Below are positions 1 through 64,000 of a stretch of DNA of 64,000 bases, one piece after another. The notes beneath the pieces are model-generated. The model did not search any database. It saw only the letters and a program-made list of their open reading frames with translations, and was not told where the DNA came from. Source of the stretch: Pirellulales bacterium (GTDB lineage Bacteria; Planctomycetota; Planctomycetia; Pirellulales; PALSA-1355); assembly GCA_963733035.1 (NCBI GenBank), contig CAVTBU010000005.1:864001-928000 (forward strand), read 5' to 3'. The translations under genes were made by a program, and so were the position numbers. Each line of letters opens with the position of its first letter. Positions within the stretch are counted from its first letter, which is position 1.

Positions 1-528
1 CCGTTGGCTGTTGCAATTGGCACAATCGCAATCCTTGCGACGGACATTTTGCTACCGGTTCCTTCCAGCGTCGTGAGTACCGTGGCGGGAGCTCAACTTG
101 GAATCGTTGGCGCGACCGTCGCCTCGTGGCTCGGCATGACCATCGGCGCAACGATCGGGTTTTGGTTGGCCCATATGTTTGGGCGCCCGCTTGCCGTCCG
201 TTTTTCGTCGCACGACGACCTGGACCGGATGGATTCGCTCGCCAGGAGGTACGGCCCGTGGATTCTCATTGCCACCAGGGCATTGCCCGTGCTGGCCGAG
301 GCGGCGGTGCTGTTTCTCGGTACGACGCAGCTGGCATGGCGGCGGTTTCTTCCGGCAATTGCATTGAGCAACCTGGGAATTGCCGCGGTGTATGCCGTGC
401 TGGGCCACTACGCCCGCTCGCAGGGTGAATTGCCGCTGGCGCTGGCCGCTTCGATTGCACTTCCGGTGGTGGCGGCGACAATGGCACGGTGGCTGTTGCC
501 TCACCCATCGTCCTCCCCGCAAGCGTAG
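1..528 (+). CDS. DedA/VTT (SNARE-associated Golgi protein family) membrane protein, 5' truncated by window edge
   Basis: Hydrophobic ORF open to the window edge with 'LLPVPSSVV...AGAQLG...G...[17 protein letters not shown]' and '[13 protein letters not shown]', typical of the VTT/DedA family. Confidence 0.8.
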
Positions 529-536
529 TGACTTCC

Positions 537-2549
537 ATGAATCCAACGCGTTCGACCGGCGACGCAGGCACCGTACTCGAGTCCGACGATCCACGAATCT
601 ATGACGTCATCACGACCGCGCTGGGCCCGCAGGGCTCGTTGCCTCTCGACGCAGAGATGCTTCGCAATTGGCCGAGCGGCGATCTGTTCGGCCTGTCGCA
701 GAACGCTGGCATGGGATGGGATCCGGCCGCGATGATCGGCCCACAATTCCTGTTGCTCAGTACGCAAGGGGGCATCCGAGCGGACGACGGAAGGCCAATC
801 GCGCTGGGCTATCACACCGGCCATTGGGAAGTCGGGCTGCTGGTGGCCGAGGCCGCTAAGACGCTGAAGGCGGCCGGCGCGGTCCCCTTTGCGGCGTATT
901 GCTCCGATCCGTGCGACGGCCGCACTCAAGGCACCGTCGGAATGTTCGACAGCCTGCCCTACCGAAACGACGCGGCGATTGTGTTCCGCCGATTGATCCG
1001 GTCGTTGCCTCGCCGGCGCGGCGTGCTGGGAGTGGCCACTTGCGACAAAGGCTTGCCCGCCATGATGTTGGCCTTGGCCGGGACGCCGGATTTGCCCTGC
1101 GTGCTGGTTCCTGGCGGCGTCACGTTGCCTCCGAGCGCGGGCGAAGACGCAGGCAAGGTCCAGTCGATTGGCGCCCGCTATGCCCACGGTGAAATAACCC
1201 TCGAAGAAGCGGCGGCGGCCGGCTGTAGCGCATGCGCTTCGCCGGGTGGAGGCTGCCAGTTCCTGGGCACCGCTGCGACCGCCCAGGTCGTTGGAGAGGC
1301 ACTCGGTCTCACATTGCCCCATGCTGCCCTCGCGCCGAGCGGCCAGCCCATCTGGCTCGACATGGCCCGCCGCAGTGCCACCGCTTTACTCGATCTAGAT
1401 AAACGTCAGATCAAGACCTCGGAAATTCTCACGGACGAAGCGGTCCACAACGCGATGGTCGTCCATGCCGCATTCGGCGGATCGACAAACCTGTTACTAC
1501 ACCTCCCGGCGATTGCGCACCAAGCCGGATTGCGGCGTCCAACGGTCGAGGACTGGGAACGTGTGAATGCCCAGGTGCCCCGATTCGTGGACGCCCTACC
1601 GAACGGTCCGGTCGGGCATCCCACAGTTCGCGTGTTCCTGGCCGGGGGCGTACCGGAAGTCATGCTGCATCTGCGACGCTTGGGCCTGCTTAACCTGGAC
1701 GTGTTGACGGCGAGCGGTTGTCGTCTCGGCGACGTGCTCGACTGGTGGGAACGCTCAATGCGGCGTGCGACGCTTCGCGAAGTGCTTCGAATTCGCGACA
1801 GCGTCGACCCGGACGACGTAATTTTGCCTCCGGAGCGAGCGAAGCAGCGCGGCCTGACGGCGACGGTTTGTTTCCCACGCGGGAACTTGGCTCCCGAAGG
1901 CTCCGTCATAAAGAGCACCGCAATTGATCCCCGCGTGGTCGACGCCGACGGCGTCTATCGCAAAACTGGCACGGCCCGAGTGTTCACCCGCGAACGCGAC
2001 GCGATCGCGGCCATCAAGGGCCAGGGCGACAAACAAATCTCCCCGGGAGACGTTATCGTGCTCGTCGCCCGAGGACCGATGGGCTCCGGAATGGAGGAGA
2101 CCTACCAGGTCACTTCCGCGCTTAAGTATCTCGAATGGGGACGCGAGGTGGCCGTCGTGACCGACGCGCGATTTTCCGGCGTTAGCACCGGCGCGTGCAT
2201 TGGCCACGTAGGACCCGAGGCGTTGGCCGGAGGTCCGATTGGCAAGGTGCGGGAAGGCGATCGCATCCAAATTGTAATCGACCGCAACCGACTCACGGGA
2301 AGCATCGACCTGGTGGGCGATGCCCTGCGAGAAGTTGGCGTTGAGGAAGGAACTCGCATCCTCGCCGCCCGAGCGCCTCGAGATGACTTGCATCCGGATG
2401 AACGGTTGCCGGACGACACGCGCCTGTGGGCGGCCTTGCAGCGAGCCAGCGGCGGAACATGGGCCGGGTGCGTGTACGACGTCGCGCGCATCGAGCAGGT
2501 GCTGGCAGCGGGTGAGCGGACGCTACGGGAGCGAGGGGACGCGAGCTAA
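537..2549 (+). CDS. YjhG/YagF family D-xylonate dehydratase (IlvD/Edd family)
   Basis: Motifs '[12 protein letters not shown]', '[10 protein letters not shown]', 'ATCDKGLP', '[12 protein letters not shown]', '[21 protein letters not shown]'; start set at ATG 537 just after the upstream stop. Confidence 0.9.
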
Positions 2550-2612
2550 GTCCATTCGCCTACGGAATGGACGGCCGCGCCAAGCGACGCGCGATCGAAC
2601 AAGCCAATCGAG

Positions 2613-2861
2613 CTACTCTTCATCGTGCTCGGCGCGTTCGATTTGCTTGTCGTCGTATTCGTCGATGATTTTACGCGCGCGTTCTTCGTCCTGAACGCTG
2701 ACTAGCACGTCGGGGGCGGCGATCGACAAGCCGGCGAGCGGTTCGTTCTCTTCCGAAACAAAGGCTTCGATGCCCTCATCGAGCAGCAAGTTCATGACCA
2801 GATGAGCCTCGGTGACATTGGCCCCCTGATAGACGGAGACGAGATCCTTGGGATCGCTCAA
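2613..2861 (-). CDS. DUF2007-like small protein
   Basis: 'LVSVYQGANVTEAHLVMNLLLDEGIEAFV...VLVSVQDEERARKII' fits the DUF2007 pattern; TTG start inferred. Confidence 0.7.
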   Translation of the reverse strand: MSDPKDLVSVYQGANVTEAHLVMNLLLDEGIEAFVSEENEPLAGLSIAAPDVLVSVQDEERARKIIDEYDDKQIERAEHDEE

Positions 2862-3099
2862 GGGTATGCTCCTGCGAAAGTTACGAGGTTTCCTTGATGG
2901 ACGGCGCCACGGGTAAGCGGCCCGCACGTAGATTATACCCCTCGCGGCGCTGGGCGGAGGGGGACTGTCAAAGTGGCAGTTGAATCGGCCCCGTGAGCCA
3001 TGATTACGGCGCTCTTGGCACATTGTGGATGGCTGGGTCGGCCGCCACGAATCCACGCAACCCATTTCTACTGAATGAGTTCCAATTCCTTTTCTCTTT

Positions 3100-3116
3100 C
3101 CGGCGCGGCACTTGCA
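3100..3116 (+). promoter_or_regulatory. Candidate sigma54 (-24/-12) promoter of groES-groEL
   Basis: CCGGCGCGGCACTTGCA = GG-N10-GC with TTGCA, ~130 nt upstream of the groES ATG. Confidence 0.45.
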
Positions 3117-3243
3117 TTTCACGCCGCAAGCCGAGCACCCCGCGCGCCTAGATTGGCAGTTTGCCCGGGCATGCCGCATGGGTGCGGCGTCCAGATTCGG
3201 ACCCTACACAGCAGAACGATCGACTTGCGGAGGTCAACCACTA

Positions 3244-3570
3244 ATGTCGACAGCGACCAAGGTCAAGAAGAAAAGCAACACCATCAAGATTCAGCCCCTG
3301 GGCGACCGCGTGGTCGTCAAACGCGAAGAATCCGAAGAGAAGACGGCCGGGGGCATCGTGCTGCCCGATTCGGCCAAAGATAAGCCGTCGCGTGGCAAAG
3401 TCACGGCAATCGGCGACGGCCGGCTGCTGGACGATGGCTCGCGCAGCAAGCTGCAAGTCAAGGTGGGCGACAACGTGCTCTTCACGAGTTACGCCCCCGA
3501 AGTCATCAAGATCGAGGATGAGGAACTGCTGTTGATGCGCGAGGAAGACATCCTGGCCGTCATCGAGTAA
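3244..3570 (+). CDS. groES: co-chaperonin GroES
   Basis: '[12 protein letters not shown]...[25 protein letters not shown]...[11 protein letters not shown]'; GGAGG RBS before ATG 3244. Confidence 0.97.
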
Positions 3571-3630
3571 CTCACGTACCCGCACACCCCAGACTCGTTG
3601 CTCGCCCCATGAGTGTGCGAGCGAATTTGA

Positions 3631-5271
<1,641 letters not shown>

Positions 5272-5356
5272 TCGGCCAACCCGAAGGACCGCTCGGAAGA
5301 CGGATGTGGTTTTACCGAGCGGGCATCGCGGGCCAGCTACCGATTTTCTCACTCAG

Positions 5357-5390
5357 AGCCCGCCGAAACTTGGTTTCGGCGGGCTTTTTT
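5357..5390 (+). terminator. Rho-independent terminator after groEL
   Basis: AGCCCGCCGAAAC-TTG-GTTTCGGCGGGCT perfect 13-bp stem followed by a T run. Confidence 0.9.
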
Positions 5391-5564
5391 ACCTTTCCGT
5401 GACGCGGTAGAGCTTCTATGTGGCCGTCTGATTTCTGTCACCGCAGGACGAAAAACCTTGGCAATTTCCCGGTTTACGGATTATTCTGTAGGAACCCCCG
5501 TCAAAGCGCATCTCACGCGCCGGGAAACGGAACAGAACATGCGGATTCGCTGGAGGACCTGATT

Positions 5565-6377
5565 GTGAACTCTTCAAAGCAAAACTGGTTGCGCGTTGGG
5601 CTACTGGGCTCTCTGCTGACGATTCCCGGTCTGCTGACAGCTGCCGACCGCAGCGTGAAGAATCTGCGCAGGCCGAACCCGGACGATCGCACGGTTGAGA
5701 TGTTCGCGGCAATGGATTCAAAAGAGATCGAGGTCAAGCTGATTCCCAAGGATGACACGGAAGCTCGTGTCATCATCAAGAACAACACCCCCAAGCCGCT
5801 CAATGTCAAACTGCCCGACGCCTTTGGTGCCCGCCCCATCCTCGCGCAAGTTGGTGTCGGCGGCGGTGGCGGTGGCGGCCGTGGTGGTGCTGGCGGCGGA
5901 AATCAAAGCATGGGCGGCGGCATGGGCATGATGGGGGGCGGTATGATGGGCGGCGGCATGGGCATGATGAACATTGCGCCTGAGCAGGTGGGGCAGTTCA
6001 AAGTCCCAACCGTCTGCCTCGAACATGGCAAGAAAGAGCCGCGACCGCAGATTCCCTATGAAATCGTCAAGATCGAAGAAATCACGACGGATCCGGCCGT
6101 CAAGGAATTACTGACGGTGTTTGGCAAGAAACGTTTGAGCCAGCGAGCCACTCAGGCTGCCGCATGGCACTTGGCCAACGGCATGAGTTGGCAGGAACTG
6201 GCCGCCAAGCGCATCGAACACCTCAACGGTGCCAGCGAGTCTTGGTTCTCACCACAAGAGATTCGGGCGGGTATGCAATTTGCCACGTTTGCCAGTGCAC
6301 TTGCAGCCCAGAATGCAAGCGAGACCCCTAGCGAGAACAAGGGAGTCTCGCTCTTCCAAAGGGTGGGCGAAGAGTAA
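5565..6377 (+). CDS. Secreted hypothetical protein with Gly/Met-rich loop and CLE...TQxAxW motifs
   Basis: GGAGG RBS then GTG 5565; N-terminal signal-like segment; poly-Gly/GGM tract; 'VCLEHG' and 'ATQAAAWHLAN'. Confidence 0.75.
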   Translation: MNSSKQNWLRVGLLGSLLTIPGLLTAADRSVKNLRRPNPDDRTVEMFAAMDSKEIEVKLIPKDDTEARVIIKNNTPKPLNVKLPDAFGARPILAQVGVGGGGGGGRGGAGGGNQSMGGGMGMMGGGMMGGGMGMMNIAPEQVGQFKVPTVCLEHGKKEPRPQIPYEIVKIEEITTDPAVKELLTVFGKKRLSQRATQAAAWHLANGMSWQELAAKRIEHLNGASESWFSPQEIRAGMQFATFASALAAQNASETPSENKGVSLFQRVGEE

Positions 6378-6391
6378 GCGCGTCTGCTCGT

Positions 6392-7647
6392 TTAAGCAGC
6401 CGTGACGCTACCTTCAACTCCGCCCCGGCGTAGGAGCCGGCGGATTTCCTGCTCCAGGCGGAAGCGTTCGCTCTGCCACTGGGCTTTCTCTGCCTCGAGT
6501 GCGCTGCGCTGCTCGTCCAGTTGCCGCTCGCGGCCACTGAGGGTCCGGGCATAGCGTTCGAATTCGCGCAGACGTGCGGTAGCCCAGGATTGTGTTTCGG
6601 CCCGCTGCCCGGCGATCTTCCGATACTGCTCTGCAACACGTTCGGCCAGTTGCTTGATATCCGCCCGCTCTTTGGCGAGATCCGCCTTGGCGAGGCGAAA
6701 CTCATCGGCCAGCTTCAAGCGGATTTTTCCCAGTGATTGAGTCAGACTGGCCGGTGACTGGTCGCCGCTTAGATGCGACCAGAGTTCCTCTGTCGCCAGC
6801 CGCATCTCCAGCGTTTCCTGCTGCACTCGGACGACGTCCGATCGCAACGTCTCGAGAGCCGCCAAGCGACTGGTCAACTCGACTTCCTGGCGTTTCAAGT
6901 CGCGGTGCTGCTCACCGAGCGAGGCGTTGGCCCGGCACCGTTCCTCGGCCAGCTTAGACCGTTCACTCTCCACGTGCCGAGTGAAGGCGATTCGCTGCTC
7001 AGCCAACTCCCGCGATTTCTTCTGCCATTCGGCCTGTTGTTCAGCAAGGAGCCGCTCGGCACGTTCGAGGTTGGCACGGAAACTTTCAAGCGACGCTGAA
7101 GTCCCCTTCGTATCATCAGTCGAGCCGAACCTTCGACCGAGCCGCTCGGCAGCCGCCGCGAGTTCCGCTTCGCGCCGATCAAGTTCCGCGGCCCGTTCGT
7201 CGAGGGCAACGTCGTCGCCACTCCGACGAGCCGTTCGCAAGTTCGTTTTGGTCCCGTCGGGAGCATCGGCCGCTTGCGTCAGTCGTTGCTCACGGCGCGT
7301 GAGTTCTGCTTCGCGCTGAGCTAGTTCCGCCTGACGTTCGTCGAGCCACAAGCGAGCCGTTCGGATCTGATTTTCCATCGCGGCAACGCGAGCGTTCAGC
7401 TCTGCTTCGCGATGGTCGAGCGTGGCTTGCTGTCGCTGCAGGTGTGTGGCGAGCTGGGCGGCCTGCAAGCGAATCTGGCCAGCCGTAACGTCCGGTCCGG
7501 TTTCGACAGCGGCCACGGGCGTCCGTTCGCAACCTGACGAGTCGGCTTCCCGCGGCTTTTCGTCCGCGCGCCGTGGGCCGGATCGACGCGAGTCGCCGGT
7601 CGCGACGCATCGTCAGGGCCATCATTGTGCGAGACGTCTGAAGCCAT
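6392..7647 (-). CDS. Long coiled-coil hypothetical protein (probable 1-nt frameshift near 7568)
   Basis: 6392-7516 ORF is almost all E/R/Q/L/A heptads; the upstream ATG 7647 frame (MASDVSH...RVDPAHG) joins it if one base is restored in GGCGCGCGG. Confidence 0.65.
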
Positions 7648-7883
7648 GGTATTTCGAGTCAGCGGCCGGATCTTGCGACGTGTGTGTTCCTTGAAACCTC
7701 CTGGGTTTCCACATCGTGAGTCTTAACCGTCAAAGTTTACCCAAGCGCATTATTCGGCTGCGGAACCGGCTGAAGTTGAGCCCAATGCCTCGTCGTGCGC
7801 ATGACAGCAGTGCCAGCAGCGCAAGAAAAGACCTCGCAGGAAACCCGCGAGGTCAAAACGGCCATTGGAAGCGATGCGTTGGC

Positions 7884-8210
7884 CTATCCCTTGGCGGCGT
7901 CAAGCGCCTGTTGCAGTTTGGCTTTGGGCTGCACACCGACAAAGCGATCGACCACTTCCCCCTTGTTAAAAAGCAGAATGGTGGGAATGTTCATCACGTT
8001 ATACGCCTGGGCCGGCCCCGGGTTGTCGTCGATGTTCACCTTGCCCACTTTCACAGAGCCGCTGTACTCGCTGGCAAGCTCTTCGATTACTGGACCGATC
8101 ATGCGACACGGGCCACACCAGGGAGCCCAAAAGTCTACAAGCACGGGCTCATTGGCCTGCAAGACTTCCTGTTGGAAGTTTGCGTCGGTAAACTCAGTGG
8201 CGTTCCCCAT
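7884..8210 (-). CDS. trxA: thioredoxin
   Basis: 108 aa, 'VLVDFWAPWCGPCRM' active site; AGGAG RBS. Confidence 0.97.
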   Translation of the reverse strand: MGNATEFTDANFQQEVLQANEPVLVDFWAPWCGPCRMIGPVIEELASEYSGSVKVGKVNIDDNPGPAQAYNVMNIPTILLFNKGEVVDRFVGVQPKAKLQQALDAAKG

Positions 8211-8472
8211 GTTTCGACTTCTCCTGCGGTATTCGAACGACTAGTCCGTTGGCGAGCCCCTTTGGCTCACAATAAAACTAGCCCCCACCAAACCAATCGG
8301 CCCCCGAGGCATCCTGACGTGAAGCCTCCGGGGCCTTGTGCAGAATTATAGGGGGGTGATAGCGAGTGTCAACGAATGCCCGCTTCGGGTGGCAGGCTCG
8401 TCCATATTTCGCATCTGGCCAAACCAGTCGATTGGCCCGGCCACTCAAATTTCCCGCCACGGAGCGACGGCC

Positions 8473-8886
8473 ATGCCCTTTGAAACTTTTGAACACACTG
8501 CCGATCTGGGCTTGCGCATCTGGGCCGACAATCTGAACGCGCTTTTTGCCGACGCGGGGCGAGCGCTGTTCTCGTTGATCGTGCCAGACCGGGACAGCGT
8601 CCGGCCGACAGAGTCGTTCTCCTTCGAACTTGCGGACGAGGAGATCGAGCTTCTGCTTTTCGACTGGCTCAACGAGTTGCTCTACACCTACGAGGTCCGC
8701 CATTTGCTACTGGCGGACTTCGAGGTGCGTGTCCGCAAAGACGGCCTCACGGCGACCGCGCGAGGCGAAACGGTCGAACCGCAACGACACATTCTCGATC
8801 ATGAGGTCAAGGCAATTACGTACCACGGCCTAAAACTCGAGCGACAAGCGAACCTTTGGCGTGCCGAGGTGATCGTCGATATCTAG
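8473..8886 (+). CDS. archease
   Basis: 'FETFEHTADLG' N-terminus, 'EVKAITYHGL' and C-terminal 'VIVDI'; directly upstream of rtcB. Confidence 0.93.
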   Translation: MPFETFEHTADLGLRIWADNLNALFADAGRALFSLIVPDRDSVRPTESFSFELADEEIELLLFDWLNELLYTYEVRHLLLADFEVRVRKDGLTATARGETVEPQRHILDHEVKAITYHGLKLERQANLWRAEVIVDI

Positions 8887-8917
8887 CTTCACATAACACA
8901 CCGCTCAGGTGCCTCCA

Positions 8918-10380
8918 ATGGCTAAGCAGCGATTCACCGGACCGCTCGAACGCATCGACGATACTTCATGGCGTATTCCCAAAAGCTATCGCGAAGGAAT
9001 GCGCGTCGACGGCGTGATCTACGCCAACGACGCGCTGATTGAGTCCATCCGCCAGGACCAGGCCCTTGAACAAGTGGCGAACGTTGCCTTCTTGCCGGGT
9101 ATTCAAACGGCAAGCCTGGCGATGCCCGACATACACTGGGGCTATGGCTTCTGCATTGGCGGCGTCTGCGCCACGGATCCGAATGAAGGCGGCGTGATCT
9201 CGCCAGGAGGCGTCGGCTATGACATCAACTGCGGCGTGCGGCTTGTGCGCTCGAATCTCACGCGACGCGACGTCGAGCCGCACCTGACCAGGCTCGTAGA
9301 CGAACTCTACAAACAAGTACCGACCGGTACCGGTCGAGGCGGCAAGTATCGATTCACTCCAACCGAGCTCCGCCGTTTGATGGGCGAGGGTGTGAACTTT
9401 CTGGTCGACCGTGGCCTGGCCGTGGACAGCGATTTGGAGCATACAGAGGCCCGTGGCAAGCTCGCTGGTGCCCAGCCCGACTTCGTGAGCGACCGCGCAC
9501 TCCAGCGGGGTTATGACCAGTGCGGCTCGTTGGGGTCAGGAAACCACTTTCTTGAAGTGCAAGTGGTGGACTCGATTCATGATGAAGCGGCTGCCCAGGC
9601 CATGGGACTGGTTCGCGAGATGGTGGTCGTACTAATCCATTCCGGATCGCGCGGTCTGGGATACCAGGTTTGCGACGATGCCTTGAAGACGCTGCGGCAC
9701 GCGCCCGAGAAATACGGCATCAAGTTACCCGATCGACAGCTGGTATGCGCGCAATCGAGAGCCCCGAAGGACAGCAATACATCGGTGCCATGTGCGCCGC
9801 GGCAAACTTCGCCTGGTGCAACCGCCAACTCCTGATGTGGCAAACTCGCGAGTGTTTCGAATCGATCTTTCATCGTTCCTGGCAGGAAATGAGCATGGAC
9901 CTCGTCTACGATGTCGCACACAACATCGCCAAGTTCGAAGAGCACCAGGTCAACGGTCAACGCAAACGAGTGTGGGTACATCGGAAGGGAGCAACACGAG
10001 CCTTTCCCGCCAATCATCCCGAGACGCCGGAGGCCTATCGTGCCATCGGTCAGCCCGTAATCATTCCCGGCGATATGGGCCGTGCAAGCTGGGTGCTTGT
10101 CGGCCAGGATGGCAGCATGCGGCAAACCTTCGGCTCGGCCTGCCACGGCGCCGGTCGCGTCATGAGCCGTACCGCCGCGATCAAGTATGCGCAAGGTCGT
10201 CAGATCGACCGGGAATTGGCCGAACAGGGAGTCGTTGCCCGGGCCCGCAGCTGGAAGGGGCTGGCTGAAGAACAACCCGACGCGTACAAGAATGTCGACT
10301 TGGTTGTGGAGGTAGTCCATCAGGCGCAGTTGGCCAAGAAGGTGGCTCGCTTGCGCCCTATCGGAGTGATCAAAGGGTAG
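8918..10380 (+). CDS. rtcB: RNA ligase RtcB (archease-dependent type), split by a 1-nt frameshift near 9752
   Basis: Frame 1: 'MPDIHWGYGF', 'GVGYDINCG', 'GSGNHF', 'IHSGSRG'; frame 2: 'DVAHNIAK', 'VHRKGAT', 'PGDMG', 'SACHGAGR', 'EEQPDAYK'. Restoring one base gives LVCA-P-IESPEG. Confidence 0.93.
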
Positions 10381-10493
10381 TTCAGCGAAACGACCGCTCC
10401 GCGCACGCGCCGATTGCCAAAACGCCGCTGATGCAAAGAATTTCAGCGATCGCCTTCTTGGCATCGTTAGCACGACGAGCCACCCTGGACGAA

Positions 10494-12305
10494 TTAGCGG
10501 TTGACCGCCGTGCTGGTTCGCCCAGCTGTTTCGACGTAGAGCGGCAGATAGCGGTAGTAGACCTCCAGGCACAACGTGCACAGGGAAGTGCTATACACCC
10601 GGCCGCCACATCGCCCCCAAACGGGATCCGGATCCCAACTGCCCGCCCACGAACCGTCGAGTCGTTGGCTCGCAAGCAGCGTGTTTTGCAGCGATTCGTT
10701 CCACCGTCGCCACGGTTCTCCGCCGGCCTGATGGAGCGCAAGCGTCGCGTAGTACCAGTAGTAATGATTGGAATGCCCCGTCCCCGGAGTTTCCCGAAGC
10801 AGAAATTCGCACGCTTCACCCACCGTTTCCGGTCGATCGTCGACACCGAGGAATTGTCGGCAAGCCAACGCTTCGGCCGTCATCGAGCGCGTCGCGATCG
10901 GACGTGTTGGCTGATAGCATGCTAAGCCGCCACTTCGCCCGGACGCCACGCTGCGTAAGAACCGTTCCATGTTAGAGCGTGTTTCGCGGGGTATTGCCAG
11001 CCCTCCCAATTCAGCACTCTTGAGCGCCATTACCTGCCAACCGAGTTGGCTTGTGTCGCCAGGTTGACCAATCTGGTAGCGCCAACTTCCGCTGGCTCGG
11101 TCCTGCATACGAATCGTGTACTGGATGGCGGAACGCAGCGCGGGAAGGATCCGCTGGTCGCGCGTCATTGCGTACGCCTCGCTGAGCGCGCAGCAAGCCA
11201 TGGCGTGACAATACATCCGCTCGTAGAGATTGTCAGTGGCCCCCAAATTGCCCGTGGCGTCCTGCGATGCCAGCAGAAATTCGAGTCCGCGGCGGACATT
11301 GTCGCGATAAGCTCCCTGCAAATGCGTATGACCGGATGCCAAAAAGGTGAGCAGTGCCAGCCCGGTGAGACCCGTGTCGGCATGCGCGCCAGCAGACTGC
11401 CGCTCCTCGCCGTCGGCCGCGCGTCCAGTCCCGGCCTCCAGGCGTCGCGGGTCCCAGCGTCCGTTCGAATCCTGGTTCGCGGCCAACCAGCGCAGCGACG
11501 CCCGCACCGCAGCCTCGGTTTCCTTGGTCGCTCCGTTCGCTGTCGGCCCCAGGTGATTGCCGGTGCGACCTTGGTATATCTTTGGCACCGGAACCTGCTC
11601 GTTCGATTGCTTGCCGGCAAGTTCGCCTGATTGAGCGGAGCCGCTTTCGCCGCTTGGCCGCGGGGTCTCGGTAGCATCACCGCGGGGATTATTGTCCGGA
11701 GGTGGCACCAACGGTTCGGCCGGTCGCTCGGGCGGAGGCACGAGGTCGGGACTTTCTGCGTCCTCCGTAGGAAGCTCGGTCGGCTCGGGTCGCGGCCGCG
11801 GCCGTACCAAGGGCTCGTCGCGTGCGACCAACTCGGGTGCAGGCGCCTCGTCGGTAGTCGGCCGTTCGGGAAGGTTGGTGAGCGTCGACACGGCGGGCTC
11901 TTCCGGCAGTACGCGCTTCGGCTCCGCGACCTCTCCGAGCGGAGGCACTTCCGTTGTAGGCGAAAGGTCAACAACGTCGAGCGGAGTGACCGTCGCGGGA
12001 GCAATCGCGTTCCATCGCTCGGGTGAAAATGCCTCATCGAGCGGTTCGTCGGATGAGCCAGCGACGAGCGCCACGTGAACTCCACCGGTATTCGGAGAGT
12101 CGACGGGGGCTGTAACGATGTTGACCGTCGTCATGTAAATCGCAAGTAGCAGATGCGCTAGGAGCGACAGTACGACGCATTTACCAAGCGGCTGCTGCCC
12201 CCAGCGCGTGCGGATGAGCAGCAACAGGGCGACGGTGAGCAGAACGAGACCACCCCAGACAGCCCAGCGAGCAAGCTGCGCGTCCCACCAGAGGGCGATA
12301 ATCAT
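10494..12305 (-). CDS. Membrane-anchored prenyltransferase/squalene-oxidase-repeat protein with TonB/TolA-like N-terminal half
   Basis: Two N-terminal TM segments (second with SLLAH), ~150-aa Pro/Glu-rich linker, QW-like repeats ('WLAANQDSNGRW', 'QDRASGSW', 'SQRLDGSW'), C-terminal 'LEVYYRYLPLY'. Confidence 0.8.
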   Translation of the reverse strand: MIIALWWDAQLARWAVWGGLVLLTVALLLLIRTRWGQQPLGKCVVLSLLAHLLLAIYMTTVNIVTAPVDSPNTGGVHVALVAGSSDEPLDEAFSPERWNAIAPATVTPLDVVDLSPTTEVPPLGEVAEPKRVLPEEPAVSTLTNLPERPTTDEAPAPELVARDEPLVRPRPRPEPTELPTEDAESPDLVPPPERPAEPLVPPPDNNPRGDATETPRPSGESGSAQSGELAGKQSNEQVPVPKIYQGRTGNHLGPTANGATKETEAAVRASLRWLAANQDSNGRWDPRRLEAGTGRAADGEERQSAGAHADTGLTGLALLTFLASGHTHLQGAYRDNVRRGLEFLLASQDATGNLGATDNLYERMYCHAMACCALSEAYAMTRDQRILPALRSAIQYTIRMQDRASGSWRYQIGQPGDTSQLGWQVMALKSAELGGLAIPRETRSNMERFLRSVASGRSGGLACYQPTRPIATRSMTAEALACRQFLGVDDRPETVGEACEFLLRETPGTGHSNHYYWYYATLALHQAGGEPWRRWNESLQNTLLASQRLDGSWAGSWDPDPVWGRCGGRVYSTSLCTLCLEVYYRYLPLYVETAGRTSTAVNR

Positions 12306-12309
12306 GGGG

Positions 12310-12744
12310 TTAGCGACGTGCATGCGTGCTCTTGGCATCAGCGATTTCGACGGAGATCGCCAGATCGGCGATACCGGCCTGCTTGCAGACGTTGAGTACG
12401 TTCGCCACCCGTTCAAAAGGAGCCGTGCCGTCTCCTCTCACCAGCACTCCCAGGGCGTGGTACTGTGCATGTGCCGCGGACAGTTGTGTCTTCAATTCAT
12501 CGAGGTTGACGTTCTTGTGATCGAGCGTAATTTGTCCGTCACGGTAGACGTTTACGACCTTCTTCTCCGGCGCGGCGGACAGAGCATCGTTCGGACCGAC
12601 CTGCGGCAGCTTTAGTTCGATTTGTCGTTCGGCTTCGATGAATTTCGTGCCGATTACAAAGAAAATGATCAACAGGAACAGGACGTCGATCATCGACGTC
12701 AAGTTCAACGTGGGCATTTCTTCAACCTGACTTCGAATCGGCAT
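12310..12744 (-). CDS. exbD: ExbD/TolR family biopolymer transporter
   Basis: 'LNLTSMIDVLFLLIIFFVI' with the conserved membrane Asp; 'VLVRGDGTAPFERVANVL..CKQAGI'. Confidence 0.92.
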   Translation of the reverse strand: MPIRSQVEEMPTLNLTSMIDVLFLLIIFFVIGTKFIEAERQIELKLPQVGPNDALSAAPEKKVVNVYRDGQITLDHKNVNLDELKTQLSAAHAQYHALGVLVRGDGTAPFERVANVLNVCKQAGIADLAISVEIADAKSTHARR

Positions 12745-12783
12745 GGTGAAACTCGGTGCGAGGAAACGGAATTGAACGGGTGT

Positions 12784-13662
12784 CTAAGCGGCGGCCGGCG
12801 GACGCCCTTTCTGACGGCCTCGCCGATCTTCGTGCAGCGCTTCCGCGGAGATCAGCCCAGCCAACTCCTGGGCCAGCGAATCGATGGCCATCAGCAATCT
12901 CTCCACGCGGCCGAGGAAATAGAGGTGAATCAGCAGCGCTGGGATGGCTAGTAGCAGGCCGGCGGCGGTCGTCAGCAAGGCTTCGCTGATCCCGGCGGCC
13001 AGCAGTTCCGTGCGCCCCATGGCATCGGCGCTGGAAATGGCGTCGAACAGACGAATCATGCCCACAACCGTTCCCAACAAGCCCAGCAGGGGACTGATCG
13101 TGGCCACCGCGCTGAACAGTCGGGTGTAACGCCGCAGTCCCGGTGTAACGCGGTCTTCCGCATCAATGATGGTTTGTTCGATTTCGACCGAAGGACGGCC
13201 CCATTTTTTGACCACGGCCGCAAACACTTCGGATACGGGGCTGCTGCTCTCGTCACACAGGGCAAGGGCACCGTCGCGGTCGAGTTTGCCTTCGCTGACC
13301 TGATGCAGGAACCGCTTGACGTACGGGCGCGGAATGACGCGGCCGCCACGAAGGCTGATGGCGCGTTCGAACAGGAATACGAGCGTGAAGAACGAGCACA
13401 CCAGCAGCGGGATCATCATCACGCCGCCGCTTCGAATGATCTCGAAGAGGCTCTTATAGGATGTTGCTGAGTCGATTGCCGGGGAGTCCCCGAGCGACGC
13501 GGCCTCAGCCGAAGCCTGCGCCGGCGCATCTTGTGCGGAGGAGGTTGTCCACGTTGATCCGGCCAACGCCAAAAACAATATGCACCTGAAGATCAGGCTC
13601 CCAACCTTTGAATTACCGGCGTGGAAATGGTGCCGAGTTATTGCATCCATGCAAAGCCTCAC
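12784..13662 (-). CDS. exbB: MotA/TolQ/ExbB proton channel family protein
   Basis: 'ISPLLGLLGTVVGMI', 'LAAGISEALLTTAAGL..AIP'; N-terminal signal-like extension; start overlaps the TPR gene stop. Confidence 0.92.
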   Translation of the reverse strand: MRLCMDAITRHHFHAGNSKVGSLIFRCILFLALAGSTWTTSSAQDAPAQASAEAASLGDSPAIDSATSYKSLFEIIRSGGVMMIPLLVCSFFTLVFLFERAISLRGGRVIPRPYVKRFLHQVSEGKLDRDGALALCDESSSPVSEVFAAVVKKWGRPSVEIEQTIIDAEDRVTPGLRRYTRLFSAVATISPLLGLLGTVVGMIRLFDAISSADAMGRTELLAAGISEALLTTAAGLLLAIPALLIHLYFLGRVERLLMAIDSLAQELAGLISAEALHEDRRGRQKGRPPAAA

Positions 13663-16460
13663 TTTCGCGCGGTAGGTCCACTCGCCAGTCGCTGTCGCAT
13701 GGCGACAAGTCGTCGGTTGGCTTCCGCATTGAGTTCGCTATCGGGGTATAGTTCGAGCAGTTTCTGATAAAAGTCGGCCGCCCGTTTCCATTGTCCTTGG
13801 GCCTGTTCGGCTTTGCCCGATTGCAAAAGGGCCGCCGCGTGCCAATGCGGGAAATGGCCGTCAACCTGTAGGTATTCGGCTAGTGCCTGTGGATATTTCT
13901 CTTGATGGAAGTAACTTTCGCCAAGCATCCAACGGGCCATGGCCGCTGTTTCACTGCCGACGGCCTCCGGAGCTTCGAGTGTTTTCTTGTACCACTGCCG
14001 TGCGGAGTCAAAATCGGCCTGGGCCGCATAGGCACGCCCAAGCAGATAATTTACCTCGTACTGCTCAGGGAAATTTGGAAAACGCGCGGCAATCTTCTCG
14101 GCAACGGCCAACGCCTCGTTCCAACGACGAAGTTGTGCAAGTGCTTGCGCGCGGCGTAGCTCCGCGGTCGGCAGCCAGGTGTCGTTCAGTTCGGCAGTTT
14201 TTTTCGCAAGCGCGTCGAGCCGACTGGCGGCCTGCTCAAAGTCTCCTTGCCGAAAGCTGGCCTCACCGAGCAGGTACTCCGCCGGAAGGGCAAGGTCGCT
14301 GTCTGCGTGTTCTTTCAACAGCTGCGTGAGGGGACGCTGAGCCGCCGTCCAGTGTCCGCTGGCCAGCTCCGTGCGCCCCTCCAGATAGAGCGCCTGCGGT
14401 CGGATCTCCAGGGGCGCGTCGGGACGCGTAACTTCTCGGAGCAATGTCTTTGCCGTTTCGAAATCGCTTTTCGCGATGGCCGCTTCTGCCAGGCGTAAAG
14501 TTGCATCACTCACGTACGGGCTCGCGGCAAACTCCGTCCGAAGACGGTTGAACAATTCGTTCGCAGCCGCAGGGTTTGACGTGAGTCGAAGGCAGGCGCT
14601 GCGGTAAATTGCTTCATCGAGACCGACAAACTCAGGGTGCGTTTCGATCAGCGTGGCGTAGCCACGACGGGCCTCGTCAAGCCGTCCCAGTTGTTCGTGC
14701 AAACGAGCGGCGCAGAGCATCGCCTCCGCGGCGCGTGGTGTGTCCGAATAGCGGTTTACGACCAGTTCGTACATGGCCATCGCTTCGTCAGGGTGATCAA
14801 GATGCTCTAGCGCTCGGCCGCGCATCAGCGCCGCTTCGGCAGCCAACGGATCACCGGGAGCTGCGTCGAGTACCTGCTGAAATGCATCGGCGGCCTCGGT
14901 CCACCGCCCGGCATTGAAGTAGTTCCAGGCCAGGCTCGATTGGGCCCGACTCGCGATTTTTGCCGACCCTTCGACGACGCCCGCGAGCAAGTCTTGGGCA
15001 AGCGGTTGCTGGCCCGCCAATTGCGCGAGTTCTCCGACGCGAAGCTTGGCTTCGTCGATGACTTCCCTGGCAGGGCTACTTTGGGCAAGCGTGGCCAGGG
15101 TCTTTCGTGCGTCGTCGAAGTTGCCCAGCTTCGCCTGGCAGATGGCGAGAATGCCTTGTGCCCGGGCGCGTAACTGATCGGCATCCGGGATTGTTGCCGG
15201 ATCGGCGTCCAGAAGCGAGCGGAGTTGTACGACCGCGTCGGCCGGCTTGTCGAGAAGGGCCAGGGCCTGGCCCTTGGCGAGCCTGGCTTGGTCGACGAGC
15301 GGACTGTCAGGAAACCGCTTCAGCAGATCTTCGGCCAGCTCTAGGCTTTCGGCGGCGTCTTTGTTTTCGACGGCAATCCGTAACTTGCCGAGCAGCGAGT
15401 CGTCTGCCCAGGCCGAGTCGGGATACCGTTGCAGCACGCGATCAAATGCTTCGCGCACGGCCTCGAAGTTGCCTGAGTGCAGCAGGGCATCGGCCGAATG
15501 AAAGTTCACGGCTGGAGCCAGCACATGCTGCGGATCCAACTTGGTTTGCGAGAGCGTTTCACTGGCAACCCGCCATTGTCCCTGGGCCGCCTGAGTCAGT
15601 GCCAAATAGTAAGATGCCTCAAGCTGCGTGGCCGGACTGGCAGCCAACGCAGTAAAGACTTGTTGGGCCTCTTGCGTTCGCCCCAGCTTGAGCATGGCGT
15701 ATCCGCGACCGAGATGGGCTTTGTCGATCAGTTCGCTCTGGGGAAACTGCCGGATGAAGTCGTCGAATGTCGCCAGCGCCGCGGGGTGTTCGCCCAGCAC
15801 GTTTTCGATGGCTCCGACCTGCAATAGTGCCGGCTCGGTGAGTTCTCCGCCCTGTTCCACCACATGCCGATAAGCAGTGAGAGCTTCCTTCGGCTCGCCC
15901 CGCATGTGATAAACTTGTGCTAGACCAAATTGTGATTCTGCGGCCATCGGACCATGGGGATAGCGCTCGAGAGAGGCTTCAAACCACTTTTGCGCGACAT
16001 TGGCTTGCTCCGCTTGAAGCGCCAACCCACCAAGATAGGCAAGCCCATAGGCGTTGAGCGGGTCGTCTGGATAGCGGTCTGCAAATGCGGTCAATTGGCG
16101 TTGGGCCTCGGCATCATCGCCGACCATGTAGGCCGCCTCACCGACACGGAACAGACATTGCTGCGAATGAGGCCCGGACGCGTCGAGTTCGAGGACTCGA
16201 GCGAAGTGCGGGCGGGCGTCGTTCCAACGTCCAAGTTGCACCAGCGCCTCACCGTAAAAGAATTGCATTTCACTTCGCCCGGCGGCCTGTGGGTCCGACT
16301 CGAACAGCCGCGCGAAGGCCTCGCACGCCTGCTCCCAGCGCCCGTTGCGATAGTGTCCAGCGGCAACGGCAAACAGACCGCTGTCGTCCGCGCGTACGCT
16401 GCCGCCTGCCATCGCGAAGAGCGTTAGCAATAGCAAGCATGACTGCCGGACGTTCCGCAT
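13659..16460 (-). CDS. Large periplasmic tetratricopeptide-repeat protein (CpoB/BamD-like repeats)
   Basis: Signal peptide (MRNVRQSCLLLLTLFAMAGGSVRA) then many helical repeats ending in (Y/F)P(D/Q)S; alternative start 16490. Confidence 0.88.
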   Translation of the reverse strand: MRNVRQSCLLLLTLFAMAGGSVRADDSGLFAVAAGHYRNGRWEQACEAFARLFESDPQAAGRSEMQFFYGEALVQLGRWNDARPHFARVLELDASGPHSQQCLFRVGEAAYMVGDDAEAQRQLTAFADRYPDDPLNAYGLAYLGGLALQAEQANVAQKWFEASLERYPHGPMAAESQFGLAQVYHMRGEPKEALTAYRHVVEQGGELTEPALLQVGAIENVLGEHPAALATFDDFIRQFPQSELIDKAHLGRGYAMLKLGRTQEAQQVFTALAASPATQLEASYYLALTQAAQGQWRVASETLSQTKLDPQHVLAPAVNFHSADALLHSGNFEAVREAFDRVLQRYPDSAWADDSLLGKLRIAVENKDAAESLELAEDLLKRFPDSPLVDQARLAKGQALALLDKPADAVVQLRSLLDADPATIPDADQLRARAQGILAICQAKLGNFDDARKTLATLAQSSPAREVIDEAKLRVGELAQLAGQQPLAQDLLAGVVEGSAKIASRAQSSLAWNYFNAGRWTEAADAFQQVLDAAPGDPLAAEAALMRGRALEHLDHPDEAMAMYELVVNRYSDTPRAAEAMLCAARLHEQLGRLDEARRGYATLIETHPEFVGLDEAIYRSACLRLTSNPAAANELFNRLRTEFAASPYVSDATLRLAEAAIAKSDFETAKTLLREVTRPDAPLEIRPQALYLEGRTELASGHWTAAQRPLTQLLKEHADSDLALPAEYLLGEASFRQGDFEQAASRLDALAKKTAELNDTWLPTAELRRAQALAQLRRWNEALAVAEKIAARFPNFPEQYEVNYLLGRAYAAQADFDSARQWYKKTLEAPEAVGSETAAMARWMLGESYFHQEKYPQALAEYLQVDGHFPHWHAAALLQSGKAEQAQGQWKRAADFYQKLLELYPDSELNAEANRRLVAMRQRLASGPTARK

Positions 16461-16656
16461 CACAACGACGCCGCCGGGTTCGTGAAACAATGTCCCTAGT
16501 TTGGTCGCGAATCGTAGCGGCGGCGGTAGAAATGCCGCAAGGCCGCTTCAATGAAGCGACCTTGCCAGCTGACGTTCGAGTTTTTCACCCGTGGAGCGCC
16601 GCCGGGCTGCTAGCCTTGCTAGCCTCTTTGCGACGGACTCTCGGTGATAAGCGATG

Positions 16657-17226
16657 CTAGAAGTCGACCGAGCCAGTCTCTACGTTTCCAACCATGTGGA
16701 AGTGGTTGTGGTCAACGTAGATTACCTCGCGGGCATCTTCGTTGCGGGTCGTATACGGCAGCGGCCAACCGACCCGTGTTACCTCGGTGTAGTACACCGT
16801 GCACTTGTAGTGAGCATGATGCTGCTGGGCAGGCCCAATAAGCGGATAGAATCGTGGTGGATCGACATAGTCGGCAATCTTTTCCTTGATGATCCGCACG
16901 TTGTTCCGCTGTACTTCATGCATCACTGGCAAACCGCCCTCGACGGGATGAGCCCGCTCCAAGGCCCGCATGACCTCGTCGTCGCTCGGTTCGTCGAGTG
17001 CTTGCACGGGACCGCCTGCGGTGAGCGGACCGAGAATCGGCACTCGCTCATAGCGTTCCTTCATCCACCACTCGTCTTCCTTCTTGTCCTGAAAGAATGG
17101 GCTGACGGGAATTGGCACGCCGAAGACGCCCAGGTTTGGACCGGCCACGCCAGCACATCCCGTACTGCCGAGCAGGGCCAGGCCCAAGAGGATCAATCCC
17201 ATTTTGCCGGACGTCATGCGTGCCAT
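16657..17226 (-). CDS. Hypothetical lipoprotein
   Basis: Hydrophobic leader ending in lipobox-like 'LGSTGC'; GAGGG RBS; globular body ending 'VIYVDHNHFHMV'. Confidence 0.75.
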   Translation of the reverse strand: MARMTSGKMGLILLGLALLGSTGCAGVAGPNLGVFGVPIPVSPFFQDKKEDEWWMKERYERVPILGPLTAGGPVQALDEPSDDEVMRALERAHPVEGGLPVMHEVQRNNVRIIKEKIADYVDPPRFYPLIGPAQQHHAHYKCTVYYTEVTRVGWPLPYTTRNEDAREVIYVDHNHFHMVGNVETGSVDF

Positions 17227-17476
17227 AACTCGATTCCCTCACACCCGCTGTGAACGTTGGGGGCACTACCCCCGGCCTTTTCTAGCCGCGTTTCGGGAGC
17301 GACGTTGCCGTAGCGGCTTGGTGTGGCCATACGACTGTGCAACGTCACCGCGACGTTAGCCCTAGTTATCGAGTTGGTCTGGGGCAAACTTGTGGGATTT
17401 TCCGGTTTTGACGAAAAATCGGAAGTTCCGACCCAATGCGTCAACGTTTTCGACGGTGGCAACGCTAGCGACGCGC

Positions 17477-17514
17477 AAAAAAAGTCCCGTCCGGGCACTC
17501 ACCCGGCGGGACTT
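17477..17514 (-). terminator. Rho-independent terminator after the BON-domain gene
   Basis: AAGTCCCG(T)CCGGG...CCCGGCGGGACTT stem with an A7 run that reads as a U tail on the minus strand. Confidence 0.8.
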
Positions 17515-17538
17515 CAGAGTTCATGCGACGGCGTCCGT

Positions 17539-18303
17539 TTAATGATGGCTGCGGTCGTAGAAGTCGAGGAACCACCAGCCATCATCCCATTCCAACGCTA
17601 CCTTACGCCAACCGAGCGGCACCTGGGGATATGGGTAGAACGGACCAATGTACGGCCACGCGGTGGGCGAGTATTGCTGCGGATAGGTCAGGGCTGAGTA
17701 GTTCGGGTAAGCAGCATAGCTTGGCCAGGCGTAGTTCGGCATGTACGGCTGATCGTAGGCCGGGGGATTCACCGCTGGACCACCAGCCGGAGCATACATC
17801 GTCGGCGGGCAGGCATGTCGCGCGGCTTTGCGAGCCAGGTGGTTGTAGCCGGCAGGCGCCACCTGCCCTCCTTCGGTGGCCGAAGCAACCGGAAGTTCTT
17901 GCCCAGTCGCCGCTGCGGCAGGATCAAAATCGGCCGTTGTCGCCGAAACTCGACGCGTCATGTGGCTGATCGCCGGACGACCGGGTCGCGCGGCGCCCGG
18001 CGCATGCTGCTTCGCGGCCCTGGCGACCGTCATGTTGTTAACGATTTGGTCAATCCCTTCGATGTCGCTGACGACTCCCAATGCTGCTTGCAGCTGCTGA
18101 TTGTTGGAGACTCGCCCAGAAAGCCAGACGGTTCCGTCTTTGTACTTTACACCGACACTGTAGTCCTTCATTCTCCCGCTGTCCCGCAAGATCGTGGCAA
18201 TCTGCTGGGCAGCTGCTCGTTCTTCGCGGTCGTCGGCCAGCGCTCGGGCTGGTGCGGTGGCGGCAATCGAAGCGATCACCAAGCTAAACAAGATCCGTCG
18301 CAT
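17539..18303 (-). CDS. BON-domain secreted protein with Tyr/Pro-rich C-terminus
   Basis: Signal peptide; 'VGVKYKDGTVWLSGRV...ALGVVSDIEGIDQIVNNMTV' BON pattern; tail 'YPYPQVPLGWRKVALEWDDGWWFLDF'; AGGAGG RBS. Confidence 0.85.
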   Translation of the reverse strand: MRRILFSLVIASIAATAPARALADDREERAAAQQIATILRDSGRMKDYSVGVKYKDGTVWLSGRVSNNQQLQAALGVVSDIEGIDQIVNNMTVARAAKQHAPGAARPGRPAISHMTRRVSATTADFDPAAAATGQELPVASATEGGQVAPAGYNHLARKAARHACPPTMYAPAGGPAVNPPAYDQPYMPNYAWPSYAAYPNYSALTYPQQYSPTAWPYIGPFYPYPQVPLGWRKVALEWDDGWWFLDFYDRSHH

Positions 18304-18560
18304 TTCCCCCCCTCCTGAATGAATGCCATGGCATCCGTTGTTGAGGCGCCCGCCTTTGTGGGCCTCGTGTTTATTTCCGCGTTGAGCCAATACGCCGGGA
18401 GTCTCCCCGGTGCATCGGCCATTCACCCGACTATAGGTGTCGGTTGCGGATTGTGCCGAAGGGGAGCTTTTTTCCGATCCTAGCGGTTTTTGCGGGAAGT
18501 TGGCCGGCAGCTAGCTGGCGAAAACCCACAGGCATCAGGAAGCGCAAGGCGGGAGAGCCG

Positions 18561-18845
18561 CTAGTGGATGGTGGCGCTGGCATGTGCCCGGAAATCCCAA
18601 ACGGCAGCCAGCACCATCACTGATAGCGTGGCGCCAGAACCAAGCCAGTGGCGTGCTCCTAGGGCGACAAAGGCCATGGTGGCCAGCCCCATGACTGCCA
18701 GGCATCCAAAAAACAACGAATGGCACCAGGGCTGGCTGGAAGAGCCCTCACTGAGCCGAGCCAACCAGGCACTAAGGAGGCCGACCACTTGCATCAAACC
18801 CAGGGTCCACGCCAAAGCCGAGCTTTCTAGGTACGTCATTCGCAT
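18561..18845 (-). CDS. Small three-TM hypothetical membrane protein
   Basis: Three hydrophobic segments; GGAG RBS before ATG 18845. Confidence 0.65.
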   Translation of the reverse strand: MRMTYLESSALAWTLGLMQVVGLLSAWLARLSEGSSSQPWCHSLFFGCLAVMGLATMAFVALGARHWLGSGATLSVMVLAAVWDFRAHASATIH

Positions 18846-18935
18846 AGGTCTCCACGAATCCCTTCGATAGACATGACACACGCGGCCTGGAATCCGACTC
18901 ATCCTGAGTCCGAATTTCAGTTGTCGTGTGCCCAG

Positions 18936-18951
18936 AGCGACTTGCGTGCCG
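18936..18951 (-). promoter_or_regulatory. Candidate sigma54 promoter (leftward)
   Basis: Minus strand CGGCACGCAAGTCGCT = GG-N10-GC with GGCACG core, ~90 nt upstream of ATG 18845. Confidence 0.45.
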
Positions 18952-19196
18952 CGGTCGGCGCGACCAGGGAGTTTCCTTGACTTTACGGCGTTAAACTACT
19001 GCAATTAAAGAGCTTGCGAATATATCGACGCTTACTTCTATCCCCGAAGATGCGGTGAATTTCAGGGCTTTCGCAGATCAATAGTTTGCAAGATCTGCAA
19101 AACCTCCCTCAAGTTCCGAGCATTTGCAGCCGCGTGAAATGGACCATTTTACACGTGCCGGCGCAGCGTTTGCCGGCTGTGCTAGCAATCCGCGCG

Positions 19197-19215
19197 ATTC
19201 ACCAAATTGGTGAAT
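19197..19215. promoter_or_regulatory. Perfect palindrome, candidate activator-binding site
   Basis: ATTCACCAA-A-TTGGTGAAT between two divergent sigma54-like promoters. Confidence 0.45.
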
Positions 19216-19400
19216 TGTCACAATTCTTGGGAAATTGGCTCGACGTGATCTTGCCTAAACTAACTTGTTCGGCAAACGAATTGACGGGGCGAGTCGAATC
19301 TTGCACATTGGCGCAAGTCCTTAAGGTTCGGAGCTTCTTGCCGATCGGTCCCCATTATTCGGACGATCTCAAGAGCGTTCCGGCGACTTGACTGGACTGT

Positions 19401-19417
19401 CCGGCACGAAGATTGCA
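19401..19417 (+). promoter_or_regulatory. Candidate sigma54 promoter (rightward)
   Basis: CCGGCACGAAGATTGCA, near-consensus TGGCACG-N4-TTGCA, 60 nt upstream of ATG 19477. Confidence 0.65.
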
Positions 19418-19476
19418 AATTGATGCAATCGGTGTCCAAGAGGTGTCAGATTCTAACTCTTGTAAGGAGCTCGCCA

Positions 19477-19647
19477 ATGGATGACGAGACGAAAGGGGAT
19501 TTCGAGTCCCACCGTACGCGACGTACGCCCAATTCGCGTCAGCGCACGCCGCAAGCAACCCGCGCAACGCGTCACAAGAAGAAGTCTCCTGATGCCGTTG
19601 GCATGGGGGGCGTTCATCGGCGACGCAACAAACACTGGAGTTGGTAG
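19477..19647 (+). CDS. 56-aa basic small protein
   Basis: TAAGGAG RBS, ATG 19477, Arg/Lys/His-rich, ends 'GGVHRRRNKHWSW'; has its own promoter and terminator. Confidence 0.7.
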   Translation: MDDETKGDFESHRTRRTPNSRQRTPQATRATRHKKKSPDAVGMGGVHRRRNKHWSW

Positions 19648-19709
19648 GTGTCAGCTAGCCATCCGGTGTAGGCGCCCACGGGCGCAAAGAATCCCTGGTC
19701 ACGAACAAG

Positions 19710-19736
19710 AAAAGCCGCGCGAAAGCGCGGCTTTTC
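19710..19736. terminator. Bidirectional Rho-independent terminator
   Basis: AAAAGCCGCGC-GAAA-GCGCGGCTTTTC between convergent genes. Confidence 0.9.
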
Positions 19737-19781
19737 GTTTGCGCGAATGACCGATCCGAGCCGACTTTTGCTCGGCCCTGC

Positions 19782-21646
19782 TCACTTCAACAGTTTTTGC
19801 AGCTCCGTCTCGAGTTCGTCGGTCCTGATGTTCCGGTTCACAACCTTGCCCTGTTTGTCGACGAGGATCATCGTGGGGACGATCTGAATCCCAAGCTCGG
19901 TCGCATATCGGCTACCCTCGAGTCCCCCCTCCTCGTAAAGCTGGGGCCAGCGGGGATCGTTCTGCTTGAGAAAGGCGATCATTTCTTGCGGATCATTATC
20001 GAGACACACACCGACGACTTCGAAGTTTTTGCCGTATTTGGTTCGCAGTTCTTTAAGCAGCGGCATGTCTGCCTTCGAAAGGTCCGACCAGGTGGCCCAG
20101 TACTGAATAAGCACCACCTTGCCGTGACGCTCGGCCAGATCGAACATCTGGCCGCCATTGATCATCTTGCCCTTGAGCGAGATCGACTTGCCAGGCGACT
20201 CCAAGCGCGTCTTGCGCCCAGGGCCTTGGTATACAGCGGCGAGTCAGGGTAGCTCTTGACGAGTTCGTCGTACCACTTCAGCGCCTTCGTATCGTCGCCG
20301 CCGAACTCCTCCGAAATTGCCAATTCCATCACCGCTTCGGCCGAAAGCGGATACTTCTTGGCCTTGTCGACGAATGCTGTCAGATCGGTGATCCAGTGGG
20401 ATTGGATCAAAGCGAAATCTGCTTTCGGCTGCGACAATTCGTGGCCGTGTTGGGCGGTCATCCAACGCCATTCGATGTAGGTTGCTAGCTCGTCGTTGGC
20501 CGGATCCTTGGCCAGTTCGTCAGACAACTCGCGTAGCTTCGCAATGCCCTCCTCGTAACCCCCGGTTTGCACGGCGGCGCTGAGCGTGTCGGCAATTTGG
20601 TGGTACCACTGCGTGTGATTCTCGGCGTCTTCTTCGGCCAGTTGCTTGAGCAAGTCGACTCGCTTGGCGTGTTGCTCGGGCGTACTGCTAGCAAGATCTG
20701 GCAGCGATTGCAGCTCCTTCATGATGTCTTGCATGCGTTGCGACGGCTGACCGGCGACAGGAGCCCCATCCGGCTGTTGTGGCCGCGGCATGGGGAAGAA
20801 GAATGGCTCGGTACCGTTTTCCGACATGCTGGGCAGGTCGATCAGCCGCCAATTGTCGCCGACGCGAACTATCGTCCCGACTGACAGCGGCTGGGGCTTG
20901 CCGTCGGTCTCGACCATCGCCATCACGTTTTCGTAGACCGTCAGGTCGGCGGTTGAATCATCGGTGCCCGCAGGTACTAGCCCTGGCTGCATGCCCCCAA
21001 AGGAGACCCACTTCGAGTCCTTGCCAATGATCGACTGGCCAGCCGCCAGCTTGGCGAAGCTGGCGGCCGCTACCTCGATTTTCTTGCGCAACTGTTCGGT
21101 TTTGCCGGCGCCAGCGCCGAGCGATTTGAGCTCGTTGGTGTGGAGCAAAATTCGCTCGAATCTTTCACGGTCATGGTCCCGCAGGGCAGCCACCAACTCG
21201 GCGGTCACTTCCTCGGGCGAGATGCTCTTCCAGTAGTCAATCTTCCCATCTTCGTTGCGATCGACGCCCCACCGCGAGCCGCCAGTGTTCAGCCACCGGC
21301 ACTGGTCGGCTTTGCGGTTGAAGTTTGAGTCGATATCCCGGTAAACCTCGACGCCATCCTTGAAGTAGCACCATTGGTCCACCACGTTGTCGCTGTTGGA
21401 ATCGGTGAACGTGCGTAGGATCTGGCCCGACACGTCACGCACGACCCAACCTCGCTTGCCTTCCGCCTTGATCGTGCATTTTTCGATCTCGTCACCCGAC
21501 GGACGTTCGATATCGACGTCTTTCTGCACTGGCTGGAGCGACAGAGCATCCTTGGCAGACGGACTGGCGGCCAGCGCATCGCGCCCGGCAACAAGCGCCA
21601 AGAGAAGCGATGCGACCAAGGGTGACTTGCGAAACGTGATAGTCAT
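19782..21646 (-). CDS. Secreted protein with C-terminal TlpA/redoxin-like domain (1-nt frameshift near 20212)
   Basis: GGAGG RBS, signal peptide, DxNxDxxxD-type repeats, helical region, then 'GKVVLIQYWATWSDLSK...VPTMILVDKQGKV'; restoring one base gives KALGAKTRLESPGK. Confidence 0.8.
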
Positions 21647-21900
21647 CGACGAGTTACCTCCCACGGCACGGACGAGGGCGTTGAGATGTGGCCCCAGAGA
21701 CAGGCGCATTTATCTTCGGCAACCTGCGCAGCAAAAGTGAAATTGTTCCGCATTTGTGGGCTCGACCGATTAAACGGCATCGCCTATTGCGTTGCAAATC
21801 CTATGCAGATTGAGCATCCGCGGAGGCAATTTCGCTGCGAATTTGCTGGTAGCACGCGAACAGACGGCTGTGTGTGCTAGCCGTGCTATATTGAGACGAA

Positions 21901-21928
21901 TTGACAGCCAGCCGGGGGCACCTAAAAT
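21901..21928 (+). promoter_or_regulatory. sigma70-type promoter of the tRNA-Ile/tRNA-Ala pair
   Basis: TTGACA-N16-TAAAAT ~30 nt upstream of tRNA-Ile. Confidence 0.75.
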
Positions 21929-21959
21929 GCGATATTCGCCAAGGGCCAGCCCCTGAGCC

Positions 21960-22033
21960 CGGCGCATAGCTCAGTTGGTTAGAGCGCGTCCCTGATAAGG
22001 ACGAGGTCCGAAGTTCGAATCTTCGTGCGCCCA
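21960..22033 (+). tRNA. tRNA-Ile(GAT)
   Basis: D arm TAGCTCAGTTGGTTAGAGC, anticodon arm CGTCC-CTGATAA-GGACG, T loop GTTCGAAT; first acceptor pair reads C:C (possibly a dropped G); CCA not encoded. Confidence 0.95.
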
Positions 22034-22121
22034 TTTTTGGTCAGGCCGCCCCATGTGGCGGCGGTTCCCGCAGGCACTTGGAATCCAGCCAGGGAGGGGG
22101 CCAGCAGTCGCTAGCAGCCAA

Positions 22122-22194
<73 letters not shown>

Positions 22195-22659
22195 TTTCTT
22201 CTGACGGTCACCTGTAAACCGGCCCGCGGCTGATTCGGGTATGCCGGAAACTTGGCGGCATGTTTCGCTGCCGTCCAAATTGCACACGCTCGTCTTTTGC
22301 CTATTGGGCACTGCGAAGTCCTCGCGCGACAGGCGCACAGAGTTGCGTCGTGGTGATCGTCGCGGTGTCGATTGCCGACAATCTCGATTTGTCGATTTCG
22401 CGTTTTTTGGGTCGCGGCGGTCCCGGCTTTGTCGGATTCGCGTCAGAGTGCCGTCCGAGTGTGATCGACCATCGTGGCCATGAACCGTCCGGTCGGGCCG
22501 CTGTCTGTTGATCATTTGGCGTTCGACGTGTTCGCGGTCTCCGAGGCATTCGCTTCGTCTTCCCCAAGTGCGTTGACGCCCTCGCCTGCGGTGACCAAGA
22601 TACCGTTTGTTCCGTATTTGCTTTTCCGGGCCTTTTGCGGTGGTGAAATTGTGACGGAT

Positions 22660-25622
22660 ATGGCTCGCTCGGCGATTGGCATCCTACTGTTAGTCGGTCT
22701 TCACGCAACTGTCTCAGGAGCGTCGGCCGACGACGTAGCGAGTCCGCTTGAGCCGAATGATGCGATTGCGTGTTTTCAAGTCGACGCAGGCCTGGAGGTC
22801 GAACTGGTCGCTTGTGAGCCAGACGTGGTCGACCCGATCGCGATTCGCTTTGACGAGGACGGCAGACTGTGGGTCGTCGAAATGCGCGACTACCCACACG
22901 GACCGTCCGACGGTCAGCGGCCGCTGTCAAAGATTCGTGTGCTTACCGATCAAGACGGTGATGGACGCTATGAGACGTCTCGAACATTCGCCGACGGTCT
23001 GTTGTTTGCCACGGGCATGCAGCCATGGCGAGGCGGAGTGATCGTCACGCTTGCTGGCGAAGTCATCTACCTGAAAGATACCGACGGCGACGACCGTGCC
23101 GATCTGCGAGAAACCTGGTATCAAGGTTTTGTCGCCGAGAATCCGCAGCTCAGAGCCAATCATCCGCGTTTTGGACTCGACCACCATGTGTATATCGCCA
23201 ACGGACTGCGCGGCGGCAAGATTGTCGATCCACGGCTCGAGAAAAGCGAAGCAGTGGAAATCAGTGGTCGCGACTTTCGCTTCGATCCGCGGGATGGGAC
23301 GTGCGAGGCAGTTTCCGGAAACGGACAATTTGGACTTACGTTTGACGATTTTGGCAATCGGTTTGTTTGCTCGAACCGGCAGCCACTCGATCATGTTGTC
23401 TTGGAAAACCGCTATTTGGCCCGCAATCCGCTGGCGGCCATTCCAGCAGTGCTCTCGCCCGTGGCGGCGCCAGGCGAACAATCGAGGGTTTATCCGCTGA
23501 CGAGCGCCTGGACGACGTCGAACTTACATGCCGGGCAATTCACGGCCGCTTGCGGCATCGACATCTATCGAGGAACCGCGCTTGGTGACGCGTACCACGG
23601 CAACGGTTTCACGTGCGAGCCGACCGGCAGCCTGGTGCACCGTGAAGTCCTCGCTCCGCAAGGGGCAACGTTTACTTCGAAGTCGGCGACCCCCCGCAAA
23701 GAATTCCTTGCATCGCCGGATTCCTGGTTTCGGCCAGTGAACCTGGAAGTTGGTCCCGACGGAGCGCTCTATGTGGTTGACATGTACCGGGCCGTCATTG
23801 AGCACCCACAGTTCATGCCCAGCGAGCTGCAGCAGCGGCCCGACCTGCGGCTCGGCGACGACCGGGGGCGAATCTATCGGATTGTTCCCAAGCGATTTGA
23901 ACGGCCGAGCCGACAGGTACACCTGTCGGCAGCGAGTACTGCCGAGGTTGCCGCACAATTAGCAGACGACAATGTCTGGCAGCGCGAGACGGCCGCCCGG
24001 CTGATTTACGAACGGCAAGACAAAGCAGCGGTCGCACCGCTGGAGAAATTGGCGCGAGAGTCCGACTCCCCCGCCATTCGTATCGCCGCACTTTGGGCGC
24101 TTGATGGGCTTGAGAGCCTTCGTGCAACGCTCCTTGCCAAGACGCTTGACGACGAAGCGCCTCATGTACGTGAGCAGGCGGTTGTACTGGCCGAGCCTCT
24201 GCTCAACGACAACGCCAAGCTCCGAGATCGAATCGTTGGTCTAGCGAGCGATTCCGATCCACGGCTCCGTTTTCAAGTGGCGCTGAGTCTGGGGGGCGTT
24301 ACTGCCAATGAGGCCATTCCGCCGCTGGCAGCGATCGCCGTGAACGGAGCCAACGATGTCTGGACGCGGAGCGCTGTGGCGACGTCCCGGCCGGAGTCTG
24401 TCGCGGCGATCCTGAACGTGGCGTTGCATTCGAACGAAGTGGCAAATGCTCGGTTCGATTCGTCCCAATCGCAAGCGATCCGCGAGCTAGCCGCGATCGT
24501 GGGAGCACGGCGCGACCCCGATGAAATCTCCTCGCTCATTCGTCAGGTTTGTGAAATCAACCGAGCAAGTCGCGAGGTTCGCGCGGCAACCCTGTTGGGA
24601 CTGGCCGACGGATGTAAACGCCGTGGCACAGCCCTATGGTCGTTGGTCGCCGCACTGCCGGACGGTGTGTCGCTGGAGAAGCTGTTGACCACGTTTTTTG
24701 ATGAAGAAGTTTCCACAGCAGAGAGCGTAGCCGCGCCTGAAATTGCGCGGCTACGCGCATTGGATCTGCTGGCTCACTCTCGTCAGCAGGCCGCGACCAA
24801 GGCATGCTTGCGGCTCGCAACTGAGAGTTCGTCGCAGCAAGTTCGAGTGCACGCGGCAGCGGCGTTGGCCGAACATCCTGACGAGTCTATCGCCCCTGCC
24901 CTGCTGGCGAGTTACCCAGAGCAGACACCCATCGTGCGCAGTGCGATTCGAGACTCGCTTGCCGTACGGCCCGAGGCGGCGAGGCAACTGCTGGACGCGG
25001 TTCGATCTGGTCAGATCGCCCGAGCGGAACTCGGCGCGGCCTGCGAGCGTCGTCTGATCCAGCATCGGAACGAAGGCGTCCGACGACTTGCGGCGGAGGT
25101 GCTGAAAACCGAAGTGCCGGCCGAGCGCCGCGCTGTTTTGACGGACTACCAGGGGGTGATTGACTTGCCGGCCGATCCGCGCGCGGCAAGAATCTGTTTC
25201 GACAGCATTGTGCTACCTGTCACCATATTGGCGATGTTGGCGTGGACGTCGCGCCGGACATCTCCGATTCGCGCGTAAAAACGCCCAGTCAGCTCCTCAC
25301 CGACATCCTTAACCCCAACCAAGCCATTGATAATAACTACGTGAGCTATACCGTGGCGACTTCCGACGGCAACGTCCACTCCGGCCTGATTGCCGCTGAG
25401 ACGGCCTCCGCAGTAACGCTGCGTCAGCCAGAAAACAAGACGCTGACGCTGCTACGCGCGGACATTGAAGCGATTCGTTCCAGTGGCGTTTCGCTAATGC
25501 CGGAGGGATTTGAGAAGCACCTCTCGCACCAGCAAATGGCGGATTTGATCGCGTTTGTGAAGAATTGGCGTTATCTGGAGCAACCGATTCCCGGTACAAT
25601 CGGAGCGAAAAGGGCCAAATAG
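22660..25622 (+). CDS. PVC-type membrane-bound dehydrogenase-like / haem-c (CxxCH) protein, 1-nt frameshift near 25181
   Basis: 'ELVACEPDVVDPIAIRFDEDGRLWVVEMRDYP', 'WFRPVNLEVGPDGALYVVDMYRAVIEHP', HEAT-like repeats; shifted frame reads 'RGKNLFRQHCATCH...SLMPEGFE'. Confidence 0.88.
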
Positions 25623-25647
25623 CCGATTCTTAAGTCGATCGCTCGCC

Positions 25648-26775
25648 ATGGCAAAGACGCGGCACAATTCGTTCTCACGCCGCCGATTCACGCAGGCCTC
25701 GCTGGCGGCCGGATTAGGTGCCGTCTCGGCGTTCTTCCCACGCGCATCGGCGCAACGACTGCCGGACGCTCGAGACGTGCCCTGGCTGGCCGAAATACAA
25801 CAGGCCCCTGCCAAGATACCCGCCGACGTGCCAAAGTTACTTCCGCTGTTGGTCGATCCGGGCCGGAACCCCATCCGCACGCTGCAGCACTGGGAGCAGC
25901 AACGCACCTATCTTCGCAATCAGTGGCGCGATCTGATCGGCGCCATGGAGCGGCCGAAGTTACGCCGACCGCCGACGTTCGAAATTCGCGAATCCGACCA
26001 AATCGAAGGAATCGTCCGTCGCAGGATTCGCTACGAAACCGAACGGGACATGCAGACCGAGGCGTATCTCATGATGCCATACAAGCCAAATCGCCGGCTG
26101 CCGGCAGTGGTCGTGCTGCACTCGACGGTCGACTATACGATTCGGCAGGGGGCGGGCTTGGAAGGTCGGCCGGAAGCAGCCTGGGGACTCCAATTGGCCA
26201 AGCGCGGCATGGTTACCATCTGTCCGCGCTGTTTCTTGTGGGACGACCGGCACACGAAGGATTTTACCGCCAGAGCCGAGGAGCACCGACGCCGACATCC
26301 GCTTTCGCGCGGCATCGCCAAAATGCTCTACGATGCTCAGCGTGCCGTTGACCTGCTCACTAGCCTGACTGAGGTCGACCCGAAACGAATTGGCGCGGCC
26401 GGGCATTCCCTGGGGGGAAAGGAAACGCTTTACCTTGCCGCGTTTGACGATCGCATTCGCGCCGCGGTCAGCAGTGAATGCGGAATCGGTACGACTTATT
26501 CGAATTGGAATGCGCCTTGGTATTGGGGCGACGACGAATTTTTCGGCCGCGAGCATCACGACCTGTTGGCAATGATCGCGCCGCGCGCATTTCTGTTGAT
26601 CGGCGGCAATTCGGCTGACGGCGATCGTAGTTGGCCGTTTATTGAAGCCGTGTTGCCGGTGTACCGGTTCTACGGCGAGCCGTCTCGCATCGGCCTGTAC
26701 AATCACGGACAAGGTCACACGATCCCGCCGACGGCCGAGCGACGCGTCTACGAGTGGCTCGAGACGTATCTCTAA
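25648..26775 (+). CDS. Tat-exported alpha/beta hydrolase (dienelactone hydrolase family)
   Basis: 'SRRRF' twin-arginine signal; nucleophile elbow 'GHSLGG'; C-terminal 'HGQGH'. Confidence 0.85.
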   Translation: MAKTRHNSFSRRRFTQASLAAGLGAVSAFFPRASAQRLPDARDVPWLAEIQQAPAKIPADVPKLLPLLVDPGRNPIRTLQHWEQQRTYLRNQWRDLIGAMERPKLRRPPTFEIRESDQIEGIVRRRIRYETERDMQTEAYLMMPYKPNRRLPAVVVLHSTVDYTIRQGAGLEGRPEAAWGLQLAKRGMVTICPRCFLWDDRHTKDFTARAEEHRRRHPLSRGIAKMLYDAQRAVDLLTSLTEVDPKRIGAAGHSLGGKETLYLAAFDDRIRAAVSSECGIGTTYSNWNAPWYWGDDEFFGREHHDLLAMIAPRAFLLIGGNSADGDRSWPFIEAVLPVYRFYGEPSRIGLYNHGQGHTIPPTAERRVYEWLETYL

Positions 26776-26777
26776 AA

Positions 26778-29700
26778 CTAGGCGGCCTGCGAATCGTCGC
26801 CGGCCTCGGCCAATTCGGGCTCGACCTCCTCCTCGACCCACAAGTCCTTGCGCACTCGGTCTGCCAACTCACCGTCGAACTCCTCAGCCGACCAGCGAAT
26901 CTGCTCAGTCCGATGCAAAACGCGACGACGACGCTTTCGCATTGGCGGCCGCGATGCCGGCTCAACGGGCGGGGGAGGCGGCGCGGTTGGCTGCACTTCC
27001 GGAATTTCCTCGGCCTCGATGTCCATCACGACCGGCTCCGGTTCGACAATTTCAGCTTCGAACTCCTCGACGTCGGGCTCCTCGACAACCGCTTCGGCTT
27101 CCACGACTTGCGGCTCTGGCTCGACCTCGACCAGCGGCTCCTCTTGCATGATCGGTTCGGGCTCTGGTTCGGCCTTCTCTCGTAACCGAGTGGGACGCGC
27201 GGGCGGCTCATCTGGCGAAGCTTGTAAGCGGTCGGGCAGATTTCGGACGTCCGCATTGACCTTGCGGAACAGTTTGGCGATGTGCTCGTGGCAGGTGAAG
27301 ATCAAAACCTGGTGACCACGCTTGGCGAAATCGCGCAGCACCAGAGCGGCGGCACGGGCCCGCGTCACGTCAAAATTTACCAGCACGTCATCGAGCACTA
27401 GCGGCAACTCCACGCCGCGCCGGGCGAATGAGCTGACCAGCGCCATCCGCAGGGCCAGGAAGAGTTGTTCGCGAGTCCCGCTGGAGAGTACATCGACCGT
27501 CAGGCTATGTCCTTCGTGATCATCGACCCGTAGGGAGTGCTCGCCCAGAGGCGTCCATACGCGTGTATATCGACCACCAGTAAGCTTCTTCAAATAGGTC
27601 GAAGCCTCGCGGAGCACCTGTGGTTGATGTTCGCGTTCGTAAAAGTCGCGGACGGCGACCAGCAGTAAGTTACAAACTGCCAGCACACGCCAGCGATGAA
27701 TGGCATCGGCTAGCCGCTTCTCGACAACCTCGAGTTCCAGATGCTTGTCCGCAAGCTGACGATCTTCGGTCATTTGCCGGAGGCGATGATTCATTTCGCC
27801 ACGCCGTTCCGCAGCTTCGCTTAGCCGGGTAGATGCGGCCCGACGAGCTTCACTGGCATGAGTTTCAAGTTCGTGCAGATTCTCGCCATCAGCCAGCCAT
27901 GAGGCCACCGGTTCGTGGGCCGCATCAGCAAGCGAGGCGGAGATCTCGCGGTCGAGTTGAGCGTGTTCGCCACGCAATCGCAGAGCGTCCGCCTGCAATG
28001 CCGCTCGTCGGCGAAATTCGATCGGGTCGAGCGTGCCCGCCGCCCGCAACAGTGACAAACGCCGGCGTTTTAGTTTGTTGCGCTGCGCACGAGTTTTTGG
28101 TAACGTTCTCGCAGTCTGCCGACTTGCTTCGTTAGTTCGCCACGTTGCTTGAGCAGCGATTGCTGCTCGGCCAATTCGCTTTGACACTGTTGCAACTGCT
28201 CAGTCGGCCGGGCGGATTTGGGTGTGATTCCGACCTGGCTCACGAGTTGTGAGACGCGTGCGGCAAGCGATTCGAACTCGATGCGACGGCGTCCTAACTC
28301 GGCTTTCTTGTCGGCAATCTCCGAACTAAGACCGGCCGCCTGACGCCGACCGCGGGTAAATGATTTGAGTTGGCGGGGCGGCAGATCGTCGGGAAGTCCG
28401 CTTTCAGCGAGCAGGCGTCGCCAATGGCGGCGAGTCTCGCGGCAGCGATTCCGAACGGCCTCAGTTTGCTGGCGCGAACGCTCAGCCGCGGCCGCGGCGC
28501 TGTCGCGTTCGGACTCCAGCGGCAGAAGTTCCTCGAGCTTGGCCAGCGACTTTTCAGCGGATTGCAACCGAGCGACGAGAGGGCCACCGCCGCGGGGCAG
28601 CAACTCGTCGAGATCGTCGCGGTCCTCTTTGGCCTGCTTGATTTGCTGGCCAAGCAAGTTTAGCTGCTGGTGGCACTTATCGACGCGTCCCTCAGCACTG
28701 CGTTCCATGCCGAACTTCATGAGTGCCGCGATGCCAGCCGCCCCCACGCCGATCAGGCCGACTGGCCAGCCAATGGATTCGCCCAGCGATCCCGGCAGTA
28801 GTTTGGCAGCCACGTAAATCAGCACCAGGGCGCAACCGATGACGAACATGCTGCCGAACCCGGCTAGAGCCCAGGTTGGCAGCATTTGTTTCTCCAGATG
28901 CTCTTGCCCCTGCTGTTCGAGTTCACTCTCACGGGCGGTCATCTGCCCGATGCGTTCGTCGAGCTGTACGCGTTTGCGAAGCATCGACACCAATTCGCCA
29001 GCTTCGGCCAGCGCCTCGGTCAGGGTGCAATTCTTGACTCCTCCGAGCGCCTCGTGCACACGACCGCCCACCGCCGCGGCTTCCTGCTCGGCCGCGGCGG
29101 CCTGCTGGTGCAGTTCCTGGGCCTGGCGGCGCGCCTGCTGCATTTCACGAGCGGCCTGACGAAGCTCATTAATCGCGCGCTTCGTGAGGGCTGGAGTCGC
29201 ACCACCGACCGCCCATTGCTTGTTGGTTTCTTCGCTATTGGCTTCGAGATCGAGGAGGTCGTTTTCAAGCTCGCGAATCTGCTTTTCGAGCGACGTCATC
29301 CAAGGCTGTTGCTCGGCCAATGCTTCGATCCGCAGCGAATGGCGTCTGAGAGATTCGTTAATTTTAAGTTCGGCTATTTCGCGTCGAAGCCTGCTTCGCT
29401 TGCGTTTGAGGCGCCTAGCACGTCGAGCATGGAGGGCCAAGCTCGATTCGATCCGTTCGAATCGCTCCAATCCATTCTCGGGCAGCGTCTCAACGTGTCC
29501 TAATAGTTGTAGTTGCTGGTCGAGCAAAGCGCGTCGATGCCAGCGATCCGAAAGCCCGTGGGCTAGCGCAATTCGCCGGGCATGTTCTTCCCAGCGGCCA
29601 TGTTCGGCCTTCAACGTTTCAATTTCAGCATCAAGACGCCGTCGCTCGGCGGCCAGCGAAAGATAGCGCATCGTCACTTGGCCGTATTCTTCCAGCTCGT

Positions 29701-30292
29701 CTTGTAACCGCTGGCGTTGGCCCAGCAGTTGGCTGACAAGCGAGGGCCGGTCATCCATGGCCAACAGCCGCTCGCGAGAGGCGCTAAGCTCCTTCAGCAC
29801 GTCGACCAGCGAGACACGATCGAGCCCCAAGGCCAGGCCGTAGAGTTCCCCTGCGGCTCGAGTGTCGCCGAGCGTGGCAAGTTCCTGGATTTCGTGCAGC
29901 CCGAATACGAACACGTTCTTGAAGGTCGGTTCGTCCACCTCTCCCAGCAAAGCGGACAACGCGTGCTCATGATCGAGTGCATGGCGGTTGCCACGCGCGA
30001 CGAGAAGTTGTCCCAACGGGTTCTCCTCATCGGCATAGCGGGCAATCGAGTACTGTGCTTCGCCGGCAACCAGGTCGATCGTGCCGCCGGGCCGACCGCC
30101 GCCGAGCGGCGGCAAATAGCGTTCTTTTCGCTCTGGAGAAAAACCAAAGAACACCGAGCGGACAAACTGCATTAGCGTGGTCTTGCCGGCCTCGTTGGGC
30201 CCATAGAACACATTTAGCCCCGAGGACAGCGACTCAATTCGCAGCCCACTCCAGACGCCAAATCCGTCGACGGACAGGTCGGTAATTCTCAT
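26778..30292 (-). CDS. YhaN/Rad50-like SMC-family ATPase with central TM hairpin (1-nt frameshift near 28080)
   Basis: Walker A 'GPNEAGKTT', long coiled coils, signature 'LSSGTREQ', Walker B 'LVLDDVLVNFD'; start overlaps the nuclease gene stop. Confidence 0.88.
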
Positions 30293-31512
30293 AGCCGCTC
30301 CTCCGTCGGGCTGAGCAGATCAACACCCAAAGCTGCGGCTTCGGTCAGCACTTGACGCCGCAATTCTGGATCATTGAGCGCTGCCAAGGGAGCCAACGCA
30401 CCGGCCAAGTGGCGTTCGGCCAGGTAGGCTTCCAGGCTGAGCGGCTCCTCGAGGTTTTCCAGTTGCTGCTGCGCAGTGCGCAGGAATTCGCCGAGCAGCG
30501 TCTCCTCCTCGTAAAGGTCCTCGGGCAGTTCCGGTTGGTCCACATCCAGCGAGAGAGACCAGGCGGCTGGTTTTTTCGAGCCGTGCTCGGTGCGAAGGCG
30601 CGACAGCAGATCGCCGGGATGATTGCCAGAATGCAGCGATCGGGCCATGGCCTCGCTGCCTTCAATCGTCCAACTCACGAGCAACTCGGGTCCAAACGGA
30701 TCGATGAGCAGTTCGCCGACGCGTTCGTTGAGCAATTCCGTAAGTGAACCGATGGGCGTGGAAGGACCGACAACGACACGCTCGTGCGAATAGCGTACAG
30801 CATCCGTCGGTAAGAACGTGGTTCGCACGCGCCCGGTTTCGTCGACTTGCACAAGCGTACAACCATGCGGACCGCTTTCCTCCGGGGTCCTGCCCTGTGG
30901 CGTACCACAATAGTGCGCAGTGACCGTTCCACCGATCAGGGTTCGTCGGTCATGCTCACCGCCCAACGCCCAATACGCGATTGCATGTCGGGCCAGGGTT
31001 TCAGGATCGGCTATTCCGTGGGCAACCGCGACGGCAAACAGTCCGTCGGCGGCGTGAAAATCGGCGGCAGCAATTCTCTTTTGGTGATTGCCGCTGGTGC
31101 CAAGGATTTGCACCAGCGGCTCACCGGCCCGGTGATGAACGATACGTTCGACGCGTTCGACATCGAATCGATGGACGGTGTCCGGTAGAGGCCACAGGTC
31201 GGTCCACAATTCAAACCCATCGAGGGGACTGCCGGCCCAATAGACGCGAATGCCGACGTCCGCCAGCTTTTGAAATTGTGTCTCCAGAAATTCGATCGCA
31301 CGTGGTCCCGCCGCTCGCGGATTCAGCACGTCACCGGCGAGGACGACAAAATCAACGCGATGTTTGAGGGCCGCGTCGAACACGCGTTCGGCCGTCCGAT
31401 AGGCCGCGTCGGCCACGACTTCTCGCAGCTGGTCGGGAATCTCCGCCAAGCCGCCTAGGGGACGTTCTAAGTGTAGATCGCCTGCATGCAAAAATCGGAA
31501 GGTAGGGTCCAT
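30289..31512 (-). CDS. Mre11/SbcD/YhaO-like metallophosphoesterase (DNA repair exonuclease family)
   Basis: 'FLHAGDLHL', 'VDFVVLAGDV', 'AVAHG', 'YCGTPQGR..EE.GPHGC.LV'. Confidence 0.85.
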   Translation of the reverse strand: MDPTFRFLHAGDLHLERPLGGLAEIPDQLREVVADAAYRTAERVFDAALKHRVDFVVLAGDVLNPRAAGPRAIEFLETQFQKLADVGIRVYWAGSPLDGFELWTDLWPLPDTVHRFDVERVERIVHHRAGEPLVQILGTSGNHQKRIAAADFHAADGLFAVAVAHGIADPETLARHAIAYWALGGEHDRRTLIGGTVTAHYCGTPQGRTPEESGPHGCTLVQVDETGRVRTTFLPTDAVRYSHERVVVGPSTPIGSLTELLNERVGELLIDPFGPELLVSWTIEGSEAMARSLHSGNHPGDLLSRLRTEHGSKKPAAWSLSLDVDQPELPEDLYEEETLLGEFLRTAQQQLENLEEPLSLEAYLAERHLAGALAPLAALNDPELRRQVLTEAAALGVDLLSPTEERL

Positions 31513-31639
31513 CGCAGCCCTGCTCGTGTTGTGTGCGAATCGAGTGGCCAGCTCGACCTGGAAGTTTAACCAAGCGAGGCAAAAGGGGCCACCCGAGTTT
31601 ACCTAACCGACAAAGACATCGGACCTTGGGTATCTCGTA

Positions 31640-33706
31640 CTATGGGTGGCGACGAGGCCCATTGGTCTTCTTTGGTCGACGCGATGGCTGCGGTGTCGAC
31701 TTGCCATCGGGTTTAAAGCGACGAGTGTGGGAACTGTCATTATTATCTGCTACCGAGCGAGACTGCCGGGCCTGGGGACTATCGGCTTGGCCCGTAAGCT
31801 CGTAGAGAAAGCGACTGGGCACCGTCGGGCGTGCCTTTCCCCATTTCATTCGCGAGAGGGACAAACTGATTGTCAGACGATCCTGTGCTCGAGTGATGCC
31901 CACGTAGCACAGGCGGCGTTCCTCGTCGATTGCGGCACCCTCCATTTCCACTGAGCGGCGATGCGGGAGTAGCCCTTCCTCCATGCCGACCAGGTAGACC
32001 TGCGGAAATTCTAGCCCCTTGGCACTGTGTAGTGTCATCAGGGCAATGGCGTTGCGTTTGAGTTGGGTTTCCTTGTCCTGGTCGCCGTCTCGATCACCAA
32101 GTGCCACATCATCCAGAAATCCACCCAGCGTTGGCTTCTTGGCACGCTTCTCATATGTCGCCAGCGCGTTGACGACCTCCTCGACGGCCGCCCAACGGGC
32201 TTGCTGGTCCTGCGGGTCCTTGTAAATGCGTGCCAACTCGTCCTGATAGCCAATCGTGCGGATTAGGTCGGACGCAATTTCGACAAGTGACTCGGAACCG
32301 ATTCTCGCGCGAAATGCCTCGATCAGGGCCCGCAACTTCAGCGTCGCCACAACGGCTGGGGTGGGCAGGCCCGCGATCCGACGGGCATTGGGTAAAACCT
32401 CCCACAGCGGCTTGCCCTCAGCAACGGCGCGCTCGATCAGCGCCTCTTGAGTTTTGGCGCCGATCGCTCTGGCGGGTGTGTTCAGTACGCGTCGTAAGGA
32501 GACTTCATCGGTTGGTGCGACCAACACCTTCAGATATGCCAGGACGTCGCGCACTTCCTTGCGGTCGTAAAACGACATGCCGCCCACTAGGACATAGGGA
32601 AGTTTGGCCTTGCGAAGTTCCGCTTCGAAAGCCCGCGGCTGTTCGTTGGTACGAAACAGGATTGCAAACTCGCGCGGATGTGCACGTCCCGTGGCCAATT
32701 GAGCCGCGATATCGGCGACGATGGTTTCGGCTTCGACTTCTTCGTCCGGACACTGTAGGATTTGCGGCTTCTCTCCGCCCCGCCGCGCCGGCCGCAATAC
32801 CTTGTCGTGTCGAAGGCTATTGAATCTGATCAATCGGTTGGCCAACGTCAGAATTGCCTCGGTCGAGCGGTAGTTTTCTTCCAACCGTACCACTTTCGCG
32901 TCTGGCCAATCGTGCTTGAATCGCAGGATGTGTGACACTTCAGCCCCGCGCCAGCCGTAGATCGACTGATCGTCGTCACCCACAACGCAAAGATTACGAT
33001 GACCCTCTGCCAGCGCGCGCACGATGCGGTATTGGCTGGCGTTGGTGTCCTGGTACTCGTCGATGAGCAGGTGTGAAAACCGGTTGGCCTCTGCCGCCCG
33101 GACGTCGGTAAAACGAGCGAAGAGTTCTTCGGTGCACATCAGCAAGTCGTCGAAATCGACAGCGCCCGCTTGTTTGAGCGCCTTCTGATAGCGGCGATAG
33201 CCCATCGATGCCAGATGTTCCTTGTCGGTCGTGGCCACCGACGCGGCCTTCTCGGGGCGAATCGAATGCGTTTTCCAGCGGCTGATGAAGCTGATCAAAT
33301 CGCCCGGTCGCAGGGCTTCGTCTGGCACCTTGATCTCACGCAAGGCCGTCCGGGCAACACTTTCCTGATCGCCACGATCGTAGATGGCGAACTTGGCCGG
33401 GTAGCCGAGCCGCGGGGCGTGCCGACGGAGGATGCGGACGCACAGAGAGTGAAACGTAGAAATCTCTGGTTTCTCCCGCTGCTTCTTGCCCAACAAACCG
33501 GCGGCCCGCTCCTGCATTTCGGAAGCGGCTTTGTTCGTAAAGGTGACGGCCAGGATCTTGCTTGGCCGCGCGCCGTGTTTGATCAATTCGGCAATGCGGT
33601 AGGTCACCACGCGCGTTTTGCCAGTACCAGCGCCCGCGAGGACCAGGAGGGGCCCGCGCAAGGTCGTCACGGCCGCATGCTGTGCAGGATTTAGACCGTG
33701 AGACAT
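31640..33706 (-). CDS. UvrD/Rep/PcrA family ATP-dependent DNA helicase
   Basis: 'LNPAQ', 'LAGAGTGKT', 'TFTNKAA', 'IDEYQDTN', 'VGDDDQSIYGWRGA', 'TLHSAKGLEF', 'EERRLCYVGITRA'. Confidence 0.96.
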   Translation of the reverse strand: MSHGLNPAQHAAVTTLRGPLLVLAGAGTGKTRVVTYRIAELIKHGARPSKILAVTFTNKAASEMQERAAGLLGKKQREKPEISTFHSLCVRILRRHAPRLGYPAKFAIYDRGDQESVARTALREIKVPDEALRPGDLISFISRWKTHSIRPEKAASVATTDKEHLASMGYRRYQKALKQAGAVDFDDLLMCTEELFARFTDVRAAEANRFSHLLIDEYQDTNASQYRIVRALAEGHRNLCVVGDDDQSIYGWRGAEVSHILRFKHDWPDAKVVRLEENYRSTEAILTLANRLIRFNSLRHDKVLRPARRGGEKPQILQCPDEEVEAETIVADIAAQLATGRAHPREFAILFRTNEQPRAFEAELRKAKLPYVLVGGMSFYDRKEVRDVLAYLKVLVAPTDEVSLRRVLNTPARAIGAKTQEALIERAVAEGKPLWEVLPNARRIAGLPTPAVVATLKLRALIEAFRARIGSESLVEIASDLIRTIGYQDELARIYKDPQDQQARWAAVEEVVNALATYEKRAKKPTLGGFLDDVALGDRDGDQDKETQLKRNAIALMTLHSAKGLEFPQVYLVGMEEGLLPHRRSVEMEGAAIDEERRLCYVGITRAQDRLTISLSLSRMKWGKARPTVPSRFLYELTGQADSPQARQSRSVADNNDSSHTRRFKPDGKSTPQPSRRPKKTNGPRRHP

Positions 33707-33856
33707 GGAACCGTCAGTAACATCCGTGTGTGGAGTGTACAACCCAAGCGACTCAGGATGTTAGCTTTCGCCGACCAAAAGCGAAAGGGCCGGCTCAGCG
33801 CGATTGGCGTTCCGGGTGCCGGGAACTGACCGTGCCGGCGCCACTTGGCGATCGCG

Positions 33857-35197
33857 TTATTTTTTCTGTATGCAATACAGACGCTTGGAAGTGCGAATAA
33901 GCAGCTTGTCACCTGCGATAGCCGGCGTGGCCATGCCCATGTCGTCGTCGGCCAGCGGATTGGTGTGCAAGATCTCGAATTCGTTGCCGGCGTCGATGAC
34001 GAACGTCACGGCGTCTTCGTTGAGGCAAAAGATCTTGCCGTCATAGGCCCAGGGCGAGGCCGTGAATGCCTTTCCGTCGGGTATCCGTTTCTTGGAATAG
34101 ACTTCCTCGCCGGTAGCAGCGTCGAAGCAGGCAATGAATCCCTGGTCGTAGAGCACATAGATCTTGTCGCCATAAAGCAGAGTCGTCGGATTGTAGGGCC
34201 CGCCCATCTTGGCACACCAGGCGATGTATTCGTTGCTCGTGGCGTCGTCCTCCAACGAAATATCTCCTGAGGCTCCCGCACGAACTGCGAAGATCGGTTT
34301 CTTCTTATCGAGTACATAACCGGAACTAATGTAAAGAGTGTCGCCGTTCGAATACGGCGTCGCGATCGTGATGCTCGACATTCCGCCCAGTTCCCACAGC
34401 AGCCGACCTTCGAGGTCGTAGGAGCGGACTTTGCCAGTGCCGGGCACGACCAGTTCCGTCCGCTGGCTGTTCCTCCACACATAGGGTGTGGCCCAGTTGC
34501 TCTTTTCGTCACGTTCAACTCGAAAGATCTGTTCGCCTGTCTTGGCGTCAAGCGCGATCAGATAGGATTCCTCGTCATTGTCATTCACGACGTACAGCCG
34601 ACCTTGATAAAGCACCGGGGAAGCCGCGGTGCCCCAACCATAGCGCGTCTTGTGGGATGCGATCTCCTTCGTCCACAGTAACTTGCCCTCCAGGTCGTAG
34701 CAGAACACGCCAACATTGCCGAAGTAAGCGTAAACACGCTCGCCGTCGGTGACCGGCGTTTCCGAGGCATAGCTATTCTTGATGTGAATTGTCGTCGATG
34801 GGACGCCGGTGTGGGCCGTTTTCTCCCACACGACATGCCCGTCATTCAAATCGAGACAAAGCACGTTCCATTGATGCTCGTCCTTCGGAGGTTCTTTCTG
34901 CTCGCCGCCAAAATACAGGCCCTTCTTGGCTTCTTGCTCGTCACCCAGGTTGACGACACTGGTGACGAAGATCTGGTCTCCCCAGACGATCGGACTCGAC
35001 CAGCCGCGCCCCTTGATGTCGGTCTTCCAGGCAACGTTCTCAGTGGCCGTCCACGTGTCCGGCAAGTTGCGGTTGTCCGAAACGCCCAGCGACTGCGCGC
35101 CGCGAAACTGCGGCCAGTTGTCCTGGGCGCGAAGCGAGGCAAGGGACGTTGCCAATACCAGAGATGCCAATACGCACTGCCGAACAGGACTGCCCAT
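33857..35197 (-). CDS. PQQ-binding-like beta-propeller repeat protein
   Basis: Signal peptide then 'DNWPQFRG', 'GRGWSSPIVWGD', 'SETPVTDGERVYAYFG', 'ATPAIAGDKLLIRT..RLYCI'. Confidence 0.9.
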   Translation of the reverse strand: MGSPVRQCVLASLVLATSLASLRAQDNWPQFRGAQSLGVSDNRNLPDTWTATENVAWKTDIKGRGWSSPIVWGDQIFVTSVVNLGDEQEAKKGLYFGGEQKEPPKDEHQWNVLCLDLNDGHVVWEKTAHTGVPSTTIHIKNSYASETPVTDGERVYAYFGNVGVFCYDLEGKLLWTKEIASHKTRYGWGTAASPVLYQGRLYVVNDNDEESYLIALDAKTGEQIFRVERDEKSNWATPYVWRNSQRTELVVPGTGKVRSYDLEGRLLWELGGMSSITIATPYSNGDTLYISSGYVLDKKKPIFAVRAGASGDISLEDDATSNEYIAWCAKMGGPYNPTTLLYGDKIYVLYDQGFIACFDAATGEEVYSKKRIPDGKAFTASPWAYDGKIFCLNEDAVTFVIDAGNEFEILHTNPLADDDMGMATPAIAGDKLLIRTSKRLYCIQKK

Positions 35198-35725
35198 CGC
35201 CACTACCCCCTTCACTCTCGGTGTTGCCAAGGACACGATTTGCGAGTTGCTTTGGAACGATCAACCAGAATGGTCGTGGATGGGAGCAAGTAGCGATCGA
35301 TCCTAAGACACGCCGCAAGGCGGGTCAAGTAATCGCGGGTGAGCCGAAGGAGACGTCTCGATCAGGTCCGCTGGGGACGGGGACACCGCAGAAGCCACGC
35401 GTTGACTCGTGGGAATTGATACGCGTGCTTCTCAGTCTGCTATGAGCGGCGGAAGCACTGCGTTGGGCCCAGCGGATGCAGAAATCGTCCCGGGAATTTG
35501 GTATCCACCCGACAGAAGTCGATCGTCAGCGGACCCGCTTGGGCGGAATGAGTATCGGACCCAGCGAAGCTGAATGGGTTTGGCAACCGCCACAGTCTGG
35601 CTGTCGGTGATGTTTGGTGCAGTCGTGTCGGCGGGGCAGCCTGCTCCGGCGAATTCTGAACCGGGCTATCCGCCGCGGATACACGAAAATAGGGGCCGGC
35701 AAGGGATCTGGGGGGTGCCCACAGT

Positions 35726-35753
35726 TTGACACGGCCCCCCCGGCCAGTAAAAT
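35726..35753 (+). promoter_or_regulatory. sigma70-type promoter of the tatA pair
   Basis: TTGACA-N16-TAAAAT, same spacing as the tRNA promoter at 21901. Confidence 0.65.
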
Positions 35754-35878
35754 TGAAGGTACGGTTGGTTCACCGCATCTGCGTCCGGACGCTGCGCTGA
35801 AACGACACGAAGCTTCCAACCGTCCTTCGGTAAACTCTAGGCTTCGGTCATTCACCCTTTCATATGCAGGGCGCCAAT

Positions 35879-36094
35879 ATGTTCGGAATGGGAACGCCAG
35901 TCCTTGGTTTCCTCGGCGGAATCGGCATGCCGGAATTGCTGATCGTTGGCTTTATCGTGCTCATCTTGTTCGGCAGCCGATTGCCTAGCGTCATGCGATC
36001 GCTGGGCCAGGGGGTTGTTGAGTTCAAGAAGGGCGTGCAAGGCATCGACGAGGAAAAAGAACGTTCGGAAAAGGAAAAGGCCGAGCAGCACTAA
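35879..36094 (+). CDS. tatA: twin-arginine translocase TatA/TatE family subunit
   Basis: 'GIGMPELLIVGFIVLILFGSRLPSVMRSLGQGVVEFKKG'. Confidence 0.92.
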   Translation: MFGMGTPVLGFLGGIGMPELLIVGFIVLILFGSRLPSVMRSLGQGVVEFKKGVQGIDEEKERSEKEKAEQH

Positions 36095-36149
36095 CTCGCC
36101 CTACTTCCACACAAATTCCGGCCGCGACAAATAGAACCACGTTCGAGAG

Positions 36150-36461
36150 GTGAACGCGATGTTTGGGATTGGCCCCCAGGAGATGTTGATCTTGCTGGTG
36201 ATCGGCGTGCTGTTGTTCGGTAAGAACTTGCCGAACGTGGGGCGGCAACTCGGTAAAGGCTTGATGGAGTTCAAGAAGGGACTCAGCGACATTCAGAACG
36301 AAGTCAGTGCCGCCGCCTACATGGAGCCCGCGCAACCCAAGGTGGCACAACGTCCCACGGCCGACGACTACGACGAGCCGACGGCACCGAAGTTTGAACC
36401 GCCCACTACCGAACCGACCGTTGCCGGCCAGCCGCACGAGGATACTTCGGCACCTGCCTAA
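36150..36461 (+). CDS. twin-arginine translocase TatA/TatB family subunit
   Basis: 'MFGIGPQEMLILLVIGVLLFGKNLPNVGRQLGKGLMEFKKG' plus Pro/acidic tail. Confidence 0.9.
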   Translation: MNAMFGIGPQEMLILLVIGVLLFGKNLPNVGRQLGKGLMEFKKGLSDIQNEVSAAAYMEPAQPKVAQRPTADDYDEPTAPKFEPPTTEPTVAGQPHEDTSAPA

Positions 36462-36473
36462 GGCCGCAAGCGC

Positions 36474-37208
36474 ATGAAATCCTCGGTCGACGAGATCCGC
36501 CGGCGCTTCGATGCGGACGTCGAGCGGTTTTCAAATCTTGATACCGGACAATCGGCCACGGTCGACGCACCGCTTGCCATGGCGATTGTGGCGCGGGCAG
36601 CCGCCGCCGTTACGCCGCGGGCCAGACATGTGATCGACATTGGCTGCGGGGCGGGCAACTACACACTCAAACTGCTTGAGCACTTGCCGGATCTCGACGT
36701 GACGTTGGTTGACCTGAGCAAGCCGATGCTTGATCGTGCTCGGCAGCGCGTCGGTCAGAAAACCCGCGGCACGATTACGGCAATGCAAGAGGACATCCGC
36801 GAGCTCGACCTACCGGCCGAAACTTGCGATATCATCCTGGCGGCTGCCGTGCTTCACCACCTGCGAACCGACGCGGAGTGGCACGACGTGTTCGCCGCGT
36901 TCCATCGGGCGCTTCGCCCTGCTGGATCGTTGTGGATCTTCGACCTCGTGGAATGCTCCATACCGGCGGTCGAAGTACTAATGCGCGACGAATACGGCCG
37001 CTATTTGACCAACCTCAAGGACGAAGCGTACCGCGACCATGTATTTGCCTATGTCGCTCGGGAAGATACTCCACGCCCGCTGGTCGAACAACTCGACCTA
37101 TTGCGAAAGGTTGGCTTCTCGCAAGTTGACATTTTGCACAAGAACGTCTGTTTCGCGGCGTTCGGAGGCGTAAAGTCTGAAGCACGTCCCGCGAACCTAC
37201 CAAATTAG
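36474..37208 (+). CDS. class I SAM-dependent methyltransferase
   Basis: 'VIDIGCGAG', 'VTLVDLSKPML', 'AAAVLHHL', 'LRPAGSLWIFD'. Confidence 0.9.
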   Translation: MKSSVDEIRRRFDADVERFSNLDTGQSATVDAPLAMAIVARAAAAVTPRARHVIDIGCGAGNYTLKLLEHLPDLDVTLVDLSKPMLDRARQRVGQKTRGTITAMQEDIRELDLPAETCDIILAAAVLHHLRTDAEWHDVFAAFHRALRPAGSLWIFDLVECSIPAVEVLMRDEYGRYLTNLKDEAYRDHVFAYVAREDTPRPLVEQLDLLRKVGFSQVDILHKNVCFAAFGGVKSEARPANLPN

Positions 37209-37355
37209 CCATTTGAAAGTGACCGAGACTTGGCAGCACACCGGTTGGCTTACCGAGAGCGCGATTGAGCGTGATACTTTACGTGTTGCGACCCCGCGCA
37301 CCCGCCGATAAAATTGGATTTCAGTACGGGTCGCGGCAAAGACGCGTCTCATACC

Positions 37356-37429
<74 letters not shown>

Positions 37430-37643
37430 TTCCCCGGCATGTTGCGTTCGCGAGATTTCGTGGCAACTTCGTCGGGGCTTTTTCATGCGCAGTCACGTGT
37501 CGCAAACGTCGTTGTCACACACCGTGCGAGGTACATCAATTCCCGAACGGAAAATCGTTTGGACGGACCGTTTGTAGCCGAATTCAGCCGAACCTGCGCG
37601 CTCGACGATGGAGCGGTTCCACAAGTGTCCGTAGCAGACCACC

Positions 37644-40600
37644 TCATGTTGCGAGTTCTTGCTCGCCGACTTCCTTGAGGAGGTCGTCGAGCGAGGAGTC
37701 GAGTTCGGAGTCGAACTCAAGTGCGGACACAAAAAGGTAATCTAGCAGGTGGCGACTTTGCGGTGGCTCGGCAGTCCCTTGGTGGGTGAGCGGACTGGCA
37801 ATCGGACTCGTAACCTGCGCGCTAAAGATTGAGTGGACCGTTTCGTGCTGCCTTTGAATAGTCAGAGCGGCCGCCACGGCTGAATCGCTACCATCGCTGG
37901 TGGCCACCGAAGGTGCCGCATCGGGAGCCGACGGTGGAACCCAGTCAATCACCCTGGTCAAAAAGCCGCCGTTGGTGCGGGCGACAATCTGGTCTGCCGC
38001 GTTCACAAAATGGTCCTTGTTGAAGTCGGCGATATTGGTGATCGGCAACAAGAACCCGGTATTGGTTCGAGCGTAAATCTCGTCACCGGCATTAGTCGTG
38101 ACCAGCGTTGACGGCGAGCCTAGGAACGTGTCGCCGATACGGTTGCCATAGAAGAACACGTCGCTGGAGGCCAATCCTGTATTGGCGTCGCTGCCGCCGA
38201 GCGCATCGTTACCTTTCACAATCACTTGCAACCACTCATTCTGAATGGCATTGTCGGCCCAAATGATTTCGACGCGGTCTGAACCACCGTCACCCGCACC
38301 CGGCCGTACCGAGAAGCCGGTCGGAGCCGGAGCTGTCGCCCAGCTGTTGGGCACATTGTTGGTGCCAATCTTAAATGCGAAATCAGCAGTTGTCAGCGTG
38401 CCATGCGTACCGGCAATGTCCACCATGAGACCATTGATTCCTCGGCTGTAGCTGGTGAAGGCGCTTATTGGCGCCGTGCCGACACCATTGAAGGCCGCCT
38501 TGTCGGGGGCGATTGCTCCGTCGTCCGACGCACTGATCCCCGCTGTGTTGCCGTCGTAGTACGAGTTGTTGTAGAAAACGTTGCGGGCGGCGATCGACGA
38601 TCCGGAGCCAATCGAGATCGTGGCTGTTGCAAGATTACTCGTGGCCAATCCATCGCTGGCCGAGATGTCCACGGTCACGGTTCCTGATCCGGGACCACCG
38701 GCGGTGTTGTTGTAGGTGATTGAACGAAGTACGGCCTGGTAGTTGGCCAGTGAATCGGTGCCGCTGAGTGTGAGGGTATTGCCAACAAAACTCGGCGTGA
38801 TGTTTCCAATCGCGGAAGCCGCCAGCACGTTGTTGGGATCGGTACCGGAGACAATCACGGCCGTCATGCTGGTGAGCGTCGTGTCATCTGGGTCGGTAAC
38901 GGTAGCACCTGCGACGTCGGTGATGTGAATTGCACCCGCGTTCGTCCAGATCGAATTGAAGTTGTCGCCTGCGGCGCCGCTCAGATCGACGTGCGGAGCC
39001 TGATTGTTGATCTTGATCGAGCGGGAAGCGATTGCGCTGATATTGCCATCGTCGGCGGTAAACAACAGCACCCGGTTCGTGGCCGACACGTTGGAATTGC
39101 TATACGTGATGGACTGGAGAGCCGCTTGATAGTTTGCAGCGCTATCAATGCCGCTGAGGGTCAAGATGCCAGTTAACATATCGAAACTGCCGGTGATGTT
39201 TGGCGTGTCAATGAAGGTCAGTTGATCCTCGCCGTTGACATATCCGGCGATCTGCACGGTTGCGCCCACAAGAAAACTACTGTCGGTGTCCGTGATGGCG
39301 ACGCCAGGATCGGCGACCACTGGACTTGTCGGAGAGTAGACGAGGGGCGACGCGGTCGTGGTGACCGTTGGCGGGGCGTTGCTGGCGAAGTTCGTTGAAC
39401 CGATGTGGTTGAGAGGTTTATGGGCGAATGATTCGGGGGCGGTGTTGCTGGCCCCGCCGAGTTTCAGCGTTGGCAATGTGCCGCCAAGATTGTCGCTGGC
39501 CACCCAATCAGACGCTTGCCAGCCGAGCGTGTCCCCAGTGCGACCAATGTAGGCGGCAGTGAATGGAGCGACGACCGGCTGCGAATCGGGAGTGAACACA
39601 TTAGTGATTCCATTGGCGTCGGAGAAGTTGAGATAGCCGTAGCCAATATCTCCAGGAGTGCCGGCTCCACTGGTAAGCGCGCCCACGGCGTCGAAGACGG
39701 TAAATCCGCTGAACTCAGTGCCGTGTAGTGTGCCCGTGCCGCCAGCATCCAGAACGTCGCCGGGATAGACTGGATTCGAAATCGTGTTGGTTTGGATCAA
39801 CATGTAGCTGGACGACGGCTTGATCAGATTAATGTCTGTGCTTCGCACGATCGCGCTATGTCCAACGATACTGCTGCCACCAAATCCGTAGTTGTTTCCG
39901 TAGCCGGCTCCCGTTCCGAGTCCTGTATTGTCGAGCACCGCCGCGTTGGGGTCGATCAGCCCAGCAGCAACGTATGGATTATCCTTTTGCAAGATCACCA
40001 ACATGCCGTTCGACCCAGTGGTATCGCCGGAAAGGTCAAATGTCTCGAACACGGTGCCGACCGGGTAGACCGTTGTACCAAAGGAGTCTGTGATACTGAC
40101 TGGCGTACTATTGAGTGAAATCAAGTAGGTTCCGTTCGGAATCGTGTAGTTCGGCGCGAGCGATCGCAACTCGATGTAGTCGTTCGGATTGTCCGGACTT
40201 CCAGGCGGATTGAAGAACAACTCGTTGATCAAGAGTGGCGATGGCGCCACCACGTTGAGATTGATCGGGGTGACCGTGCTTTGCGGACCGGGGCCGCCGG
40301 TGTTACCCAAATCGTTGGTCGTGATCTGAATCGCCGCGGAGCCGGTGTAGCCGTTCGTCGGGGTAAAGGTTAAGCCATCGAGTGCGGCGTTCAGGTCGAC
40401 AAGGCTGCCCGTGTACGTCAGTAAGGCGGTGCCATCGCCGCTGCCAGACAGACCGGCGAGGCTACTCAAGGTGAGCGTGCCGTGGGTGGCCGTCAACGTG
40501 ATCTGCTCACTGGCCCCGTTGGCATCGACATCCGAGACGGAAACCGCATTCAACTCGGCGTTGGAAAACACGTAGGGTACGTTCTCGACCGCGCGGATCG

Positions 40601-43286
40601 TCCGATTCGGTACTTGATTGACGGGAGGATCATTGACGGGGGTGACGTTGATCGTGAAGGTTTGCGCGAGCGATGTATCGATGCCACCGTTTGCAGTCCC
40701 ACCGTCATCGTGCAACTGGACCGTCACTGTGGTCGAACCATTGGCATCGGCCGCCGGAGTAAAGGACAGGGTTCCCGCGGACGTGATGGTCGGCTGCACT
40801 GAAAACAACGCGTTGTTGTCGTTGCTGACAATGAAGTCGAGCATTTGGCCCGACTCGTTTGCCGGACCGGCCAAGATTGAGGTCGCCCAATTGGCGAAGC
40901 TTTGGGCCCCGGAGTCCTCGGCAACCGACTCGTTCGCGCCCTTGGCAAATGACGGTGCGTCGTTGACAGGCGTAATATTGACGGCGATCGTAGCGGTATC
41001 GGTCTTCGTTCCACCGGTACCGTTGTGGCCCAGATCACTTACCACGAGTTGAATGCTACCTGCGCCGTTGCCGTTCAAGTTGGCGCTGGGCGTGAAGGTG
41101 AGACCATTGAGCGCGGCGTTCAGACTGGCAACGGTCCCCGTATAGGTCATGCTGGTGGTGCCGTTGCCGCTGCCGGTCAGTCCGCTCAGCGTGCTCAGGC
41201 TTGCCGTGCCACCGGTAAGGGTGAGCGTGATTTGCTCATTGTCGCCGGACAAGGCATCGGAATCTGTGAACGAGACTTGATTTCCGTTGCCACTGGATAG
41301 AACCAGGGGCGTGTCTTCCAACATGGTTTGTGCGGCGAGTGATGCCGAAATGAACGGAGGATGGTTCTCGCCGACCGCGTAAAAGTTAAAGGTGATTGTT
41401 TGGGAGGCCGAGGTATCGACGCCGCCATTGGCCGTACCGCCATTGTCATGCAGTGCGATGGTGACAACCGCCGTGCCGGATACTCCCGAGGGCGTATAGG
41501 TCAGCGTTCCCGTTGGACTGATCGCCGGTGCCGCGGAAAAGATCGCGGGATTCGTATTTCCCGTCACCACAAAGTTCACGGCCTGTCCGGACTCGTTCGA
41601 GGGTCCTGGAGATATGGCAGTCGCCCAGTTGGGAATCGATTGGGCACCCGCGGTCGGTACGACGGCCTGGTCAGAGCCGCGCGTGAACGAGGGGGCGTCG
41701 TTGACTGGCGTTATCGCCAGGGTGGCGAAGTTGGTAGCCGTGCTGAACGCTGAATACGATCCGTTGAACGTGGTGTCCTCGGTCCCACCGGCGTCGCCCG
41801 TCGATCGGTCCCAAGCCCGGAACGTAATGCCGGGCGTAATCGTGCCGTTGACGTTCGCATTGGGCAAGAAGCGAACGCGTGTAGAGCTATCGGAAGGCAG
41901 CAGCCGAGCGCTGGTGCTCGACGGTGCACCGAAATTCAGCCAGGAACTGCCATTGTCGAGGCTATATTGCCAAGTGCCGTTGCTATTGTTGACCGCGGTG
42001 ACCGCAATGCCCTGCGCGAGTTGGCCTGGGTCGTTGATCTTGCTGCCGCCGAGCCGATCGACAATGTCCGATACCAGCGTGCCGGGATTCGAACCACTGG
42101 AAACGTCCTCTAGAATTCCATCGAGCGCCGGATGGACGCTGGTGTCCAGAACGGGCGCCGTATTGGGCGCGAAGGCGACCGTGCGGAACGCTTCCTGGTA
42201 TCCGGCCGTCGCGATCGTTGTCACGCTGCCCGTGGGTGCGGCATTGTACCCGCTGTCATCAGTGTATGCATATAGCGAACCTCCACCCGTGCCCGAGGTG
42301 CCGCCGGTCACTCCAAACAGCACGGCCTTGCCCGTCGTGGGATCGCCGTAGCCGGTCAGGCCACGAATTGCGGTGGCCGCAACGGCCCCGTTACTGACCC
42401 AGTTCCCTGCCACGAGCGACCATTTCTGGATTTCGCCCAGCGTGTCGTCGGTTACATAAAGCGTATCGGGTGCTGAGCCGGGGCCATTGAGGTGCATGAA
42501 AACGAACTGTTCGGTATTGCTCGAGAGAGGGAGACCGGGCAGATTCGTGACGGTTTGCGGGCCGCCGGTGGGTAGTCCCGTTCCGACCGTCCCGACCGTA
42601 CCGCTGCCCTTGTTCGAAACATACAATTGCCCGTCAAAGATCGATAGTTGTTGATAGCTCGTCGTGTCCGTCGTACCGGTAACGCCGACTCCATCGCTGG
42701 CGCCCAACGGCACGTACACAATCCCGCCTTTGCCGCCGGAGAACCAAAAACCGGTGCCGTCGACGCTTACGGCACTGCGAGCGTTGTCGTATTTGCCGCT
42801 AGGGAAGGTCGATATTTCGGTGGTGGTGTCGACGTTGCCGGCGATGTCCACTCGGCCAACCGTCCGCGGCCCGGTTGTCTTGGTGATCGAGGTATCGGCT
42901 CCTGGTGGATAGTCAACGTTGAATCCCTGCGTAATCAGGTATTGTCCGTCGGCCGAGCGCGAAATGCCGCCGTCAGTGGTGGCCACGCCGCTGTCGATCA
43001 GGGCATGATTTGTGCCGTCATCCATCGTGGGCATCGCGATCGACTGCACGAGTGTGCCGGAAGGAGTGTACTCGTCGAGAAAAATGGGGTCGCCCGTGTT
43101 GACCAGTGCCGAACTACCATCGCCAACGCGCAACACAACCAAGTCGCCCCCTTGAAAAACGGCCATCAGGGCCCGCTCTTCCAAAGGCTCCAGCGCCGCA
43201 TGAACGCGCCGACCTAGTGGGTTGCCAATCGAGCGGATCTTCTTACCACGTGTTCTCTTGGAGCGGGCGGACGAGAAGCTGAACAT
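37644..43286 (-). CDS. Giant secreted surface/adhesin-like protein with cadherin-like repeats and dockerin-like C-terminus
   Basis: 1880 aa, T/G/N/S-rich; planctomycete extracellular signal 'LEPLEERALMA'; VNDAP/VNDPP repeats; lamin-tail-like 'LLINELFFNPPG...DYIELR'; 'DFNKDHFVNAADQ'. Confidence 0.85.
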   Translation of the reverse strand: MFSFSSARSKRTRGKKIRSIGNPLGRRVHAALEPLEERALMAVFQGGDLVVLRVGDGSSALVNTGDPIFLDEYTPSGTLVQSIAMPTMDDGTNHALIDSGVATTDGGISRSADGQYLITQGFNVDYPPGADTSITKTTGPRTVGRVDIAGNVDTTTEISTFPSGKYDNARSAVSVDGTGFWFSGGKGGIVYVPLGASDGVGVTGTTDTTSYQQLSIFDGQLYVSNKGSGTVGTVGTGLPTGGPQTVTNLPGLPLSSNTEQFVFMHLNGPGSAPDTLYVTDDTLGEIQKWSLVAGNWVSNGAVAATAIRGLTGYGDPTTGKAVLFGVTGGTSGTGGGSLYAYTDDSGYNAAPTGSVTTIATAGYQEAFRTVAFAPNTAPVLDTSVHPALDGILEDVSSGSNPGTLVSDIVDRLGGSKINDPGQLAQGIAVTAVNNSNGTWQYSLDNGSSWLNFGAPSSTSARLLPSDSSTRVRFLPNANVNGTITPGITFRAWDRSTGDAGGTEDTTFNGSYSAFSTATNFATLAITPVNDAPSFTRGSDQAVVPTAGAQSIPNWATAISPGPSNESGQAVNFVVTGNTNPAIFSAAPAISPTGTLTYTPSGVSGTAVVTIALHDNGGTANGGVDTSASQTITFNFYAVGENHPPFISASLAAQTMLEDTPLVLSSGNGNQVSFTDSDALSGDNEQITLTLTGGTASLSTLSGLTGSGNGTTSMTYTGTVASLNAALNGLTFTPSANLNGNGAGSIQLVVSDLGHNGTGGTKTDTATIAVNITPVNDAPSFAKGANESVAEDSGAQSFANWATSILAGPANESGQMLDFIVSNDNNALFSVQPTITSAGTLSFTPAADANGSTTVTVQLHDDGGTANGGIDTSLAQTFTINVTPVNDPPVNQVPNRTIRAVENVPYVFSNAELNAVSVSDVDANGASEQITLTATHGTLTLSSLAGLSGSGDGTALLTYTGSLVDLNAALDGLTFTPTNGYTGSAAIQITTNDLGNTGGPGPQSTVTPINLNVVAPSPLLINELFFNPPGSPDNPNDYIELRSLAPNYTIPNGTYLISLNSTPVSITDSFGTTVYPVGTVFETFDLSGDTTGSNGMLVILQKDNPYVAAGLIDPNAAVLDNTGLGTGAGYGNNYGFGGSSIVGHSAIVRSTDINLIKPSSSYMLIQTNTISNPVYPGDVLDAGGTGTLHGTEFSGFTVFDAVGALTSGAGTPGDIGYGYLNFSDANGITNVFTPDSQPVVAPFTAAYIGRTGDTLGWQASDWVASDNLGGTLPTLKLGGASNTAPESFAHKPLNHIGSTNFASNAPPTVTTTASPLVYSPTSPVVADPGVAITDTDSSFLVGATVQIAGYVNGEDQLTFIDTPNITGSFDMLTGILTLSGIDSAANYQAALQSITYSNSNVSATNRVLLFTADDGNISAIASRSIKINNQAPHVDLSGAAGDNFNSIWTNAGAIHITDVAGATVTDPDDTTLTSMTAVIVSGTDPNNVLAASAIGNITPSFVGNTLTLSGTDSLANYQAVLRSITYNNTAGGPGSGTVTVDISASDGLATSNLATATISIGSGSSIAARNVFYNNSYYDGNTAGISASDDGAIAPDKAAFNGVGTAPISAFTSYSRGINGLMVDIAGTHGTLTTADFAFKIGTNNVPNSWATAPAPTGFSVRPGAGDGGSDRVEIIWADNAIQNEWLQVIVKGNDALGGSDANTGLASSDVFFYGNRIGDTFLGSPSTLVTTNAGDEIYARTNTGFLLPITNIADFNKDHFVNAADQIVARTNGGFLTRVIDWVPPSAPDAAPSVATSDGSDSAVAAALTIQRQHETVHSIFSAQVTSPIASPLTHQGTAEPPQSRHLLDYLFVSALEFDSELDSSLDDLLKEVGEQELAT

Positions 43287-43467
43287 TGATGACGACTCCT
43301 ATGGACCTGGTCGAGTGTGTTTTTGGTTCAAGGCCGTTACGGCCGTCTGCGCGGGCCTGTTGAGCCCGCCGTTTATGACTTTTGTTCCGAATGACTCTGG
43401 TTGCGTAGCGAAACTCTCCAGCTGACAAAGACTGAGTTTGAAACGGACCGTATCCGAGACCACGGCT

Positions 43468-44577
43468 TCAAAACCCCTCCGCGGGAACCGGTTCGTCACC
43501 GTCCCGCGAGGCCAGTGCCATCAAGAGGGGAAGCTCCATCGTTTCCTCCAGGAAGTGCACCGAGCCGTCGCACATTAGCGCGTGAGCACCACCGGGGTGA
43601 TCGGAGAAAATCTCGTCGTAGTGCCAAGCAGTGGGTTCGTTCGGCGAAGACGGCGGTTCGGGCAAGTTGATTTGGTACTTGATCGCGCAGGTGTTCGATC
43701 CGTTGGGACTGGCATAGCCACCCGCCCATGCGCCCCGAGCCACCAGGTCGCGTTGGTTCCAACCACGACCCGTCAGCTCGGCAACCACCATGGTGTATGA
43801 AAGTCCATCGGTGATTCTTCTGGGGCTGACCGTTTTCGCGACGTGAATGCCTGGGTCATTTTTCTGCGCGGTGATATTCAAAAGGACGCCATGGCCCTTG
43901 CCGTACGTTTGAAACGCGTTGCCGCTGGCGGTCAGGCGGTAACGATTCAAGATATTGTCGTTCGGGCCGTCGATTCCGCAGTAGTCGGTGCACGCCATCC
44001 CTTCGCCTAGGTCCCAGTGGTTGTTTTTGATGAAATCGCCCAAGTGTCCATCATCAAGACGGTATGGCGCCAAACGCCCCGTGCTTGGACAAAGGAAAAT
44101 CGGAACAATCTGGTTCGTCGGACCGGTTCCATCCGGTTGATTGTTAGGCGGCGCCGTCGGCTGCTGAAGAAAGACCAACTGCGAAGCGAGATTGGACTCC
44201 TCCATGTAGTCCAGAATTAAGGCACACCAGTTCCACGCATCGCACCGATAGCACTTCTGCTCGACGCCGGGTGGAAACGTTCCTTTGACCAGCACATAGC
44301 CGTTCAGCGCGAGGCCAATTTCCTTCAGGTTATTGGCGCATGATGTGCGGCGCGAGCTTTCGCGGGCAGCCTGAACGGCCGGCAATAGCAGCGCCACCAA
44401 CAGGCCAATAATCGCGATCACGACCAAGAGTTCCACCAGGGTAAAACCGTCGCGGCGAGAAATGAGAACGTCCTCTCGCCGAGGGCCAACAAACCTGGCG
44501 TTTGTTCGCGACAAAAGCCCGCGGTATCTACGCACCGCGATCGACTCGGCCGAGCGAACCATGGTTAAAGTGAGCAT
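43468..44577 (-). CDS. DUF1559 prepilin-type N-terminal methylation domain protein
   Basis: 'GFTLVELLVVIAIIGLLVALLLPAVQAARE..RR..C.NNLK.IGLAL', 'ITDGLSYT...AE', 'SDHPGGAHALMCDGSVHF'; exact start uncertain. Confidence 0.95.
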   Translation of the reverse strand: MLTLTMVRSAESIAVRRYRGLLSRTNARFVGPRREDVLISRRDGFTLVELLVVIAIIGLLVALLLPAVQAARESSRRTSCANNLKEIGLALNGYVLVKGTFPPGVEQKCYRCDAWNWCALILDYMEESNLASQLVFLQQPTAPPNNQPDGTGPTNQIVPIFLCPSTGRLAPYRLDDGHLGDFIKNNHWDLGEGMACTDYCGIDGPNDNILNRYRLTASGNAFQTYGKGHGVLLNITAQKNDPGIHVAKTVSPRRITDGLSYTMVVAELTGRGWNQRDLVARGAWAGGYASPNGSNTCAIKYQINLPEPPSSPNEPTAWHYDEIFSDHPGGAHALMCDGSVHFLEETMELPLLMALASRDGDEPVPAEGF

Positions 44578-44731
44578 TCGTGTACGTCCAGAAGGAACAG
44601 AACCATGCCTTGCCAGTCCGTCAGCAGGTCGGACGTGCCTTATTGCCTACGTACACGCCTCAAAACAAAATCACGCGTTGAGGGCCAGTCGCCAGTGCAA
44701 AGGGCGTAGGGCAATTTCTATAGCACGCCCA

Positions 44732-44767
44732 TTAGGAAACGATGAGCAGTCCGTTAGGAAACGATGA
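44732..44767. repeat. 14-bp direct repeat with 22-bp period
   Basis: TTAGGAAACGATGA at 44732 and 44754. Confidence 0.85.
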
Positions 44768-45021
44768 CGCCGACTAAACGCATCGCCACAAGGAATCGCC
44801 GCGTGGTCGGTCAAGTTGCGTGATGGCGAATTCGTTTTTGCCGCATCAATCGCTTTAACTTTGGCCACGCGACGCTGTACGATGTCCATTCGCTTGGCCG
44901 TCGCGTGATATCGACCGTAAATGCGATTTGAGAACAGAATGAAAAGCGACGAACCACGGACCTTCGGTAGACCAGCAACTTCCGCGACGTTGGGCACACC
45001 AGCCGCAAAACACGGAACAAC

Positions 45022-45109
45022 AGCTGTGGTCCCCAAGTTCTCGACGGTTCTCCTATTGGGCTTGAGCGGAGTCTCGCTCTTTTTGCTGAATCGACCGCGG
45101 TCTCGCTAG
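45022..45109 (+). pseudogene. Degenerate PEP-CTERM sorting-signal remnant
   Basis: 'AVVPKFSTVLLLGLSGVSLFLLNRPRSR*' resembles VPEPST-TM-basic tail; no credible upstream body. Confidence 0.5.
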
Positions 45110-45338
45110 GCGAAGATTCTCCCTACTAAGACAATCACCGTCATCATCCAACGGTGGGCAGTGTTGCATCAGTGCGACTTTGCCCGCCTGTTTCTTTCTA
45201 TAGTCACACACCTGGCGCAAGACAAACGCCAACAATTCCAGCCTGCATTGGTCGCCAAATGCCCCGTCAGGTTGTTATCATGGACCGACGCCGACGGGGC
45301 ATGTCCGGAACTCGTTCGCTTCAATCGGGAGATCAATC

Positions 45339-46703
45339 GTGAATCGGTGCCTGCTTTGTGTATTGCTCATACTTGCCGTGCCGGGAGTTGCCGTACCGGC
45401 AGATGTTTTGCGAGTGGGAGCGTTCGACGTGGACGCTTCGCCGCCGGTCGGGAGTCCCCTGGCGTACGATCCGACCGAGGGCGTGGAGACGCCGCTCAGT
45501 TGTCGTGGCATCGTTCTCGTGGGGGCGGAACAACCGATTGTCATTTGCGCTCTCGACTGGATTGGGATCGCCAACGGCGGACAAGCCATGTTTCGCGAAA
45601 AGCTGGCCGCGGCAGCTGGCACCGTGCCTGCTCGGGTAGCCGTTCACACGTTGCATCAACACGACGCTCCGCGATGTGACTTTGCGGCCGAGGCCCTGCT
45701 TAGTCAGCAATTTGGTTTGAGTGGAGCGGGATTTGATCCAGCTTTCTGTCGCGACGTCATCGAACGGGCTGCCGTAGCAGTGAAAAAGGCGATCATGAAT
45801 GCCTCACCCGTTACGCACATCGGCCTGGGTGAGTGCAAAGTCGAGAAAGTGGCCTCAAACCGTCGCATCCTCGGCCCAGACGGCAAAGTGCAGCACGTCC
45901 GCTGGACGGCAACTAAGGACCCCATTGTCAGGGCATTTCCGGTCGGCACGATCGATCCACAGCTCAAGCTGATCAGTTTCTGGAACGAAGACAAGCCGCT
46001 GGTCGTGCTTTCTTTCTATGCGACACATCCACAGAGCTACTATCGCACAGGCTTGGCAAATCCAGACTTTCCTGGTCTGGCCCGCAATGCCCGACAAGCT
46101 GAAACCGGAGTTCTTCACGTGCACTTGAATGGCGCGGGCGGCAACATTGGTGCCGGCAAGTGGAACGATGGTTCACATCAGAATCGGCAAGTGTTGGCCG
46201 ACCGTGTGGCATCCGGAATGAAGCAAGCCTGGGAGAATACGCAAAAGGAGCCCATCACGTCTCAGGACGTAGCGTGGTCTGTGCTGCCGGTCGTCTTGCC
46301 CGTTTCCGAGCACTTGAATGAACGGGAGCTATTGGACGTGGTCGAAGATTCCAAAGCCAAACCACAAGACCGCTTCAGTGCCGCTCAAGATCTTGTTTGG
46401 CTACGGCGCTGCCAGAGTAGAGAGCCGATCGACATCGCGTGTCTCAAGCTCAAGAACGCCCGAGTCCTGTTCATGCCTGGTGAGTTGTTCGTGGAATATC
46501 AACTTGCGGCGCAACAAGTCCGTCCCGACTTGTTTGTTGCCATGGCCGCATACGGTGAATACGCCCCCGGGTATATCGGCACCGAAGTTGCATACGGCCA
46601 GGGTGGCTACGAAACGTCCGCGAGGGCTTCGCATGTCGGTCCCGCAGTGGAGGCCGTGCTGATCGGCACAATCCGAAAGCTTTTGAACGCTTCGACCGAG
46701 TAG
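45339..46703 (+). CDS. Secreted hypothetical protein, neutral/alkaline ceramidase-like fold
   Basis: Signal peptide; 'LRVGAFDVDASPP', 'VHTLHQHDAP', 'YATHP', 'GAGGNI', 'MPGELFVEYQL', 'GYIGT..AY.QGGYE'. Confidence 0.7.
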   Translation: MNRCLLCVLLILAVPGVAVPADVLRVGAFDVDASPPVGSPLAYDPTEGVETPLSCRGIVLVGAEQPIVICALDWIGIANGGQAMFREKLAAAAGTVPARVAVHTLHQHDAPRCDFAAEALLSQQFGLSGAGFDPAFCRDVIERAAVAVKKAIMNASPVTHIGLGECKVEKVASNRRILGPDGKVQHVRWTATKDPIVRAFPVGTIDPQLKLISFWNEDKPLVVLSFYATHPQSYYRTGLANPDFPGLARNARQAETGVLHVHLNGAGGNIGAGKWNDGSHQNRQVLADRVASGMKQAWENTQKEPITSQDVAWSVLPVVLPVSEHLNERELLDVVEDSKAKPQDRFSAAQDLVWLRRCQSREPIDIACLKLKNARVLFMPGELFVEYQLAAQQVRPDLFVAMAAYGEYAPGYIGTEVAYGQGGYETSARASHVGPAVEAVLIGTIRKLLNASTE

Positions 46704-46837
46704 GGCTCTCGATTGGTCCTGATGCCGCGCGGGAGGACGGTTGCGTGGAATTCGTTTGACTGTGCCGACTGTCCGTTTCTGCCTCGTCATCGGCTCATTG
46801 GGAGCGGCCGAACCAGAACGGTTCGAGTCGGCAACGC

Positions 46838-47083
46838 CGGCCTCCGCCTTCAGCAGGCTGTTGAGCGTCTGCTCGACGGTCTGACGCACCACCTCGCCCA
46901 CGTGCGAGCGAATCTTCTCCTCCTCGATCCGAATCACACCCTCAAAGTTCCCGCCATTTGCCGATCCTGCTGCGCTGTCCATCGGGCAGTCCTTTCGTGC
47001 TGGTAGGTTCGTTCTCACAAACAAACTTCTACCAGCCCCAGGACTGCCCTTTCAATTTGTGCGCACAATTCAGGACGTTATCC
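46838..47083 (-). mobile_element. IS256-family remnant (left end plus first ~48 transposase codons)
   Basis: 'GVIRIEEEKIRSHVGEVVRQTVEQTLNSLLKAEA' resembles an IS256 transposase N-terminus; upstream GGATAACGTCCTGAATTGTGCG looks like an IS256-type terminal repeat; no DDE domain follows. Confidence 0.7.
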
Positions 47084-47121
47084 GCTTTGACGGGTTGACG
47101 CCCTATAAGGAGGCACCCTGT

Positions 47122-47433
47122 CTAAAAAGTCCGACGAGTCGTGACCAGCACGTTGTCCATGTATGAAAACACACTTCGCTGCCGGTATTTCGGCGCGTCG
47201 ACGTGCTGCATGATGGCTTCGGCCGCTTCGGGCGAAGTAACCATTTCGATGCGTACCCGCGACCTATCGGGCTCCTGAAATGGGTCTTCCATGATGGCAT
47301 GTTCTCCCTTGCCATTGCAGTAAGCGCTCGTCCAGCCCTTGGCACCTAGCTTCACAAACTCGTCGATCAACTGGCATTCCAATGTTCGATCGCAAATCAC
47401 AACGACCCGAGGGGTTTGCTTTAACTCAGACAT
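47122..47433 (-). CDS. P-II-like (SbtB/DUF190-type) small protein
   Basis: 103 aa; 'LIDEFVKLGAKGWT...GKGEH...RVRIEMVTSPEAAEAIM' P-II superfamily pattern; AGGAG RBS. Confidence 0.7.
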   Translation of the reverse strand: MSELKQTPRVVVICDRTLECQLIDEFVKLGAKGWTSAYCNGKGEHAIMEDPFQEPDRSRVRIEMVTSPEAAEAIMQHVDAPKYRQRSVFSYMDNVLVTTRRTF

Positions 47434-47656
47434 GATGGCACTTCTCTCCTGAAGGACCCGTCGCCGGGCTGGCTAGTAAGTTGCGGTTGTCCTGGCTGAC
47501 ATTCACTTCGCGACAAAAGCGGACGATGTGGCCGCGCTTATTTCAAATATACACTTCAGCCGCGATGTCGATCTGCTTACAATGCCGTAAGTTATTGATT
47601 TAACAGGGTTTCGCTCGCATGCCATTATCCGTCCCAGGTTTAATCGCGACGCTCCG

Positions 47657-48655
47657 ATGCTAAAACGCCCGCTTGGCTCGACTGGGATTTCCGTCGCTCC
47701 GATCTCGTTCGGTGGTGGCCCAGTGTCACAGCTCCTTGTTGGCCAACAGCGACGCACTCAGTGCGAAACCGTGGCACGAGCGGTGGAACTTGGCGTCAAT
47801 TGGTTCGACACAGCAGCAACTTACGGTGATGGAAGCTCGGAAGAGAATCTCGGTCAAACGATCAAAGATGTCGGTGTCCAAGATCAAATTCAGATTGCCA
47901 CGAAGGTCCGTATCATGCCGGACCAACTCGACAACATCGTCGCAGCTGCGCGGGCATCTGTCGAGTCTAGCCTCCGGCGATTGCGTTGCCAGCGCGTGAC
48001 CCTCTTACAGGTGCACAATTCGATCACGGCAGTTGCCGGCGCGCAACCAACCTCGCTGACGCCAGCTCATTTGCTTAGCGCGGGCGGATTGCTCGAGGCC
48101 ATGGAAGACATGCAGCGTGCGGGCCTCGTAGAACATCTCGGATTGACCGGTTTGGGAGAACCGGCGGCCCTCAACGAGGTGATTTCCAGCGGTCGTTTTG
48201 CCACGATCCAGACACCTTACCATTTGCTCAACCCAAGTGCCGGACATCATGCGCCTCCCGAGTTTTGCGAAACCGACTACGGAAACGTGATCGATGCGTG
48301 CCAACGGCGAAAAATGGGCGTCTTTGTCATACGCGTGCTGGCCGGGGGCGCGTTGGCAGGCAAGCCTCCCAGCCCACATACGTTCAAAACTCCTTTCTTC
48401 CCGCTGACACTGTACGAGCGTGATTGCTTCCGGGCGGGCCGGATGTCCGAGATCTTGCCGGATGGGCTACGTCGTGAAGAGGCCGCCATACGATTTGCGA
48501 TCAGTCATCCGGCCGTTTCCAGTGCCATTGTCGGATTCGCATCACCCGAGGAGGTTGCAGAGGTCGTGGGGTTCGCCTATCGTGGGCCGCTCGACGCCGA
48601 ATTGCTGGCCGAGCTAACCGAGCACTCCTGGGCCTCCGCAGTCGATACGTCGTAG
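47657..48655 (+). CDS. aldo/keto reductase
   Basis: 'RPLGSTGISVAPISFGG', 'GVNWFDTAATYGDGSSEENLG', 'IATKV', 'SLRRL..LLQVH'. Confidence 0.92.
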   Translation: MLKRPLGSTGISVAPISFGGGPVSQLLVGQQRRTQCETVARAVELGVNWFDTAATYGDGSSEENLGQTIKDVGVQDQIQIATKVRIMPDQLDNIVAAARASVESSLRRLRCQRVTLLQVHNSITAVAGAQPTSLTPAHLLSAGGLLEAMEDMQRAGLVEHLGLTGLGEPAALNEVISSGRFATIQTPYHLLNPSAGHHAPPEFCETDYGNVIDACQRRKMGVFVIRVLAGGALAGKPPSPHTFKTPFFPLTLYERDCFRAGRMSEILPDGLRREEAAIRFAISHPAVSSAIVGFASPEEVAEVVGFAYRGPLDAELLAELTEHSWASAVDTS

Positions 48656-48746
48656 GTTGTGGGATTTCAACCAGCAGCGACAGCGGAGTCCGACTCGCGC
48701 CATTGCCTGCACCGTTGGCTGCATGCCAAACGCATGAGGACGCAAC

Positions 48747-50125
48747 GTGACGAACAACGGACTTATGTCAGAAGTCCAACCCATTGCCGAACTTACGACT
48801 GGCCAACGGTGGTTAGCACTGTCCGCTGCATTTTTGGCCTGGATGTTCGCCGGGCTGGAGATTTCGCTGTTCGTGCTCATCGCACGTCCGGCGATCATGG
48901 ACATCCTTGGCGGACAAATCGATTCGAGTCAAATTGAACGTGTCGCGGCACAATGGTTTGCATGGTATCAATGCGCCTTCCTGTTAGGGGCGGCGGCTGG
49001 TGGCTGGGTATTCGGCGCGTGGGGGGATCGTGCCGGCCGAACTCGGGCGATGGGCCTGAGCGTCTTGTGCTATTCGATCGTCACTGGCTGTTCATATGTC
49101 ATTGACGATCCGTACGCGCTATGGGCGCGAGATTCGTGGCCTGCATGGGCATCGGCGGCGTATGGCCGAACGCCGTTGCCTTGGCTGTGGAAGGATTGCC
49201 AAATTTGTCGCGGCCGCTGCTCGCTGGTTTGCTGGGCATGGCGGCCAACGTGGGTTTTGTGCTGCTCGGTGTGGTGTGCTACATCTTCCCAGCCACGCCA
49301 GAGGCATGGCGCTGGGTCCTACTCGTTGGCGCATTGCCCGCGGTGTTGGGAGCCATCGTCTTGGCCATCGTGCCGGAATCACCACGTTGGTTGAGTGGCA
49401 AACTTGCCGCAGCCGGTGCAAGTGTGCGGTCGCAGCCTGTGCGCGAAATCCTGCGACCGCCGCTCTTGAATCGCACTCTAATCGGTATTTGCCTCGGAGG
49501 TATCCCGGTCATCGGCACCGCGGCGAACGCGAATTGGCTAATTCCCTGGTCGGATCAAGTGGCGGCCTCCAGGTCTGCACTCGACACGTCGGGGGAAAAG
49601 GCAATAAAAACGCCCCCTACGAGTGAAGCTGCGGCAAAAGCGAAAACGGCAGGGGACCCACGGCTTAAAGCGAAAACGCAAATTATGCGATCGGGCGGTG
49701 CGATGTTCGGTAGTCTGCTTGGCGGCTGGATCGCCAGCCTGCTCGGTCGGCGCTTCACCTACTTTCTGATTAGCTTGGCCTCATTCCTCACAAGTTCCTA
49801 CATCTACAGTTTTCTGTCACCCGATGATCCGTCCTTCTCGACTTTTGCGTTTCTGTTGGGCTTTGTCGGCGTAACCTACTTCGGTTGGCTTCCGCTATAT
49901 CTACCCGAGTTGTTCCCCACACGCGTGCGCGCCACGGGCACCGGCGTCACATTCAACTCCGGACGAATCCTGGCTGCCATCAGCGTTTTGGGTGCCGGCG
50001 TGTTGGCCGGTTGGTTTCACGGCGACTATGCCCGTGTGGGCACGTTTACGGGCATGGTCTACGTCGCTGGAATGATCGTGATTTGTTTTGCGCCCGATAC
50101 CAGCAAAAGTCGGCTTGAGGACTGA
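48747..50125 (+). CDS. MFS transporter (1-nt frameshift near 49126)
   Basis: Motif A 'GAWGDRAGRTR'; second frame 'ARFVACMGIGGVWP', 'VPESPRW', 'YLPELFPTRVRATG'. Confidence 0.88.
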
Positions 50126-50127
50126 AT

Positions 50128-50982
50128 ATGGGGTCAGTTGGACTCATTGGCCTGGGACTTCTCGGCTCGGCCCTCGCCGAGCGGATGCTTGCGGCTGGCT
50201 ACCGTGTCACCGGATACGACCTCGAACCGCAGCGGCGCGAATGGCTCGCGTCGGCCGGTGGTGCGGCAGTCGATTCGGTCGCCTCCCTGGCTGAGAAATG
50301 CGAGACGATCGTCCTCAGTCTGCCCGATTCACACGTCGTCTCAATGGTTCTTGAAGAACTTGGGCCACAGCTTCACCCCGGTCATTGCATTGTTGATACT
50401 TCCACCGGAGAGCCGCCCCAGGTAGAAGCCACCGCCGCCTCGCTTGCGAAACGGCAGATCGCCTATCTCGACGCCACGATTCTGGGCTCGAGCGTCCAGG
50501 TTCGCGACGGACAAGCGATCGTCATGGTCGGCGCCAGCGAAAGTGCCTTTGCCGCGAGCTACGATCTGCTGTTGTGTTTTGGTCGCGAAGTCATTCACGT
50601 GGGTCCCTCCGGAAGCGGCTCGCGAATGAAGCTCGTAGTGAACTTGGTACTGGGCCTCAACCGGGCCGTACTGGCCGAGGGCCTCACACTTGCCGCGGCG
50701 CTTGAACTCGATCTGACAACAACGTTGGCGATCCTTAAGTCCGGCGCTACCTACTCGGCCGTCATGGATTCGAAGGGTGAAAAGATGCTCCATGCTGATT
50801 TTGCACCTCAAGCCCGACTGTCGCAGCATCTGAAGGACGTGCGGCTAATGCTCGAGGCCGCGGAGCGAACCGGGACGACTTTGCCTTTGTCTGAAGTACA
50901 CCGACTGCTGCTGGAGCGGGCGGAAGCCGCGGGCTACGGCAATGCCGACAATAGCGCCGTCCTACGAGCATTTGATCGGTGA
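50128..50982 (+). CDS. NAD(P)-dependent oxidoreductase, 3-hydroxyisobutyrate dehydrogenase family
   Basis: 'VGLIGLGLLG', 'VDTST', 'GSGSRMKLVVNL', 'HLKDVRL'. Confidence 0.9.
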   Translation: MGSVGLIGLGLLGSALAERMLAAGYRVTGYDLEPQRREWLASAGGAAVDSVASLAEKCETIVLSLPDSHVVSMVLEELGPQLHPGHCIVDTSTGEPPQVEATAASLAKRQIAYLDATILGSSVQVRDGQAIVMVGASESAFAASYDLLLCFGREVIHVGPSGSGSRMKLVVNLVLGLNRAVLAEGLTLAAALELDLTTTLAILKSGATYSAVMDSKGEKMLHADFAPQARLSQHLKDVRLMLEAAERTGTTLPLSEVHRLLLERAEAAGYGNADNSAVLRAFDR

Positions 50983-51007
50983 AACGTCGACTGGGCGAGC
51001 CGTCAGC

Positions 51008-51802
51008 ATGTCGAATCAGGAAGCATCTGCCTATAAGTTTGGCGATGGCGAGTTGGCCGCCGCGCGGTTGAAACGACTTGCCGCGGTGTTCGAACCAACG
51101 ACGCGTGAATTCCTGGAAACGTTGCGTTCCCGCTGTCCACGCTACGTTGCCGACTTGGGCTGTGGCCCGGGGTACACTTCTCGACTGCTGGCCGATGTTT
51201 TTCCGCACGCAAAGGTCTGCGGAATCGACAGTTCAGCCAACTTCATCTCCCTGGCTTGCAGAGCGACAAACGATAGGTTCACATTCCAATTTGGCGACGT
51301 CACGCGAAAACTTCCCACGGGTCCCTTCGATCTCATCTATGCCCGCTATCTACTCGCACACATCGCCGCTTTCCAGGCAACTGTCGAGTTGTGGGGGGCA
51401 TATCTGTCGCCGGACGGAGCCGTTGCCCTCGAGGAGAATGAGTGGATCGAAACCACCCAGCCGACCTTTCGGCAGTACCTCGCCATCGTGGCGGCAATGC
51501 TGGCGGAAGGAGGGCAGATGTTGCACGTTGGCGCGGAACTCGACGCAGTTCCAAACTGGGGTTCTTTGGTCAAAGCATCGAGTGAATTGGTACCAATCGC
51601 GGTTGGCGAGGGCACCTCGGCGGAGCTTTTTGTGCCAAACCTCAGGTCTTGGCGGCAACGGCCATTCATCCAACGAAATTACGCGGCGAGTACAATTGAT
51701 CGATTGGAGCGGGAATTGGTCGAATTAGCTCACGATGGCAAAAAGGATGCCACGGTTCTCTTTGGACGACGCCGGGGCGTGCTTACACGAGACAGCGACT
51801 GA
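51008..51802 (+). CDS. class I SAM-dependent methyltransferase
   Basis: 'VADLGCGPGYTS', 'GIDSS', 'FDLIYARYLLAH'. Confidence 0.88.
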   Translation: MSNQEASAYKFGDGELAAARLKRLAAVFEPTTREFLETLRSRCPRYVADLGCGPGYTSRLLADVFPHAKVCGIDSSANFISLACRATNDRFTFQFGDVTRKLPTGPFDLIYARYLLAHIAAFQATVELWGAYLSPDGAVALEENEWIETTQPTFRQYLAIVAAMLAEGGQMLHVGAELDAVPNWGSLVKASSELVPIAVGEGTSAELFVPNLRSWRQRPFIQRNYAASTIDRLERELVELAHDGKKDATVLFGRRRGVLTRDSD

Positions 51803-51894
51803 CGCCCACCAGAACTTGTTCGCGTCTGGAGCCTGACTTAGACTGCCGAGAATGGTTTGGCAGTTCAGCTCTCCAGGTAGATGCGAGGTGCCCG

Positions 51895-53245
51895 ATGTGG
51901 CGGACGGCATTGACGATGATCGTTCTCGGGTTTGTTTGCGGATCGGGGGCGGCGCATGGTCACTTCCTATTCACGCGGATTTGTCCGCCGGCGGAAGGGG
52001 GTCGGGTTGCCGAGGTCTACTTCAGCGAATATGCAACGGCGGGTGATCCGCGTTACATTGACAAGGTTGCCTCGGCGGAATTTCAGGTGCAGACGACAAC
52101 CGGCGAGCGCAAACCGCTGCCCATGCGACGGCTGCCCGATCGCTTGCGAGCGCATGTACCAGTCAGTGGTCCACTGCTTGTTGCCGGTCGGCTGGACTAC
52201 GGCGTCCTCGACCGGCCAGGCGCGCCGGCATTCCTTTTGCGCCACTTCTGCAAAGCCGTCAGCGGCCAATCAGACGAAGTAAACAAGTTTTCAGCAGTCG
52301 GCACGCCGATCGAACTAGTCGCCAGATTCGAACCCGATCGCGTGGTGCTGACGGCCCTTCTCGATGGCCAGCCGATGCCAAAAGTGCGCGTCGACACGGT
52401 CGATGCCGATCTGGTGGGCGATGAGCTAACGACAGATGAGAATGGTCAAGTAACGTTCGAACCAAGTGCACCTGGGTTTTATTGCGCCTATGTGGGACAC
52501 ACGTTGCCCGTGTCTGGCGAGCATCGCGGAAAGGCCTACAAGGAGGTCCGCCAGTTCGCCACGCTTTCGTTCGCGTGGCCGCTGGCGCCAACCGGCTCGG
52601 ATGATGAAGCTGTGGCTCTGTTCGAGGACGCCCTGGCGACGCGCAAGTTGGCAGGACTTTCCTGGCTTCACGGCCGAAATAACTGGCGACTTGGATGGCC
52701 GGCCACTTTCAGGCACCGTCAGCGTGTCGCCCGATGGTGCCGTTGAAGTGGATCTCGGCGAGGATGCGGCGATGGTCGATTGGGTCGACGATCAACTCGA
52801 ATCGATCACGATGCATCGCGCCGCCAGCCAAACGCCCGGGGAGAACCGGTCCAAACCGGTCGTGCGCTTTGCCGACAACCAGACGGATCACCCTCTGGGC
52901 CGTTTGCTCGAGTTCGAAGGTGGGCATTTTGCCACGAGCTACCGGGTGAAAGACCACCAGTTAACGACGGTCAATCGCGTACTCGACGGACAAGACATGA
53001 CGATCACGGTGCTCGATAACTTGCGCAACTCAGACGACAAGTACCTGCCGCATCTCTATGCCGTGCAATACTGGGACGAAGCAACCGGGCAGCCGGTGCG
53101 CACCGAGATCGTGACAGATCAATGGACACGGGTCAAAAAGTGGGACCTACCAAGGCAACATACCGTTACTACCGCTTCAGGGGATGGTTACACGGTGCGC
53201 AGTTTCACACTGCGAAACCACAAACTTCTGGAGAAAGCGCCTTAG
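51895..53245 (+). CDS. Secreted DUF4198-like / DUF3386-like fusion protein (frameshift near 52643)
   Basis: Signal peptide then 'AHGHFLF'; 'LTTDENGQVTF....PGFY'; second frame 'W.DFPGFTAEI...VRFAD..TDHPLGRL...SYRVKD.QL..VNR'. Confidence 0.6.
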
Positions 53246-53283
53246 CGAACCACTCCCATCGGATCGGATTGCTGGATTGCTGG

Positions 53284-55416
53284 CTAGGCGTCTGCCGATT
53301 TGGCCGGACGTGGAGCGATCCAGCGTGTGACGGCCTGTGATGTAATGACAACGATCGAACCGATTAGCAGTACGATTAAGCCGGCGTTGAGTACACCTTG
53401 CAAGAGCGTGGCGTTCAAACCGCCTTGGGCCCAACCATCTGAAATTTGGCCGGCAAATCGTCCGCTAATCATCTGATAGCCGGCGGTCAACGTGGTTCCA
53501 ATGACGAACAACATGGGCAGGATTGTTAGCGGCGCGTAGCGCCCGCGACCCGCATTGAACATGACGGTGGTTACGACGACCAGCGCGATCACGGCCAGCA
53601 TTTGATTCGCGATGCCAAACATCGGCCAGATGGTTTCGATGGAGCCGGTCCAAATAAGCCCTCCCCAGCCGGCTGTTACCAAGGCGGTGGACAACACGGC
53701 TCCAGGAAGCCAGTCGGTGCGGTCGAATGCTGGGTAGACTTTGCCGAGAGCTTCCTGCAGCAGGAATCTCGCGATGCGCGTGCCGGTGTCGATCGTAGTG
53801 AGAATAAAGAGCGCCTCGAACATGATTGCGAAGTGATACCAGTATTTGATGACCCCTTCGAGGCTGATCGATTCGCCGGCAACGCGCGACATGGCATCGC
53901 GAAAGATCTGGGCCATGCCGACGGCCAACGTCACAGCCCCACCTGTGCGGCCCCGCAGCGCTTCGCCGCCGACTTGTTGTTCGATGGTGGCCAGGTTGTC
54001 GGTCGTGGCATTCATCGTCCGCAGGTCGTCGGCATAGGCGGCCTGTTGTGAGAGGTCGATGTTGATCGCCCAGTAGTCTCCCTGTGGCAGTGACGCCGCG
54101 GCGATCAGCGCCATCACGGCTACCAAGCCTTCGATCAGCATCGCCCCATATCCGATCATCCGCACGTCGGTTTCATTGCTGATCATCTTAGGCGTCGTGC
54201 CAGACGATACGAGTGCGTGGAAACCCGAGATCGCGCCACACATGATGCAGATGAAGCAAAACGGGAAGATCGCTCCTTTGAAGTACGGTCCACCACCCGA
54301 CGCATAGAGTTCATTGTACGTCGACGCGTGCATCTCGGGGTTGGCGACAATGACCGCGCCCACGAGCAGACCCACGGTGCCAATTTTGAGAAAACTAGAC
54401 AAATAGTCGCGCGGGCAAAGCAGTAACCACACCGGAAGGACCGAGGCGATGAATCCGTACGCGCAAATCGCCAGTATCGTTTGATTGCGCGACAGCTGAA
54501 AGTAAGGCTCGAGCGATGACCCGGGTATCCAGTTTCCGGCGACCGTCACAGCCAAGACGCCCAGAGCCCCAATGGCCGATGCCTCGACAACATGCCCCTT
54601 GCGAAGGACGTACATGTAAAGGCCCACGAAGAGTGCGATGGGCACCGTGCAGGCGATGGTAAAGGTGCCCCAAGAACTGCCGGGCACGGCTTGTGTCACT
54701 CCGTCTGGCAGCGTGACGTGGCCGTCCCGCGGCGCAAAGGGCGAAGTATCCGATTCGTTTGCATCGGCCGCCCGCGAGCGCGCAATCGTAAACGGTTCGC
54801 TACGGACCACGCTCGCGTTGTTCGTGTATTCGATGCGCGTGCTTGGCGGCAGCGTCGCGAAATCTCGACCTTCGGCGGTCCAAGTCTTTACGTCGGCTTC
54901 CTCCGGCAGGTGGAAAACGGTGCCCGCTGCCAGTTTGATTTCCTCGCCGCCTAACGCCTTGACGACGACAACGCCGAGTCCCGAAAGGGCAACAATTACG
55001 ACGAACAGGATCGTGATCGAAGCCGTGCCACCGGCCAGAGAACCGATTTCGGCCCTGGCGATCTCCGCCAGCGAGCGCCCGCCGCGGCGCACCGATGCGG
55101 CCAGCACGAGCATGTCTTGCACGGCGCCGGCGAGGCAAACGCCGACGACGATCCATACCAACCCCGGCATGTATCCGTATTGAATCGCCAATACTGGCCC
55201 GATGAGCGGGCCCGCCCCACTGATCGCCGCGAAGTGATGTCCAAACAACACCCATTTGTTCGTCGGATGGTAGTTCTGCCCATCGTTGTACACATAGGCC
55301 GGCGTGACGCGCGAGTCATCCAGAGCCGCTACTTTGGCCGCCAGAAAGGCACTGTAAAAGCGATATGCGGTTGCCAGCGAGGCAAGTACGATCAAGATCA
55401 AGGGCATCGCATTCAT
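53284..55416 (-). CDS. cstA: carbon starvation protein A (CstA) family transporter
   Basis: 'NKWVLFGHHFAAISGAGPLIGP', 'LLCPRDYLSSF', 'CGAISGFHALVSSGTTPK', 'GRTGGAVTLAVGMA', 'WYHFAIMFEALFILTTIDTGTR'. Confidence 0.95.
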   Translation of the reverse strand: MNAMPLILIVLASLATAYRFYSAFLAAKVAALDDSRVTPAYVYNDGQNYHPTNKWVLFGHHFAAISGAGPLIGPVLAIQYGYMPGLVWIVVGVCLAGAVQDMLVLAASVRRGGRSLAEIARAEIGSLAGGTASITILFVVIVALSGLGVVVVKALGGEEIKLAAGTVFHLPEEADVKTWTAEGRDFATLPPSTRIEYTNNASVVRSEPFTIARSRAADANESDTSPFAPRDGHVTLPDGVTQAVPGSSWGTFTIACTVPIALFVGLYMYVLRKGHVVEASAIGALGVLAVTVAGNWIPGSSLEPYFQLSRNQTILAICAYGFIASVLPVWLLLCPRDYLSSFLKIGTVGLLVGAVIVANPEMHASTYNELYASGGGPYFKGAIFPFCFICIMCGAISGFHALVSSGTTPKMISNETDVRMIGYGAMLIEGLVAVMALIAAASLPQGDYWAINIDLSQQAAYADDLRTMNATTDNLATIEQQVGGEALRGRTGGAVTLAVGMAQIFRDAMSRVAGESISLEGVIKYWYHFAIMFEALFILTTIDTGTRIARFLLQEALGKVYPAFDRTDWLPGAVLSTALVTAGWGGLIWTGSIETIWPMFGIANQMLAVIALVVVTTVMFNAGRGRYAPLTILPMLFVIGTTLTAGYQMISGRFAGQISDGWAQGGLNATLLQGVLNAGLIVLLIGSIVVITSQAVTRWIAPRPAKSADA

Positions 55417-55587
55417 AGACAATCAACCTCGCAGTTTCGACCGTGCGGTGCCCACCAATATAAGCCAACGGACGCTCGTGTTGTCAGATCGCTTTTGATG
55501 CGGCTGAGAATCCTTCTTTTCGGCCTGCGGCTTTTTCGGACGCCCGAGCCCACGACATGACCGCCCGCTGGCGAGAAGCCGCTTACC

Positions 55588-55633
55588 AAAAAAACAGGGC
55601 GGCGAGCGGTCGCTGACCCTCTCGCCACCCTGT
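55588..55633 (-). terminator. Rho-independent terminator after hppA
   Basis: ACAGGGCGGCGAG...CTCGCCACCCTGT stem with an A7 run reading as a U tail on the minus strand. Confidence 0.8.
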
Positions 55634-55670
55634 CGATTTTTACGACTTCTCGGCCACCGCCCGGCGTCTC

Positions 55671-58334
55671 TTAAAAGATGCCCAAGGCCATCAGGCTGTA
55701 GCGAACTGTCAGACCAGCCACCACCACGGCCACCATGCTCATCAACTTGATGAGAATGTTGAGGCTCGGGCCGCTGGTGTCCTTGAACGGATCGCCGACC
55801 GTGTCGCCGACGACCGCCGCCTTGTGGGCTTCAGTGCCTTTGCCACCGTGGGCTCCGGCCTCGATATACTTTTTGGCGTTGTCCCAGGCGCCACCCGCAT
55901 TGGCCATGAATACCGCCACGCAGAAACCGCTGGTCAAACCGCCCACGAGCAGTCCCATCACGCCGCCCACGCCCAATACCAGACCAGTGATCACTGGCGT
56001 GGCCAATGCCAAAAGCGAGGGTAGAATCATCTCGCGCTGGGCGGCCTTGGTACTGATCGCAACCGGAGCCGCATAATCAGGCCGCTCGGTGCCGGCCATG
56101 ATACCCGGTTTTTCACGGAACTGGCGGCGCACCTCCTCGACCATGCCCTTGGCGGCGCGGCCCACGGCCTTCATCGTCATGGCACAGAACAGAAAAGTGG
56201 CCATGGCCCCAATAAACACGCCGACCAACACCTTTGGATTCATTAACGAAGCATCGTAGTAGCGCGTGAAATCGGGCAGCGTCGCCGCTTTGAGCGAAAT
56301 CAGCTCGCGGTCATTGTCAGCAATTACGAGCGTCGTTCCGTCATCTGAGGTCTTCTCACGGAACATGGTGGCCGGCAGTTCCACCGGCTTTTGACGGTAG
56401 GTGGAGTACTTTTCCTCATCCCAACCGTCGATGGTCCGCAAATCGTTGGGAAGGATCAAATACGGATAATGTTCCTTTTCGCTTTTGACCTGAACGACAA
56501 ACTGATTGCTGACTTTGTAGACGCCCGGCTCAAACTCGGCGGTCACCGTGGCAACGGCCCAACGGTCAAAACCGATGCGCACCTCCTCGACATACGCGGC
56601 CAACAGCGCCAAGGCTGTCAAAGCGGCCGATCCGATGGCAAAGCCCTTGCCCGTCGCTGCCGTGGTGTTGCCCAAGCTGTCCAAAGCGTCCGTACGCTCG
56701 CGAACAATCGGCTCCAAGCCCGACATCTGGGCATTGCCGCCGGCGTTGTCGGCGATCGGACCATACGCGTCGGTGGCCAACGTGATACCCAGCGTGCTGA
56801 GCATGCCAACCGCCGCGATTCCCACGCCGTACAGCCCGAGGGCAAAGTACTGCAAATCGTTAAATCGCCAATCGGCCGCGAAGCCAAATGCCATGATCGT
56901 TGCCGCACAGACGACAAGCACCGGAAACCAAGTGCTGAGCATGCCTTCGGCAACGCCACCAATGATCACCGTGGCCGGGCCCGTGACGGCTTGGTCAGCC
57001 AGATTCCGTGTCGGTGCGTACTCGTCGCTCGTGCAGTATTCGGTCCACTTTCCGATCAACCAGCCAGCAGCCAAACCGACGACGATGCTGAAGGCCACGC
57101 CCATGAAGTCGGGCATCAGCCAATAAGTCAGGCCGAACGCGGCGGCCACGACCATCACGGTCGACGCGTTGATGCCACGCGCTAGCGCTTTGAGCAGAGT
57201 CTTTTGCGAGGCGTCCTCTTCGGTGCGGACCATGTAGATGCCCGCAATCGAGAGAAAGATACCAATCGCAGCGATGGCCATTGGCAAAAACAGGGCGTTG
57301 AGCTGGAAGGTGGCAATCAACTCCTCGGTGACGGCCGTGGCGTTTTCCGTGCGTGCGTAAAGATCGCGAATGATCGCGCCGCTGGAGAAGGCCGACACGC
57401 CGAGGGCCGCCGTCGCCAGTATGGAACCGCAATACGACTCATAAAGGTCGGCACCCATGCCGGCCACGTCGCCCACGTTGTCGCCGACGTTATCGGCGAT
57501 CGTGGCGGGGTTGCGGGCGTCGTCTTCGGGAATGCTATGTTCGACTTTTCCCACCAGGTCGGCACCGACATCGGCCGCCTTGGTGAAGATGCCGCCACCG
57601 ACGCGGGCAAACAGCGCCTGGCTACTGGCACCCATGCCGAAGCAGAGCATTGTGACCGTGATTTCTTCGAGCGAAAGAGGTTCGTATCCCAGTGCGGGAA
57701 CAATCCAGTTAAGGACCAGGAACCAGAGGGTGATATCCAGCAGGCCCAAGCCGACCACGGTCAGCCCCATGACGGCACCCGAGCGGAAGGCCACTTGAAG
57801 TCCCTGGTTGAGCGACTTTTGAGCCCCGGCCGCGGTGCGGCTGCTCGCCCAGGTGGCGGTCTTCATCCCAAACCATCCGGCCAGGCCGGAAAAGAAACCG
57901 CCAGTGATGAACGCGAATGGGACCCATTCGCTCTGCACTTTGAGCACGTAGGCGGAAACGGCCAATAAGGCGAAAATGATAACGAAAAACAGCGCGACGA
58001 CTTTGTATTGTTGACGCAAGTAAGCGTTGGCCCCCTCGCGAACGAAGCCGGCGATTTCGACCATTTTCGGCGTGCCCTCATCGGCAGCCATCACTTCCTG
58101 ATAGAAGCGGAAGGCCTGGACCAACGCCACGACTGCACCAAAAAATGCCACGCCCCAAATTAAGTAAAAGCGAAAGTGACTGGAGGCCTCTCCGCTGGCG
58201 GCCGCATCGGCGGCTTCGGTCGCTTGTTGGGCAAAGGCCGATCCGCCAGCCCATACAAAGGCGAGGGCAATCAGCGCCATCAACAGGGTTTGCTTACGCG
58301 GCATCCGCCGCGGCCATTTCCAATTTGCAATCAT
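55671..58334 (-). CDS. hppA: K+-dependent membrane-integral pyrophosphatase (Na+ or Na+/H+ translocating)
   Basis: 'GGGIFTKAADVGADLVGKVE.SIPEDDARNPATIADNVGDNVGD', 'DAYGPIADNAGG', 'GNTTAATGKGFAIGS', 'GDTVGDPFKDTSGP'; start set at ATG 58334. Confidence 0.96.
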   Translation of the reverse strand: MIANWKWPRRMPRKQTLLMALIALAFVWAGGSAFAQQATEAADAAASGEASSHFRFYLIWGVAFFGAVVALVQAFRFYQEVMAADEGTPKMVEIAGFVREGANAYLRQQYKVVALFFVIIFALLAVSAYVLKVQSEWVPFAFITGGFFSGLAGWFGMKTATWASSRTAAGAQKSLNQGLQVAFRSGAVMGLTVVGLGLLDITLWFLVLNWIVPALGYEPLSLEEITVTMLCFGMGASSQALFARVGGGIFTKAADVGADLVGKVEHSIPEDDARNPATIADNVGDNVGDVAGMGADLYESYCGSILATAALGVSAFSSGAIIRDLYARTENATAVTEELIATFQLNALFLPMAIAAIGIFLSIAGIYMVRTEEDASQKTLLKALARGINASTVMVVAAAFGLTYWLMPDFMGVAFSIVVGLAAGWLIGKWTEYCTSDEYAPTRNLADQAVTGPATVIIGGVAEGMLSTWFPVLVVCAATIMAFGFAADWRFNDLQYFALGLYGVGIAAVGMLSTLGITLATDAYGPIADNAGGNAQMSGLEPIVRERTDALDSLGNTTAATGKGFAIGSAALTALALLAAYVEEVRIGFDRWAVATVTAEFEPGVYKVSNQFVVQVKSEKEHYPYLILPNDLRTIDGWDEEKYSTYRQKPVELPATMFREKTSDDGTTLVIADNDRELISLKAATLPDFTRYYDASLMNPKVLVGVFIGAMATFLFCAMTMKAVGRAAKGMVEEVRRQFREKPGIMAGTERPDYAAPVAISTKAAQREMILPSLLALATPVITGLVLGVGGVMGLLVGGLTSGFCVAVFMANAGGAWDNAKKYIEAGAHGGKGTEAHKAAVVGDTVGDPFKDTSGPSLNILIKLMSMVAVVVAGLTVRYSLMALGIF

Positions 58335-58742
58335 GCTACAACTTCCCTTAACTTCTTTTCTTTTGGTTCGTTGGACGTCCACATGTAGTTTGTTAATCGT
58401 TGGCCGACGCGAGGCCCGGGCCAAACGCAAATACCGATGGAATTGATGCGCAATGAGCTCTGGACTGCGGCCACGGGGCGTGCGCCGGCGCTCGCGGGGG
58501 TGCAAAGGCTTGCAAGAGGAAAGCCGGTTTGCATCAGAGGCCGCCTTTGCCGACAAAGCTCGCATTCCGCCAAGAACCCCTTCGCAGGATCCGCCGGCGA
58601 AGTCGCGTCTCTGCCGGACGGTGATGTCCTTGGGAGCGATACGCAACAGGGTGCCCCGGCCCGAGGAGGCCAAAGCGTCTTCGTAGGGTCACGTGCGGCC
58701 GGTCGTAACCCGTCAGCCACCACGCGCACCGAGAAAGCGAAA

Positions 58743-58771
58743 AATGTAAAGGACGTGTCGCAATCTGTCAA
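58743..58771 (-). promoter_or_regulatory. sigma70-type promoter of hppA
   Basis: Minus strand TTGACA-N17-TACATT. Confidence 0.6.
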
Positions 58772-58995
58772 CTCAAAGCAAGTTGCGACGCGACAAGCCC
58801 ACCAGCGACGGTTCTCTCCGGTCGTCTGCATCCGCCCATCTGGTCGAATTTCACGCCCCCAGCCGGCTGGAAAACCAGTAAAACGGCCCCTCACCCCGCA
58901 GGCCGAATATCGAGGCCACCAAACAACCGGTTGCTCACGCGGCTTGCAAACCTAGAATTCGGAAGACCGCCGCCCCGTCAACCTCAGGATGCAGC

Positions 58996-59886
58996 ATGAG
59001 TTCACACCCCGACCCACCACTGACCTACCCCCAGCCTGACAAGGAAGATCCGATTTTGGCGGAGGTGGTGCCGACGGACATCGCGTCGGTGCCTGGACAT
59101 CAGATTCCGTTGACGCCCATCCTGCTGTTTGTGGCATGCTGTGTGAGCACGTACTATGTCCAAAACGCCATCTACGCGTTGGCCGTAATGGGCATTCTCG
59201 TCTGTCATGAAGCGGGCCACTACGTTCAAGCGAGACGTTACCGCGTACCGGCTAGCCTTCCGTACTTTATCCCAATGCCGATTAGTCCAATTGGTACGAT
59301 GGGTGCGGTGATCGCAATGCGCGGTCACATGGGCAATCGAAAGACTTTGTATGACATCGGAATCAGTGGTCCACTAGCGGGACTCGTGCCAACGCTCGTT
59401 TGTTGCTACGTAGGCCTATCGTGGTCGCACGTTGAACCGCTGCCACCGGGCGCCGTAACAGGGCTCCAATTCAACGAACCCCTGCTGTTTCGCTGGATGG
59501 AGCAATGGTTCTTCGGTCCTCTCGATGCGAATCAGGTCGTGTGGGCCCATCCGCTCGCATTCGCTGGCTGGGTGGGTTTGTTAATCACGGCACTCAACTT
59601 GATCCCCATCGGACAACTGGATGGCGGGCATATCCTGTACGCACTCTTGCGTTCGAAGGCCCACATTGTGGCGTGGTTCCTGCTCTTCGCGGCAGGCGCC
59701 GCAATGGTGCTCACCCAACAATACGGCTGGTCGTTGATGCTCGTCCTGTTGGTGCTGATCGGACCTTCACATCCGCCCACGGCGAACGACGAGATGCCCC
59801 TGGGGATTGGCCGTACGATCTTGGGCTGGCTGACCTTGGCGTTCGTCATCATCGGCTTCACGCCGGCCCCGTTCGTCACCTCGTAG
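58996..59886 (+). CDS. site-2 protease (M50) family membrane metalloprotease
   Basis: 'CHEAGH' (HExxH), 'IGISGPLAG', 'LNLIPIGQLDGGH'. Confidence 0.93.
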   Translation: MSSHPDPPLTYPQPDKEDPILAEVVPTDIASVPGHQIPLTPILLFVACCVSTYYVQNAIYALAVMGILVCHEAGHYVQARRYRVPASLPYFIPMPISPIGTMGAVIAMRGHMGNRKTLYDIGISGPLAGLVPTLVCCYVGLSWSHVEPLPPGAVTGLQFNEPLLFRWMEQWFFGPLDANQVVWAHPLAFAGWVGLLITALNLIPIGQLDGGHILYALLRSKAHIVAWFLLFAAGAAMVLTQQYGWSLMLVLLVLIGPSHPPTANDEMPLGIGRTILGWLTLAFVIIGFTPAPFVTS

Positions 59887-59913
59887 CCAGATTCCCATTG
59901 CGTCCGACTACGA

Positions 59914-62900
59914 CTACGCCGCCTGCGTTTCGTCATCTTCGCCGACCGGCTCGTCGTCGCGGACATTGAGAATCTCGCCGGTCTCGCTCACGTCGTCGAA
60001 GCGGACGCTGACACGCTTCGAGATGCCCGATTCCTGCATCGTCACCCCGTAGAGCGTACTTGCACAGGTCATCGTCTTTTTCGAATGCGTGACGACGATG
60101 AACTGGGTCCAGGCCAAGAACTCTTGCAACACCGTGATGAACCGCTCGATATTGGCCTCGTCGAGCGCGGCGTCGACTTCGTCCAGCACGCAGAACGGAC
60201 TGGGACGGCTGCGGAAGATGGCCAATAGCAACGCCACGCAGGTCAGTGTCTTTTCGCCGCCGCTGAGCAGAGAGATATTGCGCGGCTCCTTGCCCGGCGG
60301 CCGGGCGATAATCTCGATGCCGCTGTCGAGGATGTCGACCCCCTCATCGAGCACAATGTCGGCCTGGCCGCCGCCGAATAATTTGCGGAACAAGGCCTGA
60401 AAGTGCTCTCGCACCACCTCCAGCGTGTCGGCGAAGAGTCGCCGGCTGTCGGCGTTGATCTTGTTGATGATTGCCTCGAGCGACGCCTTGGCGCTCGAAA
60501 GGTCCTGATGTTGACTCGTCAGCGTGTTGAATCGCGTTTCCAACTCATCCAATTCGGCGAGTGCATCGAGGTTCACCCCACCAATGCTATTGAGCTTGCC
60601 GCGCAATTCGCTGATTTCGTTTTCGACCTCGGTCCGTTCCTGCAGTTCCTCGGCCGAGGGTTCATGCTCGAGCATGGCCAGCTCGATACCGTAATCCTCT
60701 CGAAGTCGATCGGCCAGCGTAGTCCGCTCGTGTCGCACTTCTCCGGCGGCAAGCTCCTGAGAGTGCAGTTTGGCTTCCAGCTTGCGAATCTTGCCGCGTA
60801 CGCGTTGGGCTTCGGCCGCGAGTTCGGACTTTCGCTGCCGCCAGTCGTCGCGTTGTTCCTGCTGCAGCACGGCTTCGCCGGCCAACGATTCCTTACGAAG
60901 GTAGAGTTCAGCCAATTCCGACTCTGCCCGCAGAATGTTTCGCTCACAGTCGCGGAGCCTTTCGAGGCTTACCTCGAGCTGCGAACGGCTATCGGCCAGC
61001 GCCCGGCCACGCTCCTGTTGGTCTCGTTCCAATTGGCTGCGCTGGGCTCTCAGGTGCGAGAGCCGCTGCTCGCTCTTGACGACTTCAATTTTGGTCGTGC
61101 CCGCCTCGCGGCTAAAACGTTGCCGCATCTGTTCGAGTTGACTTGCCTTGGCGCCCCCCTCGTGGACGCGGTGTTCCAAGTCGACCATCGTCGCTTCCAC
61201 CTGTCCCAACTTCTGTCGCGTCTCGCCTAGACTCCCAGTGGCCTTCTCGAATTCGGCATCCGAGGCACGAGCTTCAGCTTGGCTGGCGGAGATTTGGCTT
61301 TCAAAATGCATTTGCCGTTGTTCGGCCGACTGGACGGCGGAACGCGCCTGGGACAGTTGCTCGCTCAGTTCCCGAAACTCGCCCGACAAGTGCTGCAGGT
61401 CACGCTCGCCGTCGGCAACCTGCCCGTCAAGTCGACTGCATAGGTTCGCCTGGGCGGTAACCTGTTCGCCCATTTCCGCGATCTGCCGGTGCAAGACCCG
61501 CAATTCACTTCGCCGCGAAATGAGGCCCGTGGTGGAGTGCCGCGGCCCGGCATACACAATCCCATCGGCCGTCAGCATCTCCCCCGCTTGCGTGACGTAG
61601 TCGAGGCCCCGCCCTTCCGCTGCTGAAAGCTGGACCGCGGTGGCGAGATTCTCCACAACCCATGTTCGTCCTAGCAGTCGTTTGGCAAGGGCGGCAAATT
61701 CGGGTTGGCACTCGACGAGCTCGTCGGCCCGCAGCACAACCCCCGGGCGTCCACGCAAATCGATCGCGTCGAGATGCGTTCTAAGGTGCGGAATGTCCAA
61801 ACGGACGAAACCCACGCGACCGGCAAACACAGGCGCCGCGGTAAGATATTCGACCCACGCTCGTCCGTTTGCCACAACCACGCACTGCGCCATTTCGCCC
61901 AGCGCCACCTCCACAAGCGGCGCCGACTCAAGACTTACGTGAAGTAGATCGGCCACCAGGCCGCGCAGCTCTTGCAGGGGCCCGGCCTGGGCACCTTGAG
62001 CTTCGACGAGTAGTTGCTTTACGCCGGCACCAACTCCTTCGAGTCGTTTTTCCAGTTCCTCAAGGACGGCCGCTCGTTCGCTGGCGCCGGTCGCTCGCTC
62101 ACGCAAGTGTGCGAGCTGCTGGTGTGCCTCGGCCGCGGCAGCCCGGTGCTGTCCAAGGGCATTTTGGACGAGTTCGAGCGTTTTTTGCTTATGTCGACAG
62201 GCCTGATTCAATTGGGCCTCGGACGCTTTGACCCCGGCGAGTTCGCCGAGCGCCGTTTCGCGAACCGAGCTCAATTCGTCCAGTCGCTTCTTGATTCGGA
62301 CGCGGGTAGCATCAATGGTGGCCACTTTCGATTCAAGCGCGCTTGTCTGGCTGGCCAGCGCCGACGCCGTTCGCATTTGCTCGAGATGTGCCGCACGGCA
62401 GGCCTCATTCTCGGCGCGAGTTTCGTCGACCTGCGTGGTCAACTTCGTGAGGTTCCGCTCTTCTTCGGCAAGCCGTCGCGCCACTTCACGATGTTCGCTC
62501 TCAGCCGTCGCCAGACTCGCGTCGATCTGACCGATTTGGTGCTGCAAATCAACGGCACGCGTGCTCATCGAGGTCAACTGCCGACGATAACGGGCAACCT
62601 CTTCTTCCAAATCACAAGTGCGGCGACGTTCGTGTTCAATCGACGATTCGTGCGCGGCAATCCGCTCGCGATTCTGCGCGATGCGGGCTTCGCTGGCCCG
62701 CATGGCGGTGTCTGACTCGGCCACCTGCGACTCGAGTGCGAAGGCCTGCGTTTCGAGCGACTCAGCCTCGGCACTGAGCATTAAGTCTTCTTCTTGCGCG
62801 GCCTGCAACTCGCGTTCGAGCTTTTCCAGTTGAACTGAGAGCTTCCGCCAATCGGTCGCACCAATCTGCGTGCGGAGGGATTGAAGGCGATCGGAATACT

Positions 62901-63546
62901 CCTTGTATTTGCGGGCCTTGCTGGCCTGTGCTCTGACGGCCCGAACACGGCTGTCTACCTCGTCGACAATGTCCGATAGCCGCAGGAGATTCTGGTCGAC
63001 GCGTTCGAGCCGTCTGAGGGCCTCAATCTTTTTGGCCTTGAAACGGCTGATTCCAGCGGCTTCCTCGAAAATCAACCGTCGGTCACGCGGCGACGACTGC
63101 AGTAGTACGTCCACCTTGCCCTGTTCGATCACGCTGTAAGCTTCAGTTGCCGCGCCGGTGCCGGCAAACAGGTCGCGTATATCGCGCAGCCGGCAGGGCT
63201 GACGGTTGATCAGGTACTCGCCTTCGCCACTACGATAAACACGGCGGGTAATGTGAACTTCGGCCGCATCGACAGCCAACAGGCGATTCGCATTGTTGAA
63301 GGTGAGCGTGGTTTCCGCCGAATTGAGAGCTCGCCGAGAGGCGGATCCATTGAAGATGACGTCGGCCATCTCCTTGCCACGCAGGCTCTTGACGCTTTGT
63401 TCGCCGAGCACCCACTTGATGGCGTCGACGATATTGCTCTTACCCGAGCCATTGGGACCCACCACCACGGTGATGCCGGGGGGAAACTCGAGCCGCGTTT
63501 TGTCGGCGAAACTCTTGAAGCCGACGAGTTCGAGCGCCTTAAGCAT
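59914..63546 (-). CDS. smc: chromosome segregation protein SMC
   Basis: 1210 aa; 'GFKSFA', 'GPNGSGKSN', hinge between coiled coils, 'LLSGGEK', '[13 protein letters not shown]'. Confidence 0.97.
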
Positions 63547-63733
63547 GAGGGAAGCGTGGGGTGCGTGAGCGGAACCGGAACGGGTCGACCAAGTCTTGGG
63601 CAGCTCGTGTTTCAGAGGCTACCCCAGCAGCCAACAGACATTCCATTTTACCAAGAAATGCCCCCGAAGACTGGTCCGGTTTTGCCACCAATTCCCCGGA
63701 AAAGAGTTTTCGGATCGGACCCTCGTTTCGGTG

Positions 63734-64000
63734 CTAGCGGCTGTTTTTGCGCTTGCGGCCCAGGAATAGTTCCGGCAGCGGATTGGCGGCAACGATGTGC
63801 TCTGTTGTGCCCGCTTTTTCCCCGGCCAATATCTCCTTGTGCTGGTAGGTTCGGTCCTCCTCCGGTAAGGCATCGACCTCGAACCGTGCCCGCAGGGCCC
63901 CGGACGACTTGGCGGCTTGCAGGGCCTGGACGACGTCGGGATAGGTGCCGCCGAGTTCGACGATCGCCCGCACCACGTCGTCGACCTTGGTGCTAACTAC
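63734..64000 (-). CDS. C-terminal part of an FlgI (flagellar P-ring)-like protein, truncated by window edge
   Basis: 'VDDVVRAIVELGGTYPDVVQALQAAKSSGALRARFEV' resembles the FlgI C-terminal motif (LV.ALN.LG..P.D...ILQA.K..GAL.A). Confidence 0.55.
   Translation of the reverse strand, partial: VVSTKVDDVVRAIVELGGTYPDVVQALQAAKSSGALRARFEVDALPEEDRTYQHKEILAGEKAGTTEHIVAANPLPELFLGRKRKNSR

Follow-up and report, generated by a model that had tools for sequence, protein, structure and literature searches.

A putative TonB/TolA-like transducer with an (alpha/alpha)6 barrel head encoded beside exbB and exbD in a Pirellulales bacterium

Gene organization of the locus and its recurrence

Four closely packed genes, all on the minus strand, lie at the place singled out by an earlier note within a 64,000-nucleotide stretch of a Pirellulales genome (hereafter, the window), and they encode a TPR protein, ExbB, ExbD and a protein that we term G4 (Table 1). 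The junctions, read from the sequence, agree with the earlier account: the stop codon of the TPR gene (TGA, 13661-13659) overlaps the GTG start of exbB as GTGA—with an alternative ATG start for exbB 8 nt beyond the GTG—and the exbD stop codon (TAA, 12312-12310) and the ATG of G4 at 12305 are 4 nt apart. The gap between exbB and exbD spans 39 nt, and the version of G4 predicted by the gene caller starts 6 codons earlier. Upstream, the genes for a lipoprotein and a BON-domain protein are set off from the operon by gaps of 166-196 nt and 312 nt. A scan for promoters and terminators gave counts not above those of shuffled sequence. As the earlier note had reported, no TonB-dependent receptor, TolB or Pal was found among the scanned ORFs of the window (at least 200 aa). 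Included here, and left out of that description, are the first membrane helix of G4, its D-box-like strand and, farther upstream, the genes of the conserved lipoprotein and of the BON protein.

Table 1. Genes and G4 features at the locus (window coordinates)
Feature	Coordinates	Strand	Remarks
TPR protein gene	13659..16490	minus	start TTG 16490 = 943 aa; ATG 16460 = 933 aa
exbB	12784..13662	minus	PF01618
exbD	12310..12744	minus	PF02472, membrane Asp
G4	10494..12305	minus	603 aa, TonB/TolA-like with barrel head (predicted)
Lipoprotein, 189 aa	16657..17226	minus	no Pfam family; candidate machine partner
BON-domain protein	17539..18426	minus	PF04972; start codon uncertain
G4 membrane helix 1	12213..12266	minus	residues about 14-31; helix 9-32 in model; hydrophobic, conserved
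G4 basic cytoplasmic loop RTRWGQQPLGK	12180..12212	minus	residues 32-42
G4 membrane helix 2, Ser47-x3-His51	12114..12179	minus	residues 43-64; helix 39-64 in model
G4 D-box-like strand VHVALV	12063..12080	minus	residues 76-81, His51+25
G4 Pro/Glu/Ala-rich stalk, variable length	11559..12062	minus	residues 82-249; gap-rich alignment columns
G4 (alpha/alpha)6 barrel head	10536..11558	minus	residues about 250-590; pLDDT mostly >90

Both motor subunits are recognized above threshold by their Pfam families (ExbB, PF01618, E 7.5e-27, 94.0 bits; ExbD, PF02472, E 2.2e-27, 96.1 bits), and Asp20, the membrane Asp of ExbD remarked on previously, is present in 'SMIDVLF'. This Asp motif recurs in 68 of 71 ExbD matches; among the other three, one does have the Asp and two begin past the helix. 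Against the NCBIfam equivalogs all scores fall under the cut-offs, the best-scoring models being TolQ for ExbB (80.7 versus 221) and TolR for ExbD (58.4 versus 127.3), with the ExbB and ExbD models themselves at 53.9 versus 206.2 and 38.0 versus 216, respectively. The first membrane helix (TM1) of barrel-linked ExbB proteins carries an invariant Ser (61/61) and, four residues later, Leu or Val—at a position, counted from the Ser, where E. coli ExbB has a Trp that contacts TonB.

The TPR protein, predicted to be secreted on account of a signal-peptide-like N-terminus read from its sequence, matches many TPR families. Its score against TIGR02795, the YbgF/CpoB TPR model, reaches 283 bits (cut-off, 90.1) when summed over 8 repeated stretches, and that against the CpoB equivalog NF008068 stays at 81.9 (cut-off, 383). 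CpoB/YbgF itself is a protein of about 260 aa, with a YbgF-type TPR domain and an N-terminal coiled coil.

The arrangement recurs widely, bearing out the proposed synteny. Among the 68 loci that could be judged, exbD lies directly upstream of the G4 homologue and on the same strand in every one (67 by tblastn, the 68th by Pfam). An adjacent exbB was detected by tblastn at 56 of 61 loci, the remaining five (Gimesia type) having an exbD-G4 pair with no adjoining exbB. A long TPR gene precedes exbB at 32 of 45 loci, and 13 have none detectable by tblastn. Stieleria, Botrimarina and, going by MAG labels, Gimesia are among the cultured genera in which loci occur. The genome under study contains five ExbB genes, three of them in clusters composed of TPR, ExbB, ExbD and SxxxH-barrel genes; the long TPR gene is present in both paralogous clusters, one of which (L010) has two exbD-type genes. 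Moreover, two orphan barrel genes of this genome also encode S-x3-H helices. No S-x3-H protein was seen in the four upstream ORFs read at the fourth ExbB cluster (L011).

Membrane anchor, D-box-like strand and stalk of G4

The structural model of G4 comprises two helices, a low-confidence stalk (pLDDT mostly <55 for residues 64-220) and a confident barrel. A single membrane helix had been described before; this SxxxH helix, 'CVVLSLLAHLLLAIY', stands as placed, with Ser47 at 12165-12167 and His51 at 12153-12155, but an earlier helix (residues about 14-31) had been missed. The two helices are joined by a nearly invariant loop with the consensus RTRWGQxPLxK, in which T33, W35, G36, P39, L40 and K42 are invariant (34 sequences). 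The Pro/Glu-rich linker that follows, put at ~150 aa in the earlier note, was likewise recovered, at a length of about 170 aa (residues 82-249); the corresponding stalk spans 150-300 aa across homologues.

The SxxxH signature proved to be conserved. Ser47 and His51 belong to only 27 invariant columns across 111 aligned sequences, a 33%-identical paralogue included, and the Ser and His form the only two invariant columns in an N-terminal alignment of 54 loci with identities down to 16%. Among the matches listed, all 110 homologues with an N-terminus keep S-x3-H; among the loci with a visible N-terminus, the Ser was found in 68 of 69 and the His in 69 of 69. The Leu and Ser that complete the SHLS motif (His+7 and His+11) are not conserved: position 58 varies, and N, T, H, S or Q occupies position 62. 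Passages in Celia et al. (PMC12215075) describe these two positions as less conserved in TonB too, and the cryo-EM structures treated there have Ser16/His20 of TonB and Ser18/His22 of TolA in contact with TM1 of ExbB and TolQ.

A candidate for a second TonB-like element follows helix 2. Using the definition of the TonB D-box in PMC10907165, we scored the pattern Phi-x-Phi-x-Phi-Phi between His+13 and His+50, with the next 37 residues as the control. The pattern was present in 67 of the 111 sequences, in 54 of them exactly at His+25, versus 1/111 for the control stretch; 44 of the 111 do not have the strict pattern. The D-box of E. coli, ISVTMV, is given in passages of PMC10907165 and PMC12215075 as beginning at residue 45, i.e., His20+25.

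The charge distribution around the two helices places the barrel in the periplasm: the loop between them averages 2.56 K+R and 0.07 D+E, and the 30 residues past helix 2 average 1.02 K+R and 5.00 D+E (111 sequences). The topology predicted from sequence is consistent with a periplasmic barrel, as the earlier note had supposed.

Searches of PDB sequences with a profile of the N-terminal 100 residues matched no TonB or TolA chain. The sole match, claudin-19 (E 0.015), was taken as chance, and a match to TolA that the full profile gave over positions 44-309 (9kpz_H, E 2.3e-4) was set aside—it falls on the low-complexity stalk. The link between G4 and TonB/TolA lies at the level of motifs only. 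Searched against 1.84 billion representatives, a profile of the anchor matched 1113 cluster representatives at 50% identity; among the matches listed (150), these are members of the G4 family or fragments of them, and 54 of the 61 listed matches with at least 450 aa end in barrel motifs; no different type of head was found on the anchor among those listed.

We consider it likely that G4 serves an ExbB-ExbD proton motor as a TonB/TolA-like energy transducer, fitted with a new head. Through Ser47 and His51, helix 2 would dock on the outer face of the ExbB pentamer, and the ExbD dimer would catch the VHVALV strand at His+25 with its periplasmic domains, as happens with the D-box of TonB. The Pro/Glu-rich stalk would then bridge the periplasm and transmit force to the (alpha/alpha)6 barrel as the working head. 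At the outer membrane or close to it, this head would bind some partner or ligand, and it may process one as well; the putatively secreted TPR protein could serve, like CpoB, as an accessory scaffold.

The barrel head: fold, cyclase likeness and possible enzymatic function

The closest solved folds to the G4 barrel are the single-domain squalene-hopene-cyclase-like structures 8PAJ and 8PAK and the class II terpene cyclases 1GSZ and 6SBB. In VIA-align, the barrel superimposes on 8paj_A with a Z of 26.2 (rmsd 3.3, 293 residues aligned, 18% identity) and on 1gsz_A with a Z of 25.1, while Foldseek matched it to 8pak_B with an E of 7.3e-6. Other (alpha/alpha)6 enzymes follow close behind, at Z 21-23, so that the resemblance to cyclases is not set apart from resemblance to the fold in general. 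We found no papers on 8PAJ or 8PAK in the open-access literature or bioRxiv.

At the sequence level, QW-like repeats such as those of squalene-hopene cyclases (SHC) are detectable in G4 by profile, with a match to the SHC QW-repeat region at residues 511-590 (E 1.6e-8). All family scores remain below threshold, both in Pfam (PF13243, 19.0 versus 26.1; PF09492, 20.5 versus 22; DUF6288, 16.7 versus 26.3 bits) and in NCBIfam (TIGR01787, 23.2 versus 322.7; TIGR01507, 16.1 versus 431.1). The squalene-cyclase likeness remarked on earlier is, accordingly, clear by fold but weak by sequence. No TonB_C (PF03544), TolA or VWA family was found among the Pfam matches of G4 (TonB_C, E up to 0.01).

An automatic pipeline might label G4 a class II terpene cyclase of the squalene-hopene type, guided by the weak PF13243 and TIGR01787 matches, the profile match to the QW-repeat region and the squalene-hopene cyclase names borne by the top structural matches. 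That G4 truly is such an enzyme seems to us extremely improbable. The Pfam and NCBIfam scores lie far under the curated cut-offs, and G4 has a single barrel of ~340 aa compared with roughly 630 aa in the two-barrel enzyme. DxDD is the catalytic motif of class II terpene cyclases, and only 5 of the 111 sequences have any D-x-D-D within their last 380 residues; the G4 barrel, without a conserved DxDD, is moreover predicted to sit in the periplasm at the tip of a long stalk, tethered behind a TonB-like anchor. Passages of a recent preprint also report that the order Pirellulales has no SHC and that SHC domain models give many false positives (10.1101/2025.07.29.667474). Annotators should be warned that 'squalene-hopene cyclase' labels on barrel-headed proteins of the G4 type would be wrong.

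A broader enzymatic reading deserves consideration, in which G4 is a membrane-anchored periplasmic enzyme acting on a glycan or an isoprenoid lipid and no force passes through it; ExbB and ExbD would then serve another purpose, such as substrate uptake, or merely regulate or localize the enzyme. The fold list consists mostly of enzymes at Z 18-26—terpene cyclases, cellobiose 2-epimerases and GH76 mannanases, along with unsaturated glucuronyl hydrolases and polysaccharide lyases. The invariant residues of the barrel include many polar and aromatic ones (H328, Y365, H367, E376, Y410, D417, Y464 and W517 among them, in 111 sequences), a set that would suit an enzyme and a binding head equally. 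Barrel-only relatives, moreover, are common in the phylum, multicopy and found within very long ORFs. However, an anchor that only held an enzyme in place would need no invariant Ser-x3-His face, no D-box-like strand at a fixed offset and no variable stalk of 150-300 aa. The presence of exbD directly upstream at all 68 judged loci and the threefold occurrence of the whole arrangement within a single genome also count against it. An enzymatic head would, besides, be compatible with force transduction. We regard this purely enzymatic reading as quite unlikely, and retain the transducer with a barrel head as the favored one.

Envelope partners, known machines and possible roles

The operon probably represents a variant of the machines that deliver energy from inner membrane to outer envelope. 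With the E. coli Ton system it shares a PF01618/PF02472 motor, the membrane Asp of ExbD and a partner gene adjacent to exbBD; with TonB in particular, G4 shares an S-x3-H helix and a Pro-rich stalk, together with a putative D-box-like strand of the Phi-z-Phi-z-Phi-Phi pattern at His+25. G4 differs in having no TonB_C domain and in its pair of membrane helices, TonB and TolA each having a single one. The G4 head measures about 340 aa, compared with about 80-90 in TonB, and addition of a TonB-box strand is therefore not expected. The features in common with Tol-Pal are best scores against the TolQ and TolR models, CpoB-type TPR units encoded in the operon, a lipoprotein neighbour and the Ser/His helix. 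In contrast to Tol-Pal, G4 has no TolA C-domain, no TolB_N was matched in the genome, the lipoprotein has no OmpA-like domain, the TPR protein extends to 933-943 aa and all equivalog scores are sub-cut-off.

The lipoprotein and the BON protein (PF04972, E 1.4e-9) are candidate envelope partners. At 31 of 60 loci the lipoprotein gene is found either a short way upstream of the TPR gene or directly upstream of exbB; its product is 56-78% identical over 28 loci (64% to the protein at L058:5932-6528), with G23, C24 (the lipobox Cys), H136, H137, C142, D172, H175 and H177 invariant. From this invariant His/Cys/Asp cluster a bound metal would be predicted. A Pfam search assigned it no family and no OmpA-like domain, a fold search gave a best structural match of just Z 5.0, the Atlas returned only unnamed Planctomycetota clusters, and its 2714 homologues are unnamed or 'hypothetical'. 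A relative of the BON protein is encoded upstream on the same strand at 21 of the 60 loci having an ExbB match, and BON proteins were also recognized by Pfam at L058, L072, L075, L081 and L088.

These neighbours bear on the possibility that the machine is an analogue of Tol-Pal, in which the barrel arm works with the CpoB-like TPR protein, the BON protein and the lipoprotein to keep the outer membrane attached or to reshape the envelope, perhaps when the cell divides by budding. We put this forward tentatively, as a role that is possible but short of probable. The YbgF/CpoB-type units of the TPR protein point in this direction, as do the TolQ and TolR models that score best (below cut-off) for ExbB and ExbD, the two conserved neighbours themselves and the lack of a TolB_N match in the genome. 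In the gene tree, the link with the lipoprotein is scattered over distant branches of the main clade, which also speaks for it. Yet this lipoprotein shows neither an OmpA-like peptidoglycan-binding domain nor a recognizable fold, it is missing from about a third of the loci with sufficient upstream sequence and from both paralogous clusters, and the intergenic gaps noted above separate it and the BON gene from the operon. The genome does contain two OmpA-like genes, neither of them near the window.

The machine could alternatively be an analogue of Ton, energizing uptake through outer-membrane channels—either through a lone gene resembling those of TonB-dependent transporters or through a planctomycete-specific route for macromolecules. 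The genome has a single gene with Plug and beta-barrel domains (C3:78546-80274), and neither TonB_C nor TolB_N found a match in it (92% complete); TonB_C was also absent from the 6 sampled genomes of the nearest family. Furthermore, planctomycetes import whole polysaccharides by a route described as uncharacterized in passages of PMC12673574. We nevertheless hold this uptake reading to be unlikely: the one receptor gene lies on another contig and is set against at least 5 SxxxH-barrel genes, and a large barrel would be unable to use beta-strand addition, the way in which TonB binds the TonB box. Additionally, of 151 genomes sampled from the phylum, the barrel profile matched 136 and TonB_C matched 110; therefore at least 95 genomes—most of those sampled—carry both, and the barrel-headed arm does not simply replace TonB.

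Our guess is that the role of the machine is Tol-like maintenance or remodelling of the envelope rather than import of the TonB-box type. A more far-reaching picture, which we offer as speculation and think doubtful, would make barrel arms a major phylum-wide use of the proton motive force in the Planctomycetota envelope. In the orthologous group of the window, the invariant His-rich lipoprotein would be what the barrel grips, helped by the TPR and BON proteins. Together they would form a machine resembling Tol-Pal without homology to it, used to maintain the outer membrane or in budding division; paralogous arms of the same genome would have other targets, as multiple TonBs do.

The earlier note had proposed, as a candidate for an undescribed design, a TonB/TolA-shaped ExbBD transducer with an alpha/alpha barrel as its head. 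Motif, synteny and predicted location all favor such a transducer, but its novelty has to be narrowed. Passages of Williams-Jones et al. (2025, PMC12204202) describe SHLS-anchored transducers in the PVC group with a vWA head, and not that of TonB, encoded beside TPR, tolQ-like and tolR-like genes. G4 and the vWA-headed proteins of those passages have in common an SHLS-type helix, a disordered linker, synteny with TPR, tolQ-like and tolR-like genes, downstream of which their own genes lie, and an occurrence in Planctomycetes. They differ in that the G4 head is an (alpha/alpha)6 barrel with no vWA fold, the G4 locus has one exbD instead of the pair of unlike tolR genes described there, and G4 is anchored by a hairpin of two helices joined through a conserved basic loop. 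The words 'prenyl' and 'squalene' are absent from the main text of PMC12204202, and we found no published description of a barrel-headed transducer in the open-access literature or bioRxiv. New here is the barrel head alone, the general design having already appeared in print in 2025 with heads of the vWA type.

The significance of such a head lies in what it would say about the anchor. To our knowledge, before 2025 only two related arms, TonB and TolA, were known for action of ExbBD/TolQR beyond the inner membrane. A second unrelated head, if true, would mean that the Ser-x3-His helix and the D-box-like strand make up an anchor that is portable, a module through which different tools can be set on the same motor, and the barrel head sits on a large family—the 1113 cluster representatives and 136 of 151 sampled genomes given above. 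The lineage of the window has no recognizable TonB or TolB, and its envelope biology includes division by budding, the uptake of whole polymers and an enlarged periplasm; TonB, ExbB and Tol-Pal go unmentioned in a 2025 review of the phylum (PMC12673574). For this biology, the G4 family supplies concrete genes and point mutants for tractable planctomycetes.

The four-gene unit of the window

On the minus strand, four co-directional genes encode a TPR protein, ExbB, ExbD and G4, a 603-aa protein that an earlier note had described as TonB-shaped and barrel-ended. Open reading frames, Pfam matches and junctions read from the sequence confirmed this arrangement: the 4-nt spacing between the exbD stop and the G4 start was borne out, and the overlap of the TPR stop with the exbB start holds for a GTG start codon, with an ATG 8 nt past that stop as the alternative. 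The exbB-exbD intergenic distance is 39 nt. The TPR protein consists of an array of TPR units, with the YbgF/CpoB TPR model matched eight times. Against the NCBIfam equivalog models (TolQ, ExbB, TolR, ExbD), ExbB and ExbD fell far below the cut-offs, with TolQ and TolR giving the best scores. Downstream, the unit ends at a convergent RtcB/archease pair, in which RtcB is split into two overlapping ORFs, owing to either a frameshift or a misassembly.

Features of the window and of related loci, with coordinates
Feature	Location	Strand	Remarks
Archease	8338-8886		just upstream of RtcB
RtcB	8909-10380	+	ORFs 8909-9835 (profile positions 1-228) and 9670-10380 (213-426)
G4	10494-12305	-	start ATG 12305, four bases past exbD stop
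ExbD	12310-12744	-	PF02472 above Pfam threshold; membrane Asp present
ExbB	12784-13662	-	PF01618 above Pfam threshold
TPR protein	13659-16490	-	start more likely ATG 16460; N-terminus signal-peptide-like
Lipoprotein	16657-17226	-	invariant lipobox Cys
Cadherin-like and pilin-like genes	37644-44577	-	1880 aa ORF with bacterial cadherin-like domain adjoins DUF1559/N-terminal-methylation (pilin-like) gene
Barrel gene of contig C6	L010:5965-7619		ends at 433 aa; C-terminal part continues in another frame
Fourth motor cluster (L011)	C7:521000-535000		TPR protein (353 aa), ExbB, ExbD, ExbD
Plug + TonB-dependent-receptor beta-barrel gene	C3:78546-80274		only one in the genome
Fused barrel arm	L069:5385-9671		1428 aa; Phycisphaerae-labelled record

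A TonB/TolA-like anchor and a barrel head in G4

An alignment of 34 homologues (44-76% identity) divides G4 into a hydrophobic first helix, a nearly invariant basic loop (RTRWGQxPLxK), a second helix bearing the CVVLSLLAHLLL pointed out in the earlier note, a length-variable Pro/Glu/Ala-rich stretch and a highly conserved C-terminal domain. In an AlphaFold2 model built with 111 sequences (mean pLDDT 77.3, pTM 0.67), the two helices span residues 9-32 and 39-64, residues 64 to about 220 are of low confidence, and at the C-terminus helix pairs are arranged as a barrel (pLDDT mostly >90). Across these 111 sequences, the inter-helix loop is positive (mean Lys+Arg 2.56, Asp+Glu 0.07) and the 30 residues past helix 2 are acidic (1.02 and 5.00, respectively)—a charge distribution that, by the positive-inside rule, would place the loop in the cytoplasm and the stalk and barrel in the periplasm. 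The S-x3-H helix of a three-helix paralogue comes out in the same orientation.

Ser47 and His51 of helix 2, which form the S-x3-H motif, are invariant in the 111-sequence alignment, a 33%-identical paralogue included, and no other column stays invariant when the N-termini of 54 loci, down to 16% identity, are aligned. The motif is kept in 110 of 110 homologues having an N-terminus among the 120 matches listed (the other 10 being without one), and 69 of the 80 fetched loci show an N-terminus, with His in all 69 and Ser in 68; locus L044 carries Ala-x3-His. In the contacts that PMC12215075 details from E. coli cryo-EM, TonB Ser16/His20 and TolA Ser18/His22 touch TM1 of ExbB/TolQ. The likeness has a limit on the motor side: the 61 barrel-linked ExbBs have an invariant Ser in TM1 but Leu or Val at +4, where E. 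coli ExbB, by counting from its Ser, would have the contacting Trp.

The D-box, as outlined in the relevant part of Loll et al. (PMC10907165), is a proline-flanked Phi-z-Phi-z-Phi-Phi-z strand directly past the anchor, clamped by the ExbD dimer; that of E. coli TonB (ISVTMV) begins at residue 45, i.e., His20+25 (PMC10907165, PMC12215075). G4 residues 76-81 (VHVALV) are D-box-like and share the His+25 offset with these descriptions of TonB. Such a pattern occurs between His+13 and His+50 in 67/111 family members, at exactly His+25 in 54 of the 111, and in 1/111 over the next 37 residues, which served as a control; two orphan paralogues have similar strands (LEVTVA and LQVEVT). This strand may be a second TonB feature of G4. 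The resemblance of the anchor to TonB/TolA lies at the level of motifs; the N-terminal profile of G4 retrieved neither TonB nor TolA from PDB sequences, the family does not conserve the Leu and Ser that complete the SHLS motif, and G4 has two membrane helices where TonB has one.

Structure comparison of the model matched the barrel (about residues 250-590) to single (alpha/alpha)6 barrels, the fold of the modelled head being certain on this basis. The matches were 8paj_A (Z 26.2, rmsd 3.3 Å over 293 residues, 18% identity), 1gsz_A (Z 25.1), and sugar epimerases and GH76 mannanases (Z 21-23), with 8pak_B as the best Foldseek match (E 7.3e-6); cyclase likeness therefore stands just slightly above the general fold. 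The reading of G4 as a cyclase was rejected: all cyclase sequence models (Pfam, NCBIfam) remained below threshold, the G4 profile matched squalene-hopene cyclase at the QW-repeat end alone (E 1.6e-8), and D-x-D-D occurs in 5/111 family sequences.

Gene neighbourhoods and paralogous clusters

Scanning one genome per species gave 611 confirmed relatives, of which the best 80 loci, all Planctomycetota-labelled, were kept; synteny was counted where enough upstream sequence was available. On the same strand, exbD lies directly upstream of the G4 homologue in 67 of 68 loci by tblastn and in the 68th (L069) by Pfam, exbB is upstream in 56/61, and a long TPR gene in 32/45. Both the conserved SxxxH and the exbBD linkage that the earlier note had named as checks were found. 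The five loci without exbB form a distinct clade including Gimesia-labelled loci, with exbD-G4 pairs only. In a separate clade that takes in the Gimesia-labelled loci (L077, L078, L080, L082-L086), exbD directly precedes the barrel-arm gene without an exbB close by, which means that the gene for the motor channel subunit must lie somewhere else. The L069 protein, which follows TPR-ExbB-ExbD, carries the S-x3-H helix and the barrel together with a CarboxypepD_reg domain and PD40 repeats of the TolB beta-propeller type; larger, fused forms of the barrel arm thus exist.

Nine loci without a long TPR gene have directly before exbB a ~200 aa ORF homologous to the window lipoprotein (64% identity), and five of these carry, further upstream, genes for a BON protein and for a TPR-thioredoxin protein. 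In the subclade that has no long TPR gene (L058, L072, L075, L081 and L088), the latter (TPR plus Redoxin/AhpC-TSA) lies upstream of the BON gene, a hint that a redox component may belong to this gene group. With 56-78% identity across 28 loci, the lipoprotein is better conserved than G4, and H136, H137, C142, D172, H175 and H177 are invariant. This cluster, in which a Cys and an Asp accompany four His (QQHHAHYKC ... DHNHxH), looks like a candidate metal site, judging from sequence. Of 60 loci with an ExbB match, 31 have the lipoprotein upstream of the TPR gene or exbB and 21 have the BON protein upstream; in several of the others the available sequence stops too soon for a judgement. Gaps of 166-196 nt and 312 nt set the lipoprotein and BON genes off from the operon. 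On the barrel-domain tree, the lipoprotein link is scattered over distant branches of the window's main clade and absent from some subclades and from outgroups. All 2714 database relatives of the lipoprotein are unnamed or 'hypothetical'; no Pfam family was found for it, and a fold search gave no clear match (best Z 5.0).

Five ExbB matches were found in the window's genome (6.6 Mb, 92% complete), and three of them lie in clusters with a barrel protein. Besides the window's TPR/ExbB/ExbD/G4 unit, these comprise a TPR protein (1098 aa), ExbB, ExbD and an 891 aa barrel protein with the helix SLLAH on contig C7, and ExbB, two ExbDs, a 350 aa membrane protein, a SVTAH barrel protein and an 876 aa TPR protein on contig C6. 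The C6 membrane protein, encoded between exbD2 and the barrel gene, has no family, and the barrel gene itself is either broken or affected by a sequencing error. Two more barrel genes, with S-x3-H helices STVVH and STVFH, lie away from any motor; orphan arm genes are a frequent arrangement of extra TonB genes. The fourth motor cluster lacks a barrel gene, and the four upstream ORFs examined showed no S-x3-H protein. Its surroundings include a vWA/YfbK_C-like gene some 5.5 kb upstream and, immediately downstream, an integrase. Genome-wide searches at this completeness found neither TonB_C nor TolB_N, and the two OmpA-like genes lie away from the window.

Known transducers, distribution and possible roles

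Examining neighbours of motor genes in TolA- and TonB-less species, Williams-Jones et al. (2025, PMC12204202) report vWA-headed proteins that also have an SHLS helix and a disordered linker. The G4 family is organised on the same principle, differing in its head and in having a hairpin as anchor. 'Prenyl' and 'squalene' are absent from the main text of that paper, full-text searching of open-access papers and bioRxiv turned up no account of an arm headed by a barrel, and a 2025 review of the phylum (PMC12673574) leaves TonB, ExbB and Tol-Pal unmentioned. The core of the earlier interpretation, a TonB/TolA-like transducer, is supported, and G4 is probably a motor-coupled transducer. The further suggestion of an undescribed kind of machine does not survive the vWA-headed precedent; what sets the G4 family apart is its barrel head and hairpin anchor. 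As to the machine's role, Tol-like envelope upkeep is possible though doubtful, and Ton-like uptake is improbable.

The full-length G4 profile has matches, as a rule several per genome, in 136 of 151 sampled phylum genomes (E up to 1e-20); since most matches span the barrel only, this figure counts barrel proteins, not arms. When clusters are drawn at 50% identity, the anchor profile alone matches 1113 of their representatives at E up to 0.001, a number that falls to 610 with the limit at 1e-10. TonB_C was found neither in the window's genome nor in any of the six genomes sampled from the nearest family, all of them at least 99% complete. Of the 151 genomes above, 110 do have it, so that arms and TonB occur side by side across much of the phylum, and barrel arms are not a simple TonB replacement.
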